64,000 nucleotides of DNA, taken from contig CAYYRJ010000002.1 of NCBI GenBank assembly GCA_964474085.1, forward strand, positions 6,110 through 70,109, written 5' to 3'. This DNA comes from an uncultured Planctomycetales bacterium (GTDB lineage: Bacteria > Omnitrophota > Gorgyraeia > Zapsychrales > JANLHA01). Positions 1-64,000 of this stretch are shown piece after piece. The stretch's first letter is position 1; every line of letters starts with the position of its first letter. The notes beneath the pieces were generated by a model. That model had not been told where the DNA came from. It ran no database searches and saw only the letters and a list, made by a program, of their open reading frames with translations. A program made the position numbers and the translations under genes.

Positions 1-117
1 GATGTGCGCACACTCGTTGAACAACAACAAGGCACATTTTCTGTTTCAAGTCAAATAGGTCAGGGATCGTCTTTTTCATTTACCATTCCAGTTATCATAA
101 CCGGGTTTGAATACTAA
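1..117 (+). CDS. 3' end of a sensor histidine kinase (C-terminus of HATPase_c domain), partial, truncated by window start
   Basis: Frame-1 translation DVRTLVEQQQGTFSVSSQIGQGSSFSFTIPVIITGFEY* resembles the C-terminal G2-box region of histidine kinase ATPase domains; a receiver-domain gene follows 17 nt downstream. Confidence 0.45.
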   Translation, partial: DVRTLVEQQQGTFSVSSQIGQGSSFSFTIPVIITGFEY

Positions 118-134
118 AAAATAGGGAGAGCAGC

Positions 135-512
135 ATGAAAAAAGTCAAAATTTTAATCATCGACGAAAAAGACATGACAGATCTTTTAGAGCTTGAACTG
201 ACCGAAGAAGGTTACGAAATTATGACAATGACAGAAAATAAACCTACTCTTGAGAGTATAAAGCAATCCCATCCGGACTTGATATTTTTAGAACCGGCTT
301 GCGGGACAGAAACCAATGGCCTGGAAATAGTTCGCAGCTTAAAAGCCGACGCCCAAACAAAAAACATTCCCGTTGTCGTTATCAGCAGCAAAACCTTCGA
401 CGATGAAATACAGGAAGCTTTAGACATCGGAGTTATCGACTACATTACAAAGCCATTTTATACACCGCTTCTGCTTCGGCGTATTCAAAACTACGTTCAA
501 AAGCATAAGTAA
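135..512 (+). CDS. single-domain response regulator receiver (CheY-like) with atypical acceptor residue
   Basis: 125 aa; KILIIDE ... DLIFLE-PACGTETNGLEIV ... VVVISS ... YITKPF aligns to REC fold (conserved Ser/Thr and Lys present) but the phospho-acceptor position aligns to Glu (FLE) rather than Asp. Confidence 0.75.
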   Translation: MKKVKILIIDEKDMTDLLELELTEEGYEIMTMTENKPTLESIKQSHPDLIFLEPACGTETNGLEIVRSLKADAQTKNIPVVVISSKTFDDEIQEALDIGVIDYITKPFYTPLLLRRIQNYVQKHK

Positions 513-530
513 TCCTTTGGCCATGAGTCG

Positions 531-2201
531 ATGTCGATGAAATTTTTGCAATCTACTACAAAAAAACTGTCAAAATCCCTCGAGAATTTTCATTATCTTG
601 ATTGTGTCATTGCATTTATTTTCCTGGGGACAATCGTTACCATAATTCTAATTTTGACAAATTATGCGAATTGTTATCAGGAAGCTGAATCCGTTATAAC
701 GTTTACTCCTGCAACGCTCAAGCACGGAACAAAATTCACACTCCATGATTTTATTAATATTTTTAACGTTTGGGGTTTGGACAATGGCTGGAACCGCCCG
801 CGCTTTTTGTCTTACAGTGCTTATATCCTTGCTATCAAAAGCAGAATTCTTTTATGGAACTTCATGACCCCGCACCCGACGCTGTCGGTCACGTGGATCC
901 TCACGCTATTTTTAGCACCATGGATTTTTTATAAGTATCTTAAACTGATCTTAAAAGAAAAGACCGCGAGCTTGGCCGGGGTAGCGGTTTATATTTCTTC
1001 ATGCGGATATTTGTTCTCGGGAACGATGCTCATGCATCCGGGCAAACCGCTGCTTAATGTTGTTGTGATCGGCATTCTGTATCTTTTAGCCAAAAACCAT
1101 CCCCCGAAATCCAGCAATAAAATCAATCCCGCGTTTAACACAAGCATCATCTTAGGCATTATTCCTTTATTAACAGCGTCGCTTTTTCTTGATGAAATGG
1201 CCACGTTTTGTTTTGTTCTTCTTATCGTTTGGAGCATCCGCTTTTTTTTACCATATCGCTTCACATTTCAAAATATAAAAACCTGCATCCAAAACATTCT
1301 TATATACTGCCTTCCGGCGGTGATTTTGCTGTTGATGGTTCTTGTTGTCACGCCCTATGTCGCCCAACACGCTTTCGGCAAATCGTATGATTTCTTTGGA
1401 TGTATTTCAAAAAATGCGCATGTTTCACAGGTCAACGCGCAACTATTTTCATGGAATACGCTCACACTTTTTTCGGCCTGTTTGTTGCCGTGGCAAATGT
1501 TGCACTTGCGTGTTCCGGTTCCCGAGCCGACAACAGGCGTAAATTATGCGGGAATACAAATATTTTATACGCTTTGTCTGCTTTGCGTGTCCTATCTGTT
1601 TTGGAAAACCCGCGAATACCGCAGCCTCTTACTGAAAGTTATTTTGCTCATCGGACTTTTCATTCTTTTACAATCATTAAATATCAGTTTTCATATCCAA
1701 AAAATTGTGATCAGCGGTTACTATTACGGCGCACCGTTTTCAATCCTTTTTGCGGCCCTGATTGCCATCATCGTCGCTATCCTAAACAAGGAAATCCCGG
1801 GCGGCAAATGGCTCTCACGGATTCTTCTTAGCTATATCGTTATTATTCAATTCGTAAATTTTCTGATGATCAACATTTCCTGGAAAACACACTCTGATTG
1901 GAAAGCAACCGTCGGCGTGCCCAAAGAAAAACTTGATACGCCCCGTGGTCAAATCATCTACCTAATCAAAAAACAACTTAAAAATGAGCTTAAAAGCCAA
2001 TACAAAGTTTATTATCCCGGCAACATCACGCCGATTAATCCGACGCAAAAACTGCAAGCAACCGATGCTTTCTGGAAAGAATGGAAAAATGGTAAGTGTG
2101 ATCTGTTTTCTCAAAAACACGATCTGATGTTTGTCCAAACCATGTGGCTCTATGGCGAATTGTGCCCAGAACAATTTAGAGAGTTTTATGGCACCGACTA
2201 A
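531..2201 (+). CDS. polytopic integral membrane protein, possible GT-C-type glycosyltransferase
   Basis: 556 aa with >10 predicted hydrophobic helices and a C-terminal soluble domain; sits in a glycan-modification gene cluster with a GT2 polyprenyl-phosphate glycosyltransferase. Confidence 0.5.
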   Translation: MSMKFLQSTTKKLSKSLENFHYLDCVIAFIFLGTIVTIILILTNYANCYQEAESVITFTPATLKHGTKFTLHDFINIFNVWGLDNGWNRPRFLSYSAYILAIKSRILLWNFMTPHPTLSVTWILTLFLAPWIFYKYLKLILKEKTASLAGVAVYISSCGYLFSGTMLMHPGKPLLNVVVIGILYLLAKNHPPKSSNKINPAFNTSIILGIIPLLTASLFLDEMATFCFVLLIVWSIRFFLPYRFTFQNIKTCIQNILIYCLPAVILLLMVLVVTPYVAQHAFGKSYDFFGCISKNAHVSQVNAQLFSWNTLTLFSACLLPWQMLHLRVPVPEPTTGVNYAGIQIFYTLCLLCVSYLFWKTREYRSLLLKVILLIGLFILLQSLNISFHIQKIVISGYYYGAPFSILFAALIAIIVAILNKEIPGGKWLSRILLSYIVIIQFVNFLMINISWKTHSDWKATVGVPKEKLDTPRGQIIYLIKKQLKNELKSQYKVYYPGNITPINPTQKLQATDAFWKEWKNGKCDLFSQKHDLMFVQTMWLYGELCPEQFREFYGTD

Positions 2202-3693
2202 AATTGTTCTGATCAATCCTAATCTTGTCGTCCAATACGATGATCCTTTCACGACAGGCATCGTTTATATGCCCATCGGATTAGCTTACGTTGCCAGTGC
2301 TTTGCGCGAACAAAACTTTATGCCGGTCGTGATCGATGCTTTTGCCGAAAAACCAGCCCAAGGCTCTCGATGGAATAATTATTTGCTCTTAGGGCTTTCG
2401 GCAGACGAAATTGTCTCACGCATTCCCGCCGATGCACAAGCGATTTTTGTTTATGCGATTAACCTCAACAATCATCTTTCGACGTTAGAAATCGTGCGCG
2501 CTGCAAAGAAAAATTTTCCATCCGTTCCAATCATTATTTTAGAAAATACCCAGTCAGTGACCGGGTATAGTTTATCGAAAATCAGCCGTCAATTTTATGA
2601 AGCCGGCGCCGATTATATTTTGACCGGGCAAGCCGAAAGCCGCTGCGGCGAAATTCTTGCAGCACTCTGTGCGTCGGATTTCTCGACGTTAAAGAAAATT
2701 CCTGGACTGGGCGCCAAAGATTTTTATAACCCTGTGATTAGCGCCACCCATGACCTTGACGCTTTAAGTTTTCCGGCATGGGACTTATTTCCTTTAAAAA
2801 ATTATTGGCGTTTAGGCTTTGCCCACGGACCTCTGACTTCCAAAAAATATTTACCGCTTTTGACCTCGCGTGGCTGTCCGTATCCTTGCCGTTTTTGTGT
2901 CATCCCATCGACAAACAATCTCAAATGGCAAGCACGTTCGGCCAAAAATGTCGTCGATGAGATTGAACATTCCATACAAAAATATGGCGTCAATGAATTT
3001 CACGTGGAGGACTTAGACCCGACGGTCAACGATGAACGCACTCGCGAGATTTGCCGTGAAATTCTAAAACGACAGCTTAATATTACCTGGAAAATCGTCG
3101 CCGGAACAAAAGCCGAAACGATACGGGATGAAGAAACACTCGCCCTCATGGCCCAATCGGGATGTCGTTATATTTCAATCTCGCCGGAAACCGGATCAGC
3201 GCGCATCCTCAAGGCGATGAACAAGCCTTTTAACGTGGAGCACGCTATAAAATTAATAACCGTAATGAAAAAATTAAAAATTTTTTCGCAAGCATGCTTT
3301 GTTTTAGGCTATCCTAACGAGACTGACGAAGACAGAAACGCAACGCAAAAGCTCATCGAGCGCTTAACGCGTTTGGGCGTCGACGAAATCGCGTTGTTTA
3401 TGATCACACCAGTCCCGGGGTCAGCGATTTATAAAGAATTTTCTGGGTACAAAGACCTTTGGGAATTAACATTTACTCCGGCGTGGCGCGCGGATTTTCA
3501 AAATTTGCAGCGTTGGCGGTTAAAACTGTACCGAATTTTTTTGCTTGGGAAATTATGGTTTTTTCCGTTTCGTGTCATGCGACAAATCGTTAATTTTTTG
3601 ACACGCCACTTTGAAACGAAAATGGAAATGGTTCCATACCGCGCTTTGGTGTGGAGGAAAACGGGAATTTTTGCCCGGCCGTTTAAGAATTAA
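2188..3693 (+). CDS. B12-binding radical SAM enzyme
   Basis: N-terminal B12-binding-like segment (KIVLINPNLVVQYDDPFTTGIVYMPIGLAYVASAL) followed by CX3CX2C radical SAM motif SRGCPYPCRFCVIP; ORF tracker start 2131 overlaps upstream gene, ATG at 2188 (MAPTKIV) more plausible. Confidence 0.8.
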   Translation: MAPTKIVLINPNLVVQYDDPFTTGIVYMPIGLAYVASALREQNFMPVVIDAFAEKPAQGSRWNNYLLLGLSADEIVSRIPADAQAIFVYAINLNNHLSTLEIVRAAKKNFPSVPIIILENTQSVTGYSLSKISRQFYEAGADYILTGQAESRCGEILAALCASDFSTLKKIPGLGAKDFYNPVISATHDLDALSFPAWDLFPLKNYWRLGFAHGPLTSKKYLPLLTSRGCPYPCRFCVIPSTNNLKWQARSAKNVVDEIEHSIQKYGVNEFHVEDLDPTVNDERTREICREILKRQLNITWKIVAGTKAETIRDEETLALMAQSGCRYISISPETGSARILKAMNKPFNVEHAIKLITVMKKLKIFSQACFVLGYPNETDEDRNATQKLIERLTRLGVDEIALFMITPVPGSAIYKEFSGYKDLWELTFTPAWRADFQNLQRWRLKLYRIFLLGKLWFFPFRVMRQIVNFLTRHFETKMEMVPYRALVWRKTGIFARPFKN

Positions 3694-3835
3694 ATAATTA
3701 TAAAAAACCAAAGATAAAAATCTTTTGTCAATTCGGGGAATCTTTTTAGGCGAATTGCGCCATAGAGGCGCCAAACAATTGAGCCGAAAAAGATCTTCCC
3801 GAATTGACAAGAATAAGCATAAAAAAGAACGCCAA

Positions 3836-4735
3836 ATGTCAAATCTACAAAATTTTAAAATTTCCGTCGCCATTCCTTGTTATAACGAAGAAGAAAGCGT
3901 TGGGCAAGTCATCGATGACTTTCGCAAACACCTGCCGCAAGCCGAAATCTTCGTTTTTGACAATGCCTCGACCGACAAAACGCCGCAAATTGCCCAAGAG
4001 CATAAAGCGCACGTCATTTATGTTGGACGCAAAGGTAAAGGTAATGTCATGCGCGCAATTTTTGACCAACTCAGCTATTTTGATGCAGTTATTGTTGTCG
4101 ACGGTGATGGAACGTATAGGGCCATCGACGCACAGGCTCTTGTCGGCCCAATCTGTGAAAAGAAAGCGGATATGACCGTCGGCAACCGCTTAAAAAAATC
4201 GAATGAACATGCCCATTTTTACCTTAATCGCCTGGGAACCCATCTGATTGTTAAAATCATCAATGCGCTTTTTGGGACATCGTTTGTGGATGTGCTTTCC
4301 GGATACCGGGTTTTTAATTCACGTTTTCTTAAGACCGTGCCTTTGCTCACCGGCGGATTTGAAACCGAAACCGAACTGACGATTCAAGCGCTGGAAGAAG
4401 GGTTATCGATTACCGAAATCCCGGTCACCTATCAACCCCGTCCGCTTAATAGCCCGTCAAAACTGCGTCCGTTTCAGGACGGCTGGCGGATTATGCTGAC
4501 AATTGCCATGCTCTTGCGCGATCATTATCCTTTGCGTCTTTACGGCGCTTTAGCCTGCGGGTTTTGGATCAGTTCATTGACTGTTCTTTTACTGGACAAA
4601 ACATCGTCGCTATTTAGCGGATTTTTATTATTTTTGGGCGTTTTGCTTTTAGGCATCGGTTTTATTTTAAGCGCGATTAATACGCGGCTTCGCGAAGTCA
4701 AACAAATCATCTTAAGGAATTCAAAAATCACATGA
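3836..4735 (+). CDS. GT2 polyprenyl-phosphate glycosyltransferase (dolichol-P-mannose synthase / ArnC / GtrB-like)
   Basis: ISVAIPCYNEEESVGQVIDD ... DNASTDKT ... VVDGDGTY GT-A fold motifs plus two C-terminal TM helices typical of GtrB/ArnC; ORF tracker start 3725 gives a basic leader, ATG 3836 (MSNLQNFKISVAIPCYNEE) preferred. Confidence 0.8.
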   Translation: MSNLQNFKISVAIPCYNEEESVGQVIDDFRKHLPQAEIFVFDNASTDKTPQIAQEHKAHVIYVGRKGKGNVMRAIFDQLSYFDAVIVVDGDGTYRAIDAQALVGPICEKKADMTVGNRLKKSNEHAHFYLNRLGTHLIVKIINALFGTSFVDVLSGYRVFNSRFLKTVPLLTGGFETETELTIQALEEGLSITEIPVTYQPRPLNSPSKLRPFQDGWRIMLTIAMLLRDHYPLRLYGALACGFWISSLTVLLLDKTSSLFSGFLLFLGVLLLGIGFILSAINTRLREVKQIILRNSKIT

Positions 4736-5658
4736 GTGCCCCCAGCTATAAAGACCTTTTAGAACACATCGCCTGCAATCTTTGCGGGAGCGATGACTTT
4801 GAAATTATTTATCCGCCCCGTTATGACTTGGCCAAAGTTGAAAAACTTACCGACGTGTTTCGCTCATCCGGTGATGATATTCTTCTTGACCAGATGGTCC
4901 AATGCCGCTCTTGCGGACTGAAATATTTAAACCCGCGCCTTAAATCATCGGTCATTCTCGACGGCTACAGTGCAGGGGAGGACCCGCTTTTTGTTTCGCA
5001 AGCCTTGGCACGAGAAAAAACTTTTGCCCGTGCATGGCGGTCGATTATAGGAAAGAATCACAAGCCCGGACGATTGCTCGACGTAGGAACAGCCTCCGGC
5101 GCATTTTTAAAAGTGGCCAAAGACGCCGGCTGGCAGGTACAAGGCTGCGAGCCTAACCGCTGGTTAACGCAGTGGTGCCAAAAACAATACGGCATTTCTG
5201 TTTTTCCCGGAACCATTTTTGAAATGAAACTCCCCGACAATCACTTTGATGCCGTCAGCCTTTGGGATGTGCTTGAGCACACAACTGATCCTAAGGCCGT
5301 CTTATCCGAATGCCGCCGTGTTTTAAAAAAAGGGGGGCTTTTAATCGTCAATTATCCCGACGTGGGTTCAGCCGTTGCACGGGCCATGGGACGCAAATGG
5401 GTCTTTTTACTCTCGATACATCTGTATTACTTTACCCGCAAAACAATCAAAAAGCTGCTTGGCGACGTCGGGTTTGAAATTAAAACCTACCGTCCGCACT
5501 GGCAGTCGCTAGAACTTGGCTACATTAATATGCGCATGAAACCCTATTTGCCCTGGGTGGTGGAGTTTAGCGGAAAAATCATCGCCGGCTTAAACATGCA
5601 AAACCTTTCTGTTCCTTATTGGATGGGACAAACCTTAGTCGTCGCAAAAAAGATTTAA
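4732..5658 (+). CDS. class I SAM-dependent methyltransferase with N-terminal Cys4 zinc-ribbon
   Basis: CNLCGSDDF...CRSCGLKY zinc ribbon; LLDVGTASGAFLKVAKDAGWQVQGCEPN motif I; LLIVNYPD; ATGA overlap with upstream GT2 stop. Confidence 0.75.
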   Translation: MSAPSYKDLLEHIACNLCGSDDFEIIYPPRYDLAKVEKLTDVFRSSGDDILLDQMVQCRSCGLKYLNPRLKSSVILDGYSAGEDPLFVSQALAREKTFARAWRSIIGKNHKPGRLLDVGTASGAFLKVAKDAGWQVQGCEPNRWLTQWCQKQYGISVFPGTIFEMKLPDNHFDAVSLWDVLEHTTDPKAVLSECRRVLKKGGLLIVNYPDVGSAVARAMGRKWVFLLSIHLYYFTRKTIKKLLGDVGFEIKTYRPHWQSLELGYINMRMKPYLPWVVEFSGKIIAGLNMQNLSVPYWMGQTLVVAKKI

Positions 5659-5660
5659 TC

Positions 5661-7067
5661 ATGAAAGAAAAAGTCGTCATTTTAGGCGCTGGAATTGCCG
5701 GGTTATCCGTCGGGTATTTCCTAAGCCGCAGCGGGCGCTATGAAGTTGTTGTCTTAGAGCAGTCGCAGACCGTCGGAGGATTGTGCGCAAGCTTTCCCTA
5801 TAAAAACTTTACCCTTGATTTTGGCCCGCACAAAATCTATTCGGTGCTGCCGGGAATCCTCGACGATTTGGTTGCGTTGATGGGTGATCGTGCCCTGCGT
5901 GTTGAAAAGAAAAACAAAATTTTTATTAACGGCCATTACTTAGAGTATCCGCTGAAACTAACGAATCTTCTGAACGTTTTAGGTCCTAAACATTTCTTAA
6001 AAATCTTAACCACCTTTGCCTTCCAAAAAATCCATAATCTCGTCAGGAAGAAAAACGCCCAATCCTACGAAGATTTTATGATCCAAACTTTTGGGCAAGC
6101 GACGTATCAGCTGATCTTTGAGCCGCTCGCCGAAAAAGTATGGGGCGCGCCCCAAAGTCTGCACGCGGACATGGCGCGGATTCGCGTCTCATCGCTGAAC
6201 ACTTTTCACCTTATTCTGCGGCTTCTCAAACTTTTGCCCGAGAGCCAAGAGACAAGCGCGAAATATTTTTATTACCCTAAAAAAGGCTTTGGAGATTTTG
6301 CCGAAAAACTCAAAGAAGAAATTCAAGCGACCGGCGGCAAAATTTTGACGAACGCTTTTATTAAAGAATTTCATCATAAGGACAATCAAATTACGGGCAT
6401 AACCGTCGAGATAGGGAAGGGTTCCGCTCAATTTTCCTGCGACACGCTCATTTCCTCGATTGCTTTACCGCAACTTTTAAACTATGTTCTACCCGAAAAA
6501 CAGGATGCAGACGTTCTTTCAGCCCGCCATTTGCTTTTGGTGTATCTCTTTGTCAATAAACCTAAAGTTATAGATGAGCAATGGGTTTTCTTTCCAGAAC
6601 GCAAATTTATTTTTAGCCGCATTAGCGAACAAAAAAATATGTCGGAAGATATCGCGCCCGACGATAAGACAATTGTCTGCTGCGACTTTACTTGCGAAGC
6701 TGATAGCGAAATCTGGTCAACAAACGATGATCTTTTAATCACCCGCTGCGCCCAACAGCTCGCAGAGGCTAAAATAATGAACCTCGCAGATATTCAAAAA
6801 GACGCATGTTTTGTCATCCGCAAAAAGAATTTTTATCCACGCTATGACCTTCAGTATTTGGAAAAAATGGCGCACGTCACAAGCAAACTAAAGAAATTTA
6901 CGAATTTATTGACGACGGGCCGTTTGGGTATGTTTAATTACAATAATTCCGACCATTGTTTTGATATGGGAAAATTTATTGCCCAAGGTTTGTCGGACAA
7001 AAAAACCTGTCCGCAAATATGGGCAGAACTCGAAGAGCGCGTGCGAGAATATAAAATCGTTGATTAA
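5661..7067 (+). CDS. FAD/NAD(P)-binding oxidoreductase (amine oxidase / protoporphyrinogen oxidase-like fold)
   Basis: N-terminal dinucleotide-binding motif VVILGAGIAGLSVGYFLSRSG...VLEQSQTVGG; ATG 5661 preferred over tracker start 5619. Confidence 0.7.
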   Translation: MKEKVVILGAGIAGLSVGYFLSRSGRYEVVVLEQSQTVGGLCASFPYKNFTLDFGPHKIYSVLPGILDDLVALMGDRALRVEKKNKIFINGHYLEYPLKLTNLLNVLGPKHFLKILTTFAFQKIHNLVRKKNAQSYEDFMIQTFGQATYQLIFEPLAEKVWGAPQSLHADMARIRVSSLNTFHLILRLLKLLPESQETSAKYFYYPKKGFGDFAEKLKEEIQATGGKILTNAFIKEFHHKDNQITGITVEIGKGSAQFSCDTLISSIALPQLLNYVLPEKQDADVLSARHLLLVYLFVNKPKVIDEQWVFFPERKFIFSRISEQKNMSEDIAPDDKTIVCCDFTCEADSEIWSTNDDLLITRCAQQLAEAKIMNLADIQKDACFVIRKKNFYPRYDLQYLEKMAHVTSKLKKFTNLLTTGRLGMFNYNNSDHCFDMGKFIAQGLSDKKTCPQIWAELEERVREYKIVD

Positions 7068-7068
7068 A

Positions 7069-8790
7069 ATGCCTGCATTTATAAAAAAAACCAAAGCGTT
7101 ACTTTTTGGAATAATAATTTTAGTTAACGTCATCGTCTATTTCCCATCTTTTTTTGATAGCTGCCGGGGGCCGGATCATCAGATCTTTTTAGGGGAAATT
7201 GCCCACATTGAGTCCTTGCCAGAGTTAATCAGCGAATCGTATTCCTACAACCGCTCCCGCGAGCAAATGACAGGGGACAAAGTCCTTTTTCGCCCTTTGG
7301 TGTATCTTCTTTTAGCCTTTGATCGCTGGTTTTTTGGCTATGACTTTTTTTGGTGGCAGCTGGCAGCTTTTGTTTTGCACATTCTGGCGCAATGGGTCTT
7401 GTTTCGAATCCTCAATACTTTTGTTTCTCAGCGATGGTCGTTTGCTCTCGTTTTGTTGTGTTCTCTGTTGCTTTTGCAGCAAGAGCTCGTCGGACGGCAC
7501 CATATCAGCGGGTACCTTTTTTTCCAAATCTTTGGCATGATGGCCATTTATCAATTCTTTAAATACTGCAAAGATCCCGGGAACCAGGAAAAAGTCTTTT
7601 TAACGACCTTAGTGTGGTTGACGCTTTCGTTTTTTGGGTGTGAATGTGCTCTTATCCTCAATGCACTTTTTATTGGGCTTCTATGGATGCCATGGAAATC
7701 GGTATTTCGCCGTTTCCCCAACCGTCACAAAGTCCTGATTTTTTTGCCGATGGGTATCTACAGCGCTGTCAGCGGTGTAGATTTTCTTTTACGGACAAAA
7801 AATTTTTCTTACGCTCAAGAAGGCTTGACCGGCTCGGCACAGACGAACTCTTTTAGTATCGGTATTTTTTTATCCAACTTTTCCAACATCATCAAAATGA
7901 GTTTTGAAGGATTCTTTTTTCCGGCATTTACAAAAATAAAATTTGTTGGACATCAATATAATTATGAAGCTTTTGATTTTCGTCTTGATAGTATTCCACA
8001 GAAATTAAATGCGCTGTTGGCTGTTTTTTTTGCCGTGTTTTTTATTTTCTGTGTTTACTCGGTAATAAAGAACAGGCCTGCCATTAAATCTTTTTGGAAT
8101 AAAAGAAATTCTGTTTTAGGCCTGACAATGCTTCTTTTTTCGGTACTTTATGCGACCCTCTTGTGTCTGACGCGTTTGCAATTAAGTCCGGACTATCTGC
8201 GAACAGTCCCGCACCACTTTTACTTTATTTATTCTTTTGGTCTTATGGGTTTAACGATTCTAATTGCACCGTTTCTAATGTTTATCGACGGGCATCGACC
8301 AATCATAAAGAATGCTTTTTTGGTTCTGCTGATTTCTTTATCATGCTTGCAAGGATATTATTTGCACCGTTTAAACAATGACCTTAAAAATCTCTGGGAA
8401 CCACAACGGATCTTTTTAAAAGAAGTCGACCGCTTTGTCAAAAGTCATAAAAGCGAACCGGATTTTTCGTTCGGTCTTTTTAAAAGTGAACTGGTTTACA
8501 CGCATCTGATTTATGTCAACAATCAACCGCCAGTCCAAAAGAATTTAGTCGAGATGTTTTTTCCAAATTATTTCAAAACCAATAGCCCGCGATATTATCT
8601 GGTGTATACAAAAAAACAGGGACTCCAGACGTTTAAATCCCCCGCAGATGCCAATCGTTATGTCGATGAAATCACACAAAAAAACGGGAAATGGGATCAA
8701 GAGGTTTATATCGGTACGAGCAAAGTTGATTTTCAAAAGCTCTTTTTACTGCAAAAGTACTTGCCGTTATTTAAACAACAAAAAAAATAA
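7069..8790 (+). CDS. polytopic integral membrane protein (possible GT-C-like), hypothetical
   Basis: about 573 aa from MPAFIKK (ATG 7069 immediately after upstream TAA); many hydrophobic helices, Trp/Phe-rich; last gene of the glycan-modification cluster. Confidence 0.5.
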   Translation: MPAFIKKTKALLFGIIILVNVIVYFPSFFDSCRGPDHQIFLGEIAHIESLPELISESYSYNRSREQMTGDKVLFRPLVYLLLAFDRWFFGYDFFWWQLAAFVLHILAQWVLFRILNTFVSQRWSFALVLLCSLLLLQQELVGRHHISGYLFFQIFGMMAIYQFFKYCKDPGNQEKVFLTTLVWLTLSFFGCECALILNALFIGLLWMPWKSVFRRFPNRHKVLIFLPMGIYSAVSGVDFLLRTKNFSYAQEGLTGSAQTNSFSIGIFLSNFSNIIKMSFEGFFFPAFTKIKFVGHQYNYEAFDFRLDSIPQKLNALLAVFFAVFFIFCVYSVIKNRPAIKSFWNKRNSVLGLTMLLFSVLYATLLCLTRLQLSPDYLRTVPHHFYFIYSFGLMGLTILIAPFLMFIDGHRPIIKNAFLVLLISLSCLQGYYLHRLNNDLKNLWEPQRIFLKEVDRFVKSHKSEPDFSFGLFKSELVYTHLIYVNNQPPVQKNLVEMFFPNYFKTNSPRYYLVYTKKQGLQTFKSPADANRYVDEITQKNGKWDQEVYIGTSKVDFQKLFLLQKYLPLFKQQKK

Positions 8791-8797
8791 CAGCTAA

Positions 8798-8870
8798 CAA
8801 CAAAATTCGTGCTTTACATCCGACGCCAAGTTTGGTCAAATACGGGATTTTTAACGTGCTGGTGCCTTTG
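8798..8870 (+). promoter_or_regulatory. promoter module copy 1 (TTTACA-17nt-TCAAAT) upstream of giant gene 1; near-duplicate of module at 15097
   Basis: aacaaaattcgtgctttacatccgacgccaagtttggtcaaatacg... shares about 45 of 49 leading nt with 15097-15146; -35 TTTACA at 8813-8818, 17-nt spacer, -10-like TCAAAT 8836-8841. Confidence 0.4.
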
Positions 8871-9060
8871 AAAGCTAGACTAGAAATTTCTGTCGTCGAG
8901 GGACAGTAAAATTTCCTTGCTGAGAGTCAATTCATGTAGTATTCTTTAGCTGTGTCCTAACCCATCAAAAGTTCTTGATTCAACTTTCTCAACCCGTATA
9001 TTTTCGTTATTTTGTGAGTCCAAAACGATGTTTATTGGCTCGTGGTCAACTGTGTTTGTT

Positions 9061-9110
9061 GTCATCCTCGTTGTGTTTATTGTCATCCCCGCGAAAGCGG
9101 GGATCCATTT
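9061..9110 (+). repeat. GNRA-hairpin palindromic repeat units in 5' leader of giant gene 1
   Basis: tgtcatcctcg...TGTCATCCCCGCGAAAGCGGGGATCCA immediately before ATG 9111; same unit recurs at 9781 and 26784. Confidence 0.6.
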
Positions 9111-12100
9111 ATGAATACAAAACATAAAAATTTATTTCGCAAAGGCGTTAGCACCCTGATTCTGCTGTGTTTTTTAAGCGGACAGGTCTTTTCGCCGTCG
9201 ATTGTTTCGGCACAAAGTGTCCTTAATCTGCCCATGCCCGGAGCGATGGTCGGCATCAGCCCCAGCTACGTTCCAATTGCCATTAAAGGCCTCAAAGTTT
9301 ATCCTGATAATCCTTTTCGTTTTGACTTTATCCTCGACACCGGCAACTCCCGACTTGAAGGCCAGAAACTCCAAAACGAAACTAATCTTTTAATCAAATA
9401 CTTCCTCGCCGCATTAACTGTTCCCGATGACGATCAATGGGTCAATCTTTCGCCTTATGAAAAAGACCGCGTGATCCCTAAAGAATTTGGGGTGACCGAA
9501 ATGGGCCGCGATTTGTTGGCCCAGGATTATCTGCTTAAGCAATTGACCGCATCATTGATTTATCCGGAACATGAATTAGGCAAGAAATTCTGGGACCGGG
9601 TAAATCAGAAGGCTTATGAAAAGTACGGCGACACAAAGGTCCCGATGAGCACATTCAATAAAGTGTGGATCATGCCCGACCATGCCAAGGTTTATGAAAG
9701 CGGGAGTGTCGCTTTTATCACCGAGAGTCATTTGAAGGTGATGTTGGAAAGTGATTATGTAGCATTGGCTACCCAGCAAATGTCATCCCCGCATGCTTTA
9801 AGCGGGGATCCATTATTAAAAATGGATTCCCGCTTCCGCGGGAATGACAAAGGAGAGCAAACAAACGCATTAGGTTCCCAAATCCTTCGCGAAATCGTCC
9901 TGCCGGAGATCGAAAAAGAAATCAATGAAGGCAAGAATTTTACCAAGCTGCGTCAAATTTATCATTCCATGATCATGGCTGCGTGGTTTAAGCGCAAACT
10001 ACAAGGAGGAATGCTGAGCAAGATTTATGTTGGTGCTAATAAAGTGGCGGGCGTCGATGTTGAAGACAAAGACGTTAAACAAAAAATTTACGACCAGTAT
10101 ATCGTTGCGTTCAAGAGGGGTGTTTATAACTATATCAAAGAAGAAATCGACCCCGTCACTCAAGAAAACACACCACGCAAATATTTTTCCGGCGGGGTCG
10201 TGGCAGGGAAAGCCGTGGCGTATACAACGGTCATTGAAATCGCAAGTTCACCACAGCAATTAAACACCGTTGTCGCTAGCAGCACCACTGGCAATTTAAT
10301 TACGGCTTTTTCGACGTTGGAGCCAACATCCGCTTCCAGTTCTTTGGATGATAAGCGTATCAAAAGAATGCTGGAACTTTCCAAGAGTAAAGATTCTTGG
10401 GACTGGGTTTCTGACGAGTGGGAAATTAGCGAACTCATCTACTCCCCAGGAGGGATTCAGAAGTCCGGTATAATTGGTTCCAACCGGCAACCGATTGCAA
10501 CTGACGAATTCGGAAATCGTCCACACTGGGTTTATATCCTTTACAATTCGCAAACTGACAAAACCGTCTATGTCGGACCCGATGATGTCAAAGCCCTTTT
10601 TGGGAAACGTGATCGATTGGAAACTATCGATCAACTGCGCGCGGAAAAAGAAGCGGAAATTAAGGCCAACAGTGCACGGGTAAAGATAATCGCTGCGCTT
10701 CGACAGCTCTTTGGCGAAACAGAGGGCACAAAGCAACTAGTGTCCGAATTGGCCGGTGATATTGAAAAACCCGGCGATCGCCATATCGAGCTTATTGAAT
10801 CCTCAGAGCAAGAATACGAAGAAATCTGGAAGAATTTTCAATTGCCGGATGTAGCGCTCCAGAGATTCCTAGAAATATTTTATGATGTAAGCAAAGCCGC
10901 CAAAGAGGCCAAAAGATGGGAAAAACTGATTTACCTGTCCGTAGATGACCAAAAGCAGGTTTCCAAAGTGCTCGCCGGCATTAAAGATGGAAAAACTTTG
11001 ACAATTGAGGATATCCGTTTATTGATCAAAGTCCACAAAGTTATCTTGGATTTAAAAAACAGTCTCAAAAAAGAAGCCTTAGTTTGGGCCAGGCGCGGAA
11101 CACAGAAATCTGACGAGCATGTCAATCCAAGGCGGCCCGCTTATCAAGCCAATATTTGGGTCGCATCCTGGCTGGCCGCTGCGAGTCTGACTCATCCACT
11201 AATTTTAGACGTGGGAGCAAATTCAAGCGTCCTGTGGTCAACATTAAAAGGCTTTTCCCCGGAGTTGGCAGATGATGTTGTTGACCTCGAATACGATAAA
11301 GATATTTATGAAGTTGCTCCGAATCCCTTAAAAATTCGCGCTGATATCAGCCGCCTCACGGATGGGATCGAGAGTTCCGATGAAACAACCAAAGAACTGA
11401 TTACAACGCCTCACAGCTTCGATATTCTAACTGTTAACTTTGTTTTAGACCAGCTTGAACCCGCCGATGTCCGAGGCGCTTTAATCGCTTTTGAACATTT
11501 GCTTAAATTGGCTTCCGATCATCCGCGGCTAATTATTTCCATGCCTAAGGGGTCGCCGTTAAAAGGTTCTCGTTTTCATGCCGTTTTGCAAAGACTTGGC
11601 TATAAAACCATTGTTGAAGGCGCGAATTTGAGCAATCAGTTAACAACTGCTGCCAAAGAAAGAATCAGCCAAGAAACAGGAGGCAATGAATATTTGCGCA
11701 CGATTGAAGCGACCTTGACCGAAAAAGTTTTTCACGTTGGGGTTTATGAAAAAACCAGAGACGTTGCCGCTAGCGAATTTGATCAGATCGATCTTTCGGA
11801 TCTTGAAATCCGTAACGGCGACAGCAGGCAATCAAACGGTAACGGAAACGGTAACGGTTTTGATTACCGCTTTACGCCTGACACAGTTGATCTTAACGAT
11901 CTATTTGCCTCGCTCAAGCCGGAAGATTTTCTAACTAAATCCGTAGAAATTGTGACGCTAAATGAATTAAGCACAAACCCACAGTATGCGGCGTTCTATA
12001 AAAATTTAGATGTCTTATTATGGCTCAAGGATATGATTACGAATAGGCCTCAAGTTTTAGAAGCCATCCCACAATTGCGCACCTTAAAGCGCAGTTGGGA

Positions 12101-13904
12101 ATCCGCCGCCAGGGCCAAGGCTTCGATGGATGAAGGAGCTGCTTTTATCCAGGCGGATTTTGTCCGGGATATCATGTGGGCGATGGACAGAACAATATTG
12201 GTTTTAGATCAGGTCGCAGCTATGTCGCCGGATGTCTTTGAACACTTAACCCGCCAAAGAGAAGAGGTTAAAACAGCATGGGATTTTGATAACCGGTTTA
12301 ACGTCGATTTTGACCAAGCCCGGCAGGCGTTCATAAGAAATCTAGAAAAACAGAAATATTCCCTTGAGAACATCTACGACATATACCAGATAATTTACGC
12401 CGAAGCTCTTGGACTTGTAGCTGCCCTTGAACAACCTAAAGCTGTTGTAGAGAATAAGCCATATCAAAAACCGGCTAACCCAAAATTCCTCAATGAGGCT
12501 CTCGGTATTAAAAGTTATGCTGACCCCAAAATTGAGGAACAAATAAAACAAACGGCCGCCCGACTCAAAGAACAAAACGGACGGATGGGAACAGTCAGCG
12601 AGATCGCAAAAGCAATGGACGTCGATGTCCTTTTGCTAAATATGCATCTTAAATTCTTTTATCGCAACGATACTCAATATGTAGCATCATTGAATAATTT
12701 AGGGATGGAGCCGGATGACATTCCTTCAAATAAAATGGCACGACGCAAACTTGTGAGTGAAACAGCGATAAGAATTCTTGAAAAATATGGTTATCTTCCC
12801 ACACCGAAAATGGTTGAACGCGTTCTTGGGTTACGGAATGGAACGCTCAACCGATGGCGAACCAAGGGAGGAATGTTGGAGGAACAAGAAGACTGGGGGA
12901 CATTAGGTCTTTTTGCTTACTATGATCGCACTGATTTCGACTACCACACCATCCCCATCGAATCCCGGCTTGCCGCCGTGCGATATTTAGCCAATATAAT
13001 CCGCACCGATCCAAATCCAAAGCCGCTCATTAAACTATTTTTTGATTATTATCATATCCCACTTCATTCAGCAGCTAGGCTTATGAAATCATTATTTGAA
13101 GACGGTTATACCCTTGATGCGCTGGGGATCGACCCAAAGTTCTATAATCATGCTGAATACTTTAAGCCGCAAAACGCTGCATATACGCTACGCATTTTTC
13201 ATAATAAAGATTACCCTGTCGATAAAAGAGAGCAGGCCATAAAGACAATTATTGGAAACTTGGAAAACCGCGGGATTAAGCCGACCTACAGCGCCGTTCT
13301 AAAAGAAATGAATCTTGATATACCGAATTTCTTGAAATTTATTGCTCCTATTCTTCCAGCGGGAGATAGTTATTATGTAAAATTCGGTATCGAAAATGGT
13401 AGCGTCCCCACAGGTTATGACGAGGCGGCTTATCAAAGACTAGAAAAAACTGTGTCTGCCCTGAACTCCCAAAATATTCCGCTAACATGGCCTAATGTTA
13501 AAAAATGGGTTTTTGAGCATTACCCCGCTACTGAGCTGCACGACGGCTGGCTGCCCGGGCCTATCCGACACGATGAGACCGCAAAAAGAAAGGACGCGCT
13601 GGGAATTGCCGACGGTGAACAAATACCGATCGCCAGTTCCAGTTTAAGTCAAGCAGAAATATCACCTGCGACAAAAACCAGAATGGAAAACAATCTCGGC
13701 GGTATCGACATGAATTCAAAGGCTTTAGATTTGCAAACAGAAGGAGAAGGGATCAAGTTCGACATGCCGTTTGACCCGACACAGTTACAAAACATCAAAA
13801 TCGAAGGTTTCACACCGGTGATTTTACGTATCCTTCCAACCAATTTGCCGCTATTACGCGATCTTAAAGAAAATAAAAAAGAAATAGAAGTTAGTAGCTT
13901 ATAA
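9111..13904 (+). CDS. giant secreted protein 1 (about 1597 aa) with conserved N-module and C-module shared with giants 2 and 3; contains methyltransferase-like segment and GNGNGNG repeat
   Basis: Signal-peptide-like start MNTKHKNLFRKGVSTLILLCFLSGQVFSPSIVSAQS; N-module YFLAALTVPDDDQWVNLSPYEKDRVIPKEFGVTEMGRDLLAQDYLLKQLTASL...VWIMPDHAKVYESG shared with ORFs at 55413 and 58661; the 23 codons upstream of 9111 in the tracker ORF are repeat translation (CHPRESGDP). Confidence 0.8.
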   Translation: MNTKHKNLFRKGVSTLILLCFLSGQVFSPSIVSAQSVLNLPMPGAMVGISPSYVPIAIKGLKVYPDNPFRFDFILDTGNSRLEGQKLQNETNLLIKYFLAALTVPDDDQWVNLSPYEKDRVIPKEFGVTEMGRDLLAQDYLLKQLTASLIYPEHELGKKFWDRVNQKAYEKYGDTKVPMSTFNKVWIMPDHAKVYESGSVAFITESHLKVMLESDYVALATQQMSSPHALSGDPLLKMDSRFRGNDKGEQTNALGSQILREIVLPEIEKEINEGKNFTKLRQIYHSMIMAAWFKRKLQGGMLSKIYVGANKVAGVDVEDKDVKQKIYDQYIVAFKRGVYNYIKEEIDPVTQENTPRKYFSGGVVAGKAVAYTTVIEIASSPQQLNTVVASSTTGNLITAFSTLEPTSASSSLDDKRIKRMLELSKSKDSWDWVSDEWEISELIYSPGGIQKSGIIGSNRQPIATDEFGNRPHWVYILYNSQTDKTVYVGPDDVKALFGKRDRLETIDQLRAEKEAEIKANSARVKIIAALRQLFGETEGTKQLVSELAGDIEKPGDRHIELIESSEQEYEEIWKNFQLPDVALQRFLEIFYDVSKAAKEAKRWEKLIYLSVDDQKQVSKVLAGIKDGKTLTIEDIRLLIKVHKVILDLKNSLKKEALVWARRGTQKSDEHVNPRRPAYQANIWVASWLAAASLTHPLILDVGANSSVLWSTLKGFSPELADDVVDLEYDKDIYEVAPNPLKIRADISRLTDGIESSDETTKELITTPHSFDILTVNFVLDQLEPADVRGALIAFEHLLKLASDHPRLIISMPKGSPLKGSRFHAVLQRLGYKTIVEGANLSNQLTTAAKERISQETGGNEYLRTIEATLTEKVFHVGVYEKTRDVAASEFDQIDLSDLEIRNGDSRQSNGNGNGNGFDYRFTPDTVDLNDLFASLKPEDFLTKSVEIVTLNELSTNPQYAAFYKNLDVLLWLKDMITNRPQVLEAIPQLRTLKRSWESAARAKASMDEGAAFIQADFVRDIMWAMDRTILVLDQVAAMSPDVFEHLTRQREEVKTAWDFDNRFNVDFDQARQAFIRNLEKQKYSLENIYDIYQIIYAEALGLVAALEQPKAVVENKPYQKPANPKFLNEALGIKSYADPKIEEQIKQTAARLKEQNGRMGTVSEIAKAMDVDVLLLNMHLKFFYRNDTQYVASLNNLGMEPDDIPSNKMARRKLVSETAIRILEKYGYLPTPKMVERVLGLRNGTLNRWRTKGGMLEEQEDWGTLGLFAYYDRTDFDYHTIPIESRLAAVRYLANIIRTDPNPKPLIKLFFDYYHIPLHSAARLMKSLFEDGYTLDALGIDPKFYNHAEYFKPQNAAYTLRIFHNKDYPVDKREQAIKTIIGNLENRGIKPTYSAVLKEMNLDIPNFLKFIAPILPAGDSYYVKFGIENGSVPTGYDEAAYQRLEKTVSALNSQNIPLTWPNVKKWVFEHYPATELHDGWLPGPIRHDETAKRKDALGIADGEQIPIASSSLSQAEISPATKTRMENNLGGIDMNSKALDLQTEGEGIKFDMPFDPTQLQNIKIEGFTPVILRILPTNLPLLRDLKENKKEIEVSSL
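9781..9849 (+). repeat. 69-bp composite palindromic element inserted in-frame in giant gene 1
   Basis: TGTCATCCCCGC-atgctttaa-GCGGGGATCCA ttattaaaaa TGGATTCCCGC-ttcc-GCGGGAATGACA; translated in frame as MSSPHALSGDPLLKMDSRFRGND; 69 nt = 23 codons, no stop. Confidence 0.7.
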
Positions 13905-13954
13905 TCGTTTTGATGTTGTTCTCTAACCCACAGCATTTATAGGAGAATTTAAAG

Positions 13955-14344
13955 TTGCGACCCTTTAACATTATTGGATATGTGCTTTTAGCCATCGCAA
14001 TGCTTCTGGTTTCATTTGCATTATATTTTTATCTCACAGAAAGGATCATGCCCGATCCAGAGGGATTCGGTTTGGTGTTTACGATCTTTTGTTTACCGCC
14101 CGGATTTATATTCTTGATCGTGGGGTTATGCTTGATTCCGAACAAAGCTATGTTTCTTAAGTTGTTTGGCGTTGGATTTTTATTGTTCTCGGCATTTTAT
14201 TATTCAGAAGTTTACTTGTCAGCGCAATTGCCACCGAGAAACGATGTTCTTTATTTAAGCACCGAATTTATTAACCCGTTGTTAGGGCTAATCCTTTTGG
14301 GATTAGGTTTTAAATTTGAGCACAAGCAATACGATTCAAACTAA
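13955..14344 (+). CDS. small integral membrane protein, hypothetical (TTG start)
   Basis: 129 aa, four hydrophobic helices; AGGAGAA RBS 7 nt before TTG. Confidence 0.45.
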   Translation: MRPFNIIGYVLLAIAMLLVSFALYFYLTERIMPDPEGFGLVFTIFCLPPGFIFLIVGLCLIPNKAMFLKLFGVGFLLFSAFYYSEVYLSAQLPPRNDVLYLSTEFINPLLGLILLGLGFKFEHKQYDSN

Positions 14345-14389
14345 GTGCAACCAAGCAGTTGAGAGTAAAATACCGGAATTTAAAGAAAA

Positions 14390-14418
14390 TTGACAATCAT
14401 TTCCAAATCAGGTATGCT
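14390..14418 (+). promoter_or_regulatory. sigma70-like promoter TTGACA-17nt-TATGCT for toxin-antitoxin operon, with overlapping ATGCTT..AAGCAT inverted repeat
   Basis: ttgacaatcatttccaaatcaggtatgct at 14390-14418; downstream tatgctttaagcaaaagtaagcat inverted repeat is a candidate autoregulatory operator. Confidence 0.5.
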
Positions 14419-14465
14419 TTAAGCAAAAGTAAGCATGTAAGGAAATAGGAAAAATGGAGGTTGTC

Positions 14466-14729
14466 ATGACGATATTAGAAACTGCAAAAATCACCACCAA
14501 GGGGCAAATCACGATCCCCAATCGTATCCGCAAATTGTTGCACCTCAAAGAAGGCTCTGCGGTTGCTTTTGGCGTCAGCAAAGAGGGTGTTCTTCTTCTT
14601 CCTTGCGAGGTTAATGCCAAATCCCCGTATACCACTAAAGAGTGGACCAAAATCGAGAAGCTCGCCGCAGAGAAGGGTAAAACACATCAAACAACCGCCG
14701 CCGCAAAAGCCCATATTCATAGCTTATGA
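14466..14729 (+). CDS. AbrB/MazE/SpoVT-family antitoxin
   Basis: MTILETAKITTKGQITIPNRIRKLLHLKEGSAVAF swapped-hairpin AbrB motif; GGAGG 5 nt upstream of ATG 14466 (tracker start 14454 also possible); stop overlaps toxin start (ATGA). Confidence 0.75.
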   Translation: MTILETAKITTKGQITIPNRIRKLLHLKEGSAVAFGVSKEGVLLLPCEVNAKSPYTTKEWTKIEKLAAEKGKTHQTTAAAKAHIHSL

Positions 14730-15004
14730 GATTTGAATTTAAGCCTTCCTTTGATCGGTCTGTTAAGAGATTTCATGGCCCCGAGAAAGAAGAAATCAAA
14801 ACAGTGGCTGTCCAGCTAATCAATATGCTTTCTCAAGATCGGGAGATTTATAAGGGAATTGGATTAAAGCGGCTTAAAGGCAATTTTTGGGAAGTCCGCA
14901 AGGGTCTAAAAACAAGAATCTTGTTCCGTTGGGAAGGCGACCTCGTCGAGTTCATTCTTGCTGGGAATCACGACGATGTTAAAAAATTTCTTAAGAGCAG
15001 TTAG
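14726..15004 (+). CDS. RelE/ParE-family type II toxin
   Basis: 92 aa; KGNFWEVRKGLKTRILFRWEGDLVEFILAGNHDDV matches RelE/ParE core (WExRxxxxxRIxF...GxHD); translationally coupled to upstream antitoxin. Confidence 0.7.
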   Translation: MRFEFKPSFDRSVKRFHGPEKEEIKTVAVQLINMLSQDREIYKGIGLKRLKGNFWEVRKGLKTRILFRWEGDLVEFILAGNHDDVKKFLKSS

Positions 15005-15096
15005 CTTGTGGCCTTGTTGGCGCAACGGGTTTAAGCTCAAAGGGAGCTTACGAGACTTCTAAAATTAGGACATTTTTAATTTGGTTGGACAAGAAC

Positions 15097-15165
15097 AAAA
15101 TTCGTGCTTTACATCCGACGCTAAGTTTGGTATAAATACGAAGCTTTTGGCGTGCTGGCGCACTG
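15097..15165 (+). promoter_or_regulatory. promoter module copy 2 (TTTACA-17nt-TATAAAT) driving the tRNA operon
   Basis: -35 TTTACA 15111-15116, 17-nt spacer, -10 TATAAA 15134-15139; near-identical to 8798-8845. Confidence 0.55.
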
Positions 15166-15460
15166 TTTTCTCTAGAGCAAAAGGAGGGAAACAGTACTGG
15201 CAGATCTTTCTGAATGTAGAACTGATAGAAATAATGGTAATCTGCTGGCGTCCCTAAAAAAGGGACTGGAAATTTTTAAATTGCTGGCGCCCTGCTTTTT
15301 CCATAAAAAATTCTTAAAGAAAGCAGGACTGGCAAGCCATTCTAAAGATAAATTTTGTAATTTCAGTGGAAGCTTGCTGGCGTAGCTCAGTCCCGCTACG
15401 CGGGACAAAAACGCTTTAAGCAAAAATTTCCAAGGTAGCAACATTTTCTTTGAAGCAAAA
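15154..15460 (+). repeat. cluster of CTGGCG-hairpin-CTGGCA leader repeats plus a truncated tRNA-Thr 5' fragment
   Basis: units at 15154-15203, 15244-15269, 15283-15338 each begin (T)GCTGGCG, contain an internal inverted repeat and end ACTGGCA/G; 15376-15406 GCTGGCGTAGCTCAGTCCCGCTACGCGGGAC = first 15 nt of tRNA-Thr then a hairpin. Confidence 0.5.
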
Positions 15461-15465
15461 CGTGT

Positions 15466-15538
15466 GCTGGCGTAGCTCAGTTGGTAGAGCAACTGATTTG
15501 TAATCAGTAGGCCGGGGGTTCAATTCCTCTCGCCAGCT
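15466..15538 (+). tRNA. tRNA-Thr (anticodon UGU)
   Basis: 73 nt; acceptor GCTGGCG/CGCCAGC, D-arm GCTC-AGTTGGTA-GAGC, anticodon arm ACTGA-TTTGTAA-TCAGT, T-loop TTCAATT; no encoded CCA. Confidence 0.85.
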
Positions 15539-15592
15539 TAAAGTTAAATTTCAATCTTTCTCAAGTAGGACTGGTAATTTTGATGTAATTAT

Positions 15593-15674
15593 GGGCAGAT
15601 ACCCAAGTGGTCAACGGGGGCAGACTGTAAATCTGCTGGCTTTGCCTTCGTAGGTTCGAATCCTGCTCTGCCCA
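15593..15674 (+). tRNA. tRNA-Tyr (anticodon GUA), long variable arm
   Basis: 82 nt; acceptor GGGCAGA/TCTGCCC, anticodon arm GCAGA-CTGTAAA-TCTGC, variable arm TGGCTTTGCCTTCG, T-arm AGG-TTCGAAT-CCT; close to E. coli tyrU architecture. Confidence 0.85.
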
Positions 15675-15690
15675 TTTTGTCTTCGCGGGA

Positions 15691-15770
15691 GTCCCCAAAA
15701 GGGGACTGGCGATTTTTCTGAAATTAATAAATGAAATCGCTGGCGTAGTTCAGTCCCGAAAACGGAACAC
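15691..15770 (+). repeat. post-tRNA-Tyr hairpin (GTCCCC-aaaa-GGGGAC-TGGCG-ttttt) and second truncated tRNA-Thr 5' fragment
   Basis: 15739-15768 GCTGGCGTAGTTCAGTCCCGAAAACGGAAC; the following 60-nt spacer (gcgctttgagcaaaag...ttaaagcaaaa) is homologous to the spacer preceding tRNA-Thr (15407-15465). Confidence 0.5.
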
Positions 15771-15827
15771 AAGCGCTTTGAGCAAAAGGTTCTAAGAAAC
15801 AAACCTTTACTTTAAAGCAAAATTTCT

Positions 15828-15898
15828 GCGGGAGTAGTTCAGTGGTAGAACGCTAGCCTTCCAAGCTGGTCACGAGGGTTCGATTCCCTTCTCCCGCT
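15828..15898 (+). tRNA. tRNA-Gly (anticodon UCC)
   Basis: 71 nt; acceptor GCGGGAG/CTCCCGC, anticodon arm CTAGC-CTTCCAA-GCTGG, T-loop TTCGATT. Confidence 0.85.
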
Positions 15899-15933
15899 TT
15901 AAATGTTCGCCTCCCAACATCTTTGACTTTTTC

Positions 15934-17772
15934 ATGAGCCTCGTCGCACAGCTAAAAAAACTTTCCCAAAACGATTGGTTGATCGGGCTGGGACTTTTTC
16001 TCATCTTCTTAGCGACCAACGGCTACACATACGCATGGGACGATCAGCATCTTGAAATTCCGCTTCTTAAAAGTCTCATCGACCCAACTCTCTTTGTCGG
16101 CGATTATTACGTCGAGGCGCTTAAAGCCAATTTCACGTCATTTCTTTTTCCACTGCTTGCCAAAATAATCACAACCGACCAAGTGCCAACGGCGTATTTC
16201 ATCCTGTATCTCTTAAGCCGTTTCTTTTTGTTTTTTTACGCCTACAAACTTTGGAAACGGATAACACGCAGCCGGCTTTCTGCATCACTTTGTGTTCTGT
16301 CTTTCTTTTTAGTTTTTCGCGTTGAAGAATTTCTGTATCGAACTTTTTCTCATCAAGAATTTGCCCTAGCCATCATCATGGCTGCGATATATTATTTTTA
16401 TAAAAACCGTTTTATGACCGCCGCAATTCTTTTTGGCGTTGCCGCAAATTTTCATGCACTTTACAGTTTTTTTCCATTCTGCTATATGTCACTTTATCTT
16501 CTTTGGAATGCAAGGGAGGCCCAAGGCAAAACACTTTTAAGATCGATCGGATTATTTGCTCTTTTTAGCAGCCCCTTTATCGTCTGGACCTTTAAACGCG
16601 TATTTTCACATCTCCCCGACGATCCGTCGATTTACCAAAACTGGATCGACTTATACAAAATCGCCTGCCCGCCGACTTTTCTTTTTGACAGTGAAACTTT
16701 AAATCACATCGCCCATAGCTTCCCGTCGTTTTTAAAAGGAACACAAGCCTTTTGGCCGGTCATCGCGATGCTCGCTGTTAACGGTGTTTACAATCCGTCC
16801 TTTCGAAAAGACCAAAAAGCTCATGCATTGATGATCGGCGCTATAATTTTTTTAGCCCTTAGTTTTGTCTTCTCTTATATTGTCCCCAGCCGTTTTTTCC
16901 TCGACCTTAACCTTTCGCGCAATATTCAATTTATGCAGTTTATTTTGATCGGATACACAACGGTTCTTGTTATAGATAAAATAAAAACAAGCTCTTTTGA
17001 AATTTCCGCTTTATTGATCTGTCTTTTTTCATTGATACGTTTTGGAAATTTTGTGGCGGCTCTAACATGTATGGCCATTTTCTTTCTTTTAAAAGAAAAC
17101 AATGGTCTGCCCAAAATGCTATCTTGGTTATTTTTTAGCTTATCGCTTATTGGAATTTATTTTGAGTTTAAGTACAATCATTTTAGCCATTGGGCGATTA
17201 TCACATTTTTTGTCATCTGCGGATTGGCGATAACCCTATTACTAGTAAATTTATTTTTAAAGAATCACCGTACAAAACTTCAAATAATTCTTATTCTTGT
17301 CCCATTTTTGCTTTTGACCGGTAACAATATTTACTACCATTATCTGCGTCTGCACGTCGAAACAAAAGGCCCGGGCTTTTGGCAGCTTCAGCGCAATTGG
17401 ATTGACATGCAAAATTTTGTCCGAGAACATACACCAAAAAATGCTTTGATCCTGACGCCCAATGATATGGAAATGGGCGGTTTTCGTATTTTTTCCGAGA
17501 GAAAAGTCTTGGTCTGTTACCGCGACTGCGGGGTTATTGGGTTTGACTACAAAGCGGCTCTCGAGTGGCAAAAACGCTTAAAAGACGTTGAGCATTTCAA
17601 GGTTTTTATCGATGGCGATATCAAACCTGCTCTGGTTAATGCGCTGACCAAATACAAAGTCAATTACATTGTTTTTATGCGTTATTTCAATCCCGGCAAA
17701 AACGCTATGCTTGACTCTGTTTACGAAAACGAAACTTTCACCCTGTATCGAGTCGTCGCAAATCCAATTTAA
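15934..17772 (+). CDS. polytopic integral membrane protein, hypothetical (possible GT-C-like)
   Basis: 612 aa, more than 12 hydrophobic helices and a C-terminal soluble domain; no recognisable catalytic motif by eye. Confidence 0.5.
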   Translation: MSLVAQLKKLSQNDWLIGLGLFLIFLATNGYTYAWDDQHLEIPLLKSLIDPTLFVGDYYVEALKANFTSFLFPLLAKIITTDQVPTAYFILYLLSRFFLFFYAYKLWKRITRSRLSASLCVLSFFLVFRVEEFLYRTFSHQEFALAIIMAAIYYFYKNRFMTAAILFGVAANFHALYSFFPFCYMSLYLLWNAREAQGKTLLRSIGLFALFSSPFIVWTFKRVFSHLPDDPSIYQNWIDLYKIACPPTFLFDSETLNHIAHSFPSFLKGTQAFWPVIAMLAVNGVYNPSFRKDQKAHALMIGAIIFLALSFVFSYIVPSRFFLDLNLSRNIQFMQFILIGYTTVLVIDKIKTSSFEISALLICLFSLIRFGNFVAALTCMAIFFLLKENNGLPKMLSWLFFSLSLIGIYFEFKYNHFSHWAIITFFVICGLAITLLLVNLFLKNHRTKLQIILILVPFLLLTGNNIYYHYLRLHVETKGPGFWQLQRNWIDMQNFVREHTPKNALILTPNDMEMGGFRIFSERKVLVCYRDCGVIGFDYKAALEWQKRLKDVEHFKVFIDGDIKPALVNALTKYKVNYIVFMRYFNPGKNAMLDSVYENETFTLYRVVANPI

Positions 17773-17814
17773 TACAACCTTGCAACTTGTCTTTGTTTCA
17801 TTATAATAAGCCCC

Positions 17815-18816
17815 ATGCCTAAAATAAAACACAGCATTTCGATTATCGGCGACGGGGGATGGGGGACGACCTTGGCGATTTACCTTGCCAAGAAAGAATA
17901 CCGCGTCAAACTCTGGGGCGCGTTTCCCGAGTACGCCGCGCAAGTCCAGGATACGCGCATCAACCGTAAATTTCTTCCCGGCGTTGAAATTCCAGCAAGC
18001 GTTAAAATCACCAGTGATTTAAATTTAGCGGTCAATGAAAGCGAAATTCTTGTCCTTGCTGTCCCGTCCCAATTTTTGCGTTCAGTTTTAAAAAAAATGA
18101 AATCTTTCAATCTCAAGAATAAAATTATTCTCAGCGTCGTCAAAGGTATCGAAACAAAAACTTTGCTGCGCGTCAGTCAAGTGATTAACGATGTTTTGGG
18201 AAATGTCAATTTAGCCGTTCTTTCCGGCCCGACAATTGCCGGGGAAGTCGTCAAAGGGATTCCGACAACTGCGGTCATCGCCGGAAAAAACAGCAAAACC
18301 ACAAAAATTTTACAAGAAATTTTTAATTCCGAAACTTTCAGGATTTATACCAACACAGATTTGATCGGCGTTGAAATAGGCGGGAGCTTAAAAAACGTCA
18401 TCGCGATTTCCTGCGGTGTTTGCGATGGATTAGGATATGGCACCAACACTAAAGCGGCGATCGTCACACGCGGCCTGGCGGAAATGTCACGGTTAGGCAC
18501 TAGTTTGGGAGCCAAGCCAAAAACTTTTGCCGGGTTGACCGGTTTAGGCGATTTGATTACGACCTGTTTTAGCCCGCAAAGCCGCAACCGTACTGTCGGC
18601 GAACAGTTAGGCAAGGGTATTGCGATCAAAACTATTCTTGGCAACATGAACATGGTGGCCGAAGGGGTCGAAACCGCCAAAGCCGCTTACGCCTTAAGCC
18701 GTAAACATAAAATCCCAATGCCGATTACCAGCGAAGTTTACAATATTCTTTTTAAAGGGAAATCCGCAGAAGCCGCCGTCACGGACCTTATGACCCGCAA
18801 AACAAAAGCTGAATGA
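17815..18816 (+). CDS. gpsA: NAD(P)H-dependent glycerol-3-phosphate dehydrogenase
   Basis: ISIIGDGGWGTTLAIYLAKK Rossmann motif and overall GpsA-like sequence; 333 aa. Confidence 0.9.
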   Translation: MPKIKHSISIIGDGGWGTTLAIYLAKKEYRVKLWGAFPEYAAQVQDTRINRKFLPGVEIPASVKITSDLNLAVNESEILVLAVPSQFLRSVLKKMKSFNLKNKIILSVVKGIETKTLLRVSQVINDVLGNVNLAVLSGPTIAGEVVKGIPTTAVIAGKNSKTTKILQEIFNSETFRIYTNTDLIGVEIGGSLKNVIAISCGVCDGLGYGTNTKAAIVTRGLAEMSRLGTSLGAKPKTFAGLTGLGDLITTCFSPQSRNRTVGEQLGKGIAIKTILGNMNMVAEGVETAKAAYALSRKHKIPMPITSEVYNILFKGKSAEAAVTDLMTRKTKAE

Positions 18817-18974
18817 ACCCGTCGAACTTTTCCTTTGCAGGTTTTGGCGATTATAGTATACTGCTTCTTCTAGAATTTACGAACCATTGATTGGTTTAAG
18901 GAAAACAGTATAATACCCAAACGCAACTTTGTAGTCATTTACGCTCTTTACATAGATCTCATTTGCAAATTTTA

Positions 18975-19048
18975 CGGAGCGTAGCGCAGTTGGCTAGCGC
19001 ACTTGAATGGGGTTCAAGAGGTCGTGAGTTCAAACCTCACCGCTCCGA
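18975..19048 (+). tRNA. tRNA-Pro (anticodon GGG)
   Basis: 74 nt; acceptor CGGAGCG/CGCTCCG, anticodon arm CTTGA-ATGGGGT-TCAAG with G37, T-loop TTCAAAC. Confidence 0.85.
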
Positions 19049-19084
19049 CTTTTACAAAAAGTTACACGTGGAAAGGGGATTCTG

Positions 19085-19462
19085 ATGACCAACGAGCCGT
19101 TCCCAGAAAAGCGAAAATATCCACGCATTGCCAAGCACTTTATGTTGTCGTATTTTGACCTTAATGATCCTCTGGTCAAACATAGTGCTTCGCAACTGAA
19201 AAATATCGGTTTAGGAGGCATGTGTTTGATCACATCCAAATCTTTCTCGACGGGAACGAGACTTGGGATCGAACTAAAAACTCCTTTTCTATCAGAGTTT
19301 ATCCATTTAAAAGGGACCGTTTTAGATTCCAAAGAAAAAATACGTAATATTATTTACGAAACCCGTGTGCAGTTTGATGATATCCCTCTGGCAGCACACG
19401 CGGTACTTTCAAAACTCATTGAGCATTTTAGAAACGAAAAGGCAAACGGACACCATGAATAA
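19085..19462 (+). CDS. PilZ-domain (c-di-GMP-binding) protein
   Basis: RKYPRIAKHF (RxxxR) and NIGLGGMCLITSK (D/NxSxGG) PilZ motifs; 125 aa; 3' end overlaps hom start by 8 nt. Confidence 0.6.
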   Translation: MTNEPFPEKRKYPRIAKHFMLSYFDLNDPLVKHSASQLKNIGLGGMCLITSKSFSTGTRLGIELKTPFLSEFIHLKGTVLDSKEKIRNIIYETRVQFDDIPLAAHAVLSKLIEHFRNEKANGHHE

Positions 19463-20759
19463 GATCACTTTAGGGCTTATTGGCTACGGCAATGTCGGCA
19501 GCGGCGTTGTTAACTTTTTACAAAAACGCAAAAGTTTTTTTAAGGACAAATATAATATCGAGTTTGACCTAAGGGCCATTTGTGACCGCAGCATCAAAAA
19601 AAAGTTACCGACGGGCTTAGACAGCACAACGCTTTTGACCACCGACTATAAAAAAGTGATCAATGACCCCGAAATTGATGCGGTCATCGAACTGATTGGC
19701 GGAATTACTCCGGCCCGCGAAATCGTCCTTGAGGCGCTTAAAAAAGGCAAACACATCGTGACCGCCAACAAAAGTCTTTTGGCCATGCACGGCAAAGAAC
19801 TTTTTCAAGAAGCACATAGCTGCAACCGCAATATATATTTTGAATCCTCGGTTATGGCCGGCGTTCCTTTGATCAAAATGCTCACCGAAGGCTTGGCAGG
19901 GAATAAATTCAAAAGCCTTTATGGAATTATCAATGGGACCTGCAATTATATTTTGACCGAGATGACGCAAAAGGACCTTAATTTTGGCCAAGCGCTCGCC
20001 GCGGCGCAAGCCAAAGGTTTTGCCGAAAGCAATCCCACACTTGACATCAACGGCATGGACTCAGCGTCGAAGCTGGCGATCCTCGTTTCCTTAACGATGG
20101 GAAAATTTATCAGCGCCCAACAAGTTTACACTGAAGGGATTACACAAATTTCGCATCACGATATTGAGCACGCCGAAAGTTTAGGGCTGACAATCAAACT
20201 TTTGGCGATTGCTAAAAAAGCAAATCACGAAATCGAGGCCCGCGTGCATCCGACGCTTATTTCCAAAAAACATCCGCTATCCGACGTTAATGGAATTTTT
20301 AACGCGATGTTTATAAACGCAAGTCCCATGGGTGATGTGCTTTTGTCTGGCGAAGGGGCAGGACAGATGACAGCCGCATCCGGGGTTATCAGTGATCTTT
20401 TTCAATTAGCTTCCCGCGTAGGTTGCCCAGCCGACCAATATTTGGCCAATATTTACCGCGAAGCTCCCGAAACAAAAATCCGTAAAATCGACGATATTTC
20501 GACACGATTTTATATCCGTTTTATGGCCCCTGACAAAGTCGGCGTGCTTTCAAAGATCACCGGAATTTTAAGCAAGCATAAGATCAGTATTAATTCGGTC
20601 ACCCAAAAAGCTCATGATCATTGGGCATCCGCGCTTCCGGTCATTATGTTGACCGACGTCGCACAGGAAAAAATGGTCCGCATCGCACTCGATAAAATTC
20701 ACAAACAAGGCATTGTCAAGTCAAAGCCCGTCGCGATCCGCATGGAAGAGTTAAAGTAA
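19455..20759 (+). CDS. hom: homoserine dehydrogenase with C-terminal ACT domain
   Basis: MNKITLGLIGYGNVGSGVV NAD-binding start, central catalytic domain, ACT domain at C-terminus; ATG 19455 preferred over tracker start 19365. Confidence 0.9.
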   Translation: MNKITLGLIGYGNVGSGVVNFLQKRKSFFKDKYNIEFDLRAICDRSIKKKLPTGLDSTTLLTTDYKKVINDPEIDAVIELIGGITPAREIVLEALKKGKHIVTANKSLLAMHGKELFQEAHSCNRNIYFESSVMAGVPLIKMLTEGLAGNKFKSLYGIINGTCNYILTEMTQKDLNFGQALAAAQAKGFAESNPTLDINGMDSASKLAILVSLTMGKFISAQQVYTEGITQISHHDIEHAESLGLTIKLLAIAKKANHEIEARVHPTLISKKHPLSDVNGIFNAMFINASPMGDVLLSGEGAGQMTAASGVISDLFQLASRVGCPADQYLANIYREAPETKIRKIDDISTRFYIRFMAPDKVGVLSKITGILSKHKISINSVTQKAHDHWASALPVIMLTDVAQEKMVRIALDKIHKQGIVKSKPVAIRMEELK

Positions 20760-21811
20760 TGTTATATAAAGGCCTTATCGAAAAATATCGGGCATTTTTG
20801 CCTGTGAGCGACAAAACACCTGTCGTGACTTTGTGCGAAGGAAACACGCCGCTTATTTTTTCTGAGGATCTTTCCAACGATCTTGGACTTAAGGTCTATC
20901 TTAAATATGAAGGCTTAAACCCGACCGGTTCTTTTAAAGATCGCGGGATGACCATGGCGATTTCCAAGGCCAAAGAAAAAAAGGCGACAACTGTGATGTG
21001 TGCATCGACAGGAAACACGTCCGCGTCCGCCGCTGCCTATGCAGCTAAATGCGGACTTCAATGCGCCGTCCTTATTCCTGACGGGAATATCGCTTTAGGA
21101 AAACTGGCCCAAGCGATGATCCACAATGCTAAAGTCATTGCGATCCGCGGCAATTTTGACGATGCTCTTAATTTAGTCAAAACGATCACCGGAAAATACC
21201 CGATCGAATTGGTCAATTCTTTAAATCCGTTTCGGATTGAAGGCCAAAAAACCGCAGCGTTTGAAATTTGCGACAGCTTAGGTGATGCACCGGAATTTCA
21301 TGCGATTCCCGTCGGCAACGCTGGGAACATCACCGCTTACTGGAAAGGCTATAAAGAATACCAAACAGCCGGCAAGTCAAAAACCTTGCCCAAAATGCTT
21401 GGGTTTCAGGCTGCGGGATCCGCCCCGATTGTTTTAAATCATGTTGTTGAAAACCCTCAAACCCTGGCGACGGCAATTCGTATTGGAAATCCGGCCAGTT
21501 GGAAACAGGCCCTTGAAGCGCGCGATCAGTCCAAGGGCTTAATTGATAGCGTCACCGACGAAGAAATCGTTTGTGCCTATAAGCGTTTAGCCAAAGGCGG
21601 CGTTTTTGCCGAACCGGCATCTGCCGCTTGCGTTGCCGGAATTATTAAATTAGGCGGCCAAGGCTATTTCAAAAATTTTAAAGGCGCCCGTATTGTCTGC
21701 ACTCTGACCGGCCATGGGTTAAAGGATCCGAACATCGCAATAAAAAATGTCGGGCAGCCGGTTGTGCTTAATGCAGATATTAAGGAAATTTTAAAAGAAG
21801 TCGGCCTCTAA
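20759..21811 (+). CDS. thrC: threonine synthase
   Basis: PLP fold-type II with TGSFKDRGMT lysine motif and overall ThrC similarity; overlaps hom stop. Confidence 0.9.
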   Translation: MLYKGLIEKYRAFLPVSDKTPVVTLCEGNTPLIFSEDLSNDLGLKVYLKYEGLNPTGSFKDRGMTMAISKAKEKKATTVMCASTGNTSASAAAYAAKCGLQCAVLIPDGNIALGKLAQAMIHNAKVIAIRGNFDDALNLVKTITGKYPIELVNSLNPFRIEGQKTAAFEICDSLGDAPEFHAIPVGNAGNITAYWKGYKEYQTAGKSKTLPKMLGFQAAGSAPIVLNHVVENPQTLATAIRIGNPASWKQALEARDQSKGLIDSVTDEEIVCAYKRLAKGGVFAEPASAACVAGIIKLGGQGYFKNFKGARIVCTLTGHGLKDPNIAIKNVGQPVVLNADIKEILKEVGL

Positions 21812-22500
21812 TGATTCGTTTAACACAAACAAAAAAATCATTGGCGGGCAAACGCATCTTGATTACCAGTGGGCCCACGGCTGTAGGGCTTGATCCGATG
21901 CGAGTCATCAGCAATCGGGCAACCGGAGAATTAGGACAAAAAATTGCAGTCGCCTTAAGCCAAATCGGGGCTAAGGTCACTTTGTTGCAAGGAGCCGTCG
22001 CGCAACAATTCCAGGCAAAAAGCATCCGGATCAAAAGATTTTATTTTTACGACGAGCTAGCAGCACTTTTAAAAACAGAGCTTAAAAAAAAATATGATGC
22101 GGTCATTCACAATGCCGCAGTTTCGGACTATCAACTCAAAAAACCATTTGCATCAAAACTTGATTCCGACAAAAAAACTTTGACCATAACGCTTGTCCCG
22201 ACGAAAAAACTGATTAGTACAATAAAAGTTCTGGCGCCAAAAACATTTTTAGTCGGATTTAAGCTTGAGGATTTCAAAAACGAAAAAGATGTCGTATCAG
22301 AAGCCCAAAAACTGATCGCAAACTCGCAATGCGATCTGGTTGTGGCCAATACCTTAAAAGGGGGCTACAAAGCCACCGTTTTGGATCGCGACGCTAAAAT
22401 TTGCAGTCATGCGTATTCACGTTCGCAATTAACAAAAAACCTTGTTTGTGCATTGAAGGAAAATTTATCTAAAAATTGGACATGCCTTCCTCCCCATTGA
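21811..22500 (+). CDS. CoaB-like protein (phosphopantothenoylcysteine synthetase / DFP C-terminal domain family)
   Basis: KRILITSGPTAVGLDPMRVISNRATGELGQKIA matches the CoaB domain signature (ITxGPTxEPIDPVRxIxNxSSGKxG); stand-alone, inside the thr-lys operon. Confidence 0.6.
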   Translation: MIRLTQTKKSLAGKRILITSGPTAVGLDPMRVISNRATGELGQKIAVALSQIGAKVTLLQGAVAQQFQAKSIRIKRFYFYDELAALLKTELKKKYDAVIHNAAVSDYQLKKPFASKLDSDKKTLTITLVPTKKLISTIKVLAPKTFLVGFKLEDFKNEKDVVSEAQKLIANSQCDLVVANTLKGGYKATVLDRDAKICSHAYSRSQLTKNLVCALKENLSKNWTCLPPH

Positions 22501-22531
22501 TAGGGGAGGGAAATTTAATTGAAGGAAAATT

Positions 22532-23734
22532 ATGAAGTACATCATCATCGTCCCCGACGGAATGGCAGACAATCCGATTGAAGAACTCAGGGACAAAACG
22601 CCGCTGGAAGCTTGCCGGCGCACGAATATGGATTACCTGGCCAAGCACGGCATGACGGGTTTGATTAAAACCATTCCTGACAATTTTCATCCCGGCTCCG
22701 AAATCGGAAATCTCTCGCTGTTAGGATACAAGCCAGAAAACCACTTCACCGGACGAGCGCCGCTGGAAGCCGCAAATTTGGGTATAAAACTTGCGGACGA
22801 TGAAATTGCCTTTCGATGCAATCTCGTGACCATTGTCGCCGGTAAAATGGCTGATTACAGCGCCGGGCATATTTCGACACAAGAAGCCGCAGAACTCATC
22901 GCCTCGTTAAATGAAAAAATGGCCGAAACTGATATCAAGTTTTATGCCGGGCAAAGCTATCGGCATTTGCTGGTGATGCGAGTGCGGAATATTTCTGATT
23001 TCATGAAAGTCAAGTGCGTGCCGCCGCATGACATTATCAATCAGGATATCGCGAAGTATTTGCCGTCGGGAACATCGGGGACTTTACTTTTAAAATATAT
23101 GGAAAAAGCGTCCCGGATTCTTTCTGAACATCCGATCAATAAAGTCCGCGTAGACCTTAAAGAAAATCCGGGCAGCCACATTTGGCTCTGGGGACAGGGA
23201 ACAAAACCGCATTTGCCGTCGTTTAAAGAAAAATTTAACGTTGAAGGTTCGATTATTTCCGCCGTGGATTTGATCAATGGCATCGGCCGGCTCTCGGGTT
23301 TGGAAGTGATCAAAGTTCCCGGCGCAAACGGCTACTATGACACCAACTACGCCGGCAAAGCACAGGCCGCGATAGACTCGTTAAAAACAAAAGATTTTGT
23401 GTTTGTTCATATCGAAGGCCCCGACGAAGCCGGTCACAATGGCGACTATAAGGCCAAAATCCATTGCATTGAACATATCGACCGCGAAATTGTGGGCCCA
23501 ATCCTTAATCATTTCCAGGGGGTCACCGATATGCGCATGGTCGTTTTGCCGGATCACCCCACACCGGTCAAACTGCGCACGCACACACGCGAACCGGTCG
23601 GGTTTGTGATGTTTGGCAAAGGAATTATCCCCGACGACTCGACAAGCTATTGCGAGTCATCCTGCAAACAGCGGGGTCTTAAGTTTAAAAATGGCGAAGA
23701 ATTTATGGAATATTTTATGCGCAAGAATGTTTAA
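22532..23734 (+). CDS. cofactor-independent phosphoglycerate mutase homolog (ApgM family); probable non-canonical homoserine kinase given operon context
   Basis: MKYIIIVPDGMADNPIEELRDKTPLEA metalloenzyme/ApgM N-terminus; sits between thrC and lysC with no thrB nearby. Confidence 0.75.
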   Translation: MKYIIIVPDGMADNPIEELRDKTPLEACRRTNMDYLAKHGMTGLIKTIPDNFHPGSEIGNLSLLGYKPENHFTGRAPLEAANLGIKLADDEIAFRCNLVTIVAGKMADYSAGHISTQEAAELIASLNEKMAETDIKFYAGQSYRHLLVMRVRNISDFMKVKCVPPHDIINQDIAKYLPSGTSGTLLLKYMEKASRILSEHPINKVRVDLKENPGSHIWLWGQGTKPHLPSFKEKFNVEGSIISAVDLINGIGRLSGLEVIKVPGANGYYDTNYAGKAQAAIDSLKTKDFVFVHIEGPDEAGHNGDYKAKIHCIEHIDREIVGPILNHFQGVTDMRMVVLPDHPTPVKLRTHTREPVGFVMFGKGIIPDDSTSYCESSCKQRGLKFKNGEEFMEYFMRKNV

Positions 23735-23877
23735 CCCGGATTTTGTATTAGCCTCGCTCCTGCGAGGCCAAGCAAAATTCGCCCGAAGGGTCGCATGTCT
23801 TAACAAAGTTAAGACGTGCGAGGTTAATCCTTGCGGTAACCCGCAAGGATTAAGAACAAAAGGAGAAAAGCTAAGAA
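23735..23877 (+). promoter_or_regulatory. structured leader upstream of lysC with 13-bp perfect inverted repeat abutting the RBS
   Basis: gcctcgctcctgcgaggc hairpin, then TTAATCCTTGCGG-taa-CCCGCAAGGATTAA (23822-23853) followed by aaaggagaaaagctaagaaATG; no U-run. Confidence 0.3.
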
Positions 23878-25098
23878 ATGGCCAAACCGATTATTGTACA
23901 AAAATTTGGCGGATCTTCCGTCGCAAATGTTGAACGCATCAAAGCTGTTGCGCAAAGAATCGTTGAAACCAAAACAAAAAGAAATAACGTTGTCGTCGTT
24001 GTTTCCGCTTTAGGTGATACCACCGATGACTTGGTGGACCTTGCCGCAAAAATCTCTGAGCACCCCCCCGAGCGGGAAATGGATATGCTTATGGCAACCG
24101 GTGAGCAAATTTCCTGTGCACTTGTCGCCATGGCGGTCAAGGAGCTTGGACACGACGCTGTTTCTTTTACTGGCGGGCAAGTCGGAATTTTGACCGACGA
24201 CACACACACAAAAGCGAAAATACAAAAAATCAACGCTAAGGCGATCCGCAAAGCGCTTCGCGCAAACAAAATTGTTATCGTCGCCGGTTTTCAAGGCGTG
24301 ACAAAAGATAATGAAATCACAACCTTAGGGCGCGGCGGCTCTGATCTTACGGCTGTTGCTCTGGCCATCGCTATTGAAGCGAAGGTCTGCGAAATTTTTA
24401 CGGATGTCGCTGGGATTTATACGACCGACCCGCGAATTGTACCAGCCGCACAGAAGATCAAAGAAATCACATTCGATGAAATGCTCGAGATGGCTTCATT
24501 GGGCGCGCAGGTCATGCAGCCGCGTTCGATTGAAGTTGCCCGACGATTTAATATTCCACTACATGTTCGTTCAAGCTTCTCTAAGGAGGAAGGGACTATG
24601 ATTATCAAGAATACTCAAAAACTCGAAGACTTGGCCGTCAGCGGTATTACCTGCAACAAGGCGGAAGCCAAGATCACCATTTGCGGGGTTCAGGACAAGC
24701 CGGGGGTCGCGGCAGAAATTTTTACACAAATTTCTAACGCCGGGGTCATGGTTGACACGATCGTCCAAAACGTCGGACATACGCGCCAAACGGATATTTC
24801 CTTTACTGTGCTTAAAACTGATTTAGCCAAAGCACTCAAAGCCACGACGAGTATCGCCGAAAAATTAAAAGCCGGCGAAGTTTTGCACGACAAAAACATT
24901 GCGCGCATTTCCATCGTCGGTTCCGGCATGCGCTCACATCGCGGGGTGGCGGCAAAAATGTTTCAAACCTTGGCCGAAAACGAAGTCAATATCGAAATGA
25001 TCACCACATCCGACATCAGCGTCTCGTGTATCATCGAACAAACGCAGGCAGAAAAAGCAGTCAAAGCCCTGCATAAAGCGTTTGGCTTGGAAGGATAA
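23878..25098 (+). CDS. lysC: aspartate kinase with tandem ACT domains
   Basis: IVQKFGGSSVANVERIKAVA amino-acid kinase N-terminus; C-terminal ACT repeats; 406 aa. Confidence 0.9.
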   Translation: MAKPIIVQKFGGSSVANVERIKAVAQRIVETKTKRNNVVVVVSALGDTTDDLVDLAAKISEHPPEREMDMLMATGEQISCALVAMAVKELGHDAVSFTGGQVGILTDDTHTKAKIQKINAKAIRKALRANKIVIVAGFQGVTKDNEITTLGRGGSDLTAVALAIAIEAKVCEIFTDVAGIYTTDPRIVPAAQKIKEITFDEMLEMASLGAQVMQPRSIEVARRFNIPLHVRSSFSKEEGTMIIKNTQKLEDLAVSGITCNKAEAKITICGVQDKPGVAAEIFTQISNAGVMVDTIVQNVGHTRQTDISFTVLKTDLAKALKATTSIAEKLKAGEVLHDKNIARISIVGSGMRSHRGVAAKMFQTLAENEVNIEMITTSDISVSCIIEQTQAEKAVKALHKAFGLEG

Positions 25099-25104
25099 TT
25101 CTTT

Positions 25105-26673
25105 ATGGCAAAACCCATCACCATTTACGACACAACCCTTCGCGACGGTTCCCAGACCGAAGGGATATCGTTTACGGTCAATGACAAACTTAAAATCACC
25201 GAAAAGCTTGATAGCTTAGGCGTTCATTACATCGAAGGCGGCTGGCCGGGATCCAACCCCAAGGACCGCGATTATTTTCTTGCTGTCAAAGAAAAAAAAC
25301 TTAAGCACGCTAAAATTGCGGCCTTCGGTTCAACCCGACGGGCGAATGTCAAACCCGAGGATGATGCTAACCTGCAGGAGCTTATCAAGTCCGAAACTCC
25401 GACGGTAACGATCTTCGGCAAAAGTTGGGATTTGCATGTCACTGATATTATCAAGACGACTTTAGACGAAAATCTTAAAATGATTTTTGAGTCTGTGGAC
25501 TTTTTAAAGAAAAAGAAAAAGGAAGTCTTTTACGACGCGGAACATTTCTTTGACGGATACAAGCGCAATCCGCAGTATGCGCTTAAAACGATTTTGGCCG
25601 CGCAAAAAGCCAAAGCCGATTGCATCATCCTCTGTGACACCAACGGCGGGACACTGCCGCAAGAGGTGAGCAAAATCGTCGCGCAAGTTAAAAAGAAAAT
25701 CAAAACGCCCTTAGGCATTCACACGCACAATGACCTTGATCTGGCTGTGGCCAATTCGCTTGCGGCAATTGAAATGGGCGCTGTGCAAGTGCAGGGGACT
25801 TTTAACGGTTTAGGCGAGCGCTGCGGCAATGCGGACTTAGGAACCGTCGTCGGGATTTTGCATACCAAATTAAACCGCAAATCGCTTGCTGACAACAAGA
25901 TCAAACTTTTGACCGAAACATCCTATTTCATCAGCGAAATCAGTAATGTCAAACTCGCGGATAATCACGCTTTTGTCGGGCACTCAGCGTTTGCGCACAA
26001 AGGGGGAGTGCATATTGACGCAATGCTCAAAAACCCGCTGGCCTATGAGCATATTGAGCCGTCGATCGTCGGTAATCACCGGCGTTTTGTCACCTCAGAA
26101 TTAGCCGGCAAAATGCCGATTATTTTGCGCGCCAAAAAGATGAATATCGATCTCGACAAAAAGTCCCCGCAGTCGCAGGAACTTTTAAAAAAATTGCAAG
26201 AAATGGAACACGCCGGGTACCAATTTGAAGCGGCCGATGCGTCGTTTGAATTATTTATGAAACGCGCGCTCAATAAATACACGCCGTTTTTTACGCTCGA
26301 AAGCTTTAAAGTCACCACCGAAAAACGTTTTGACGGCCGCACGTTTGCGGAAGGTTCGGTACGTTTAAATGTTAAGGGCCACGAAGAATTTTGTGCGGCC
26401 ACAGGCGACGGGCCGGTAGACGCGCTGGATAAGGCCGCACGCCAAGCGCTGTCTAAATTTTATCCTACCTTAGTCCAAATGCATCTAACGGATTACAAGG
26501 TGCGCGTCCTGGATTCTAAAGAAGGCACAGCAGCACGCGTGAGGGTCTTAATCGAGTCCCAAGATGAGAGCGATTCGTGGACGACGATGGGAGTCCATGA
26601 AAACATCATCGAAGCCTCCTGGGAAGCCTTGACGGATTCGATTGAGTATAAATTGTTGAAGGATAAAAAATAA
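25105..26673 (+). CDS. cimA: (R)-citramalate synthase / 2-isopropylmalate synthase family enzyme with C-terminal LeuA-dimer regulatory domain
   Basis: PITIYDTTLRDGSQTEGISFTVNDKLKITEKLDSLGVHYIEGGWPGSNPKD DRE-TIM barrel motifs; 522 aa typical of CimA/LeuA type 2. Confidence 0.8.
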   Translation: MAKPITIYDTTLRDGSQTEGISFTVNDKLKITEKLDSLGVHYIEGGWPGSNPKDRDYFLAVKEKKLKHAKIAAFGSTRRANVKPEDDANLQELIKSETPTVTIFGKSWDLHVTDIIKTTLDENLKMIFESVDFLKKKKKEVFYDAEHFFDGYKRNPQYALKTILAAQKAKADCIILCDTNGGTLPQEVSKIVAQVKKKIKTPLGIHTHNDLDLAVANSLAAIEMGAVQVQGTFNGLGERCGNADLGTVVGILHTKLNRKSLADNKIKLLTETSYFISEISNVKLADNHAFVGHSAFAHKGGVHIDAMLKNPLAYEHIEPSIVGNHRRFVTSELAGKMPIILRAKKMNIDLDKKSPQSQELLKKLQEMEHAGYQFEAADASFELFMKRALNKYTPFFTLESFKVTTEKRFDGRTFAEGSVRLNVKGHEEFCAATGDGPVDALDKAARQALSKFYPTLVQMHLTDYKVRVLDSKEGTAARVRVLIESQDESDSWTTMGVHENIIEASWEALTDSIEYKLLKDKK

Positions 26674-26692
26674 TTAAACCTGACCATTTTAT

Positions 26693-26923
26693 CCCCCTCT
26701 TAAGTTACAGACTGGGTCAGATGCAGGGGCATTCTGAAAAGTGGATTCCCGCTTTCGCGGGAATGACAAAAGAGGTAGTGTCATCCCTGCGAAAGCAGGG
26801 ATCCAGGGTTTTAGTGGCACATAATTAAAAAATTTTATGTTCTCGACGACAAGCTATAATTCATCGTCGACAAATATCATTAAATCTCTCCCCATCTGAC
26901 CCAGCCTGAAGTTAAAGAGGGGG
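26693..26923. mobile_element. MITE-like non-autonomous element with 31-bp imperfect terminal inverted repeats carrying GNRA-hairpin repeat units
   Basis: Left end CCCCCTCTTAAGTTACAGACTGGGTCAGATG vs right end CATCTGACCCAGCCTGAAGTTAAAGAGGGGG (about 26 of 31 complementary); interior holds TGGATTCCCGC-tttc-GCGGGAATGACA and TGTCATCCCTGC-gaaa-GCAGGGATCCA plus TCGACGA...TCGTCGA; no ORF. Confidence 0.55.
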
Positions 26924-26953
26924 CAGCGGGGGAGTTCTAAAAAAATAAAATTT

Positions 26954-27454
26954 ATGTCCGAACTTTCTCCTTTTAGAAGGAAAAAAGTAATGAGCCAAAA
27001 GAAACCACTATCTGTTTTTTTAAGTGCAATTGAATTAATGCTTCTCGGCGGAGGTGGAGTATTTTTATATTCATCAGGTCTATTTCAAATACTGTCAAAT
27101 GACGTGGTTAAAGATCCAAAGTTTTTCATGTTTCTTATTGAATTCGCAGTAAGAATCATTTTTTATCTTACGTTCATTATTACTGGAATATTTCTTTTTA
27201 ATTTCAAGAAAAAGGCCCAAAAGACAGCCATTGTTTTATTAGTACTTCAATCTCTTGTCTTTTTTCATTTCTTTTCAGAATATCAATTTGCTGGTTCATG
27301 TCGAGAATTTGCAGACTGTTCAACAAAATATTACCAATTCTTTAATTTATCTAAATTACTTTTTTCGCTACCTTATTTATTGCCCGTCTTAGTTTTAACA
27401 CTTTTGCCAATCTATTACTTAACTCGACCAAAAATAAAAGAACTTTTCCAATAA
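26954..27454 (+). CDS. small membrane protein, hypothetical; first codons duplicate valS start
   Basis: 166 aa with four hydrophobic helices; ATGTCCGAACTTTCTCC at 26954 vs ATGTCTGAACTATCTCC at valS 27457; alternative start ATG 26993 (MSQKKPLSVF). Confidence 0.4.
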   Translation: MSELSPFRRKKVMSQKKPLSVFLSAIELMLLGGGGVFLYSSGLFQILSNDVVKDPKFFMFLIEFAVRIIFYLTFIITGIFLFNFKKKAQKTAIVLLVLQSLVFFHFFSEYQFAGSCREFADCSTKYYQFFNLSKLLFSLPYLLPVLVLTLLPIYYLTRPKIKELFQ

Positions 27455-27456
27455 CT

Positions 27457-30246
27457 ATGTCTGAACTATCTCCACGTTTTGATTTTGCTGCTGTCGAGGC
27501 CAAATGGTGTAAGTACTGGGAAGATAACAAAACTTTCCACGCTAAACCAAACCCCGACAAAAAGCCATACACGATCGTGATTCCACCGCCGAATGTCACG
27601 GGTATTTTGCACATGGGCCATGGCCTGAATAATACTTTGCAGGATATTATGGCGCGTTACAAGCGAATGAACGGTTTTGAAACCTGCTGGTTAGCTGGCA
27701 CCGATCACGCCGGGATTGCAACCCAAAACGTCGTCGAAAAACAACTGGCCAAAGAGGGAAAAACGCGCCACGATATCGGCCGAGAAGAGATGCTCAAACG
27801 TCTCTGGCAATGGAAAGAGCAATACGGCGGCACGATCATCAATCAATTAAAAAAACTGGGCAGCTCGTGCGACTGGCAGCGTTTGCGTTTTACGATGGAC
27901 GAAGGTTACAGCGAAGCGGTCAAAGAAGTTTTTATCCGACTTTACGAAAAAGATTTGATTTACAGAGGTAAACGAATCATCAACTGGTGCCCACGCTGTC
28001 AAACAGCATTGTCCGACGAAGAAGCGGAGCATCGCGAAAAGCAGGGCGCTCTGTATCACATCAAGTATCCCTTAAAAGATTTTCCTGACCAACATATCAT
28101 CGTCGCAACTACACGACCTGAGACGATGTTGGGCGACACAGCGGTTGCGGTCAATCCAACCGATGAACGCTATAAAAGTTTGATTGGCAAAATTCTTATT
28201 CTGCCAATCGTCAACCGCGAAATAAAAATCATCGCCGATGAGCTGGTTGATATCAGCTTTGGCAGCGGGGCTGTCAAAGTCACCCCAGCGCATGATCCCA
28301 ATGACTTTACGATGGGAACACGCCACAAGTTGGATTTCATAAATATTTTGGAACCCGACGCGAAACTCAATACCAATGCCGGTGAATTTGCCGGCATGGA
28401 CCGTTTTGAAGCCCGTGAAGCGATTATCGAAACTCTCAAGAACTTAAAACTTCTCGATAAAGTGGAGCCGCACACCCACGCGGTTGGCCATTGCTATCGA
28501 TGCAATACCGTCGTCGAACCCTATTTGTCTTGGCAGTGGTTTGTGAAGATGCAGCCATTAGCCGCACCAGCACTCAAAGCTGTCAAAGAGGGGACGATCA
28601 AATTTTATCCTGACCGCTGGACAAAAGTTTATTTAAACTGGATGGAAAACATTCAAGACTGGTGCATTTCGCGGCAAATCTGGTGGGGCCATCAAATCCC
28701 AGTTTGGTACGATGGGCATCTTCATGTTGCCGCAAAAGACAAGGAAGAAGCACTCATCAAGATTAAAGCAAAATATTTAGCGCAAGCAAAACTGCTCGGA
28801 AAATCAACTATTCTGTCTGATGATGAAATATTAAAAAGTCTCAAACAAGATGAAGATGTTTTAGACACATGGTTCTCGTCGTGGCTTTGGCCGTTTGCTA
28901 CCTTCGGCTGGCCCGCCCAAATCCCGGCAGCTTCGACGGCTTTCGATTTGACCCTTCAAAATCGAGGGACTACTACTCATCAGGCGGGCAAGCCCACTAA
29001 CGTCCAGCGTCCAGCGTCTAACGATCTAGACTACTTCTATCCGACTAATTCACTGTTTACCGCTTCCGAAATTATTTTCTTCTGGGTCGCGCGGATGATC
29101 ATGGCCGGCTACGAATTTATGGGAGAGGCGCCATTTAAAGACGTTTACATTCACGGCACGGTACGCGACGCTAAAGGACGCAAAATGTCCAAATCGCTGG
29201 GCAATGCGCTTGATCCGCTGGAAATCATCAATGAATATGGGGCTGATGCGCTGCGCTTTAGCCTCATCATAAACTCCGGCCAAGACCTTTTTATTTCCAA
29301 AGAAAAATTTGAAGGCGGCCGCAACTTTGCCAACAAAATCTGGAACGCTTCGCGCTTAGTATTGCTCAACACAAAACCAGAAAACAAAACTAACCCCCAA
29401 CCCCTAAACCCTAATCACCCTGACCTTGCGTCCCAATGGATCATTTCCAAATTTTATTCGACAGTCGCTTTAGTCAGTGATGCGATCGAAAACTACCGCT
29501 TCTCGGAAGCCGAAAACTTGATTTATGATTTCTTCTGGAAAAATTATTGCGACTGGTATTTGGAAATCATAAAAAATAAATTCTCCGACGATAATATCCA
29601 GCAAACAGCCTTTTTTATTCTCAAGGAATCTCTGAGGATGTTGCATCCTTTTATGCCGTTTGTCACTGAAGAGTTATGGCAAAATATTACGGGCGACACA
29701 AAACCGCTTTCCCTAGAGAGTTGGCCAGAATCCAAAAAAGAGTTCCTCAACATCGGCGCTGTTGACCAAATGGACACTCTGATCCAATTAGTCACCACGA
29801 TTCGCAACCTCAAAAGCCAATTAAATATTAAACCGCAAGAGCAAATCGATTGTCATTTAAGCGCCTCTGACCCTTCTGGAAAAATGATTATCAATAACAA
29901 CCAGGAAACAATACGCTTTCTTTTAAAAATCAAAAACTTAAACATCCACAACGCACTTCCTGATCTTAAGAATGCCGTCTGTGGTGTTATTAGCGTGACG
30001 GGTGGCCAACCGATCAAAGTCACAATTCCTTTAGACGGACTTGTGGACACGGCGAAAGCAAAAGAAAAAATTCAAAAAGAAATCACCCAGAAAGAAAATT
30101 CGGCATCAGCAATTACGCAACGCTTAAACAATGAAGGGTTTGTGAGCAAAGCTCCGGCGGATGTCATCGAAAAAGAACGCGCACGCGCGATGGCTTTAAG
30201 CGTAGAGGCCAAAGAACTCCAAAGCCTTTTAAAAAATTTGACATGA
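27457..30246 (+). CDS. valS: valyl-tRNA synthetase
   Basis: HIGH-class motif ILHMGHGLNNTLQD, KMSKS motif RKMSKSLGN, editing domain, C-terminal coiled coil; 929 aa. Confidence 0.95.
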   Translation: MSELSPRFDFAAVEAKWCKYWEDNKTFHAKPNPDKKPYTIVIPPPNVTGILHMGHGLNNTLQDIMARYKRMNGFETCWLAGTDHAGIATQNVVEKQLAKEGKTRHDIGREEMLKRLWQWKEQYGGTIINQLKKLGSSCDWQRLRFTMDEGYSEAVKEVFIRLYEKDLIYRGKRIINWCPRCQTALSDEEAEHREKQGALYHIKYPLKDFPDQHIIVATTRPETMLGDTAVAVNPTDERYKSLIGKILILPIVNREIKIIADELVDISFGSGAVKVTPAHDPNDFTMGTRHKLDFINILEPDAKLNTNAGEFAGMDRFEAREAIIETLKNLKLLDKVEPHTHAVGHCYRCNTVVEPYLSWQWFVKMQPLAAPALKAVKEGTIKFYPDRWTKVYLNWMENIQDWCISRQIWWGHQIPVWYDGHLHVAAKDKEEALIKIKAKYLAQAKLLGKSTILSDDEILKSLKQDEDVLDTWFSSWLWPFATFGWPAQIPAASTAFDLTLQNRGTTTHQAGKPTNVQRPASNDLDYFYPTNSLFTASEIIFFWVARMIMAGYEFMGEAPFKDVYIHGTVRDAKGRKMSKSLGNALDPLEIINEYGADALRFSLIINSGQDLFISKEKFEGGRNFANKIWNASRLVLLNTKPENKTNPQPLNPNHPDLASQWIISKFYSTVALVSDAIENYRFSEAENLIYDFFWKNYCDWYLEIIKNKFSDDNIQQTAFFILKESLRMLHPFMPFVTEELWQNITGDTKPLSLESWPESKKEFLNIGAVDQMDTLIQLVTTIRNLKSQLNIKPQEQIDCHLSASDPSGKMIINNNQETIRFLLKIKNLNIHNALPDLKNAVCGVISVTGGQPIKVTIPLDGLVDTAKAKEKIQKEITQKENSASAITQRLNNEGFVSKAPADVIEKERARAMALSVEAKELQSLLKNLT

Positions 30247-31094
30247 AAAATATCAACAACACCATCGACCGCATCATCCAAATAGCCATGGACGAGGATT
30301 TTGTCGATCGAGATGTCACAACGCAAAATCTCGTCGACAAAAATCAAATTTCGCAAGCCTACATTCTCAGCCGGGAAGATGCCGTCATTTGCGGCAACGA
30401 CATCGTCAAAAAGATCTTTAAAAAAATCGACACGCAGGTTAAAGTTTTTTCATATCATAAGGATGGGGAAGATATTAAAAAAAACGAACCTGTCATTTTT
30501 CTCAAAGGGCCGACGAGATCAATTCTTTCCTGCGAACGGGTTGCATTAAATTTTTTGGGGCATCTTTCCGGCATTTCAACATTGACCGCAGAATTTGTTA
30601 AACTCGTTTCCGGTACCAGTGTCAAAATTCTTGATACCCGAAAGACAACCCCGGGCTTGCGCGATCTTGAAAAATACGCAGTCCGCTGCGCCAAGGGCGA
30701 GAATCATCGCCGGGATTTAAGCGATATGGTGTTGATCAAAGATAATCATCTTTTGGCCAAAGCTCAAAACCTTTCGATGGCCACAATCATTGCACGCTTG
30801 CGCGCCAAGACAAAAAAGAAAATTGAGCTCGAGGTTGATACACTCTCCCAATACAGGGAAGCTCTTTTGGCTAAACCGGACATTATCTTATTGGACAATA
30901 TGACGCTTTCCCAAATCAAACAAGCGGTGAACATTAAAAAAAAGGCGGGAAGCAAAATCCTTTTAGAAGTTTCTGGAGGCATAAATCTTCAGAGCATCGT
31001 CAAAATTTCGAAAACCGGCATCGACCGGATCTCAATTGGCGCCCTGACGCATTCGGCAAAAAGCGTCAATTTTTCTATGGAGTTTGTCCGATGA
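30243..31094 (+). CDS. nadC: nicotinate-nucleotide pyrophosphorylase (quinolinate phosphoribosyltransferase)
   Basis: ILDTRKTTPGLRDLEKYAVRCAKGENHRRDLSDMVLIKDNH QPRTase signature; ATGA overlap with valS. Confidence 0.9.
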   Translation: MKNINNTIDRIIQIAMDEDFVDRDVTTQNLVDKNQISQAYILSREDAVICGNDIVKKIFKKIDTQVKVFSYHKDGEDIKKNEPVIFLKGPTRSILSCERVALNFLGHLSGISTLTAEFVKLVSGTSVKILDTRKTTPGLRDLEKYAVRCAKGENHRRDLSDMVLIKDNHLLAKAQNLSMATIIARLRAKTKKKIELEVDTLSQYREALLAKPDIILLDNMTLSQIKQAVNIKKKAGSKILLEVSGGINLQSIVKISKTGIDRISIGALTHSAKSVNFSMEFVR

Positions 31095-31762
31095 AAAATC
31101 GCAATAAAATATTTTCCCTGATCGTTTTTATTTGTCTTTTGGCCCTCAACCCAAGGGCAAACGCCCAGTCGCCTGAAAATCAAGGCGTTTACGACGATGC
31201 CAAAATTCTCGCCGGGTACGCCGGTCAATATTTAACGGAGGCGAAGTATTCTATCGTTGGGCGGATCAATGACGATACGCTTAATTTCTATCAAACGGCC
31301 GCCGCAATCCGCGTTTTTAAAGAAAAATTTGGGACAATTGTCGTCGGACGCGAAAAGCTTCGCATCGAAGAAGACCTGATCCGGCGCATCAACCGGACTA
31401 ATTCTGCGTTTATCGAAGTCGAGATCATGCACACCTTGTGTGTGCTGGACCGTTACAAATATTTTGACGCCATGGTCCCAGCGCTTATTTTGAAACTTGA
31501 TCATTACAATGTTACCGTTAATGAAATGGCCGAAAAAGCGCTGGACGATATCATCGCGAAAGGCAAAAACAGCAGCCGGGATGCGCGAATCATGTTTAAT
31601 ACATTGCGCAATGTGCTTTTTTTATCACGCAATACGCTAAAAAAAACAACTGTGCCCGACAGCCGTTTGGAGAGAAAACTAAAATTTCTTCGATGGTCGA
31701 TTAAAATTTTAGGCGCACACGAACTTAAGCGCCTACCCAAAGAACTTCTGCATCTTTTATAA
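31091..31762 (+). CDS. secreted hypothetical protein
   Basis: Signal peptide MKNRNKIFSLIVFICLLALNPRANAQ; helical, no recognisable catalytic motifs. Confidence 0.5.
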   Translation: MKNRNKIFSLIVFICLLALNPRANAQSPENQGVYDDAKILAGYAGQYLTEAKYSIVGRINDDTLNFYQTAAAIRVFKEKFGTIVVGREKLRIEEDLIRRINRTNSAFIEVEIMHTLCVLDRYKYFDAMVPALILKLDHYNVTVNEMAEKALDDIIAKGKNSSRDARIMFNTLRNVLFLSRNTLKKTTVPDSRLERKLKFLRWSIKILGAHELKRLPKELLHLL

Positions 31763-31766
31763 AATT

Positions 31767-33617
31767 ATGGCCGTGATATCAAAAAGGTCGTGGATCACAT
31801 TTATCACTCTGAGCTTTTTTTCCATCCTTGCATGGGAAATCTTTACCGCTCCCCAACTGTCTTTTATTAACCTTTCCGTCGGGCGTTCTTCCGCACTTAA
31901 AATTGCTTCCCAATATATGATCAAGGAAGTCGGCTTGTCCACAGCTCAACTGGCCACGTATGATCATGCGATTATTTTTAGCTCACGTGATAGCGCCGAT
32001 CGCTATTTACAAAAAGCCATCGGGTTTAAAAAAGAATTGGAATTCTTTAAAAAGTTCGACTTTGAACTCTTTTTCTGGTCTGTGCGTTTTTTTAAAGAAA
32101 ACCAAAAAGAAGAGTACAGCGTTGCCTTAAGTGCCGCAACCGGACAGGTGACCAGCTACACACATACCATTGACAACAGCGCTTACCGCCTACCCCAAAC
32201 CGAAGAGCAAGCCCGCCAAAAAGCGGTTGAATTTTTAAAAACGAAATTCAAATTTGATCCTCGCCTTTACTCTGAACAGACGAGCAACTCGCAAAAATAT
32301 GAGAAACGGGTCAATTATTCTTTTTCCTGGGAACACAATGACTCCAAAATCCCCTGGAGCAGTGATCCTGCAAGCGGCTGGGCCATCATGCATACCGGAG
32401 CGACTGTCAGCGGCAATGAAATCCTGGGCTTTTACAAAAATGGCCTAAAAATCCCGGATCAATATTCCCGTTATGTCGAAAGCAAACAAAATGTCGGCTG
32501 GAATATTTCTGTCTTGTTTCGAATCTTTTTTTATATCATTTTAACCGCCGCCATTTTTCATGTGATTATCCGGCGCAATAATTTGATAATGCATTCGGTA
32601 AAAAACTTTGCCGTCACTCTGACCGCGGTCATCTTTGTGTTCTATCTGGCATCGTATGCCAATAATTTTCAAAATATACTCTTCGGTTACCCGACGACAA
32701 CCTCTATGGCCTCCTACCTGTGGCGCAGTATCAGCTCGACGGTCATGAATACCTTTATCGCCGTTTTAGGAATTCTTATGCCATGTTTGGCCGGCGAATC
32801 CCTGCACCCAGAAGCTTTTCCAAAAAGAAAAGAGGGCACGTTTCTCTATTATCTTCGCACTTCATTTCTATCCCGGGATGTCGCCAGCGCAATTTTAATC
32901 GGGACATTCAGCGCCATCATCATGATCGGCATCCAGTCGATAGCTTTCGAAATCGGCCAGCGTTACTTTGGCGTTTGGATCGAATACAGCTGGATGACAG
33001 AACTATCCGCAAATTATTTTCCTTTTCTTGCCGCTTTTATCGTCGGGATAACAGCCGGATTTTCGGAAGAAATTTGTTTTCGCCTCTTTGGCATCAACAT
33101 CGGGAAAAAGTTCTTCAAAAGTACGTTTCTAGCCTGTTTGATTGCGTCGATCATTTGGGGTTATGGCCACAGCGGTTATCCGGTGTTTCCGATGTGGTTT
33201 CGAGGACTCGAAGTTACTTGTCTTGGCTTATTTCTTTCTTATATTTATCTGCGTTTTGGCATTATCGCCGTTATTACGGCGCATTATCTGTTTGACGTCT
33301 TCTGGGAATCCTGCGCGTATCTTTCTGGGAAAGCGCCTGCAAGTGATTTTTACAGCTGCTTAGGAGCTTTGCTTTTACCGCTGTTTTTGGCGGCCATTGC
33401 CTTTGTTGTTAACAAAAAAGTGCCCGAGCGGCGCTTGGCATGGAAATTAAGTGTGCATCAGCTTTTTAATCTTCAAATCCTCAAGGAGTATCTTGAGCGT
33501 CATCGATTGCTGGACTCAAAACCAGCTGACCAGCTCAAACACGAAATCGCTTCCCACGGCTGGGACTTGGCGGTTGTTGAAATAGCTATTGAAGATTTGA
33601 CAAAAAAGAAAGATTGA
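31767..33617 (+). CDS. CPBP-family (CAAX/Abi) intramembrane metalloprotease with large N-terminal extracytoplasmic domain
   Basis: GFSEEICFRLFG (EExxxR), IWGYGHSGYP (FxxxH) and AHYLFDVFWE (HxxxD) motifs in the C-terminal membrane region. Confidence 0.7.
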   Translation: MAVISKRSWITFITLSFFSILAWEIFTAPQLSFINLSVGRSSALKIASQYMIKEVGLSTAQLATYDHAIIFSSRDSADRYLQKAIGFKKELEFFKKFDFELFFWSVRFFKENQKEEYSVALSAATGQVTSYTHTIDNSAYRLPQTEEQARQKAVEFLKTKFKFDPRLYSEQTSNSQKYEKRVNYSFSWEHNDSKIPWSSDPASGWAIMHTGATVSGNEILGFYKNGLKIPDQYSRYVESKQNVGWNISVLFRIFFYIILTAAIFHVIIRRNNLIMHSVKNFAVTLTAVIFVFYLASYANNFQNILFGYPTTTSMASYLWRSISSTVMNTFIAVLGILMPCLAGESLHPEAFPKRKEGTFLYYLRTSFLSRDVASAILIGTFSAIIMIGIQSIAFEIGQRYFGVWIEYSWMTELSANYFPFLAAFIVGITAGFSEEICFRLFGINIGKKFFKSTFLACLIASIIWGYGHSGYPVFPMWFRGLEVTCLGLFLSYIYLRFGIIAVITAHYLFDVFWESCAYLSGKAPASDFYSCLGALLLPLFLAAIAFVVNKKVPERRLAWKLSVHQLFNLQILKEYLERHRLLDSKPADQLKHEIASHGWDLAVVEIAIEDLTKKKD

Positions 33618-33650
33618 CGGCACAAAAAATCTGGCTAGTATAAAAACACT

Positions 33651-34508
33651 ATGTTACTCAGACCTTTTACTTTACATGCACCGACAACGATAGTAGAAGC
33701 TGCCAAACTGCAAGCGACACTAGAGGACGCCCGCATTTTGGCAGGGGGGACGTTTCTTTTAAACAGCCTTAAACTTATGAAACGCAAGGGCTCCAAAACG
33801 CCGGCGCATGTGATCAGTCTGCGTAAAATTAAGGAACTCAAAAACATCCGCATCGAGAATAACACGCTGCTAATTGGGGCGATGACGATCGTCAATGACC
33901 TGTATGATTCGCCGCTTTTGACTCATAACACGGCGATTTTGCGCAGCGTTTGTAAAAATATTTCGACAAATCCGATCCGCAATATGGCGACCGTCGGCGG
34001 AAATTTAACTTGCCGTTATACGTGGACCGAATTTGGCTCTGTCATGGTCGCTTTAGAAGCGAATATGCATTTTATTGACCAAGACGGCCAAAAAGAAATC
34101 GTGTCCGCCGAGAATTTCTTTACGAATGCGGCAAAGTCGGACAAAATCTTTTCCCATGTTTCGATCAAGATTGATAACAGCGCTTCTGTCGCTTACCAGC
34201 GCGTCAAAAAATCTGCCAATGTCGATATTCCTTTGCTAGCTGTTTGTGTCAAAACCAACCTTGTCGAAAAAAAATTTACGAATACCCGCGTAACTGTCAA
34301 CAGCGGCAGTGCTTTTGCCCAGCGCGATCAAAAACTTGAAAACTTCCTAGACACACAAACTGCGCATCCGGGCCTTGAAATTGAAGCTCTTGACCATTTA
34401 GAAAGTGAAATTTATGATAAACGCAGCGACGATTACAAAAAACACATATTTCGGATCAGTTTAAAAAATGCAATAAAAGAAATTTATGACCAAACTCATC
34501 ATCAATAA
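33651..34508 (+). CDS. molybdenum hydroxylase FAD-binding (medium) subunit, CoxM/XdhB-like
   Basis: FAD_binding_5-like N-terminus RPFTLHAPTTIVEAAKLQATLEDARILAGGTFLLNSLKL, CO-dehydrogenase flavoprotein C-terminal region. Confidence 0.8.
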   Translation: MLLRPFTLHAPTTIVEAAKLQATLEDARILAGGTFLLNSLKLMKRKGSKTPAHVISLRKIKELKNIRIENNTLLIGAMTIVNDLYDSPLLTHNTAILRSVCKNISTNPIRNMATVGGNLTCRYTWTEFGSVMVALEANMHFIDQDGQKEIVSAENFFTNAAKSDKIFSHVSIKIDNSASVAYQRVKKSANVDIPLLAVCVKTNLVEKKFTNTRVTVNSGSAFAQRDQKLENFLDTQTAHPGLEIEALDHLESEIYDKRSDDYKKHIFRISLKNAIKEIYDQTHHQ

Positions 34509-35046
34509 AAAAGAGTACGATCTTAATTTAAAAGGCCACGAAACGCTTCTTGAAGTGTTGCGCGATCAGCTTTCGCTAACCGGGACAAAAACCGCCTGCG
34601 AAGAAAGCGAATGCGGCACATGTACGGTAACTATCGACGGAAAAGCCGTCTTGTCCTGCATTACACTGGCTGCCGACTTAGAGGGGGAAGAAATCACCAC
34701 AATCGAAGGCTTGGCCGATGGAGACAATCTTCATCCCGTCCAGCAAGCCTATGTTGATTATGGCGCTGTCCAATGCGGATTTTGCATTCCCGGGATGATC
34801 ATGTCCTCTAAGGCGCTATTGGATAAAAACCCTGACCCCACTCAAGAAGAAATCGAGTATGCTTTAGACGGTAATATTTGCCGATGCGCCGGGTACCCTA
34901 AAATTTTTGATGCGGTCCGAAAAGCCGGCGAGTGTATCAAAAACGGCGGGACAAAAACAGAAGAACAGATCGACAAAAAAGAAAAATTTAAAAACACAAT
35001 GGCCAAAGGCATAACGTACGAAGAATTTCTTAAACTTCAAAAATAA
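34486..35046 (+). CDS. molybdenum hydroxylase [2Fe-2S] (small) subunit, CoxS/XdhA-like
   Basis: CEESECGTCTV plant-type ferredoxin cluster and CGFCIPGMIMS...CRCAGY second cluster. Confidence 0.85.
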   Translation: MTKLIINKKEYDLNLKGHETLLEVLRDQLSLTGTKTACEESECGTCTVTIDGKAVLSCITLAADLEGEEITTIEGLADGDNLHPVQQAYVDYGAVQCGFCIPGMIMSSKALLDKNPDPTQEEIEYALDGNICRCAGYPKIFDAVRKAGECIKNGGTKTEEQIDKKEKFKNTMAKGITYEEFLKLQK

Positions 35047-35078
35047 CCACTAACCACCAACGACTAACCATTGCTTTT

Positions 35079-37436
35079 ATGAGCGTATCGATCAATTCTT
35101 CCCACGACCCCATACACCTTAACCCCGTCGGAAAAAGTGTGCCGCGTATTGAAGGCAAGGGGATCGTGACGGGTCAGACAAAATATGTTTTTGATGTGTC
35201 GTTCCCCAATATGTTAGTGGGCAAAATGATCCGCAGCCCCTATCCGCATGCTAAGATTTTAAAAATCGATACGACCAAGGCAGAACAACTGCCGGGTGTG
35301 CGCGCGATTATTACGGCCAAAGACACGTACAATATCAAGTTTGGATCCAATGAATATTTCTTTCCCCACACCGTCGACCAAATGGCCCTGGAGTCCGAAA
35401 AGGTGCGTTATATCGGCGATGAAATCGGTGCCGTGGCCGCAGTCGATGAAGAAACCGCTCTGGCCGCCCTTGATCTTATTGACGTTGAATACGAACAGTT
35501 GCCGTCGGTCACAGATGTTTTGGACGCGATGAAGCCGGGTGCCCCGCAGATTCATGAAGCGATGAACAATATCGGCGTTATTTTACCGGTTAACTTTGGA
35601 AATCCCGACCGTGCGCTTAAAGAATCTTTTCATGTTCGCGAAGACAAATTTTATGCCTCGGCAGCTGCCATGGCGGCGCTCGAACCGCATGTTTGCGTAG
35701 GCCAGTGGGAAACTTTTTCGAACAAAATCACTTTATGGGCTTCAAGCCAGGCGCCGTTTAAGTGCCGCGAAGCACTCGCCAAGACTTTGAAAATGGACCT
35801 CAACAATATCCGCGTCATTAAGCTTGCCGTCGGCGGCGGCTTTGGGGGAAAACTCGAAATGCTTCCGATGGATTTTGCGGCGTGTCTTTTGTCAAAAAAA
35901 GCCGGTGGCCTTCCGGTCAAAATTTGCTATAACCGTGAAGAAGAATTTTCTTTTTCCCGTCGCAAGCACGCGATGTATTACAAAGTCAAAACCGGTGTCA
36001 CCAAAGAAGGCTTGCTGACTGCGATGACCGGTGAGGTCATTGCCGACGGTGGCGCTTATTGCAGCTATGGCCCGACGGTCATGGCCGCAGCGATCATGCG
36101 GATTTTTATGGTTTATAAAATCCAGCATTTTCGCATCAACGGTTATCGTGTTTACACCAATACGCCGATCAGTGGCGCGATGCGCGGATTTGGCGGGGTC
36201 CAATCGGGATTTGCCATCGAGTCGCACATGGATTTATTAGCCAAAGATATCGGACTTGACCCGATCGAATTTCGGCTTAAAAATATTACGACCCCCAATA
36301 TGGTGACCGTCAACAAAATGATTTTGACAACCAATGGCCTTAAAGAGTGTATTGAAAAAGCTGCGGCAGCCGCAGAGTGGACAAAAAAGCGCGGGAATAA
36401 AGATTACTTTAAGACCGGCATTCTTCGTCGGGGAGTGGGAATTGGGATCGCGGCAGATGTTATGGGGTCAAAGATGTATAAGTCGCATGAAAGCGCAGGG
36501 GCGATTGTCAAAGTCGAAGAAGACGGGTCTGTTTATCTTTTTACAGGGGCAGCCGACACCGGACAGGGATCAAACACCGCACTTTCGCAAATTGCCGCGC
36601 ACGCTTTAGGTGTTAAATATGAACGGATCAAATGCACCTCCGGCGACACCGAAACAACGCCTTTTGACACCGGAAGCTTTGCCAGCCGCGTTACGTTTAT
36701 TTCCGGTAATTCGGCTTTACGCGCCGGGCAGGATGCCAAAATGCAAATTTTAGAAATCGTCGCGCAGGAATACAAAATTGATATCCATGATCTTGATCTT
36801 GTCGCCGAGCAAGTTATTAATAAAAAAACGAATGCCGTGCTTATGAATTTTGACAAAGCCCTCGAGCTTTGCTATTCATTTAATTACGGCAAACAGATTA
36901 TCGGCCGCGGCAGCTATAATCCGACGACAACGCCAATCGATTTTCGGACCGGCGAGGGAAATGTTTCCGGTAGTTATGGCTTTGAAGCGCAAATCGCAGA
37001 AGTTGAAGTCAACACCGAAACCGGCGAAGTCAAAATATTAAGCATGTGGGATGCGCATGATATCGGTAAGGCGATTAACCCGCAGTCTGTCGAAGCACAA
37101 ATCGAAGGGTCGCTGGCCATGGGAATCGGCTACACATTTACCGAAGACTTGCGTTTTAAAAATGGGCGTGTGGTCAATCCCAATTTTGCCAATTACCGGG
37201 TGCCGCGCTCGATTGGAATTCCGCAAATGCACTCGATTCTCGTCGAAACAAACGACCCTGAAGGCCCCTATGGGGCAAAGGGGATGGGGGAGGCTTCACT
37301 TTTGCCAACATCCGCGGCCATTGCCAACGCTATTGAAGATGCCTGCGGGGTTCGTATCAAGGAACTTCCGATTACGCCGGCTAAGATCATTGCCGGATTA
37401 AAAGCTTTAGACAATCTTTCACAAAATCATTCTTAG
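35079..37436 (+). CDS. molybdenum hydroxylase molybdopterin-binding (large) subunit (xanthine dehydrogenase / aldehyde oxidoreductase family)
   Basis: 785 aa; Ald_Xan_dh_C hammerhead N-terminus and MoCo-binding domains (GGGFGGK, AHDIGKAINP, EASLLPTSAAIANAI). Confidence 0.85.
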   Translation: MSVSINSSHDPIHLNPVGKSVPRIEGKGIVTGQTKYVFDVSFPNMLVGKMIRSPYPHAKILKIDTTKAEQLPGVRAIITAKDTYNIKFGSNEYFFPHTVDQMALESEKVRYIGDEIGAVAAVDEETALAALDLIDVEYEQLPSVTDVLDAMKPGAPQIHEAMNNIGVILPVNFGNPDRALKESFHVREDKFYASAAAMAALEPHVCVGQWETFSNKITLWASSQAPFKCREALAKTLKMDLNNIRVIKLAVGGGFGGKLEMLPMDFAACLLSKKAGGLPVKICYNREEEFSFSRRKHAMYYKVKTGVTKEGLLTAMTGEVIADGGAYCSYGPTVMAAAIMRIFMVYKIQHFRINGYRVYTNTPISGAMRGFGGVQSGFAIESHMDLLAKDIGLDPIEFRLKNITTPNMVTVNKMILTTNGLKECIEKAAAAAEWTKKRGNKDYFKTGILRRGVGIGIAADVMGSKMYKSHESAGAIVKVEEDGSVYLFTGAADTGQGSNTALSQIAAHALGVKYERIKCTSGDTETTPFDTGSFASRVTFISGNSALRAGQDAKMQILEIVAQEYKIDIHDLDLVAEQVINKKTNAVLMNFDKALELCYSFNYGKQIIGRGSYNPTTTPIDFRTGEGNVSGSYGFEAQIAEVEVNTETGEVKILSMWDAHDIGKAINPQSVEAQIEGSLAMGIGYTFTEDLRFKNGRVVNPNFANYRVPRSIGIPQMHSILVETNDPEGPYGAKGMGEASLLPTSAAIANAIEDACGVRIKELPITPAKIIAGLKALDNLSQNHS

Positions 37437-37451
37437 GGAGAGACAAACGCC

Positions 37452-37868
37452 ATGAAAAAAACAAGCCTTTTAATCTTAGCTCTTATCATCTTGACTGCCG
37501 GATGCACTTTTTATGGTGTCGATGCGCAAGAAATCATGATCGCCCCGTCAGATAAAACAACAAATTGGAAGGAAGTCCAATACCTTGAAACGGTAACTGT
37601 TCCCTACGAGGTTATCGGTCATGTGACGGTCAATACCGAACGGCGCAATAGCATGGAAGAAGTCATTGAAAAAATGAAACGACAGGTCGCTGTGCTAGGC
37701 GGAGATGCGATCACAAACATCGTCCAGACGGATAAACCAAGCCCCATCACTCACGTGCGTACCATTTATACCGGGACGGTCATTGTCTTTAAAACCGCTC
37801 CCGAAAAAACAGCTCCGGCGCAAGCTTCGACGGAAAGTACCGCACCGGCAGGAGAAAACCTTAAATAA
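37452..37868 (+). CDS. lipoprotein, hypothetical
   Basis: Lipobox LILALIILTAGC; 138 aa. Confidence 0.5.
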   Translation: MKKTSLLILALIILTAGCTFYGVDAQEIMIAPSDKTTNWKEVQYLETVTVPYEVIGHVTVNTERRNSMEEVIEKMKRQVAVLGGDAITNIVQTDKPSPITHVRTIYTGTVIVFKTAPEKTAPAQASTESTAPAGENLK

Positions 37869-37971
37869 CACTATCAATTCTCTGTTCGGTTAATCGATAA
37901 TTTTGATTTTTGTAATTTGTGTTATTTATATTTTTAAAAAGCTGAAAAACAACTATTGCTAAATTACAAAA

Positions 37972-39276
37972 ATGAGAAATAAACCAAACTATCTAATTCT
38001 TTTAATACTATCTCTACTGACAATAGTAAGCGGTCTTCCAGGTATTTTTAATTTCAATCGCTCAGTAAATATCGTTCTATTTATATTAGGCGCAGCGGGA
38101 GCGATATACTCTACGTTTTCCTCAGAGATGGAAAGAATTAGCGCCAATGAGCAGATGGATGAATTAGCCACTATATTAGCCACGAATGGTTTAGGAAACA
38201 AGTATTTAAATCGACTTAAACGAGAGATTAAGAATAAAGGATGGTATGATTTTAATAAAGCCGTTAAGCTTTTATATGAAGCATTGGCACTAAATCCCAA
38301 GGATTTAGAGGCATTAATATTGCTATCGGCAATTTTAACTTTAAATCTCTGCTTTAAGCGTTTCTGCTGTCAGAATAGAAAATTAAGTGGTTCCGTCAAT
38401 GAGGTGAAGCAATTACTTAAGGCAGGATATAAAATTGACCCCAAAAATAATGAGCTATACATTCTATCCGGGATGCTCGCTGACGTGAACTCTCAACATG
38501 AAGCCGCCCGTCAGTTATTTAGAAAATCAGCTCAGTATAATGATGGCTATGCTTGGAATTTAGCAATGTCAACTTCATATGGCATATCTGGACAATATTG
38601 GCATTCTTTGGCTGAGATGAAAACTGCAATACAAAAGGGAGCGACGGGAGCCATGGTAGATTTTTATTACGGGAGGGCACTTCTTGATACGGGGGAATAT
38701 GAAAAATCCATTTTTTATCTTAAAAAAGCTCATGAAGCATATCCTAATAATCCCGAAATATTGGCCTTTTATATAGATGCTTTTTACTATCAAGGATACT
38801 TAATGCACGTAGCACTATTAAATTTACGGATGGCTTTTTTGTTGCTTTTTATTAATCCTTCACAATCATTCAGAAGATTTACGGAAGTAATAACAACAAT
38901 TACTATGGTTTCAATATCCGGACTTTCCAGGTTGCTTTGGAACGTTTCACAATGTTTTCCGTGGCTGGCAAAATTTCACTTGGATATAATGCCTCCTAAT
39001 GAACCAGAAACAGCTTTGGGCCTTCAAATGCTTAAAAAAGAGCATTTCTACGCGGCAGAAAAGCTTCTTAAAAAGGCAGTTACTTTCTGTCCTGAACATG
39101 TACCAACTTTAAATAATCTCGCAGTTTCATTGGTGCGGACAGGACGGTATAGCGATGCAATAAGGGTTCTAGATCAGGTGCTTACCATTGATCCAGTTAA
39201 TAAATTGGCATTGTTAAATAAGGGCAATCTTCAAAAAATGCTAGAAGCTCAAAGCAAATCTATGGAAGTCTTTTAG
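37972..39276 (+). CDS. TPR-repeat protein with N-terminal membrane anchor
   Basis: Two N-terminal hydrophobic helices then multiple TPR-like repeats (AxxYxxxG...NP). Confidence 0.55.
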   Translation: MRNKPNYLILLILSLLTIVSGLPGIFNFNRSVNIVLFILGAAGAIYSTFSSEMERISANEQMDELATILATNGLGNKYLNRLKREIKNKGWYDFNKAVKLLYEALALNPKDLEALILLSAILTLNLCFKRFCCQNRKLSGSVNEVKQLLKAGYKIDPKNNELYILSGMLADVNSQHEAARQLFRKSAQYNDGYAWNLAMSTSYGISGQYWHSLAEMKTAIQKGATGAMVDFYYGRALLDTGEYEKSIFYLKKAHEAYPNNPEILAFYIDAFYYQGYLMHVALLNLRMAFLLLFINPSQSFRRFTEVITTITMVSISGLSRLLWNVSQCFPWLAKFHLDIMPPNEPETALGLQMLKKEHFYAAEKLLKKAVTFCPEHVPTLNNLAVSLVRTGRYSDAIRVLDQVLTIDPVNKLALLNKGNLQKMLEAQSKSMEVF

Positions 39277-39387
39277 AACCTTTTAAGTAAATTCATGAAG
39301 CGATATTAAAATGTCTGCCATCACGAGAATCCCAAATCGGACAGGCCACGATTAAATGACATGAGTTTTAACTTAAGATAAAAATTT

Positions 39388-40410
39388 ATGAAAGAAAAAA
39401 ATCTGCAAATACGTAACAGCACAGCGGAATTCCTGATCTTCACAGGTCAGTCGGGCGATAAAAGCATTGAGGCGCGGTATGAAGACGAAACGATCTGGCT
39501 GACACAAAAATTAATGGCTGAATTGTTTGATGTCGCTATCCCAACAATTAACGAGCATCTCAAGAACGTCTTTTCAAGCAAAGAGGTCGACGAGAAGTCA
39601 GGTATTAGGAAATTCCTAACAACTGCCGCGGACGGCAAAAAATACCATACGAATTTCTATAATCTGGACACGATCATTTCAGTCGGATATCGGGTGAATT
39701 CTTTACGTGCCACTCAATTCCGGCAATGGGCAACCCGTATTTTGAAAGACTTCGCCATCAAAGGGTATGTGCTGGATAAGAAACGGCTGGAGAATGGCGC
39801 TTTTCTTGGTGAGGATTACTACGAACGGGTATTGGAAGAAATCCGTGAAATACGCTTGAGTGAACGGCGTTTTTATCAAAAAATTACGGATATTTACTCG
39901 ACGAGCATGGATTATAACCCTCAGTCTTCTATCACCCAAGAATTTTTTGCAAAAGTGCAAAATAAATTACATTTCGCGATCCACGGATATACGGCCGCAG
40001 AATTGATTGTGCAGCGGGCGGACAGCCAAAAAAAACACATGGGATTAACGTCATGGGAAAAAAGCCCCACTGGTAAGGTATTAAAGAGTGATGTTAGCGT
40101 GGCAAAGAATTATCTGACCAAAGACGAAGTAGAATCGCTGGGACGCATTGTTAACGCGTACCTGGATTTGGCTGAAGACCGGGCGCGTCGAAGAATGCCA
40201 ATGACAATGGAAGATTGGTCAAAGCGTCTGGACATGTTCTTGCAGGTCGCAGACAGAGATATTTTAAAAGACAGCGGGAAGATAACGGCTCAGATTGCCA
40301 AAGAACATGCTGAAAATGAGTTTGAAAAATACCGTATTGTTCAGGATCGTTTATTTCAAAATGATTTTGATCGTGAAATAAAATATCTTAAAAATAAAAA
40401 AAACAAATAA
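39388..40410 (+). CDS. RhuM-family virulence/accessory protein
   Basis: WLTQKLMAELFDV...TINEHLKNVFSSKEVDEKSGIRKFLTTAADGKKYHTNFYNLDTIISVGYRVNSLRATQFRQWATRILKDFAIKGY is a close match to the RhuM family core. Confidence 0.75.
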   Translation: MKEKNLQIRNSTAEFLIFTGQSGDKSIEARYEDETIWLTQKLMAELFDVAIPTINEHLKNVFSSKEVDEKSGIRKFLTTAADGKKYHTNFYNLDTIISVGYRVNSLRATQFRQWATRILKDFAIKGYVLDKKRLENGAFLGEDYYERVLEEIREIRLSERRFYQKITDIYSTSMDYNPQSSITQEFFAKVQNKLHFAIHGYTAAELIVQRADSQKKHMGLTSWEKSPTGKVLKSDVSVAKNYLTKDEVESLGRIVNAYLDLAEDRARRRMPMTMEDWSKRLDMFLQVADRDILKDSGKITAQIAKEHAENEFEKYRIVQDRLFQNDFDREIKYLKNKKNK

Positions 40411-40439
40411 AAATCTTAATGCAAAATGCAAAATCCGGA

Positions 40440-41030
40440 TTAAATAACTTTTTTATGAATCGATTGCAATTCTTGCACGGTATTAAAGGATAGAAGCACA
40501 CCATTATCATCAACACGCAGAGTTTTAACATCCATCGGATGGTTATATAAAATTGAATTAAGCCCACGATCATCCGGCATGTTAAGAATTTCCTCGCGCA
40601 AAGCAAGACCAAAAAAAGGAGGATGACCTTTTTTATCCTCAAACGTCGGAACAAGTATTAAAGGCTGCGTGCGCAAAAATTCTTCAACGATAATATTTAA
40701 TGTTTGTATTTGGATCAACGGAAAATCCACCGGCAAAAGACCGACAGCTTGTCCCGACGGCAAAACATTTTGTAATCCTGCCTTAAAAGAAGATGTCTGC
40801 CCTAATTTATAATCTTTATTATAGACAACCTTAATCTTGTTATGCTTTAATAGAAACGGTTTGATTTGGTCAGCATACGCTCCAAGAACAACAATAATCT
40901 CGTCGAGATTGGTCGACAAAAGTGTATTTTGCAAATGCACGATTAGAGGGACACCGCGCCAGGACGCCAACGCTTTAGGAGAACCAAAGCGCGTGCTTAA
41001 ACCGCCACTTAACAGAATTAAACTGACCAT
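40440..41030 (-). CDS. MobA-like NTP transferase (molybdenum cofactor cytidylyl/guanylyltransferase, MocA/MobA-like)
   Basis: LILLSGGLSTRFGSPKALASWRGVPLI N-terminal nucleotide-binding motif; probable maturation factor for the molybdenum hydroxylase at 33651-37436. Confidence 0.7.
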   Translation of the reverse strand: MVSLILLSGGLSTRFGSPKALASWRGVPLIVHLQNTLLSTNLDEIIVVLGAYADQIKPFLLKHNKIKVVYNKDYKLGQTSSFKAGLQNVLPSGQAVGLLPVDFPLIQIQTLNIIVEEFLRTQPLILVPTFEDKKGHPPFFGLALREEILNMPDDRGLNSILYNHPMDVKTLRVDDNGVLLSFNTVQELQSIHKKVI

Positions 41031-41090
41031 GCGGGATATTATATAGCTGGCTTTTAAAAACCTTAAAAAAATTTTAAGAGGTTTTAAACA

Positions 41091-42119
41091 ATGACGTTAT
41101 TTTATATTTTAGTTCTGATTATGTTAACCGGCGCGGGAGCGATTGCCTGGATTTTGATCGCTGAAAAAAAGAAAGAATCCCCGTCAGAAAAGCCCCTGAA
41201 AACCAGCGAGCCGCAACTTTCCCCCAAAGACCTTCTGGACCGGCTTGGCCTTGAAAAACCGCTGTCAACGACACCTGCTGCCGGACAACCAACGGCCATT
41301 TTGGCATCGGCAAAAGCCGAAAGCGAACTGTCACTCAAATATGATGAGCTTCTGATGGAACATAATGAGCTCACCGCTAAATATGCCAAAATTGAAACTC
41401 TTTTTGCCGAAAAAAGTCTAGCTCTGGAAAAATCTGAAAAAACCTTAACCAATGAATTAAAAAACCAAAAAGAATTTAATAAAGTTAAGGACATTTTGGA
41501 AAAAGAAATCAAAGACTCTAAAGACAAAATAAACAGCCTGCAAGCGGATGTCTCAGGCGCCGAAACAGAAACTCAAACCCAATTAAAGCGTGTCCAACAG
41601 CTCGAGGAAAAAGTCAAAAAGCTGGAAATGGAAGTTTTGACTTCCGAAGCCGCGATCAATGATGCCCAGGCGTTAACCCAACTAGCGCGAAAACACTCTT
41701 CCGAACTTGAAGAAAAGCTGCGCACTTTAGAAAACCAGATTTTGGAAAAAAATCAAAAAATTGAAGATCTTGTCAGCCGGCTTAAAGATTTGCCAAATAT
41801 TTTCCCCAGCAACACACTCAAAAACTCTGACTTGGCGCAACCGCCCGATTCTTTGAATGTCGACGAGAAGGGGGGGCAACAAGAAGAAGATCTCCCTTCC
41901 CCCGTCTCTGTAGAACCCCAAAGGGAGGAGCCTGCTGTTGATGAAAATTCAACATTATTAAAGAATATTCCCGCTCCAGAAATTTTGCCCCATTTAGAAA
42001 AGCAATCTTCCCAAAACACAGTCATCGAAAAACCTGCTGATGGTGCGCTGACTTTACGCCCCGATATTTTAGCCAACCAACAAAATACCCCAGAATCTAA
42101 AGAAAAAACAGATACTTAA
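41091..42119 (+). CDS. membrane-anchored coiled-coil protein, hypothetical
   Basis: N-terminal TM helix then about 200 aa of heptad-rich K/E sequence and a Pro/Glu-rich tail. Confidence 0.45.
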   Translation: MTLFYILVLIMLTGAGAIAWILIAEKKKESPSEKPLKTSEPQLSPKDLLDRLGLEKPLSTTPAAGQPTAILASAKAESELSLKYDELLMEHNELTAKYAKIETLFAEKSLALEKSEKTLTNELKNQKEFNKVKDILEKEIKDSKDKINSLQADVSGAETETQTQLKRVQQLEEKVKKLEMEVLTSEAAINDAQALTQLARKHSSELEEKLRTLENQILEKNQKIEDLVSRLKDLPNIFPSNTLKNSDLAQPPDSLNVDEKGGQQEEDLPSPVSVEPQREEPAVDENSTLLKNIPAPEILPHLEKQSSQNTVIEKPADGALTLRPDILANQQNTPESKEKTDT

Positions 42120-42142
42120 TTAAAACAAAGGAGAACCCAAAG

Positions 42143-42703
42143 ATGTATTCATTAAAAATCCTTACCCTTATTGCGAGTTTGACTTTAATCTGTGCTTGCG
42201 GGGCAAACGCCCAAAGCAAAAAATCCGAACAGATTGTCTTTTTGCTTACGAATCAAGGAACCATCCAGATCAAACTTTATCCGAATATTGCGCCTAAAAC
42301 CTGCGAAAATTTCATCGGCCTGATCAATAAAGGGTATTACAATGGCCTAATTTTTCATCGTGTAATTCCAGGATTTATGATTCAAGGCGGCGATCCGACA
42401 GGAACTGGCATGGGCGGGGAGAGTGTTTGGGGCGGAAAGTTTGAAGACGAATTTTCACCCAAAGCAGAATTTAACAAACCTGGAATTCTCGCGATGGCCA
42501 ACTCCGGACCCGGCACCAATGGCAGCCAATTTTTTATTACGGTAGCCCAAACGCCGTGGCTCAATGGCCGTCATACAATTTTTGGCGAAGTTGTCGAAGG
42601 CATGGATGTTGTTGAAAAAATCGTCAATACCCCGCGCGGGACCAATGACCGGCCCAATGAAGAACAAAAAATCATCAAAGCCTATTTGCCTGAGAATGAA
42701 TAA
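42143..42703 (+). CDS. cyclophilin-type peptidyl-prolyl cis-trans isomerase, exported
   Basis: Signal peptide; GYYNGLIFHRVIPGFMIQGGDPTGTGMGG ... LAMANSGPGTNGSQFFIT cyclophilin signatures. Confidence 0.9.
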   Translation: MYSLKILTLIASLTLICACGANAQSKKSEQIVFLLTNQGTIQIKLYPNIAPKTCENFIGLINKGYYNGLIFHRVIPGFMIQGGDPTGTGMGGESVWGGKFEDEFSPKAEFNKPGILAMANSGPGTNGSQFFITVAQTPWLNGRHTIFGEVVEGMDVVEKIVNTPRGTNDRPNEEQKIIKAYLPENE

Positions 42704-42715
42704 AACATAATTGAA

Positions 42716-43540
42716 ATGAATCCTGTAATCAAAAAAGCGTTTGAAGCTGCGCAAAAAGGGCAAAGTTTTGCCTTTGCGACAATTATCAAAGCAACGGCTA
42801 AAGGCACACCGCGCAAGGCCGGCGCCAAAATGGTCGTTTTTTCCGACGGAACAATCGACGGAACAATCGGCGGCGGACGCAATGAGAAAGCGGCGATCGC
42901 GCAGTGCTGCAAAGCGCTACAAACCGGACAGGCCACAACCGTCACGTACAATTATTTTGGAAACGAAGGAGAATCTGTTTGCGGCGGGCAAATGGACGTT
43001 TTTATCGAGCCGTTTGCCGGACAAAAACACCTGATTATCTGCGGCGGCGGACATATTGCTTTGCCGTTGTCATTTTTGGGGAAACTGCTTAATTTTAAAG
43101 TCACCATCATTGATAATCGCAAAGAATTTGCCAACAAAAAACGTTTTGCTTACGTCGATAAAGTGATTTTGGGCGATCATCCTATTGATTTAGACAAACA
43201 AAAAACCGACGAGAATACCTATATTGTTATTGTCACGCAAGGCAATGAATATGATTACGCGTGCCTTAAAACCGCGATCAAAAAAAACTTTGCGTATCTT
43301 GGGGTGATCTCCAGCAAAGCCAAACGGATCAAATTTTTTAGCCGGCTTAAAAAAGATGGCATTTCTGAAAAATTATTCAGGAAAGTCCACATTCCAACCG
43401 GCTTAGACATCGGAAGCCAAACACCCGAAGAAATCGCCATTTCCATTGCTGCTGAAATCATCCAAACGACAAATAAAAACTTTATAAAATCTGCCAAATT
43501 TGCGGAAAAATCGAAACAACCCTACAAAGGAGCTCTTTAA
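42716..43540 (+). CDS. XdhC/CoxI-family molybdenum hydroxylase maturation factor
   Basis: XdhC_CoxI N-domain (FAFATIIKATAKGTPRKAGAKMVV) and Rossmann C-domain HLIICGGGHIALPLSFLGKLLNFKVTIIDNR. Confidence 0.8.
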   Translation: MNPVIKKAFEAAQKGQSFAFATIIKATAKGTPRKAGAKMVVFSDGTIDGTIGGGRNEKAAIAQCCKALQTGQATTVTYNYFGNEGESVCGGQMDVFIEPFAGQKHLIICGGGHIALPLSFLGKLLNFKVTIIDNRKEFANKKRFAYVDKVILGDHPIDLDKQKTDENTYIVIVTQGNEYDYACLKTAIKKNFAYLGVISSKAKRIKFFSRLKKDGISEKLFRKVHIPTGLDIGSQTPEEIAISIAAEIIQTTNKNFIKSAKFAEKSKQPYKGAL

Positions 43541-43541
43541 A

Positions 43542-43952
43542 ATGACAAAGCAAGAAGTCATCGACTTAATCAAAGACGCCGGCTATGGCGTGCTGTGCAC
43601 CACAGAAGCTGACCAACCTAAAGCCAGGCCGATGATGCCATATTTAGATGAAGATGGCAATTTATTACTCGCGGTTTTAAGCCATTCACGAACGATTGGC
43701 CAAGTGAAAGCCAATCCTAAGATTGAATTTTGCTTTATCGACCGAAAAATGAGTTTTGCCAGAATCAGTGGTTTGGCCAAAGTATCAAACGATTTGGAAA
43801 AAAAGGAAAAGGTTTGGAATTATATTCCGATGCTGCGCCAATACTTTAGCGGACCAGAAGATACAAAATTTGTTTTACTAGAGATTGAAACAACGCATGT
43901 CGAAGCGATGACACCGCACCAAAAAGCACCAGATGTTTTATCCTTAAAATAA
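43542..43952 (+). CDS. pyridoxamine 5'-phosphate oxidase-like FMN-binding split-barrel protein (general stress protein 26 family)
   Basis: MTKQEVIDLIKDAGYGVLCTTEADQPKARPMMPYLDEDGNLLLAV; AAGGAG RBS before ATG 43542. Confidence 0.55.
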   Translation: MTKQEVIDLIKDAGYGVLCTTEADQPKARPMMPYLDEDGNLLLAVLSHSRTIGQVKANPKIEFCFIDRKMSFARISGLAKVSNDLEKKEKVWNYIPMLRQYFSGPEDTKFVLLEIETTHVEAMTPHQKAPDVLSLK

Positions 43953-43973
43953 TTCTTTGAGAAACAAAATACG

Positions 43974-44006
43974 AGGTTGGCCTCAAAACCAACCTCTCTC
44001 TTTTTA
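43974..44006 (+). terminator. rho-independent terminator
   Basis: GAGGTTGG-cctcaaaa-CCAACCTC followed by tctctttttaa. Confidence 0.5.
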
Positions 44007-44116
44007 ACCTATCGTACTTTACATAACATATATTATAGGAAGTTGTTAATAATAAAAATATACAAGATTTTAAACGATGGTAATAACCTGTGAAATTCCC
44101 TAACTTTCTTTGGTTT

Positions 44117-44527
44117 TTATAGCGAACTTGGACTGGGTATGCCTTTGACAAGATGGGCGACATTCTCCGAAACAAGACTTTCCTTGCGCGCCGCAACAGC
44201 AGAATCTTTCGTTGCCACACGTTGGCGAACGCCAATCTGGGCATCCCCCATCTGAATCTTGATAATTTTTCCATTAACAAGCGCATCTGCAATCTTTCGA
44301 CGCGCCTGACGAACCGCTCTGCCAAAGCTTGCCCGAGAAAGCTTCATTGCCAGAGCTCCTTGAGTCTGGCTAAACATTTGGAAGTCAGCCAACTTGAATG
44401 CCTCAAATTCATCGATGAACAAAACAACTTCCTCTGGTCGGCCAGGCTTGCCCCGAGGACTAAATTGCCGCACCGCCGGCATTTTTTGAATGTAGCGGAC
44501 CTTTTTGGGACGTCCTTGCTGCGCCAT
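44117..44527 (-). CDS. DUF134 / UPF0251-family DNA-binding protein
   Basis: MAQQGRPKKVRYIQKMPAVRQFSPRGKPGRPEEVVLFIDEFEAFKLADFQ...SRASFGRAVRQARRKIADALVNGKIIKI matches the UPF0251 pattern (GRPKKxR...F.P.G...E.v.L..DE.EA.rL.D...lsQ..aA..M.VSR.Tf.R.l..AR.KiA.ALv.Gk); GGGAGG RBS before ATG 44527. Confidence 0.7.
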   Translation of the reverse strand: MAQQGRPKKVRYIQKMPAVRQFSPRGKPGRPEEVVLFIDEFEAFKLADFQMFSQTQGALAMKLSRASFGRAVRQARRKIADALVNGKIIKIQMGDAQIGVRQRVATKDSAVAARKESLVSENVAHLVKGIPSPSSL

Positions 44528-44741
44528 GCGCGCCCTCCCTTTTAAATGTTGAAAATCCAGCAAATCATCAAATGCCAGGATATTTGGATTCACATGCTCA
44601 AAATAACCGGCAGGTACTTTTAAGCATATGCTCATAAGTACTATAGTGTTCTTTTGAGCATTTGTAAAATAATATCATGGGGATTTTTAATTCGTTTTTT
44701 CCGACGAGATTTTTACAAAACAACGATTAGCTATGGAGAGA

Positions 44742-45800
44742 TTACAAACTCTGGAGGGCTATTGAGATAAAGCGAGACAGCTGCTGGACATCGCGAACGA
44801 TGTGCTCAATTCCAGCGGCAGCATCATGCTCGTGACTTTTTGTGCACAGGTTAAGCACACCTATAACCTTCTCTTCTACAATCAGAGGAATCACAATGGA
44901 GTGCTTAATTTCGGGGCGTTTTAGAAATGGCCGCAAGGATGCGTTACTTTCTGTACCCTTTATAAAAAGTGGGGTTTTTTCCTTGGCTGCAAACCCGGCA
45001 ATCCCTTCCCCAATTTTTATACGCGACTGCAGAATGTTTTTCTTGTTTTCAAGTCCGCGCGAAACCCGGATACTAAATTCCCCGGTTTGCGGATCTAAAA
45101 GCATAATCGACCCTCCCTGCGCATGCGACATTTTGATTGCGCTGTCAAGAATCGAGACCAAAAGTTCATCTTCTTGAATCGTCGCAAAAATATCTTGGGC
45201 CGCATCAATAATTTCAGGGCGGACAATTTGACTTGCCGATTGCATAGAATGCAATTTCGTTTTTTCTGATTCAAGCTCCAAAACATCCCTGACCACTTCA
45301 GCCAATAAATCCAAAATCGCATTGGCTGCCGAACTGGACATCTGCGGGACACAATGAATATCTTTCAAAAAATCATCAGCAAGAATACCTAGCTGATCCG
45401 CCAAAGCCAAATATTTTGCATCCGGCCACGGCTTATTCATCACAATCGGTCCAGCAATTAAATAAAGTTTTGCCTCGTCATTTTCAATAACTACGGGAAC
45501 GGCAAAAACATGTAGATCAAAAGGGTCAACCATCTGCAACAAACTGTCACTTTGAGTAAAATTTGCCAAAAGAATACCCTTCTCTTGATTGACCTCAAAA
45601 GCAAAAGTTTTTTTCAAAAGCGAAACGCCAAAATCCCCTTTTTGCCCTGAAGGACTCAACGCAACGATCAGCTGACCGCTGGGATCAACAGCAAAAATAC
45701 TAAGGCCAAGAACATCTTCAAATTGGTTAAGGAGATTACGCCACTTTTGCGGCTGTGACATCATTACACGAACCGAAGCGTTGACGGCGGGATTTTCCAT
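44742..45800 (-). CDS. sensor-domain protein (PocR-like N-terminal region plus C-terminal GAF domain), no output domain
   Basis: C-terminal GAF-like region GGSIMLLDPQTGEFSIRVSRGLE...KIGEGIAGFAAKEKTPLFI...GVLNL; N-terminal 180 aa resembles PocR-type ligand-sensing domains. Confidence 0.5.
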   Translation of the reverse strand: MENPAVNASVRVMMSQPQKWRNLLNQFEDVLGLSIFAVDPSGQLIVALSPSGQKGDFGVSLLKKTFAFEVNQEKGILLANFTQSDSLLQMVDPFDLHVFAVPVVIENDEAKLYLIAGPIVMNKPWPDAKYLALADQLGILADDFLKDIHCVPQMSSSAANAILDLLAEVVRDVLELESEKTKLHSMQSASQIVRPEIIDAAQDIFATIQEDELLVSILDSAIKMSHAQGGSIMLLDPQTGEFSIRVSRGLENKKNILQSRIKIGEGIAGFAAKEKTPLFIKGTESNASLRPFLKRPEIKHSIVIPLIVEEKVIGVLNLCTKSHEHDAAAGIEHIVRDVQQLSRFISIALQSL

Positions 45801-45857
45801 TTGGGCTTATTATATACCCATTAGATTTTTTAAAAATAATTTTTGGTTAAATTTTGA

Positions 45858-46838
45858 CTAGATATCCCAATCAAACTGGTTAGATTTACGTCGATCCGCT
45901 TTATTACGCATAATCAACTGATTTTCTTCGTAAACCACCAAAGAATTTGCAGGGACGCTGTGCATAATAAAAACATTGGCGCCGATTGTGGAGTTAGCGC
46001 CAACAACGGTATCACCGCCTAAGATTGTTGAGTTGGGATATATGGTGACATTACTTTGAACATCCGGATGGCGCTTGCCGCCTTTGACAATATGGCCGCT
46101 GTCATCTTTTGCAAAACTTCGTGCGCCCAAAGTGACCCCATGGTAGAGCTTGACGCGCTCTGCGATGCGGCATGTTTCACCGATAACTACACCAGTCCCA
46201 TGGTCTATAAAAAAATACCGCCCTATTTCGGCGCCCGGATGTATATCAATCCCGCTACGGCTATGCGCCCATTCAGTCATCATTCGGGGAATAATCGGGG
46301 CGCCCGACTTATATAAGACATGCGCCACGCGTTGTATGGCCATAACTTCTATAAAAGGATACGCCAAAATAATCTCTTCACGAAGCCGAACAGCGGGATC
46401 ACCTTCAAAAGCGGCTTCGATATCAGTTTGCAAAAGCTCGCGGATACTAGCAAGAGCGCAGCAAAACTCTTTTAAAATCGGCGGAGTTCGCCCGGTAGGT
46501 TTATGTGGATCACCGACTCGAACAGCTTTTCGGACTTGATCTTCGAGCTTTTTTGCGACACGTTCAAAACGGCTCGAGGTAATTTCTGCTAAAGTTGAAT
46601 GCGAAAGAGCATCATTGTCATGAAAACCCGGAAAAATAATTTGAAGCAAATCCTCACAGATCTGACCGACCGCACGCTTTGAGGGCATATTGTGGACGTC
46701 GCGGTGATTAAGCCCGCCGACCTTTTCATACGATTCTAAAAGGCTGGGGACATAAATTTGATACGCTCCATCCGAAGGCTGTGCTTCAAGAAGTTCTTTA
46801 AGCGAATCTTTAAGTGGAGAAAAATTTTTGTCCGACAT
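45858..46838 (-). CDS. cysE: serine O-acetyltransferase, long form with N-terminal extension
   Basis: SATase_N-like helix region then hexapeptide LbH DIHPGAEIGRYFFIDHGTGVVIGETCRIAERVKLYHGVTLG. Confidence 0.85.
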   Translation of the reverse strand: MSDKNFSPLKDSLKELLEAQPSDGAYQIYVPSLLESYEKVGGLNHRDVHNMPSKRAVGQICEDLLQIIFPGFHDNDALSHSTLAEITSSRFERVAKKLEDQVRKAVRVGDPHKPTGRTPPILKEFCCALASIRELLQTDIEAAFEGDPAVRLREEIILAYPFIEVMAIQRVAHVLYKSGAPIIPRMMTEWAHSRSGIDIHPGAEIGRYFFIDHGTGVVIGETCRIAERVKLYHGVTLGARSFAKDDSGHIVKGGKRHPDVQSNVTIYPNSTILGGDTVVGANSTIGANVFIMHSVPANSLVVYEENQLIMRNKADRRKSNQFDWDI

Positions 46839-46844
46839 GGCATT

Positions 46845-48590
46845 TTATTTTGTTTTTCGCGGCAATTTTTCCAAAGCTCGAATCAAAACATCGACTTCTT
46901 CTCTGGTATTATAAAAAGCTAAAGACGGTCTGACTGTTGTGTCTAAACCAAATCGCCGCAATGAAGGTTGCGCGCAATGATGACCCGCGCGCACGGCAAT
47001 CCCATGTTCGTCTAAATACTTTCCGATTTCTACCGGCGTATACCCTTCCCTAACAAATGATAAAACGCCAGCCTTGTTTACCGCTGTGCCTATCAAACGC
47101 AATCCGGGAATAGTTTCCAAGCCCGCCGTCGCGTACTCTAAAAGCTCATGCTCATACGCCGCGATAGCCGCTAAACCGGTGCGCATCAAATATTCAACAG
47201 CAGCACCTAAACCAACAACGCCGGCAATATTTGGCGTGCCAGCTTCAAATTTATTGGGCAGACCTTCAAAAGTTGTTTTTGTAAACGTAACTTCTTTAAT
47301 CATATTGCCCCCGCCCTGCCACGGCGGCATACTTTCCAATAAAGCCTTTTTCCCGTACAAAACACCAATTCCCGTCGGGCCAAAAATTTTATGTCCTGAA
47401 AATGTAAAGAAATCTGCGTCCATCGCCTGAACATTGACCGGCATGTGCGGGGTCGATTGCGCGCCGTCAACGAGAACAGGGACGCCATGCGCGTGAGACA
47501 AAGCAATGATCTCTTCAACAGGATTAACCGTGCCCAAAGCATTAGCAACTTGTGTAATAGAAACGAACTTTGTCCGCGAACTAAAAAGCGCAGCAAATTG
47601 TTCTAAAAGCAACTCCCCTTTATCATTGATTGGCGCAACCCGAATGACAGCCCCCGTCTGTTTCGCAAGCATTTGCCACGGGACAATATTCGCGTGATGT
47701 TCCATGGTCGTAATAATAATTTCGTCGCCTGCGCCAATATTTTCGCGGCCATAGGATTGAGCAACAAGATTAATAGCTTCCGTCGTGCCGCGCACAAAAA
47801 TAATCTCTTGCGGCAAAGCCGCCCCCAAGAATTGACGGACTTTTTCTCTGGCTCCCTCATAAAGGTCAGTCGCCCTCGCTGCTAAAGCGTGCGCAGCGCG
47901 GTGAATATTAGAATTGTCGCGACCATAAAAACGGGATGTCGCTTCAATAACACATAAGGGCTTATGCGTTGTTGCGGCATTATCTAACCAAATGAGCGGT
48001 TTACCATTAACGCTTTGGTGTAAAGCCGGAAAATCGCGGCGCACCGACTGAACATCAAAATTCGTTTTAGCCACCGGCGGCTTAAGCGGCCATTGCGTCG
48101 AGGAAACAACTGGGTCAACATCTTCTTGATTAAGAAAATACAATGAATGCGCATCCTGTTTTTCGGCTTTAGTCTTAAAAGTTTCGCTGTGGCGCGAAAC
48201 TTCGTGCGTCCCTTCTTCTTCAAGACGCGGTTCGCCGAATTGATACGAGTCAACTGCGCCGGGCGAATATTCGCCGGAGTCAACAGATTTCGCATCAGAA
48301 AATTCTTCAGCAGCCGGATGAACCGGCGGCGCATAGGCCTCGGTTTTAGCCGGATAAACACCAGCCAGACCATTATCTTTTGCCACTGACCTTCCATCAA
48401 CACTCTGGGTGCTAATGGGTGCCGAGACATTCATAAATTCTGAATAAAACTCATTTGCCAAACGCGTGATCAATTTTGTGTCAAACGGATCCTCTCTGGA
48501 CGCCAGAGCTTGTGATTGATTCGGATTAGGATTTGTCATAGCTATGATAATTGTTGATCTCAACATTTTGAAGTTGCGCAATCGCGTCAT
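46845..48590 (-). CDS. SufS/CsdA-type cysteine desulfurase with about 190-aa intrinsically disordered N-terminal extension (candidate encapsulin cargo-loading domain)
   Basis: PLP-lysine motif SGHKIFGPTGIGVLYGK, TTMEHHANIVPWQ, active-site Cys RAGHHCAQPSLRRFGL; N-terminal 190 aa is Pro/Ser/Glu/Ala-rich low complexity; start ambiguous (48590, 48566 or 48539), all overlapping the upstream shell gene. Confidence 0.85.
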   Translation of the reverse strand: MTRLRNFKMLRSTIIIAMTNPNPNQSQALASREDPFDTKLITRLANEFYSEFMNVSAPISTQSVDGRSVAKDNGLAGVYPAKTEAYAPPVHPAAEEFSDAKSVDSGEYSPGAVDSYQFGEPRLEEEGTHEVSRHSETFKTKAEKQDAHSLYFLNQEDVDPVVSSTQWPLKPPVAKTNFDVQSVRRDFPALHQSVNGKPLIWLDNAATTHKPLCVIEATSRFYGRDNSNIHRAAHALAARATDLYEGAREKVRQFLGAALPQEIIFVRGTTEAINLVAQSYGRENIGAGDEIIITTMEHHANIVPWQMLAKQTGAVIRVAPINDKGELLLEQFAALFSSRTKFVSITQVANALGTVNPVEEIIALSHAHGVPVLVDGAQSTPHMPVNVQAMDADFFTFSGHKIFGPTGIGVLYGKKALLESMPPWQGGGNMIKEVTFTKTTFEGLPNKFEAGTPNIAGVVGLGAAVEYLMRTGLAAIAAYEHELLEYATAGLETIPGLRLIGTAVNKAGVLSFVREGYTPVEIGKYLDEHGIAVRAGHHCAQPSLRRFGLDTTVRPSLAFYNTREEVDVLIRALEKLPRKTK

Positions 48591-49503
48591 CTGTTAATAC
48601 TGCCGCCGAAAAATAACGGGTAACCAAATGCGAAGCGATCGAATATTCATTAGTGCTCATATACCGGACGGAAAGACCGTCTTCAATTTCACCGGCCACA
48701 CCCGCCTTTTGCAAACCAACGACGCCTTGTTCGTTTTCACCGACGCGTAACAATAAAATACTTGTCGTGGCGGTATTTTTGTTGACTTTAAGCGCCAATT
48801 TATCGCTGGGCACCAAGGGAACCCCGCGCCAAGTTAAAAACGGAACCCCAAAAAGCTGCACTGTCGGCGGAGGAACTCCGCGTCGGGTACATTCCCGGCC
48901 AAAAGCCGCTATCGCCTTAGGATGAGCCAAAAAGAAAGCCGGTTTTTTCCAAACTAAACTTAAAAGTTCATCCAAATCATCAGGCGTAGGCGATCCTTTT
49001 CGGGTGCTGATTGTCTGGTCGGAAGAAATCTCACGAATAAGTCCAAAATCCGGATTGTTGATCAGCTCCCACTCTTCTCTTTCCTTAAGAGCTTCGATAA
49101 TCAAGCGGATCTGCTCGCGCAATTGGTCAATCTTATTGCTGTAAAGATCCGTGACGCGCGTATGCGTATGAACGACGGTTTGAATCGTGCTCAAATGAAT
49201 TTCTCGGGGATGTTTTTCATAATTGACAAAAGTCGTCGGCAATTTGGGTTCGCCGCTTTCAACCGTCAAGAGATCAACCTTGGCCTCGCCATGTCCGCCC
49301 GGACTATTGTCATCTTTAGATTTTGAAACACGATTCAAACGGTAAACACCGCCATCAATATGCACATACGGCAAAAGACGCAACAGCCAACGCGGGGTAA
49401 TCTGCGCCATTTGCGGGACCGTAACCGTCGCGGTCGCGAGATTGCGCGCAACAAAAGCGCTTAAACTTAATTGTGGATGGGATTGATCTGATGACTTTAC
49501 CAT
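48526..49503 (-). CDS. candidate Family 2A encapsulin shell protein (HK97-fold nanocompartment), context-based call
   Basis: 325-aa soluble protein immediately upstream of and overlapping a cysteine desulfurase with a long disordered N-terminal domain, followed by a long-form CysE. This gene order matches the described Family 2A encapsulin sulfur-storage operons; no domain recognisable by eye. Confidence 0.5.
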   Translation of the reverse strand: MVKSSDQSHPQLSLSAFVARNLATATVTVPQMAQITPRWLLRLLPYVHIDGGVYRLNRVSKSKDDNSPGGHGEAKVDLLTVESGEPKLPTTFVNYEKHPREIHLSTIQTVVHTHTRVTDLYSNKIDQLREQIRLIIEALKEREEWELINNPDFGLIREISSDQTISTRKGSPTPDDLDELLSLVWKKPAFFLAHPKAIAAFGRECTRRGVPPPTVQLFGVPFLTWRGVPLVPSDKLALKVNKNTATTSILLLRVGENEQGVVGLQKAGVAGEIEDGLSVRYMSTNEYSIASHLVTRYFSAAVLTDDAIAQLQNVEINNYHSYDKS

Positions 49504-49830
49504 AACGTTTCCTTTTCTGTTAAAAACTGCTAATAATAAAATAAAAAACCCACTGCCGTGTAAATTCGGTAGTGGGTTGTCCCATCCTACAAAACTATTT
49601 AAATTATGACCTGCAGAAAAAAATATTGGACATTGGTGTTTCCAGCCGTCCTGTAGTCTCGTGACTTAGGGACTTTATAACACAGACAATTAGTAAACGT
49701 CAAATATTATTTCAGAATGCCCTCACAAAAATACACTCATGAAAAGTCAACTGCAACTTATCGTGCCACAAAAATTTGACTTTCCCAAAAAACTATCGTA
49801 TTTGATCTTCTGATTTCATTTAACGCTAAA

Positions 49831-50727
49831 CTACAACCAACAATCTGACTCGTGCTCAACATCAAATTTATAAATCAACTGGATTCGTTTTTTTATCTCG
49901 ATCAATTTGGGGTCAGTTCTTATTCTTGGTCTTGGCAGAGCAACAGGAATGGTGTTACGGATCGATCCTGGCGCCCTTGAAAATACAATAATCTCATCTG
50001 ATAGATAGACAGCTTCGTCCAAATCGTGTGTCACAAGAACAATAGTCTTACCAGTTAAACTCCAAATTTTTAAAAGGTCATCCTGAAGATCCTCTCGACT
50101 TTGAGTATCGACCGCGGCAAATGGTTCATCCATTAATATAATTTCAGGCTCAAAGGATATTGCTCTTGCCAGCGCAAGTCTCTGACGCATTCCACCCGAA
50201 AGCTGAGATGGATACTTATTTCTTGATGCCTCAAGTCCAACCCCCCTCAAATATTGTCGAGCCAAATATTCGCGTTCAGAAACCGAAACCCCACGCATAC
50301 GCAATGTAAAAGTAACATTTTCAAGCGCTGTCATCCACGGGAACACAGCATAATCTTGAAAGATCATGGCAATATCGTGGCGTGACCGATCTTTTACCAA
50401 ACTATTGGATATAGGAGAAAGAAACCGATACTTCTTGCGATAAGCCTCAATTTCATCTCTTGATGCAGGCAACGGTTCGAGAACCAGCTTGCCATTGATA
50501 TAAACTTGTCCGTCCGACGGCGCCTGAAGCCCCGCCAAAATTTCCAAAAACGTTGATTTCCCGCACCCGCTAGGGCCAACCAAGGAAACAATTTTTCCCT
50601 TAGGAATAGAAAGCGAAACAGAATGGACAGCCGTTAATCCTTCCGCTGTCCGGTCGGGATTCACAATAGAAAAAAATTTCGTAATTCCACGCGCTTCAAT
50701 CATACAAATTACCGACCCACTTTCCAA
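49831..50727 (-). CDS. ABC transporter ATP-binding protein, NitT/TauT (sulfonate/nitrate/taurine) family
   Basis: Walker A GPSGCGKST, signature LSGGMRQR, Walker B IILMDEPF; alternative start at 50703 (MIEARGITKFF). Confidence 0.85.
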   Translation of the reverse strand: MESGSVICMIEARGITKFFSIVNPDRTAEGLTAVHSVSLSIPKGKIVSLVGPSGCGKSTFLEILAGLQAPSDGQVYINGKLVLEPLPASRDEIEAYRKKYRFLSPISNSLVKDRSRHDIAMIFQDYAVFPWMTALENVTFTLRMRGVSVSEREYLARQYLRGVGLEASRNKYPSQLSGGMRQRLALARAISFEPEIILMDEPFAAVDTQSREDLQDDLLKIWSLTGKTIVLVTHDLDEAVYLSDEIIVFSRAPGSIRNTIPVALPRPRIRTDPKLIEIKKRIQLIYKFDVEHESDCWL

Positions 50728-51554
50728 ACAGCCAGTTTTAACTCAATAAATTTCATGATTTCAATCAGAAACCACCCGAACGCGCCCAGGACAATCATGC
50801 ATACAACCATACGGCTTATCAAAAAGAAATCCTTGGATTCAACCAATAAAAACCCTATTCCGGTCCGGCCCCCGTTCATTTCTGCAATCACAAGCATCAC
50901 TAAACCAAGTGCAATGCCGATCTTGATCCCCATGATAATCGAACTAAGCGCATGCGGCAAATAGACATACCGTATTAACGTTAATTCGCTAGCCCCAAAT
51001 ACTCTTGCTGAAGCTACATAACGAGGGTCCGTATCTTTAACACCCTGATAAGTATTAAACAGCACCGGATAAAAGACACCAAGAAAAATAAGAAATGTCT
51101 GCATCGGCAATCCAACACCAAAAATGATAATGGTCAAAGGCACCCAAGCTGGCGGCGGTATCGGAGCTAACAATTGAAAAAGAGGCAAGCAATGCTTACG
51201 GATATACAAATTCCAGCCCATAGCTGTTCCGATTGGGAGAGCCAACAACAACGCAAAGAAAAATCCAAAGAAGAATCTTTTCAAACTGTCCGCCAAATGA
51301 CCAAGTAAATTTTTATGCAGTAGCATATCTACAAATGTTTTAGCAACTTCAGACGGGGGAGGAACAAGCGACCGAGGGACAACTCCTATCGAGGGCAAAA
51401 TTTCCCAAAGAATCAAAAGAGGAATAATAACTTTCAAAAACTCTCGTGTCACGAGGCTACCAGCTGAATTCTTCAAAAACAAGAATAATTCACTGCGCAC
51501 CTTGTCGACAAGACGAATTTCGTGTTGGTTATCATCTTTTTTAATATTATCCAT
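50709..51554 (-). CDS. ABC transporter permease, NitT/TauT family (SsuC/TauC-like)
   Basis: 281 aa, six TM helices, conserved permease EAA-like loop region (ARVFGASELTLIRYVYLP). Confidence 0.8.
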   Translation of the reverse strand: MDNIKKDDNQHEIRLVDKVRSELFLFLKNSAGSLVTREFLKVIIPLLILWEILPSIGVVPRSLVPPPSEVAKTFVDMLLHKNLLGHLADSLKRFFFGFFFALLLALPIGTAMGWNLYIRKHCLPLFQLLAPIPPPAWVPLTIIIFGVGLPMQTFLIFLGVFYPVLFNTYQGVKDTDPRYVASARVFGASELTLIRYVYLPHALSSIIMGIKIGIALGLVMLVIAEMNGGRTGIGFLLVESKDFFLISRMVVCMIVLGAFGWFLIEIMKFIELKLAVWKVGR

Positions 51555-51568
51555 GTCTTACAATCCCG

Positions 51569-52489
51569 CTATTTATTTTCATGGCCATGATGATCTTCAC
51601 CTGCAGAATGACGATGTCCCCTTATTGCGTCTAGCATCGCTTGCGTGACATCAGTATATGAAGACAACGGCAACTGCGATAAAGCAGAATCAGGGTAACC
51701 CAAATTCCGGGCAACAGATTTTCTAACGAGTTCAGGCGAAACAGTCTCCGCCAACTTCAAGTCAGCAATCAACTGATCAAATCGTCTGTCCCCCTTTTTT
51801 ACCACAAAAAGCCATTCGATCTGGGCGATGATCGCTGGGCAACATTCATCTCCGGCGGCCACATCCCAATTCTGATACAACAACGAATGGCCCTGTAATT
51901 CTGCCAGTGCCGCATAAGACCCTTTGACCAAAATGGCATCGACCACCCGCGCTTCCAGCGCAGGTAACATCGTGTCAAAAGTCAAAACCGTTGTTTGTAA
52001 GGAATCCACGTTCAGCCCGAGCCTCTTTGCATCCCTACGGAACTGTTTCCAAAGAACACATGACGGACCTGACACCGCAATTTTCTTCCCGACAAGCTCC
52101 GGTAATCTTAAATGAAAATCTTTGCGCATAACCAATGCCGCACCATAAGGGAAAGTGATCGCCCCTTTAAACTCAAACTGCCCCTCCCCACCACGCTCAA
52201 TAAATGCAAAAGTTGTTTTGTCAACAAATCCTGCAGGAATTGATCCCGACAAAAGAGCGATGCCAACATCACTGCTTGACGAAAACCTCTTAGGGGCGAC
52301 CCTTCCGTCTGCTTTCTCTTTTGCCATATCAAGGGCGATGAAAAAAGGTGCTAAAAGAGGGGTGGCGACATATCCAACAACTGGCAACTGCGGACTTTGT
52401 AATGCCTTAATTGCGATCAAAGTCGTAATCAAGACAATAAAGGTCATTAGAAAGACTAGAACTTTGTTTTGATAATATGACGCCACCAC
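51569..52489 (-). CDS. NMT1/THI5-like (SsuA-like) substrate-binding protein with N-terminal membrane anchor
   Basis: N-terminal TM helix, then periplasmic-binding-protein-like sequence; adjacent to the NitT/TauT permease and ATPase. Confidence 0.6.
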   Translation of the reverse strand: MVASYYQNKVLVFLMTFIVLITTLIAIKALQSPQLPVVGYVATPLLAPFFIALDMAKEKADGRVAPKRFSSSSDVGIALLSGSIPAGFVDKTTFAFIERGGEGQFEFKGAITFPYGAALVMRKDFHLRLPELVGKKIAVSGPSCVLWKQFRRDAKRLGLNVDSLQTTVLTFDTMLPALEARVVDAILVKGSYAALAELQGHSLLYQNWDVAAGDECCPAIIAQIEWLFVVKKGDRRFDQLIADLKLAETVSPELVRKSVARNLGYPDSALSQLPLSSYTDVTQAMLDAIRGHRHSAGEDHHGHENK

Positions 52490-52514
52490 GCCTCCACTTA
52501 ATTAGATAACCTTA

Positions 52515-53459
52515 TTACCAAGTCACGTTTTTAAACTCCTCAGCATAAAGCTTGTCACCAGGATTTTCCTTGATCGTACCGATGGCAACTAATTCATCGG
52601 CTAAAGCACCCAAGCCTTCGCGGTCAAGATTCGTCTGAAACTTGAGACGTCCATTACCATGAGCAATGGCATCTTTGGGCGCACCGGTAAATTGCTGGGC
52701 GATCGTAAGGATCTCCTCGGACGTTGGATCGTTTAAAATCAACTCGTTGGCTTTTTGAATTGCTTGAATAAATTTCTTTACCGCGTCGGGATTTTGCTTA
52801 ACGAACGCCTTACGCGCATTGATCGTGCGGCAAGGAATATTGGAAGAAGCATCCTTGAGAATAACCTTGAACCCTTTGAGCTCGGCAATACTGACATGTG
52901 GCTCCTCAAGGATCGCGCCATCGACCTTGCCAGCTTCAAGAGCGGCAATAGCCGGTCCACCAGCCAGTTTTTCAAGATTGAAACTTCCGCCAGCCTCACG
53001 CACTTTCCTGGTATAAGAAATGACCGCTTCGCACGTCGGAGATATTCCGGCGATTTTTTTACCGATCAAATCGCTGTAACTGCGGATCGGAGATCCTTGC
53101 GGAACAACGAGGACTGATGTGCAGGGCTTTTTGACTTGTGCGATAAGGCAGATTGGAGCGCCGTTGGCAGCCGCGCTAATTGCCGCTGTCGGGCAGGTAA
53201 AATAAATATCCGCTGATCCTGAAACCACCAGATCGCGTGACGCCGCGGCGTCCACAACAGGCACAACCGTTACGTCGAGACCTAACTCGGAGAAATACCC
53301 TTTTTCCTTTGCAACGTAAAGATTTAGGTGATGCGTTGTTTTTGCATCAGCTACATAAATCTTCACCGAACCCTGACCCGCTTGTGCACCCGCAGGGACA
53401 GTCGAAAAAAGCAAAGATGCCCCTAAAATAAATGATGTTATTTGATTTGTTTTTTTCAT
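52515..53459 (-). CDS. NMT1/THI5-like (SsuA-like) ABC substrate-binding protein, secreted
   Basis: Signal peptide MKKTNQITSFILGASLLFSTVPAGAQA; KIYVADAKTTHHLNLYVAKEKGYFSELGLDVTVV typical of SsuA/TauA/NMT1 binding proteins. Confidence 0.75.
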   Translation of the reverse strand: MKKTNQITSFILGASLLFSTVPAGAQAGQGSVKIYVADAKTTHHLNLYVAKEKGYFSELGLDVTVVPVVDAAASRDLVVSGSADIYFTCPTAAISAAANGAPICLIAQVKKPCTSVLVVPQGSPIRSYSDLIGKKIAGISPTCEAVISYTRKVREAGGSFNLEKLAGGPAIAALEAGKVDGAILEEPHVSIAELKGFKVILKDASSNIPCRTINARKAFVKQNPDAVKKFIQAIQKANELILNDPTSEEILTIAQQFTGAPKDAIAHGNGRLKFQTNLDREGLGALADELVAIGTIKENPGDKLYAEEFKNVTW

Positions 53460-53533
53460 AAATTTCCCTTTCTTAGATTGATTCTACATAAGAAGCCTTT
53501 ACCAAAAAAATAGAAGGATATATTTGCATCTGT

Positions 53534-54823
53534 TTAAAACTTATACAGGAATGTCGTTTGAACGCGATGAGCATCCGCTTTCTGTTTATCAAACCACTTG
53601 GTATTAAAAGTTTGATACTCAAGAGCCACAAGAATATCCTTGCTTAAGCTGTATTTCACGTTGGTATAGTACGTTTTATTAACATCCCAAAGAGCACTTT
53701 TATCGGCGTTTGAATAAGCAGAATTATCTTTTACATCATCAATACCGATACCAAAGTTAGCTTCGACGTTGTTAACCGGGATGTAAGACAATTCAGCAAA
53801 ACCACCTTTGACTTCAATGGGTTTGCGATTGGCTTCTCCGGTGCGAGAGTCTAGCGTTTGCGCAGGCCCCCCACTGAATTTGTTTAAACCTTTTCCAACG
53901 AAACCTTCACTCTTAAAGGAAAGCCAATCCGTTAATTTAAGCGTCAAACTTACGGTTGTCGCCGCAAGCTCTTCGCTTCCAAGTCCCTTGCCAATAGTGT
54001 TAAACCGACCATAAAGACCGCCAACCCCTAATGTCGATTTAATCCCATAAACTGTTTTATCATATTGGGCATAGGCACCCAAAACCGGCAAACCGGAATC
54101 TTCCTGAACGGAATCATCAGAGTCTAGGGCGCCGACTTTGGTTGTCACAACTCCGCCTAAGGCCTCGCCCCACTTATTAGTGAGCGTAATCTGCGCATGC
54201 CGGACACCGATATTCCCGGATCTAAATAAGTACCCCGGATTCACCAGATTAGGCATTAAAGGGGCTACGAAATCCCAATCCTGCCCCGCCCGTAAACTCC
54301 ATTTCTGAAAAGATAAATCGGCATAGGCTAAACGCAAACGTGGCGTATATGTGCCGACCGTACTCCCACCAAAAAAATCAAATTCTACCTTCCCTGACAA
54401 TTTCCCACCGTTAAATAAATCAGGCGCTTTAAGATTTAAGCCCAACCGTGTATCCTGAGCTGAAAACTGTGTTTCAGGGTCATCTGATACGCTTGGACGA
54501 CTTGCATTGGTTTGAAGTGTTGAATTGACACCATTTCCTCCAGCATCACCACTAGAAAAAACCAAGTCCGTTTTAACCTGACCGTATAACTCAATTTCCC
54601 CCTTTGATTTGACAAAATTTCCTGCGCTAGGATTAGGTTTAGCCTTAAATTCTGATAACTCGTTTTTCTGCACAGCGTTTTCTCTTTCAAGCGAATCAAC
54701 ACGTGACGTAAGAGTCTTTATCTGTGTCACTAAGTCCTCCGTCTGATCTGCTGATGCTGGCATAGCAACACCGACCACCACAAATACGGCAGACCAAAAT
54801 CCTAATAAGTATTTCCTAGTCAT
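53534..54823 (-). CDS. outer-membrane beta-barrel porin-like protein with N-terminal coiled-coil segment
   Basis: Signal peptide (MTRKYLLGFWSAVFVVVGVAMPASA), alternating amphipathic beta-strands, C-terminal aromatic beta-signal ...TTFLYKF; strong RBS AAGGAG before ATG 54823 (tracker start 54883 less likely). Confidence 0.6.
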   Translation of the reverse strand: MTRKYLLGFWSAVFVVVGVAMPASADQTEDLVTQIKTLTSRVDSLERENAVQKNELSEFKAKPNPSAGNFVKSKGEIELYGQVKTDLVFSSGDAGGNGVNSTLQTNASRPSVSDDPETQFSAQDTRLGLNLKAPDLFNGGKLSGKVEFDFFGGSTVGTYTPRLRLAYADLSFQKWSLRAGQDWDFVAPLMPNLVNPGYLFRSGNIGVRHAQITLTNKWGEALGGVVTTKVGALDSDDSVQEDSGLPVLGAYAQYDKTVYGIKSTLGVGGLYGRFNTIGKGLGSEELAATTVSLTLKLTDWLSFKSEGFVGKGLNKFSGGPAQTLDSRTGEANRKPIEVKGGFAELSYIPVNNVEANFGIGIDDVKDNSAYSNADKSALWDVNKTYYTNVKYSLSKDILVALEYQTFNTKWFDKQKADAHRVQTTFLYKF

Positions 54824-55412
54824 TATCTTCTCCTTTTTTTTGTGTTTGACTAATTCACCATTTTGTATGTAATCGCCTAACAAAATGCATTAAGCGTCAT
54901 ATCTCCCCAGAACCAGACCTTAATAAAAAAAGTCCTTATTAAATACCTTTGGGCTCGCAGAGCTTATTGCTCCGTAGTCAATTCAAAAGTTATTTGCCAA
55001 TAATTTTTGGCAAATAAAAAGGCCCAAAACACATTCGGGTTGAACCGAAAATATTTTGAGCCTCCAGATGTCTGGTGAGCCTGTTTATTAATGAAGCTTC
55101 AACACAACAACTTGCCAACTTAAATCACACACGACAAAAACAATTTTTCACAACTCAAACCACAATGCCTACTATCCCTATAGTCTTTATAGGCTTATAA
55201 TTTAGCATAAAAAATTTTCTTGTCAACATTTTTTATTTCCTATTACATTTCAAGAGTAAAAGATATTAAACACAATAACTTACAACTCAAACCGCTTCCT
55301 AAGAAATCTATTAAAAATACACTTAAAACTCCTTGATGAACCTTCTTCGAAAACTTTACGACACAAATCTACAAAAACCCTCAAAATTTCTTTCGCCTCT
55401 CACGATCTAAAT

Positions 55413-58400
55413 CTAGTTAGTTATTTCGCTTAATATTGGTACGGTCTGGACATTAATCGGCATAATATTAAGGATAACCGGATAAAAACCATTTACATGA
55501 ATATCCTCTAAATCTTTTTGCGAGAAAGACAGATGCCCACGACTCCGATCTTCATCACCCTCGATCTGCAAGTTGAGTTTAGAAGGATCAAAGTTAATAC
55601 CACCGAGATTTTTATGGACCGCTGGAAAAAAAGCAGCTTCATGTCCATTAACTGCGTTTAAAACGACACCGTCTTTTTGTTTATCTAAAACGTTTTTCTC
55701 TACCCGTCTAGATAATTCGTTTCGTGCCCATGCAAAAATAAGTTCATACATCTTGTCCCCCGCAGAAACACCACTGGCTTTAGCGAACACTTCTCCCTCA
55801 TTGAAAGCAAGAACTCTTTTCCAAGAAGATCGAAACCAATACTTAATCGCAAATGGCCGAAAAAGCACACTTTCCGACGATCCTTTTGCCCAATATTCGA
55901 GATATTCCTTATCCAATGCAGCAAAATATGTTTGAAAAAAAGTTTGTATCATTTCGGCGGAAGACGGCAAAATATATTTTTGATCAGGCTCAGTGTATCT
56001 AACAATGTCTTTTATATCCTCGAGCACAGAAAGCATACCTGCCGTGCTAATTCTATACTTGCGCAATGTTTCGATATCTTTTTCAGTAGCTTTTCCTTTT
56101 TCAACATAAACAACAAAATCATTGTAGGAAAGAAATTCTTCATTGTCTGATTCTTGAAAAAACGGGAAAACGATATCTTGAGGATGTATCGTTTTTTTGA
56201 ATAATTGCTTATTTTGTTTTTCTGCTTCAGCCAAAGCTCTTTTTTCGACTCCTGCTAAGATCAATTCTTTAACTGACAAAATCTTCCCCGCAGGCAACAT
56301 GTTTAACTCCACCATTCTTCTCGATATTCTTCGACGCAATCGCTCGAATCCCGGATCGCCATTAAGAATTTGACGAAACTTGGTTAATCGCTGCGGGTAT
56401 ACTACTCGATTAAATATGAGGACAGGAATAAACTTCGACCCATCCTCATCTTGAAAAAGATCCAGATTTTTTACGGAAACTAGATTGCCATTCCCGTCGG
56501 GTATCTCATTTAAATATTGATACCCCAAAATTTCGACAAACAAACCTTTTGTATTCTCTAAGATTTTACTAGCAGCCATGGCCGCCTTGGCTTCTTTTTC
56601 AGAGGCTAATCCCCAGTTTCTCGAAGATGCTAATTCCGGGTTTCTTAATAGTTCAGGCATACTTTTCACTGAGAAAAAAGGAGGTTTATCCTCATATACG
56701 TACTGACCTGATCCTTTTATACTAAACCAAGAAGAGGCATAGGCCTGCCTCCCATTGGCGACTCTAAATCCGGGGCTAAAAGTTTCATCCGCCGAACTAA
56801 ATCGATCGGTGATCCCAATAAATATTTTAGTTTCCGGGTTTTGACGTAATGCCCTAAGAGCAACCTCTGCATTGCCAATTAGAAAACCGCGATGTTCTTT
56901 TATATAATCCCGTATCGGCTTACCATCAATATACTCAACAGCCCTATTATTATTGACGACCATATCACCAACACTATGATCGGGCAATGATTGCAAAAAT
57001 TGCGGCCTCAAGGAAGGGTCATCTAATAAAATTTGTTTAACTTCCAAAGTAAACAAATCTAAAAGTGGTTGATAATGATGTTCCTTGTGTTCAAAGTCAG
57101 GGAAGATAGAATCTTGCCTCGTTAAATAAGCTCGCCATTTACTCTTAAATTCTTCTGGGGATAAATCTTCTGCCAAATTTACTTCCTGGGTCTTCGCGAT
57201 ATTAACGAAACCATCCTCGGCAGGATTAACTTTTCTGGCGTGGTGACTTTCCGAAACACGGGAAGAAACAAGCACGACTTGGTTTTCCTGCAAATCGCTA
57301 ATCGCGCGCACAGCCAGATCACGTCCGCGATCATCAATGACGGTTAATGAACTCGAAGCAAAGCTCATCACTTCTCCACCCGAGAAATATTTTCGAGGAA
57401 TCATTTCCCCATCGGGGCCGTCTTCTTCCTTGATAAGGTTATATGCGCCGTTTTTGAATGCTTCCAAATACTTCTCATAAACTTCTTGCTTAATATCTTG
57501 AACATCGCTTTCAAGACCTGCGACTTTCGATTTGTCGGTGTAAATTCTGCTAAACAAAGAGTCTTTAAGCGCCTTTTTATACCAAGCCGCTAAAATGACG
57601 CTTTGATAAACTTGGCGGGTCGCGGCAAAATTCTTGCCCGTGTTGACTTCTTCAATAAGCTTAGGCAAGATCAGCTCGCGAAAAACCGCGGTGGAAATGG
57701 AAACGACAGAAGAACCCCTATTTATCTGTAGGGGCGTATTGCAATACGCCCCTACGGCATTATTTTCATATTCCTCATCTAACATCACCTTTAATTTACT
57801 TTCCGTAATGTAAGCAAAGCCGTCCTTTTCGACAACTGTTGCGCCGTCGGGAACGATCCAGACTTTATTCTGTAGGGGTGTATTACAATACGCCCCTACG
57901 GCAATGCTTCGTTCATTAACTGTATCCCAGAATCTTTTCCCCAAATCCGTATCCGGATTGGTCAAAGACGCAGCCAACTGCTTTAAAACATAATCCTGTT
58001 CAAGCATTTGTCGACCCATTTCGGTTTGTCCGAGAGCATCAGGAACGATACGATCTTTCTCATACGGTGATAGATTAACCCACGCGTCCTTATCAGGAAT
58101 AGTGATGGAAGCTAAAAAGTATTTTATGAGTTTTGTGCTTTCGTTTTTGAGGGTCGCATTATCGATCCTCTCCTGCCCGCGATCGACGATAAAATCAAAC
58201 AAAAACGGATTTTCAGGATGAACCGTCATCCCTCTTAATACGGGCGGTTGAAAAGCGACCGAAGTCGCAAAGTCTAAAGGGATACCGATCCGACCCGCGG
58301 CGAGGCCAGAGGTAAGCCAAACCATCTGCCCTACCAAAAACGCCAGCAGAATAAAGCCGCTCATAGCTTTGCGAAACCCAAATTTATCTTTAACAAGCAT
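55413..58400 (-). CDS. giant secreted protein 2 (about 995 aa); N-module and C-module shared with giants 1 and 3; unknown core
   Basis: N-module LIKYFLASITIPDKDAWVNLSPYEKDRIVPDALGQTEMGRQMLEQDYVLKQLAASL...VWIVPDGATVVEKDG; C-module KNLGGINFDPSKLNLQIEGD...VNGFYPVILNIMPINV; start ATG 58400 (MLVKDKFGFRKAMSGFILLAFLVG, signal-peptide-like) preferred over 58481, which would overlap the small ORF at 58403-58630. Confidence 0.75.
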   Translation of the reverse strand: MLVKDKFGFRKAMSGFILLAFLVGQMVWLTSGLAAGRIGIPLDFATSVAFQPPVLRGMTVHPENPFLFDFIVDRGQERIDNATLKNESTKLIKYFLASITIPDKDAWVNLSPYEKDRIVPDALGQTEMGRQMLEQDYVLKQLAASLTNPDTDLGKRFWDTVNERSIAVGAYCNTPLQNKVWIVPDGATVVEKDGFAYITESKLKVMLDEEYENNAVGAYCNTPLQINRGSSVVSISTAVFRELILPKLIEEVNTGKNFAATRQVYQSVILAAWYKKALKDSLFSRIYTDKSKVAGLESDVQDIKQEVYEKYLEAFKNGAYNLIKEEDGPDGEMIPRKYFSGGEVMSFASSSLTVIDDRGRDLAVRAISDLQENQVVLVSSRVSESHHARKVNPAEDGFVNIAKTQEVNLAEDLSPEEFKSKWRAYLTRQDSIFPDFEHKEHHYQPLLDLFTLEVKQILLDDPSLRPQFLQSLPDHSVGDMVVNNNRAVEYIDGKPIRDYIKEHRGFLIGNAEVALRALRQNPETKIFIGITDRFSSADETFSPGFRVANGRQAYASSWFSIKGSGQYVYEDKPPFFSVKSMPELLRNPELASSRNWGLASEKEAKAAMAASKILENTKGLFVEILGYQYLNEIPDGNGNLVSVKNLDLFQDEDGSKFIPVLIFNRVVYPQRLTKFRQILNGDPGFERLRRRISRRMVELNMLPAGKILSVKELILAGVEKRALAEAEKQNKQLFKKTIHPQDIVFPFFQESDNEEFLSYNDFVVYVEKGKATEKDIETLRKYRISTAGMLSVLEDIKDIVRYTEPDQKYILPSSAEMIQTFFQTYFAALDKEYLEYWAKGSSESVLFRPFAIKYWFRSSWKRVLAFNEGEVFAKASGVSAGDKMYELIFAWARNELSRRVEKNVLDKQKDGVVLNAVNGHEAAFFPAVHKNLGGINFDPSKLNLQIEGDEDRSRGHLSFSQKDLEDIHVNGFYPVILNIMPINVQTVPILSEITN
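57728..57755. repeat. 28-bp perfect palindrome inserted in-frame in giant gene 2 (copy 1)
   Basis: GTAGGGGCGTATTGCAATACGCCCCTAC; translated on the minus strand as AVGAYCNTPLQ. Confidence 0.7.
57872..57899. repeat. 28-bp palindrome inserted in-frame in giant gene 2 (copy 2, two mismatches)
   Basis: GTAGGGGTGTATTACAATACGCCCCTAC; also translated as AVGAYCNTPLQ; the two copies flank the conserved VWIVPD...ITESKLKVMLDEEY segment. Confidence 0.7.
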
Positions 58401-58402
58401 AT

Positions 58403-58630
58403 TTAAAGAGTGTCCCCGCGAACCAACAAACGGCGTTTTCGGGTTCCAACTGTCTTTCGTTTCCGATAACGGGCGATCCAAGCCATCGCGTATCTCTTAA
58501 GCCACTGCGCAGATCCCTGCTCAAAACTTATTTCATGTCCGGCCTTTTCGCTTTCGATCCAAATATAGCGGTCGATCTCGGCTAAGACTTTTTTGTTTTT
58601 CAATAACTGTGAATAATAAATACTGGCCAT
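58403..58630 (-). CDS. small hypothetical protein (75 aa) between giant genes 3 and 2
   Basis: MASIYYSQLLKNKKVLAEIDRYIWIESEKAGHEISFEQGSAQWLKRYAMAWIARYRKRK; compact, non-low-complexity; stop 2 nt before the preferred start of giant gene 2. Confidence 0.4.
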   Translation of the reverse strand: MASIYYSQLLKNKKVLAEIDRYIWIESEKAGHEISFEQGSAQWLKRYAMAWIARYRKRKTVGTRKRRLLVRGDTL

Positions 58631-58660
58631 TTTGTCTCCAACACATACTTTTCCTTTACT

Positions 58661-61600
58661 TTAAACGTCTGAATGCTCCAACTGCGATTTAAACCCCAAA
58701 AAAATCGGCATATTTACCGGCGTCATCGGCGAGATATTTCTAATAACAGGCACAAGCCCCGGGATATCAAGCAATGCCGGATCCTGAAACTGCACAGGTA
58801 ACACGAACCCTTTATCATCAACTTTGACATTGATCTTTAAATTATTCGCATCAAGGTCAATACCGCCAACCGGCGCTGAGGCAACACTTGCGGCGGCATC
58901 TGAATCCGGCAAAAGATAATACGGAAACAAATGCGGCAAAATAACCTCTCCTGCTTGACGAGAAGCAATCGAATTATAATTGCGATGATTCCCTATGCCG
59001 GTGACATCCGCCTGCGGCACAATCAGAACACCAGCCACACTTTCTTCGCCGTCTCTGACATCCAAAACAGTGATATCCGCGCCGTCTGAAAGCGGATGAT
59101 CGCCGCGCTTTATCCCTTGTGTGTTGATCCATGCAACTTTTGCATTAAACGCGTTTCCTTTAATGGATCCGATAACTCGCCTGCTTTCTAAACCCTGCTC
59201 ATCAACTAAGACATAATCGGTATCTTTGTCAAAAGCCGCAGACCTTAAAAAGTTTTGCTCGTCGGGACTGACCGTCGTAAATTTGACGCGTTGTTGTCCC
59301 GAAATTTCAAAAAGATGTCCATCGTTTTCTTGAAACTGCTGGATTAACTTATCCGCCGAGGAATCTTTTTTTGTCACAACCACAATGTTGATGGGTTTAC
59401 CGTTTGGTTTTGCGGCCGTGTCAAAAACCCAATGTTTCAACAGAAGATTAACCGCCCCGGCAAATGACGGCGCGGAAATTCCCTGAACTTCCTGACTAAA
59501 GGCCTTTGCGGCACCGGCTTCAGCTGTCGCTAAAAGTAGCTGCGCTGTTGCGCTCGCCGGATTTCCAAAACGTCCATATGTCCGGTAAGATCCCTGAGCA
59601 GGAAAAGAACCACTGCTAGGATCCCCCGCCTTGCCATTCCAACCAAAACCAGTTTTAAGATCATCCGGGTCATCCGCGCGAAAAGCGTTTGATGGATTGC
59701 CGCCGCTGGCAACCAGCGAGCGATGGTCTCCGCTTAACAATCCCCAAATGGACGTATGATGTATAAACAATGTGTGCGGATTATATTTTGTGATCAGCGT
59801 CGCATCGTTGATCAGCTGCGCTGTTTGTTTAAGAGGATTTTCCGAGATAATAAAATAGTCCCGAACCCGGTCAAGTTCGGCAATTGACGCATTGATATCC
59901 GGTTCCACGCCGTAGGCGCCTTTTGTGTCACGCTTGACGACTGGATACTTGCGCAACGCGTAGCCTGTTTTTCCGTCGACATTTGTTGTCGGCTGCATAA
60001 AAATAGTGTCGAGCTGCGCGAACGGAATTTTTTCAAACTTGCCATCGTATATTTTAAGAATCTCAAAAATAGCGTCTAATTCACGCAAAACATCCTTTGG
60101 ATCCTCAATTCCCACAGCCCAGCGAATACCCCCACGCGTGACCCCGCCTTGGCGCAGTTCTTCGTCACTTAATCCCGATAGCGCGCCATAACCGGGCATT
60201 TGCATGAGGTTACGAACATCACCTAGGCTCACAGCGTGTTCAATAGTTCGAAAATACCGTAAAAGCGCCATAAACGCTTTCGCGCGCTCTTCTGTTTTCA
60301 AATCAAAATAAATCATATGTCCCGGGTTATCCATCTGCTTTTGCGCTAAACCATATTGTGGATGCGTTTGATCGCCGGGATAACGCACAAACTCAACCTG
60401 AGGATTCTTTTTTAACCACTCGACATAAAATCGGGCGTTTTCCTGCTGCCGAAAAAATCTTCTTTCCAAATTCGGCAATCCGTAACGCAAAAGTTTAATC
60501 GCATCATCCCTATTGATCGGCTCGGCCCGAGAATTTCGCAATTCTTGCGCGATCTCTTTTTGGGCAACAATGACCGCGCCAAAAACATTTCCGTCGCCGG
60601 AAAGCCCTTTGGTCACAACCTGAACAACCGCGTCAACACCAAAATCTAGCGGCTGTTGGCCTAAGGATGTTGCAAATGATCCGTCGAAAATAATAAACGC
60701 TTGCGGTGAAACAGAACTGCGCACCGCGTCAACTGTCCGCTTAATACTAATAATCGGCAAGGAAGGATTAGCCGGAGTTTCAAAAATCAAAGCCGCTGTA
60801 TTTCGAGATAACTCCTGCGCAAGTTGATTTTCCGGATCAGTCACAATCTTAACCTTAAGGCCATATTTCCTATATAATTCAACATCGCCTTCTGTCCCGC
60901 CGTAAGCCGGACGAATTAAAATTATTTCAGGAACCAAAGCAGGATTTTGTTCAGTAAATTTTTTTAACGCGTATCGCAGCGGCAAATGCACACCAGCAAC
61001 ACCGGAAGCAACACTAACACCGGCATATTGCTCTGTTACTAAATTTCGTGTCTCAAGCGCTGTGATCGCCTGCTCAACTTGTTCGACAGGATTCAAAACG
61101 ATTTGAGGTGTATTCCCAGAACCATTATTCCCGCCAGAGCCGGCTTTATTTGCGATTGGAGGTTTTCTTGGTGCTCGGGCTTTTGCCACAGGCTTTTGTC
61201 CCAAAGCTTCTTGCGCAACCACAACCCGAAGCTCATCTAAAGTCTCTGTTTTTGCGGCAATGGGACTGATGCTATCCGATATAAATCCCTGTGCTGTCCC
61301 GACGCTAATTCCTTCATCTTCCAAAACAACATCTGGTTTATTTTCTGATGTATTAACAGGAAGAATTCGGTTTGTATCAACAACGGTCTGATCTGCTAAA
61401 ACTGTTTTTGTAACCGTAGCGTTAGCTCCAATTTGAGCCCCTTTACCGACGGTGATCGGTCCTATGATCTGTGCTCCGGCGCCTAAAGTGACATCATCTT
61501 CAACAATGGGGTGTCGGCGACCGTCAATCGTATTTTTATTTGCGCCAAGGGTCACGCCATGCAAAATATAAACATTGTTTCCAACGACAGCTGTCTGCCC

Positions 61601-63973
61601 TATAACAACACCTGTCGCATGATCAAACAATACGCCATCGCCAATTGTCGCGCCTGGATGAATATCCACCCCGAAATTGTTCGTGATCGCATTTTGTAAA
61701 GCTAAAGCCAAATCCTGCCTGTCATTAAGCCACAGCCAATGTGCGATGCGATAAGCCGCAAGCGCGTGGAACCCTTTAAAATTAAGGAATGGATTAGAAA
61801 TATCCCCGGACGCAGGATCACGTTCAAGCACAGCCAAAAGATCGCGGCTAACTGAGTTAAGAATATCCGGCGATGCGTTTAACACTTGCAATATTCCCTG
61901 CTTTAGCTTATCAACATCAAATACGTCTGAGCGGAGTTTACTTGCTAATAAATTAGCAAGCGCCGTTTTAAAATCTGGTGCGGAAAGGATCGTTTTTTCA
62001 AGAGGCGCAGAAAGAAGCGGCTCTTGTTTGGCAACACGGCCAGCATTTTCTTTTAAACGATTCCAGAGAGAATCCAATTGCGCCGAATCAGAACTGCTAT
62101 CTGCCTTACCGCTAGTATCTCCAACAACTTTTAATGCTGGTTTTTTTGTCGACGTTTTTGCGGCTTTTTCTGCCCGCTTTAAATTTGTTGAACTTTCCGT
62201 CTTCGCGTAAACTCTTTTTAATTGCGCTAAACGTTCCCATGCTTCTTCTGGATCAATCGAATCAATCTGGCGATCATCTCGATGGGCTCTTAAACTTTCG
62301 GCAATTGCTTTTTCGGAAACAACGATCAACCCTTTTGAATTTTGCTGCGCAAGCGTTGTGGTTGCCTTATTTAAACGTGCCCCGCTGAAAGCAACAAGCG
62401 CTTGCGGATTTTTAGCATTGACCGTCTGGATAAATTGCTGCGAACTTTCTGATTTCGCAAATGGGAACAATACAATAGCAGTTTGTTTTGTCAAAACTTC
62501 GGTTAACTGTTCAATATTCTTAACAATGTGCACTTGCTGTGAATTACGACGAGCATATTCGCCAATAACGCTATCTTGCGGCGTATCTTCAGGGATATAA
62601 AATACTACTTGGCCGGCTTGGCCGGTAAATTCAGGTTTTGTTTTTGCAAAATCGATCAGATGACCTACAGCTGAGAATTGATCCGCATAACTGACACCGT
62701 CAAAATCGCCTTTTTCTCCTGAAAAATGCACACGCGCAGTCAAATGCTCAACGGACCGCACCTTTTGATCGACTCCCAAATCCGAAAAATCATTGTAAGC
62801 TGATCGTATCGCATTGACCAAATCCGTATCAACTATATCCGGTGATTTGCCGTTTAAAAGTCGGTTCACCGAGCTTGAGGATACATTAGTGTTAATAATC
62901 GTCGGGTCAACGCCCAGCATCCCGCCGGAAAAATATTTACGAGGCAAAGTCTCATGCGTTAGCGGATCTTCTTCTTCCTTAATATAGTTAAACACCCCGA
63001 CCTTAAAAGCCTGCAAATATTGTTCATAAATTTTTTCTTTAGCCTGCGGGTCATCAACCTGCACACCCGCGACTTTATTCTTATCCGTGTAAACTTGCGC
63101 TAAAAGTGTTTCCTTGAGTGTTTTTTTATACCATGTCGCGAGAATCATTGAATTGTAGATCTGGCGAAGCGGCGCAAAGTTTTTGCCCTCGTTGACTTCC
63201 TTTTCGATGATCGGGATAATAATTTCGCGTACCGCGTTTAAAGTATATTCCTGATTTTCTGTGGAACTTTCAGGTTGCACCGTCTGTCCGCCGGAAGCCA
63301 AAACTTTGCTGTTTTCTTTTTCGGCCAGATAATCTTTTTCGAGCATGACTTTCAAATGGCTTTTTACCAAAAACGCAGTGCCGTCTTTTTGATAAATATC
63401 TGCCTGATCGGCACGAATCCAAATTTTATTAAATGTATTAATAGGGATATCTGTCGTCTTAAATTTTTCATATGCCTGACTATACACTTTTTGCCAAAAT
63501 CCACGACCAATATCCTCTTCTGGATACATCAAAGAGGCTGTAAATTGTTTTAGAATATAATCCTGTGCTAAAAGTTCTTTTCCGGTGTTCGTTTGCTCAA
63601 GATTTTTGCCAATGATCCGATTAGACTCATAAGGCGAAAGATTAACCCACATGTCTTTATTGGCAACCGTCAAAGATGCAAGAAAATGCTTAATGAGTTT
63701 TGTGTACTGTTCTTTCTGCTGATTGGCACTCAAAAGCTCATCGCCCTTGTCCATCACAAAGTAAAAGTGGAAAGGGTTTTGCGGGTCGATCTTTAAACCG
63801 ATCATCTGCGCCGGAGTAAAAATGCCGGTCGGCTGCAACATTTGCCCGATGGGAGAAAGCAAAGGCACAGCTTGCGCATAACCCGACTGCGCAGGCAACG
63901 CGCTTAGCATAAACACAATAAGTGCAATCGCGATTGGACGAAACAAAGATTTTTTCTTAATTTGCTGAAACAT
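58661..63973 (-). CDS. giant secreted multidomain protein 3 (1770 aa): shared N-module, complete CysE-like serine acetyltransferase, complete PLP-dependent Cys/Met-metabolism (CGS/OAS-OAH sulfhydrylase family) domain, shared C-module
   Basis: Signal peptide MFQQIKKKSLFRPIAIALIVFMLSALPAQSGYAQA. N-module HFLASLTVANKDMWVNLSPYESNRIIGKNLEQTNTGKELLAQDYILKQFTASL. Residues about 700-860: GFHALAAYRIAHWLW...DIHPGATIGDGVLFDHATGVVIGQTAVVGNNVYILHGVTLG (SAT). Residues about 955-1305: ASGVAGV...YGGT...ETPANP...FDGSFATS...GVDAVVQVVTKGLSGDGNVFGAVIV...GIRWAVGIEDPKDVLRELDAI (PF01053-type, PLP lysine K1122 at nt 60608-60610). Confidence 0.8.
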   Translation of the reverse strand: MFQQIKKKSLFRPIAIALIVFMLSALPAQSGYAQAVPLLSPIGQMLQPTGIFTPAQMIGLKIDPQNPFHFYFVMDKGDELLSANQQKEQYTKLIKHFLASLTVANKDMWVNLSPYESNRIIGKNLEQTNTGKELLAQDYILKQFTASLMYPEEDIGRGFWQKVYSQAYEKFKTTDIPINTFNKIWIRADQADIYQKDGTAFLVKSHLKVMLEKDYLAEKENSKVLASGGQTVQPESSTENQEYTLNAVREIIIPIIEKEVNEGKNFAPLRQIYNSMILATWYKKTLKETLLAQVYTDKNKVAGVQVDDPQAKEKIYEQYLQAFKVGVFNYIKEEEDPLTHETLPRKYFSGGMLGVDPTIINTNVSSSSVNRLLNGKSPDIVDTDLVNAIRSAYNDFSDLGVDQKVRSVEHLTARVHFSGEKGDFDGVSYADQFSAVGHLIDFAKTKPEFTGQAGQVVFYIPEDTPQDSVIGEYARRNSQQVHIVKNIEQLTEVLTKQTAIVLFPFAKSESSQQFIQTVNAKNPQALVAFSGARLNKATTTLAQQNSKGLIVVSEKAIAESLRAHRDDRQIDSIDPEEAWERLAQLKRVYAKTESSTNLKRAEKAAKTSTKKPALKVVGDTSGKADSSSDSAQLDSLWNRLKENAGRVAKQEPLLSAPLEKTILSAPDFKTALANLLASKLRSDVFDVDKLKQGILQVLNASPDILNSVSRDLLAVLERDPASGDISNPFLNFKGFHALAAYRIAHWLWLNDRQDLALALQNAITNNFGVDIHPGATIGDGVLFDHATGVVIGQTAVVGNNVYILHGVTLGANKNTIDGRRHPIVEDDVTLGAGAQIIGPITVGKGAQIGANATVTKTVLADQTVVDTNRILPVNTSENKPDVVLEDEGISVGTAQGFISDSISPIAAKTETLDELRVVVAQEALGQKPVAKARAPRKPPIANKAGSGGNNGSGNTPQIVLNPVEQVEQAITALETRNLVTEQYAGVSVASGVAGVHLPLRYALKKFTEQNPALVPEIILIRPAYGGTEGDVELYRKYGLKVKIVTDPENQLAQELSRNTAALIFETPANPSLPIISIKRTVDAVRSSVSPQAFIIFDGSFATSLGQQPLDFGVDAVVQVVTKGLSGDGNVFGAVIVAQKEIAQELRNSRAEPINRDDAIKLLRYGLPNLERRFFRQQENARFYVEWLKKNPQVEFVRYPGDQTHPQYGLAQKQMDNPGHMIYFDLKTEERAKAFMALLRYFRTIEHAVSLGDVRNLMQMPGYGALSGLSDEELRQGGVTRGGIRWAVGIEDPKDVLRELDAIFEILKIYDGKFEKIPFAQLDTIFMQPTTNVDGKTGYALRKYPVVKRDTKGAYGVEPDINASIAELDRVRDYFIISENPLKQTAQLINDATLITKYNPHTLFIHHTSIWGLLSGDHRSLVASGGNPSNAFRADDPDDLKTGFGWNGKAGDPSSGSFPAQGSYRTYGRFGNPASATAQLLLATAEAGAAKAFSQEVQGISAPSFAGAVNLLLKHWVFDTAAKPNGKPINIVVVTKKDSSADKLIQQFQENDGHLFEISGQQRVKFTTVSPDEQNFLRSAAFDKDTDYVLVDEQGLESRRVIGSIKGNAFNAKVAWINTQGIKRGDHPLSDGADITVLDVRDGEESVAGVLIVPQADVTGIGNHRNYNSIASRQAGEVILPHLFPYYLLPDSDAAASVASAPVGGIDLDANNLKINVKVDDKGFVLPVQFQDPALLDIPGLVPVIRNISPMTPVNMPIFLGFKSQLEHSDV

Positions 63974-64000
63974 ATTCGCTCCTGTTTTGATGATACCTGA

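Follow-up and report, generated by a model that had tools for sequence, protein, structure and literature searches.

The window, by which we mean the whole analysed stretch of 64,000 nucleotides, contains three large open reading frames (G1, G2 and G3) that share a module at the C-terminus (C-module) and a conserved domain of ~350 amino acids near the N-terminus (N-domain). Their parts are listed below; the E values of the C-modules refer to a profile of external modules.

9111-13904, plus strand: G1, large ORF carrying the C-module
9111-9218, plus strand: G1 signal peptide, with the ATG at 9111 as the likely start
9219-10196, plus strand: G1 N-domain (9111..10196 with the signal peptide), from BLASTP and alignment
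13695..13865, plus strand: G1 C-module, aa 1552-1608, external-profile E 8e-22
13866-13901, plus strand: G1 tail KENKKEIEVSSL after the module, from the translation
55413-58400, minus strand: G2, large ORF carrying the C-module
58287-58400, minus strand: G2 signal peptide, with the ATG at 58400 as the likely start, in agreement with the database protein P0023
57375-58286, minus strand: G2 N-domain (57375..58400 with the signal peptide), from translation and BLASTP
55431..55607, minus strand: G2 C-module, aa 959-1017, external-profile E 3e-20
55416-55430, minus strand: G2 tail of 5 aa after the module, from the translation
58661-63973, minus strand: G3, large ORF carrying the C-module
63869..63973, minus strand: G3 Sec-type signal peptide MFQQIKKKSLFRPIAIALIVFMLSALPAQSGYAQA, read from the sequence, cleavage presumed
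62921..63868, minus strand: G3 conserved N-domain with PRKYFSGG at its end, 44-46% identical to those of G1 and G2 (BLASTP, alignment)
61328..62083, minus strand: G3 cargo, serine O-acetyltransferase (CysE) region (SATase_N and Hexapep; NCBIfam PRK11132)
60053..61087, minus strand: G3 cargo, Cys/Met-metabolism PLP enzyme domain (PF01053, E 9.4e-54)
58694..58870, minus strand: G3 C-module, aa 1702-1760, VGGIDLDANNLKINVKVDDKGFVLPVQFQDPALLDIPGLVPVIRNISPMTPVNMPIFLG, from the translation, external-profile E 6.7e-17
58664..58693, minus strand: G3 short polar tail FKSQLEHSDV, from the module end to the stop codon, from the translation

The PRK11132 match in the CysE region of G3 scores 234 bits and covers profile positions 4-254 of 273 (NCBIfam). 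The PLP domain is matched by the methionine gamma-lyase and cystathionine gamma-synthase models of NCBIfam, below their cut-offs. The NCBI protein P0023 matches G2 over all 995 residues. G3 adjoins a cytoplasmic sulfur-assimilation cluster.

Pairwise BLASTP comparisons of G1, G2 and G3 reveal two common regions only, the C-module and the N-domain. An earlier note on this DNA had described a conserved module of ~65 residues at the three C-termini as a candidate sorting or anchoring tag, leaving the N-domain unmentioned. The similarity of the N-domains (E 3e-75 to 3e-95) is far stronger than that of the C-modules, which amounts to 36% identity over 66 aa between G1 and G2 (E 2.6e-8), 32% over 59 aa between G2 and G3 (E 8e-4) and 26% over 69 aa between G1 and G3 (E 0.005). 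A profile built from the three tails found zero further matches among the six-frame ORFs of the window. The leave-out profile, composed of 137 external modules each less than 60% identical to the modules of the window, retrieves G1, G2 and G3 at the E values listed above, the next best of the 711 six-frame ORFs having an E value of 1.4. We confirm that the shared C-terminal module is real, being profile-significant and strictly C-terminal. The translations identify the peptides quoted in the earlier note as the true C-termini of the three ORFs, correctly placed at 58664-58880 (G3) and 55416-55620 (G2) on the minus strand and at about 13690-13901 (G1) on the plus strand.

A search of 1.84 billion representative proteins with the module profile yields 4,178 matches at E<=1e-3, of which 1,792 remain at E<=1e-10, numbers that dispose of the possibility that the similarity is non-significant and has no other carriers. 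The module is ~58-70 residues long, and its nearly invariant positions are kept through at least 4,178 clusters at 50% identity. The family consensus reads VGGID(L/F)NPxLLDLQIKRDGxGVPLPLPQQPIxNMxIxGFxPVIINIxPVxNLPLLLG, with which the pattern proposed earlier, beginning GGI(D/N), essentially agrees; the module of G1 is variant in its middle part, LQTEGEGIKFDMPFDP. In 146 of the 155 best-scoring proteins, at most 40 residues separate the module from the C-terminus. The linker ahead of it is enriched in Ser (1.6x) and Ala (1.4x), and the tail that follows is 25 aa long at the median and carries a net negative charge in 120 of 185 family members.

The C-module is the C-terminal end-piece of a two-ended cassette, and not a free-standing tag. 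The order of the cassette is a Sec-type signal peptide, an alpha/beta N-domain of ~350 aa, a Ser/Ala-rich linker, the cargo, another Ser/Ala-rich linker, the C-module and a short acidic tail. Cargo sequences range from 263 to 3951 aa and are unrelated between proteins. The N-domain is present in 63 of 69 C-module ORFs with an intact 5' end, and the C-module in 64 of 70 N-domain ORFs with an intact 3' end; exceptions to the pairing are mostly frameshift splits, and the ends are also coupled in a divergent subtype of the family. Those stand-alone small module genes that were checked (L020, L038, L059 and L079) turned out to be frameshift or assembly-gap fragments of full-length genes. Tripartite Sec-type N-termini, called family-wide by a sequence heuristic and with cleavage presumed, are near-universal: the n-region is net positive in 113 of 116 cases, and small residues occur in a (-3,-1)-type pattern in 111 of 116. 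G1, G2 and G3 display both features that define the family, a C-module match at most ~75 aa from the C-terminus and an N-domain directly after a Sec-type N-terminus. TM-like segments in the cargo are rare (15 of 185 members). A Gly-Gly pair is invariant at both cargo boundaries: PRKYFSGG closes the N-domain, and xVGG opens the module.

The two-ended family comprises at least 5,641 clusters, and its largest proteins reach 4,390 aa. Genomes carry several paralogs each: the window has three, and same-strand tandem arrays are common, with up to four consecutive genes in locus L043. We examined 78 loci obtained from a genome scan with four close sequences, a sample of the KRDG-type subfamily. Fifty-six of them are labelled Omnitrophota or Omnitrophica, including one Candidatus Zapsychrus (a member of Omnitrophota), and the other 22 carry the automatic labels 'uncultured Planctomycetales' or 'bacterium'. 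Among the source names looked up for family proteins, all that specify a taxon point to Omnitrophica or Omnitrophota, and six read just 'hydrothermal vent metagenome'; a single weak module match (E 4e-5) is labelled Lysobacterales. A eukaryotic protein of 7,526 aa, matched in part 17 times, proved to be an AHNAK-like repeat protein of a shark and was treated as a repeat artefact. Judged by all named members, this large undescribed family is restricted to the phylum Omnitrophota. Omnitrophota are widespread, uncultured, host-dependent ultra-small bacteria, known for huge multi-enzyme proteins. Neither end-piece is mentioned in the Omnitrophota papers whose text was searched by keyword.

The cargo is mostly of cytoplasmic type: PGI, PGM, PGK, TIM, malate synthase, response-regulator and HEAT domains, further radical SAM enzymes, kinases and receiver domains, and in G3 CysE together with the Cys/Met PLP enzyme. 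A preprint reports a repertoire for giant Omnitrophota proteins that overlaps with this one (bioRxiv 10.64898/2026.06.07.730766). Clustering of 996 flanking ORFs from the 78 loci yielded no neighbour family present in more than 10 loci, and the commonest flanking families are generic, namely response regulators, a multi-pass membrane protein of unknown family and an ABC ATPase. No dedicated secretion, sortase-like, receptor or processing gene recurs beside the family genes at these loci.

Neither end resembles a known family. Whole proteins have no Pfam or NCBIfam match over either end at E<=0.01, and isolated tails and N-domains have none even at E<=10, in keeping with the earlier failure to match the module to a named signal. 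Sequence searches of the PDB with both profiles returned noise only (E>=0.28), the best Foldseek hit of a full-length model against the PDB had an E value of 1.1, and a word-indexed protein search with the module alone returned short fragments with little annotation. AF2 modelling of the module alone (55 sequences) gave a pLDDT of 68.7 and a pTM of 0.29, with no strand of three or more residues and essentially no helix. In the AF2 model of a full-length member, the first ~20 residues of the module reach a pLDDT of 78 and form two short strands, and most of the module stays below 45. The module is predicted to be extended and proline-rich, without a regular autonomous fold. Because AF2 gives it little structure alone, and only its first ~20 residues reach a pLDDT of 78 in the full-length model, the module looks like a peptide that requires a partner.

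We tentatively favour the reading that the C-module is a recognition or docking peptide acting together with the N-domain after Sec export, where the export, the partner and the destination are all presumed. In this view the module would not fold by itself but would stay extended and be recognised by a single conserved partner. Jointly with the N-domain it would determine where the exported proteins settle: they would be retained or assembled in the envelope, or on the cell surface, of these ultra-small, host-dependent bacteria. A near-invariant module across unrelated cargo is the pattern expected if many proteins share one binding partner, and the several tandem paralogs per genome fit a shared routing system serving many clients. 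The proposed sorting or anchoring role survives in part: the module is C-terminal and profile-significant, sits behind a Ser/Ala-rich linker on thousands of proteins with unrelated middles and is accompanied by Sec-type N-termini, but it is no independent tag, being coupled to the N-domain, and it lacks the testable hallmarks of T9SS CTDs, sortase or exosortase signals, T1SS/RTX signals, dockerins and encapsulin cargo peptides. Plain export and anchoring is an awkward fit to cargo that consists overwhelmingly of cytoplasm-type enzymes. Activity outside the cytoplasm is hard to reconcile with the need of these enzymes for cytoplasmic substrates and cofactors, and with the position of G3 beside the sulfur-assimilation cluster.

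Several known systems parallel the family in part. Like T9SS CTDs (Por_Secre_tail, TIGR04183/PF18962; TIGR04131), the C-module is a C-terminal module on many unrelated Sec-signal proteins, with many clients per genome in one phylum-level lineage. Unlike them, it has no profile match at E<=10 and no predicted autonomous beta-sandwich of ~70-100 aa, is tied to a 350-aa N-domain and accompanies cytoplasm-type enzymes instead of hydrolases and adhesins; the T9SS genes PorK/L/M/N, SprA and PorU/V are absent from the 64-kb window, and none recurs in the 78 loci. Dockerins of the dockerin-cohesin system of cellulosomes are likewise C-terminal modules of ~60-70 aa on flexible linkers, borne by signal-peptide enzymes of many kinds and docking these clients to a common scaffold. 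The C-module, however, has no PF00404 match (E<=10), no duplicated 22-residue Ca-binding segment and no internal duplication; no cohesin-like partner lies nearby, the cargo does not consist of glycoside hydrolases, and the N-domain has no counterpart in that system. LapA-type T1SS adhesins and MARTX toxins share the plan of conserved ends, serving retention, secretion or delivery, around a variable middle, which in MARTX consists of interchangeable enzyme domains like the cargo of the family. These proteins lack a Sec signal peptide and end in RTX nonapeptide repeats and a T1SS signal, whereas the family has a signal peptide, a single GGID, no RTX-type Pfam match and no relation to them in sequence or fold. 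Sortase, exosortase and rhombosortase signals (LPXTG, PEP-CTERM, GlyGly-CTERM, MYXO-CTERM) also provide a C-terminal address on Sec-exported proteins in lineage-specific expansions. They combine a short motif with a TM helix and a basic tail in a tripartite signal, in contrast to the 58-aa module with its borderline or sub-threshold hydrophobic stretch and acidic tail, and NCBIfam returns no match.

Mutual binding of the two ends would account just as well for the strict coupling of module and N-domain. The C-module might be complementary to the N-domain and dock onto it, either in one chain or head-to-tail between chains, an alternative that we regard as possible though somewhat doubtful. Docking within one chain would close the protein and make the cargo effectively a loop insertion; head-to-tail docking would link paralogs non-covalently into chains of several enzymes, giving a modular equivalent of the giant Omnitrophota polypeptides, whose repertoire the cargo overlaps. 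Such docking is consistent with the near-constant co-occurrence of the ends, divergent subtype included, with the common same-strand tandem arrays, and with a module that has no fold alone and acquires two short strands in the full-length model. Short non-folding terminal elements also pair polypeptides in PKS/NRPS docking domains and in the donor-strand exchange of pili, where the genes are often adjacent; PKS/NRPS are, however, cytoplasmic and devoid of signal peptides, pili use small Ig-like pilins, and an interface in the family is hypothetical. The low pLDDT of most of the module in the full-length model argues against mutual docking, and mean-field DCA on 179 paired sequences (Meff 160), which was underpowered, gave no credible couplings between the ends, its top pairs falling in signal-peptide, insertion, edge and poorly aligned columns. 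Pair-specific ordering of chains is unlikely with both ends so uniform.

A further and rather unlikely reading would have Omnitrophota send much of their central-metabolic and signalling enzyme set through Sec, with the dedicated two-ended system placing these enzymes outside the cytoplasm. The routed classes would include enzymes of glycolysis and gluconeogenesis, glycogen and nucleotide-sugar enzymes, malate synthase and other glyoxylate-shunt-type domains, cysteine synthesis, kinases and receiver domains. They might end up in an 'external metabolism', extracytoplasmic or tethered to the cell surface, or be passed on to host or prey cells; whatever reads the C-module would in that case be a sorting or assembly system not yet described.

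It is improbable that the hydrophobic second half of the module (GFxPVIINIxPVxNLPLLLG) serves as a membrane-embedded C-terminal anchor, stop-transfer or re-entrant. The best 19-residue Kyte-Doolittle window in the module has a median of 1.59 across the family, at the customary TM threshold, and a maximum of 2.07, but the modules of G1-G3 score only 1.08-1.36. The segment holds three conserved prolines and two conserved Asn, AF2 predicts strand there and not helix, and the mostly acidic tail lacks the basic character of such anchors; this reading also offers no explanation for the polar first half, which is just as conserved. We find it very improbable that the module is a removable C-terminal pro-piece, cut off by a double-glycine peptidase such as C39 that would act at both invariant Gly-Gly pairs and thereby free the cargo. 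C39 peptidase domains are common in giant Omnitrophota proteins and form the largest architecture cluster among long ones, according to two preprints (bioRxiv 10.64898/2026.06.07.730766; 10.1101/2023.11.21.568195). As read from the sequences, however, the known double-glycine leader pattern is not recognisable in the residues upstream of either pair, conservation is found downstream of the pair instead of upstream, and no C39 gene is present in the window or recurs near the 78 loci. Loading of the proteins into the SrpI-type (family 2A) encapsulin whose shell gene lies 6 kb from G2 (48526-49503; PF19307, E 2.8e-105), in the same sulfur-related neighbourhood as G3, is effectively ruled out: a SrpI shell or desulfurase homolog is found in 0 of 78 family loci (about 1.2 Mb), the neighbouring cysteine desulfurase of the shell has a ~200-aa N-terminal extension and no C-module, the family proteins carry signal peptides and are up to 4,390 aa long, and family 2A shells are reportedly loaded via the desulfurase N-terminal extension (as Nichols et al. 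are said to have described in 2021).

The two conserved ends, together with the signal peptide, provide a concrete handle common to thousands of Omnitrophota proteins, and both profiles can be used now to annotate more than 5,000 'hypothetical' proteins. Enzymes buried in such long proteins may escape ortholog-based metabolic reconstructions of the phylum. To our knowledge, the cargo enzymes are soluble and cytoplasmic in every other bacterium. If the ends are docked together, they would offer a natural system for wiring enzymes into chains. If they are an address, there is a sorting or assembly machine of unknown kind to be found, and the address would tell at which site the metabolism of a parasite-like cell takes place, or what such a cell sends to its host.

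The three large proteins of the window share only two regions with one another in pairwise BLASTP comparisons. Their coding sequences are:

9042/9111–13904, + strand: G1, large ORF, C-terminus translated
55413–58400/58481, − strand: G2, large ORF, C-terminus translated
58661–63973, − strand: G3, large ORF, C-terminus translated

The peptides quoted in the earlier note are the exact translated C-termini of these proteins, and its observation of a conserved module there was correct: the last ~60–70 residues are shared at E-values of 2.6e-8, 8e-4 and 0.005. A far stronger similarity (44–46% identity, E 3e-75 to 3e-95) joins N-terminal blocks of ~350–400 residues (the N-domain), and the intervening sequence is unrelated. 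Searched with a profile of the three C-terminal ends, the six-frame translation of the window gives no further match. An outside profile of 137 sequences, each less than 60% identical to these ends, recovers them among the window ORFs at E 8e-22, 3e-20 and 6.7e-17, with the next ORF at 1.4, confirming the shared module and excluding chance.

In an exhaustive HMMER search of 1.84 billion representatives with a profile of 8 module sequences, 4,178 proteins pass E ≤ 1e-3 and 1,792 pass E ≤ 1e-10, their lengths reaching from fragments up to 4,341 aa. In 146 of the 155 best-scoring proteins, no more than 40 residues separate the end of the module from the C-terminus (median 18). One eukaryotic match, a shark AHNAK-like protein, is a repeat artefact of 17 partial matches, and one match labelled Lysobacterales is weak (E 4e-5). 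The family comprises at least 5,641 clusters of 90% identity at E ≤ 1e-10 (search with 36 full-length members, 8,000 candidates scored). Source names that give a taxon are all Candidatus Omnitrophica or Omnitrophota, and six names give nothing more than 'hydrothermal vent metagenome'. When genomes were scanned, one for each GTDB species, 152 stretches were confirmed and 78 loci retained. The label is Omnitrophota or Omnitrophica for 56 of these loci, counting one Candidatus Zapsychrus, a member of Omnitrophota; the remaining 22 have labels assigned automatically, for instance 'uncultured Planctomycetales bacterium' or plain 'bacterium'.

The module consensus is VGGID(L/F)NPxLLDLQIKRDGxGVPLPLPQQPIxNMxIxGFxPVIINIxPVxNLPLLLG, in which GGI, several prolines and the GFxPVI core are near-invariant. 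The G1 sub-type reads ...LQTEGEGIKFDMPFDP... in the middle, and more distant sub-types read ...IKFxIDPAMxxxLQNAPGFSPVII.... In two members, P0021 (aa 189–225) and P0047 (aa 714–743), an extra internal copy of the first half (GGIDxNPxxxNLQ...) stands upstream of the complete terminal module, and this recurrence suggests that the module is composed of two sub-elements.

The two ends are closely coupled. The N-domain is present in 58 of 88 module matches of at least 400 aa and in nearly all of at least 900 aa. Across the 78 loci, module ORFs whose 5' end is intact begin with the N-domain in 63 of 69 cases, and N-domain ORFs whose 3' end is intact terminate in the module in 64 of 70, the exceptions being mostly visible frameshift splits. 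The pairing with an N-domain gene extends to a divergent module sub-type on a different contig, where an assembly gap (a run of N) splits the family gene (L079, 5694–8549); the end of the ORF upstream there resembles a transposase or integrase fragment. Same-strand tandem arrays are frequent, with four genes in locus L043 and three each in L055 and L045, and G3 followed by G2 is a further example.

Among 185 non-identical full-length members, the cargo between the ends spans 263–3,951 aa (median 1,317) and rarely contains TM-like segments (15/185). Ser and Ala are enriched 1.6-fold and 1.4-fold in the 25 residues preceding the module, and the tail following it, with a median length of 25 aa, carries a net negative charge in 120 of 185. 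By heuristic criteria, the n-region is net positive in 113 of 116 N-termini, and in 111 the hydrophobic core is followed by small residues arranged in a (−3,−1)-type pattern; judged from such features, as in G3 (MFQQIKKKSLFRPIAIALIVFMLSALPAQSGYAQA) and G1 (MNTKHKNLFRKGVSTLILLCFLSGQVFSPSIVSAQS), the N-termini resemble Sec signal peptides of the classical kind. A second C-terminal motif, [LIVMF]-[ST]-x-[LIVMF]-x(0-1), occurs in 37 of 185 members (~20%) against ~3 expected from shuffled tails, often as E-x-phi-S-x-phi-N-COOH (for example ExISxLN-COOH); it resembles PDZ-type free-C-terminus ligands, and the G1 tail (13866–13901) ends ...EVSSL. The cassette consists of signal peptide, N-domain, cargo, module and tail in a very large, phylum-restricted family, with both ends strongly constrained and the cargo freely swapped.

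Several repeats lie in or near the N-domain coding regions. A perfect 28-nt palindrome, GTAGGGGCGTATTGCAATACGCCCCTAC, has two copies (57728–57755 and 57872–57899, with 0 and 2 mismatches) in frame within that of G2, translated as AVGAYCNTPLQ at two loop positions; the window holds no further copies, with 0 expected by chance. The G1 N-domain contains an in-frame insert (9801–9848), SGDPLLKMDSRFRGND, resembling a translated repeat element, and a tandem 20-nt repeat (9051–9091) directly upstream of the probable G1 ATG at 9111 encodes HPRESGDPF, similar to the insert peptide. Just downstream of G1 lie an overlapping pair of small ORFs of 91 and 92 aa (14454–15004, +), possibly toxin-antitoxin, and then a tRNA-Thr/Tyr/Gly cluster (15466–15898, +). 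Three ORFs are without a Pfam match: 449 aa (53534–54883, −), directly downstream of G2, 556 aa (531–2201, +) and 609 aa (6961–8790, +).

The cargo is rich in enzymes. Source names include phosphoglucomutase, glucose-6-phosphate isomerase, phosphoglycerate kinase, UTP-glucose-1-phosphate uridylyltransferase, triose-phosphate isomerase, malate synthase/acyl carrier protein, response regulator and HEAT-repeat proteins, and a scan of 36 members adds protein kinases, ABC1 kinase, radical SAM and M48 peptidase domains. Further Pfam accessions we take to denote fructose-bisphosphate aldolase, GAPDH, FBPase, isocitrate lyase, starch synthase, PPDK, carboxyl transferase, methylmalonyl-CoA mutase, GGDEF and PP2C. 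Malate synthase, named at source for P0259, and a Pfam domain we take to be isocitrate lyase are embedded in family proteins of the set P0226, P0235, P0239 and P0259. A 2026 preprint reports that KO calls detect the glyoxylate shunt in none of the 176 complete Omnitrophota genomes (bioRxiv 10.64898/2026.06.07.730766). Ortholog-based reconstructions may miss enzymes embedded in long family proteins.

As the earlier note said, the module matches no named signal: against the Pfam and NCBIfam libraries, which cover T9SS, PEP-CTERM, LPXTG and related models and dockerin, neither the C-terminal ends nor the N-domains have a match even at E ≤ 10, and precomputed Pfam families cover neither end in members found by full-length search. 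The tripartite layout of sortase and exosortase signals is absent: hydropathy is 1.08–1.36 in the window's three modules and has a median of 1.59 across the family, and the tail is acidic. A T1SS/RTX reading is contradicted by the signal peptides and the absence of nonapeptide repeats. No gene family recurs beside the family genes in more than 10 of the 78 loci. Omnitrophota giant-protein papers (the 2026 preprint; bioRxiv 10.1101/2023.11.21.568195; one in Nature Microbiology) describe very long proteins with multi-enzyme content, signal peptides and TM helices, and keyword searches of their text find mention of neither end-piece. Judged by sequence, the module lies outside every named signal family, and the libraries and literature searched describe nothing equivalent to the two-ended system as a whole.

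An AlphaFold2 model of the G3 tail (55-sequence alignment) has a mean pLDDT of 68.7 (core 70–84), a pTM of 0.29 and essentially no helix or strand, so the module is predicted to be an extended proline-rich chain rather than a self-contained domain. In a full-length model of a natural member (P0124, 736 aa, 36 sequences), the N-domain is confidently alpha/beta (mostly pLDDT 75–94), cargo confidence is low, and the first ~20 module residues form two short strands (pLDDT 78), the rest falling below 45. This model has no significant match among PDB folds (best E 1.1), and module and N-domain profiles find no relative among PDB sequences. The window also encodes two proteins of envelope-processing types, for which a proline-rich exported tag would be a conceivable substrate: an Rce1-like (CPBP) intramembrane protease of 616 aa that includes a DUF4901 region (31767–33617, +), and a cyclophilin PPIase extended by ~34 aa at its N-terminus (42143–42703, +).

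The proposal of a sorting or anchoring tag was reasonable but is only partly supported, as the module is almost always tied to the N-domain. We tentatively infer that the module would act as a docking or address peptide recognised by one conserved partner, and that together with the N-domain it would set retention or assembly following Sec export. The main rival, somewhat unlikely, is that the two ends bind one another, in cis or head-to-tail, which would account for both the near-strict coupling and the tandem arrays; the family would then represent, in modular form, the giant multi-enzyme polypeptides of the phylum. A C-terminal membrane-embedded segment is improbable. A removable pro-piece, bounded by two invariant GG pairs, appears slightly less probable still.

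The G3 cargo (60053–62083, −) holds a near-full-length serine O-acetyltransferase (CysE) and a Cys/Met-metabolism PLP domain; the cargo of G1 and G2 has no Pfam match. The G3 gene adjoins a sulfur transporter and encapsulin cluster, in which an NMT1/SsuA-type ABC transporter (49831–53459, −) borders a family 2A encapsulin operon (45858–49503, −):

48526–49503, − strand: SrpI-like family 2A shell (PF19307, E 2.8e-105)
46845–48590, − strand: cysteine desulfurase, ~200-aa N-terminal extension containing LITRLANEFYSE
45858–46838, − strand: hexapeptide transferase

Encapsulin targeting, raised for comparison in the earlier note, is rejected and has a negligible probability, because the desulfurase beside the shell has its own extension and no module, and homologs of SrpI or the desulfurase are absent from all 78 family loci.

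By its cargo and neighbourhood G3, though signal-peptide-bearing, appears functionally tied to cytoplasmic cysteine metabolism. Cytoplasm-type cargo, together with the position of G3 beside the sulfur-assimilation cluster, is the central tension for any export model. Either these enzymes do their work beyond the cytoplasm or inside a host, which would be the novel case, or the N-terminal segment is used otherwise than its appearance implies.
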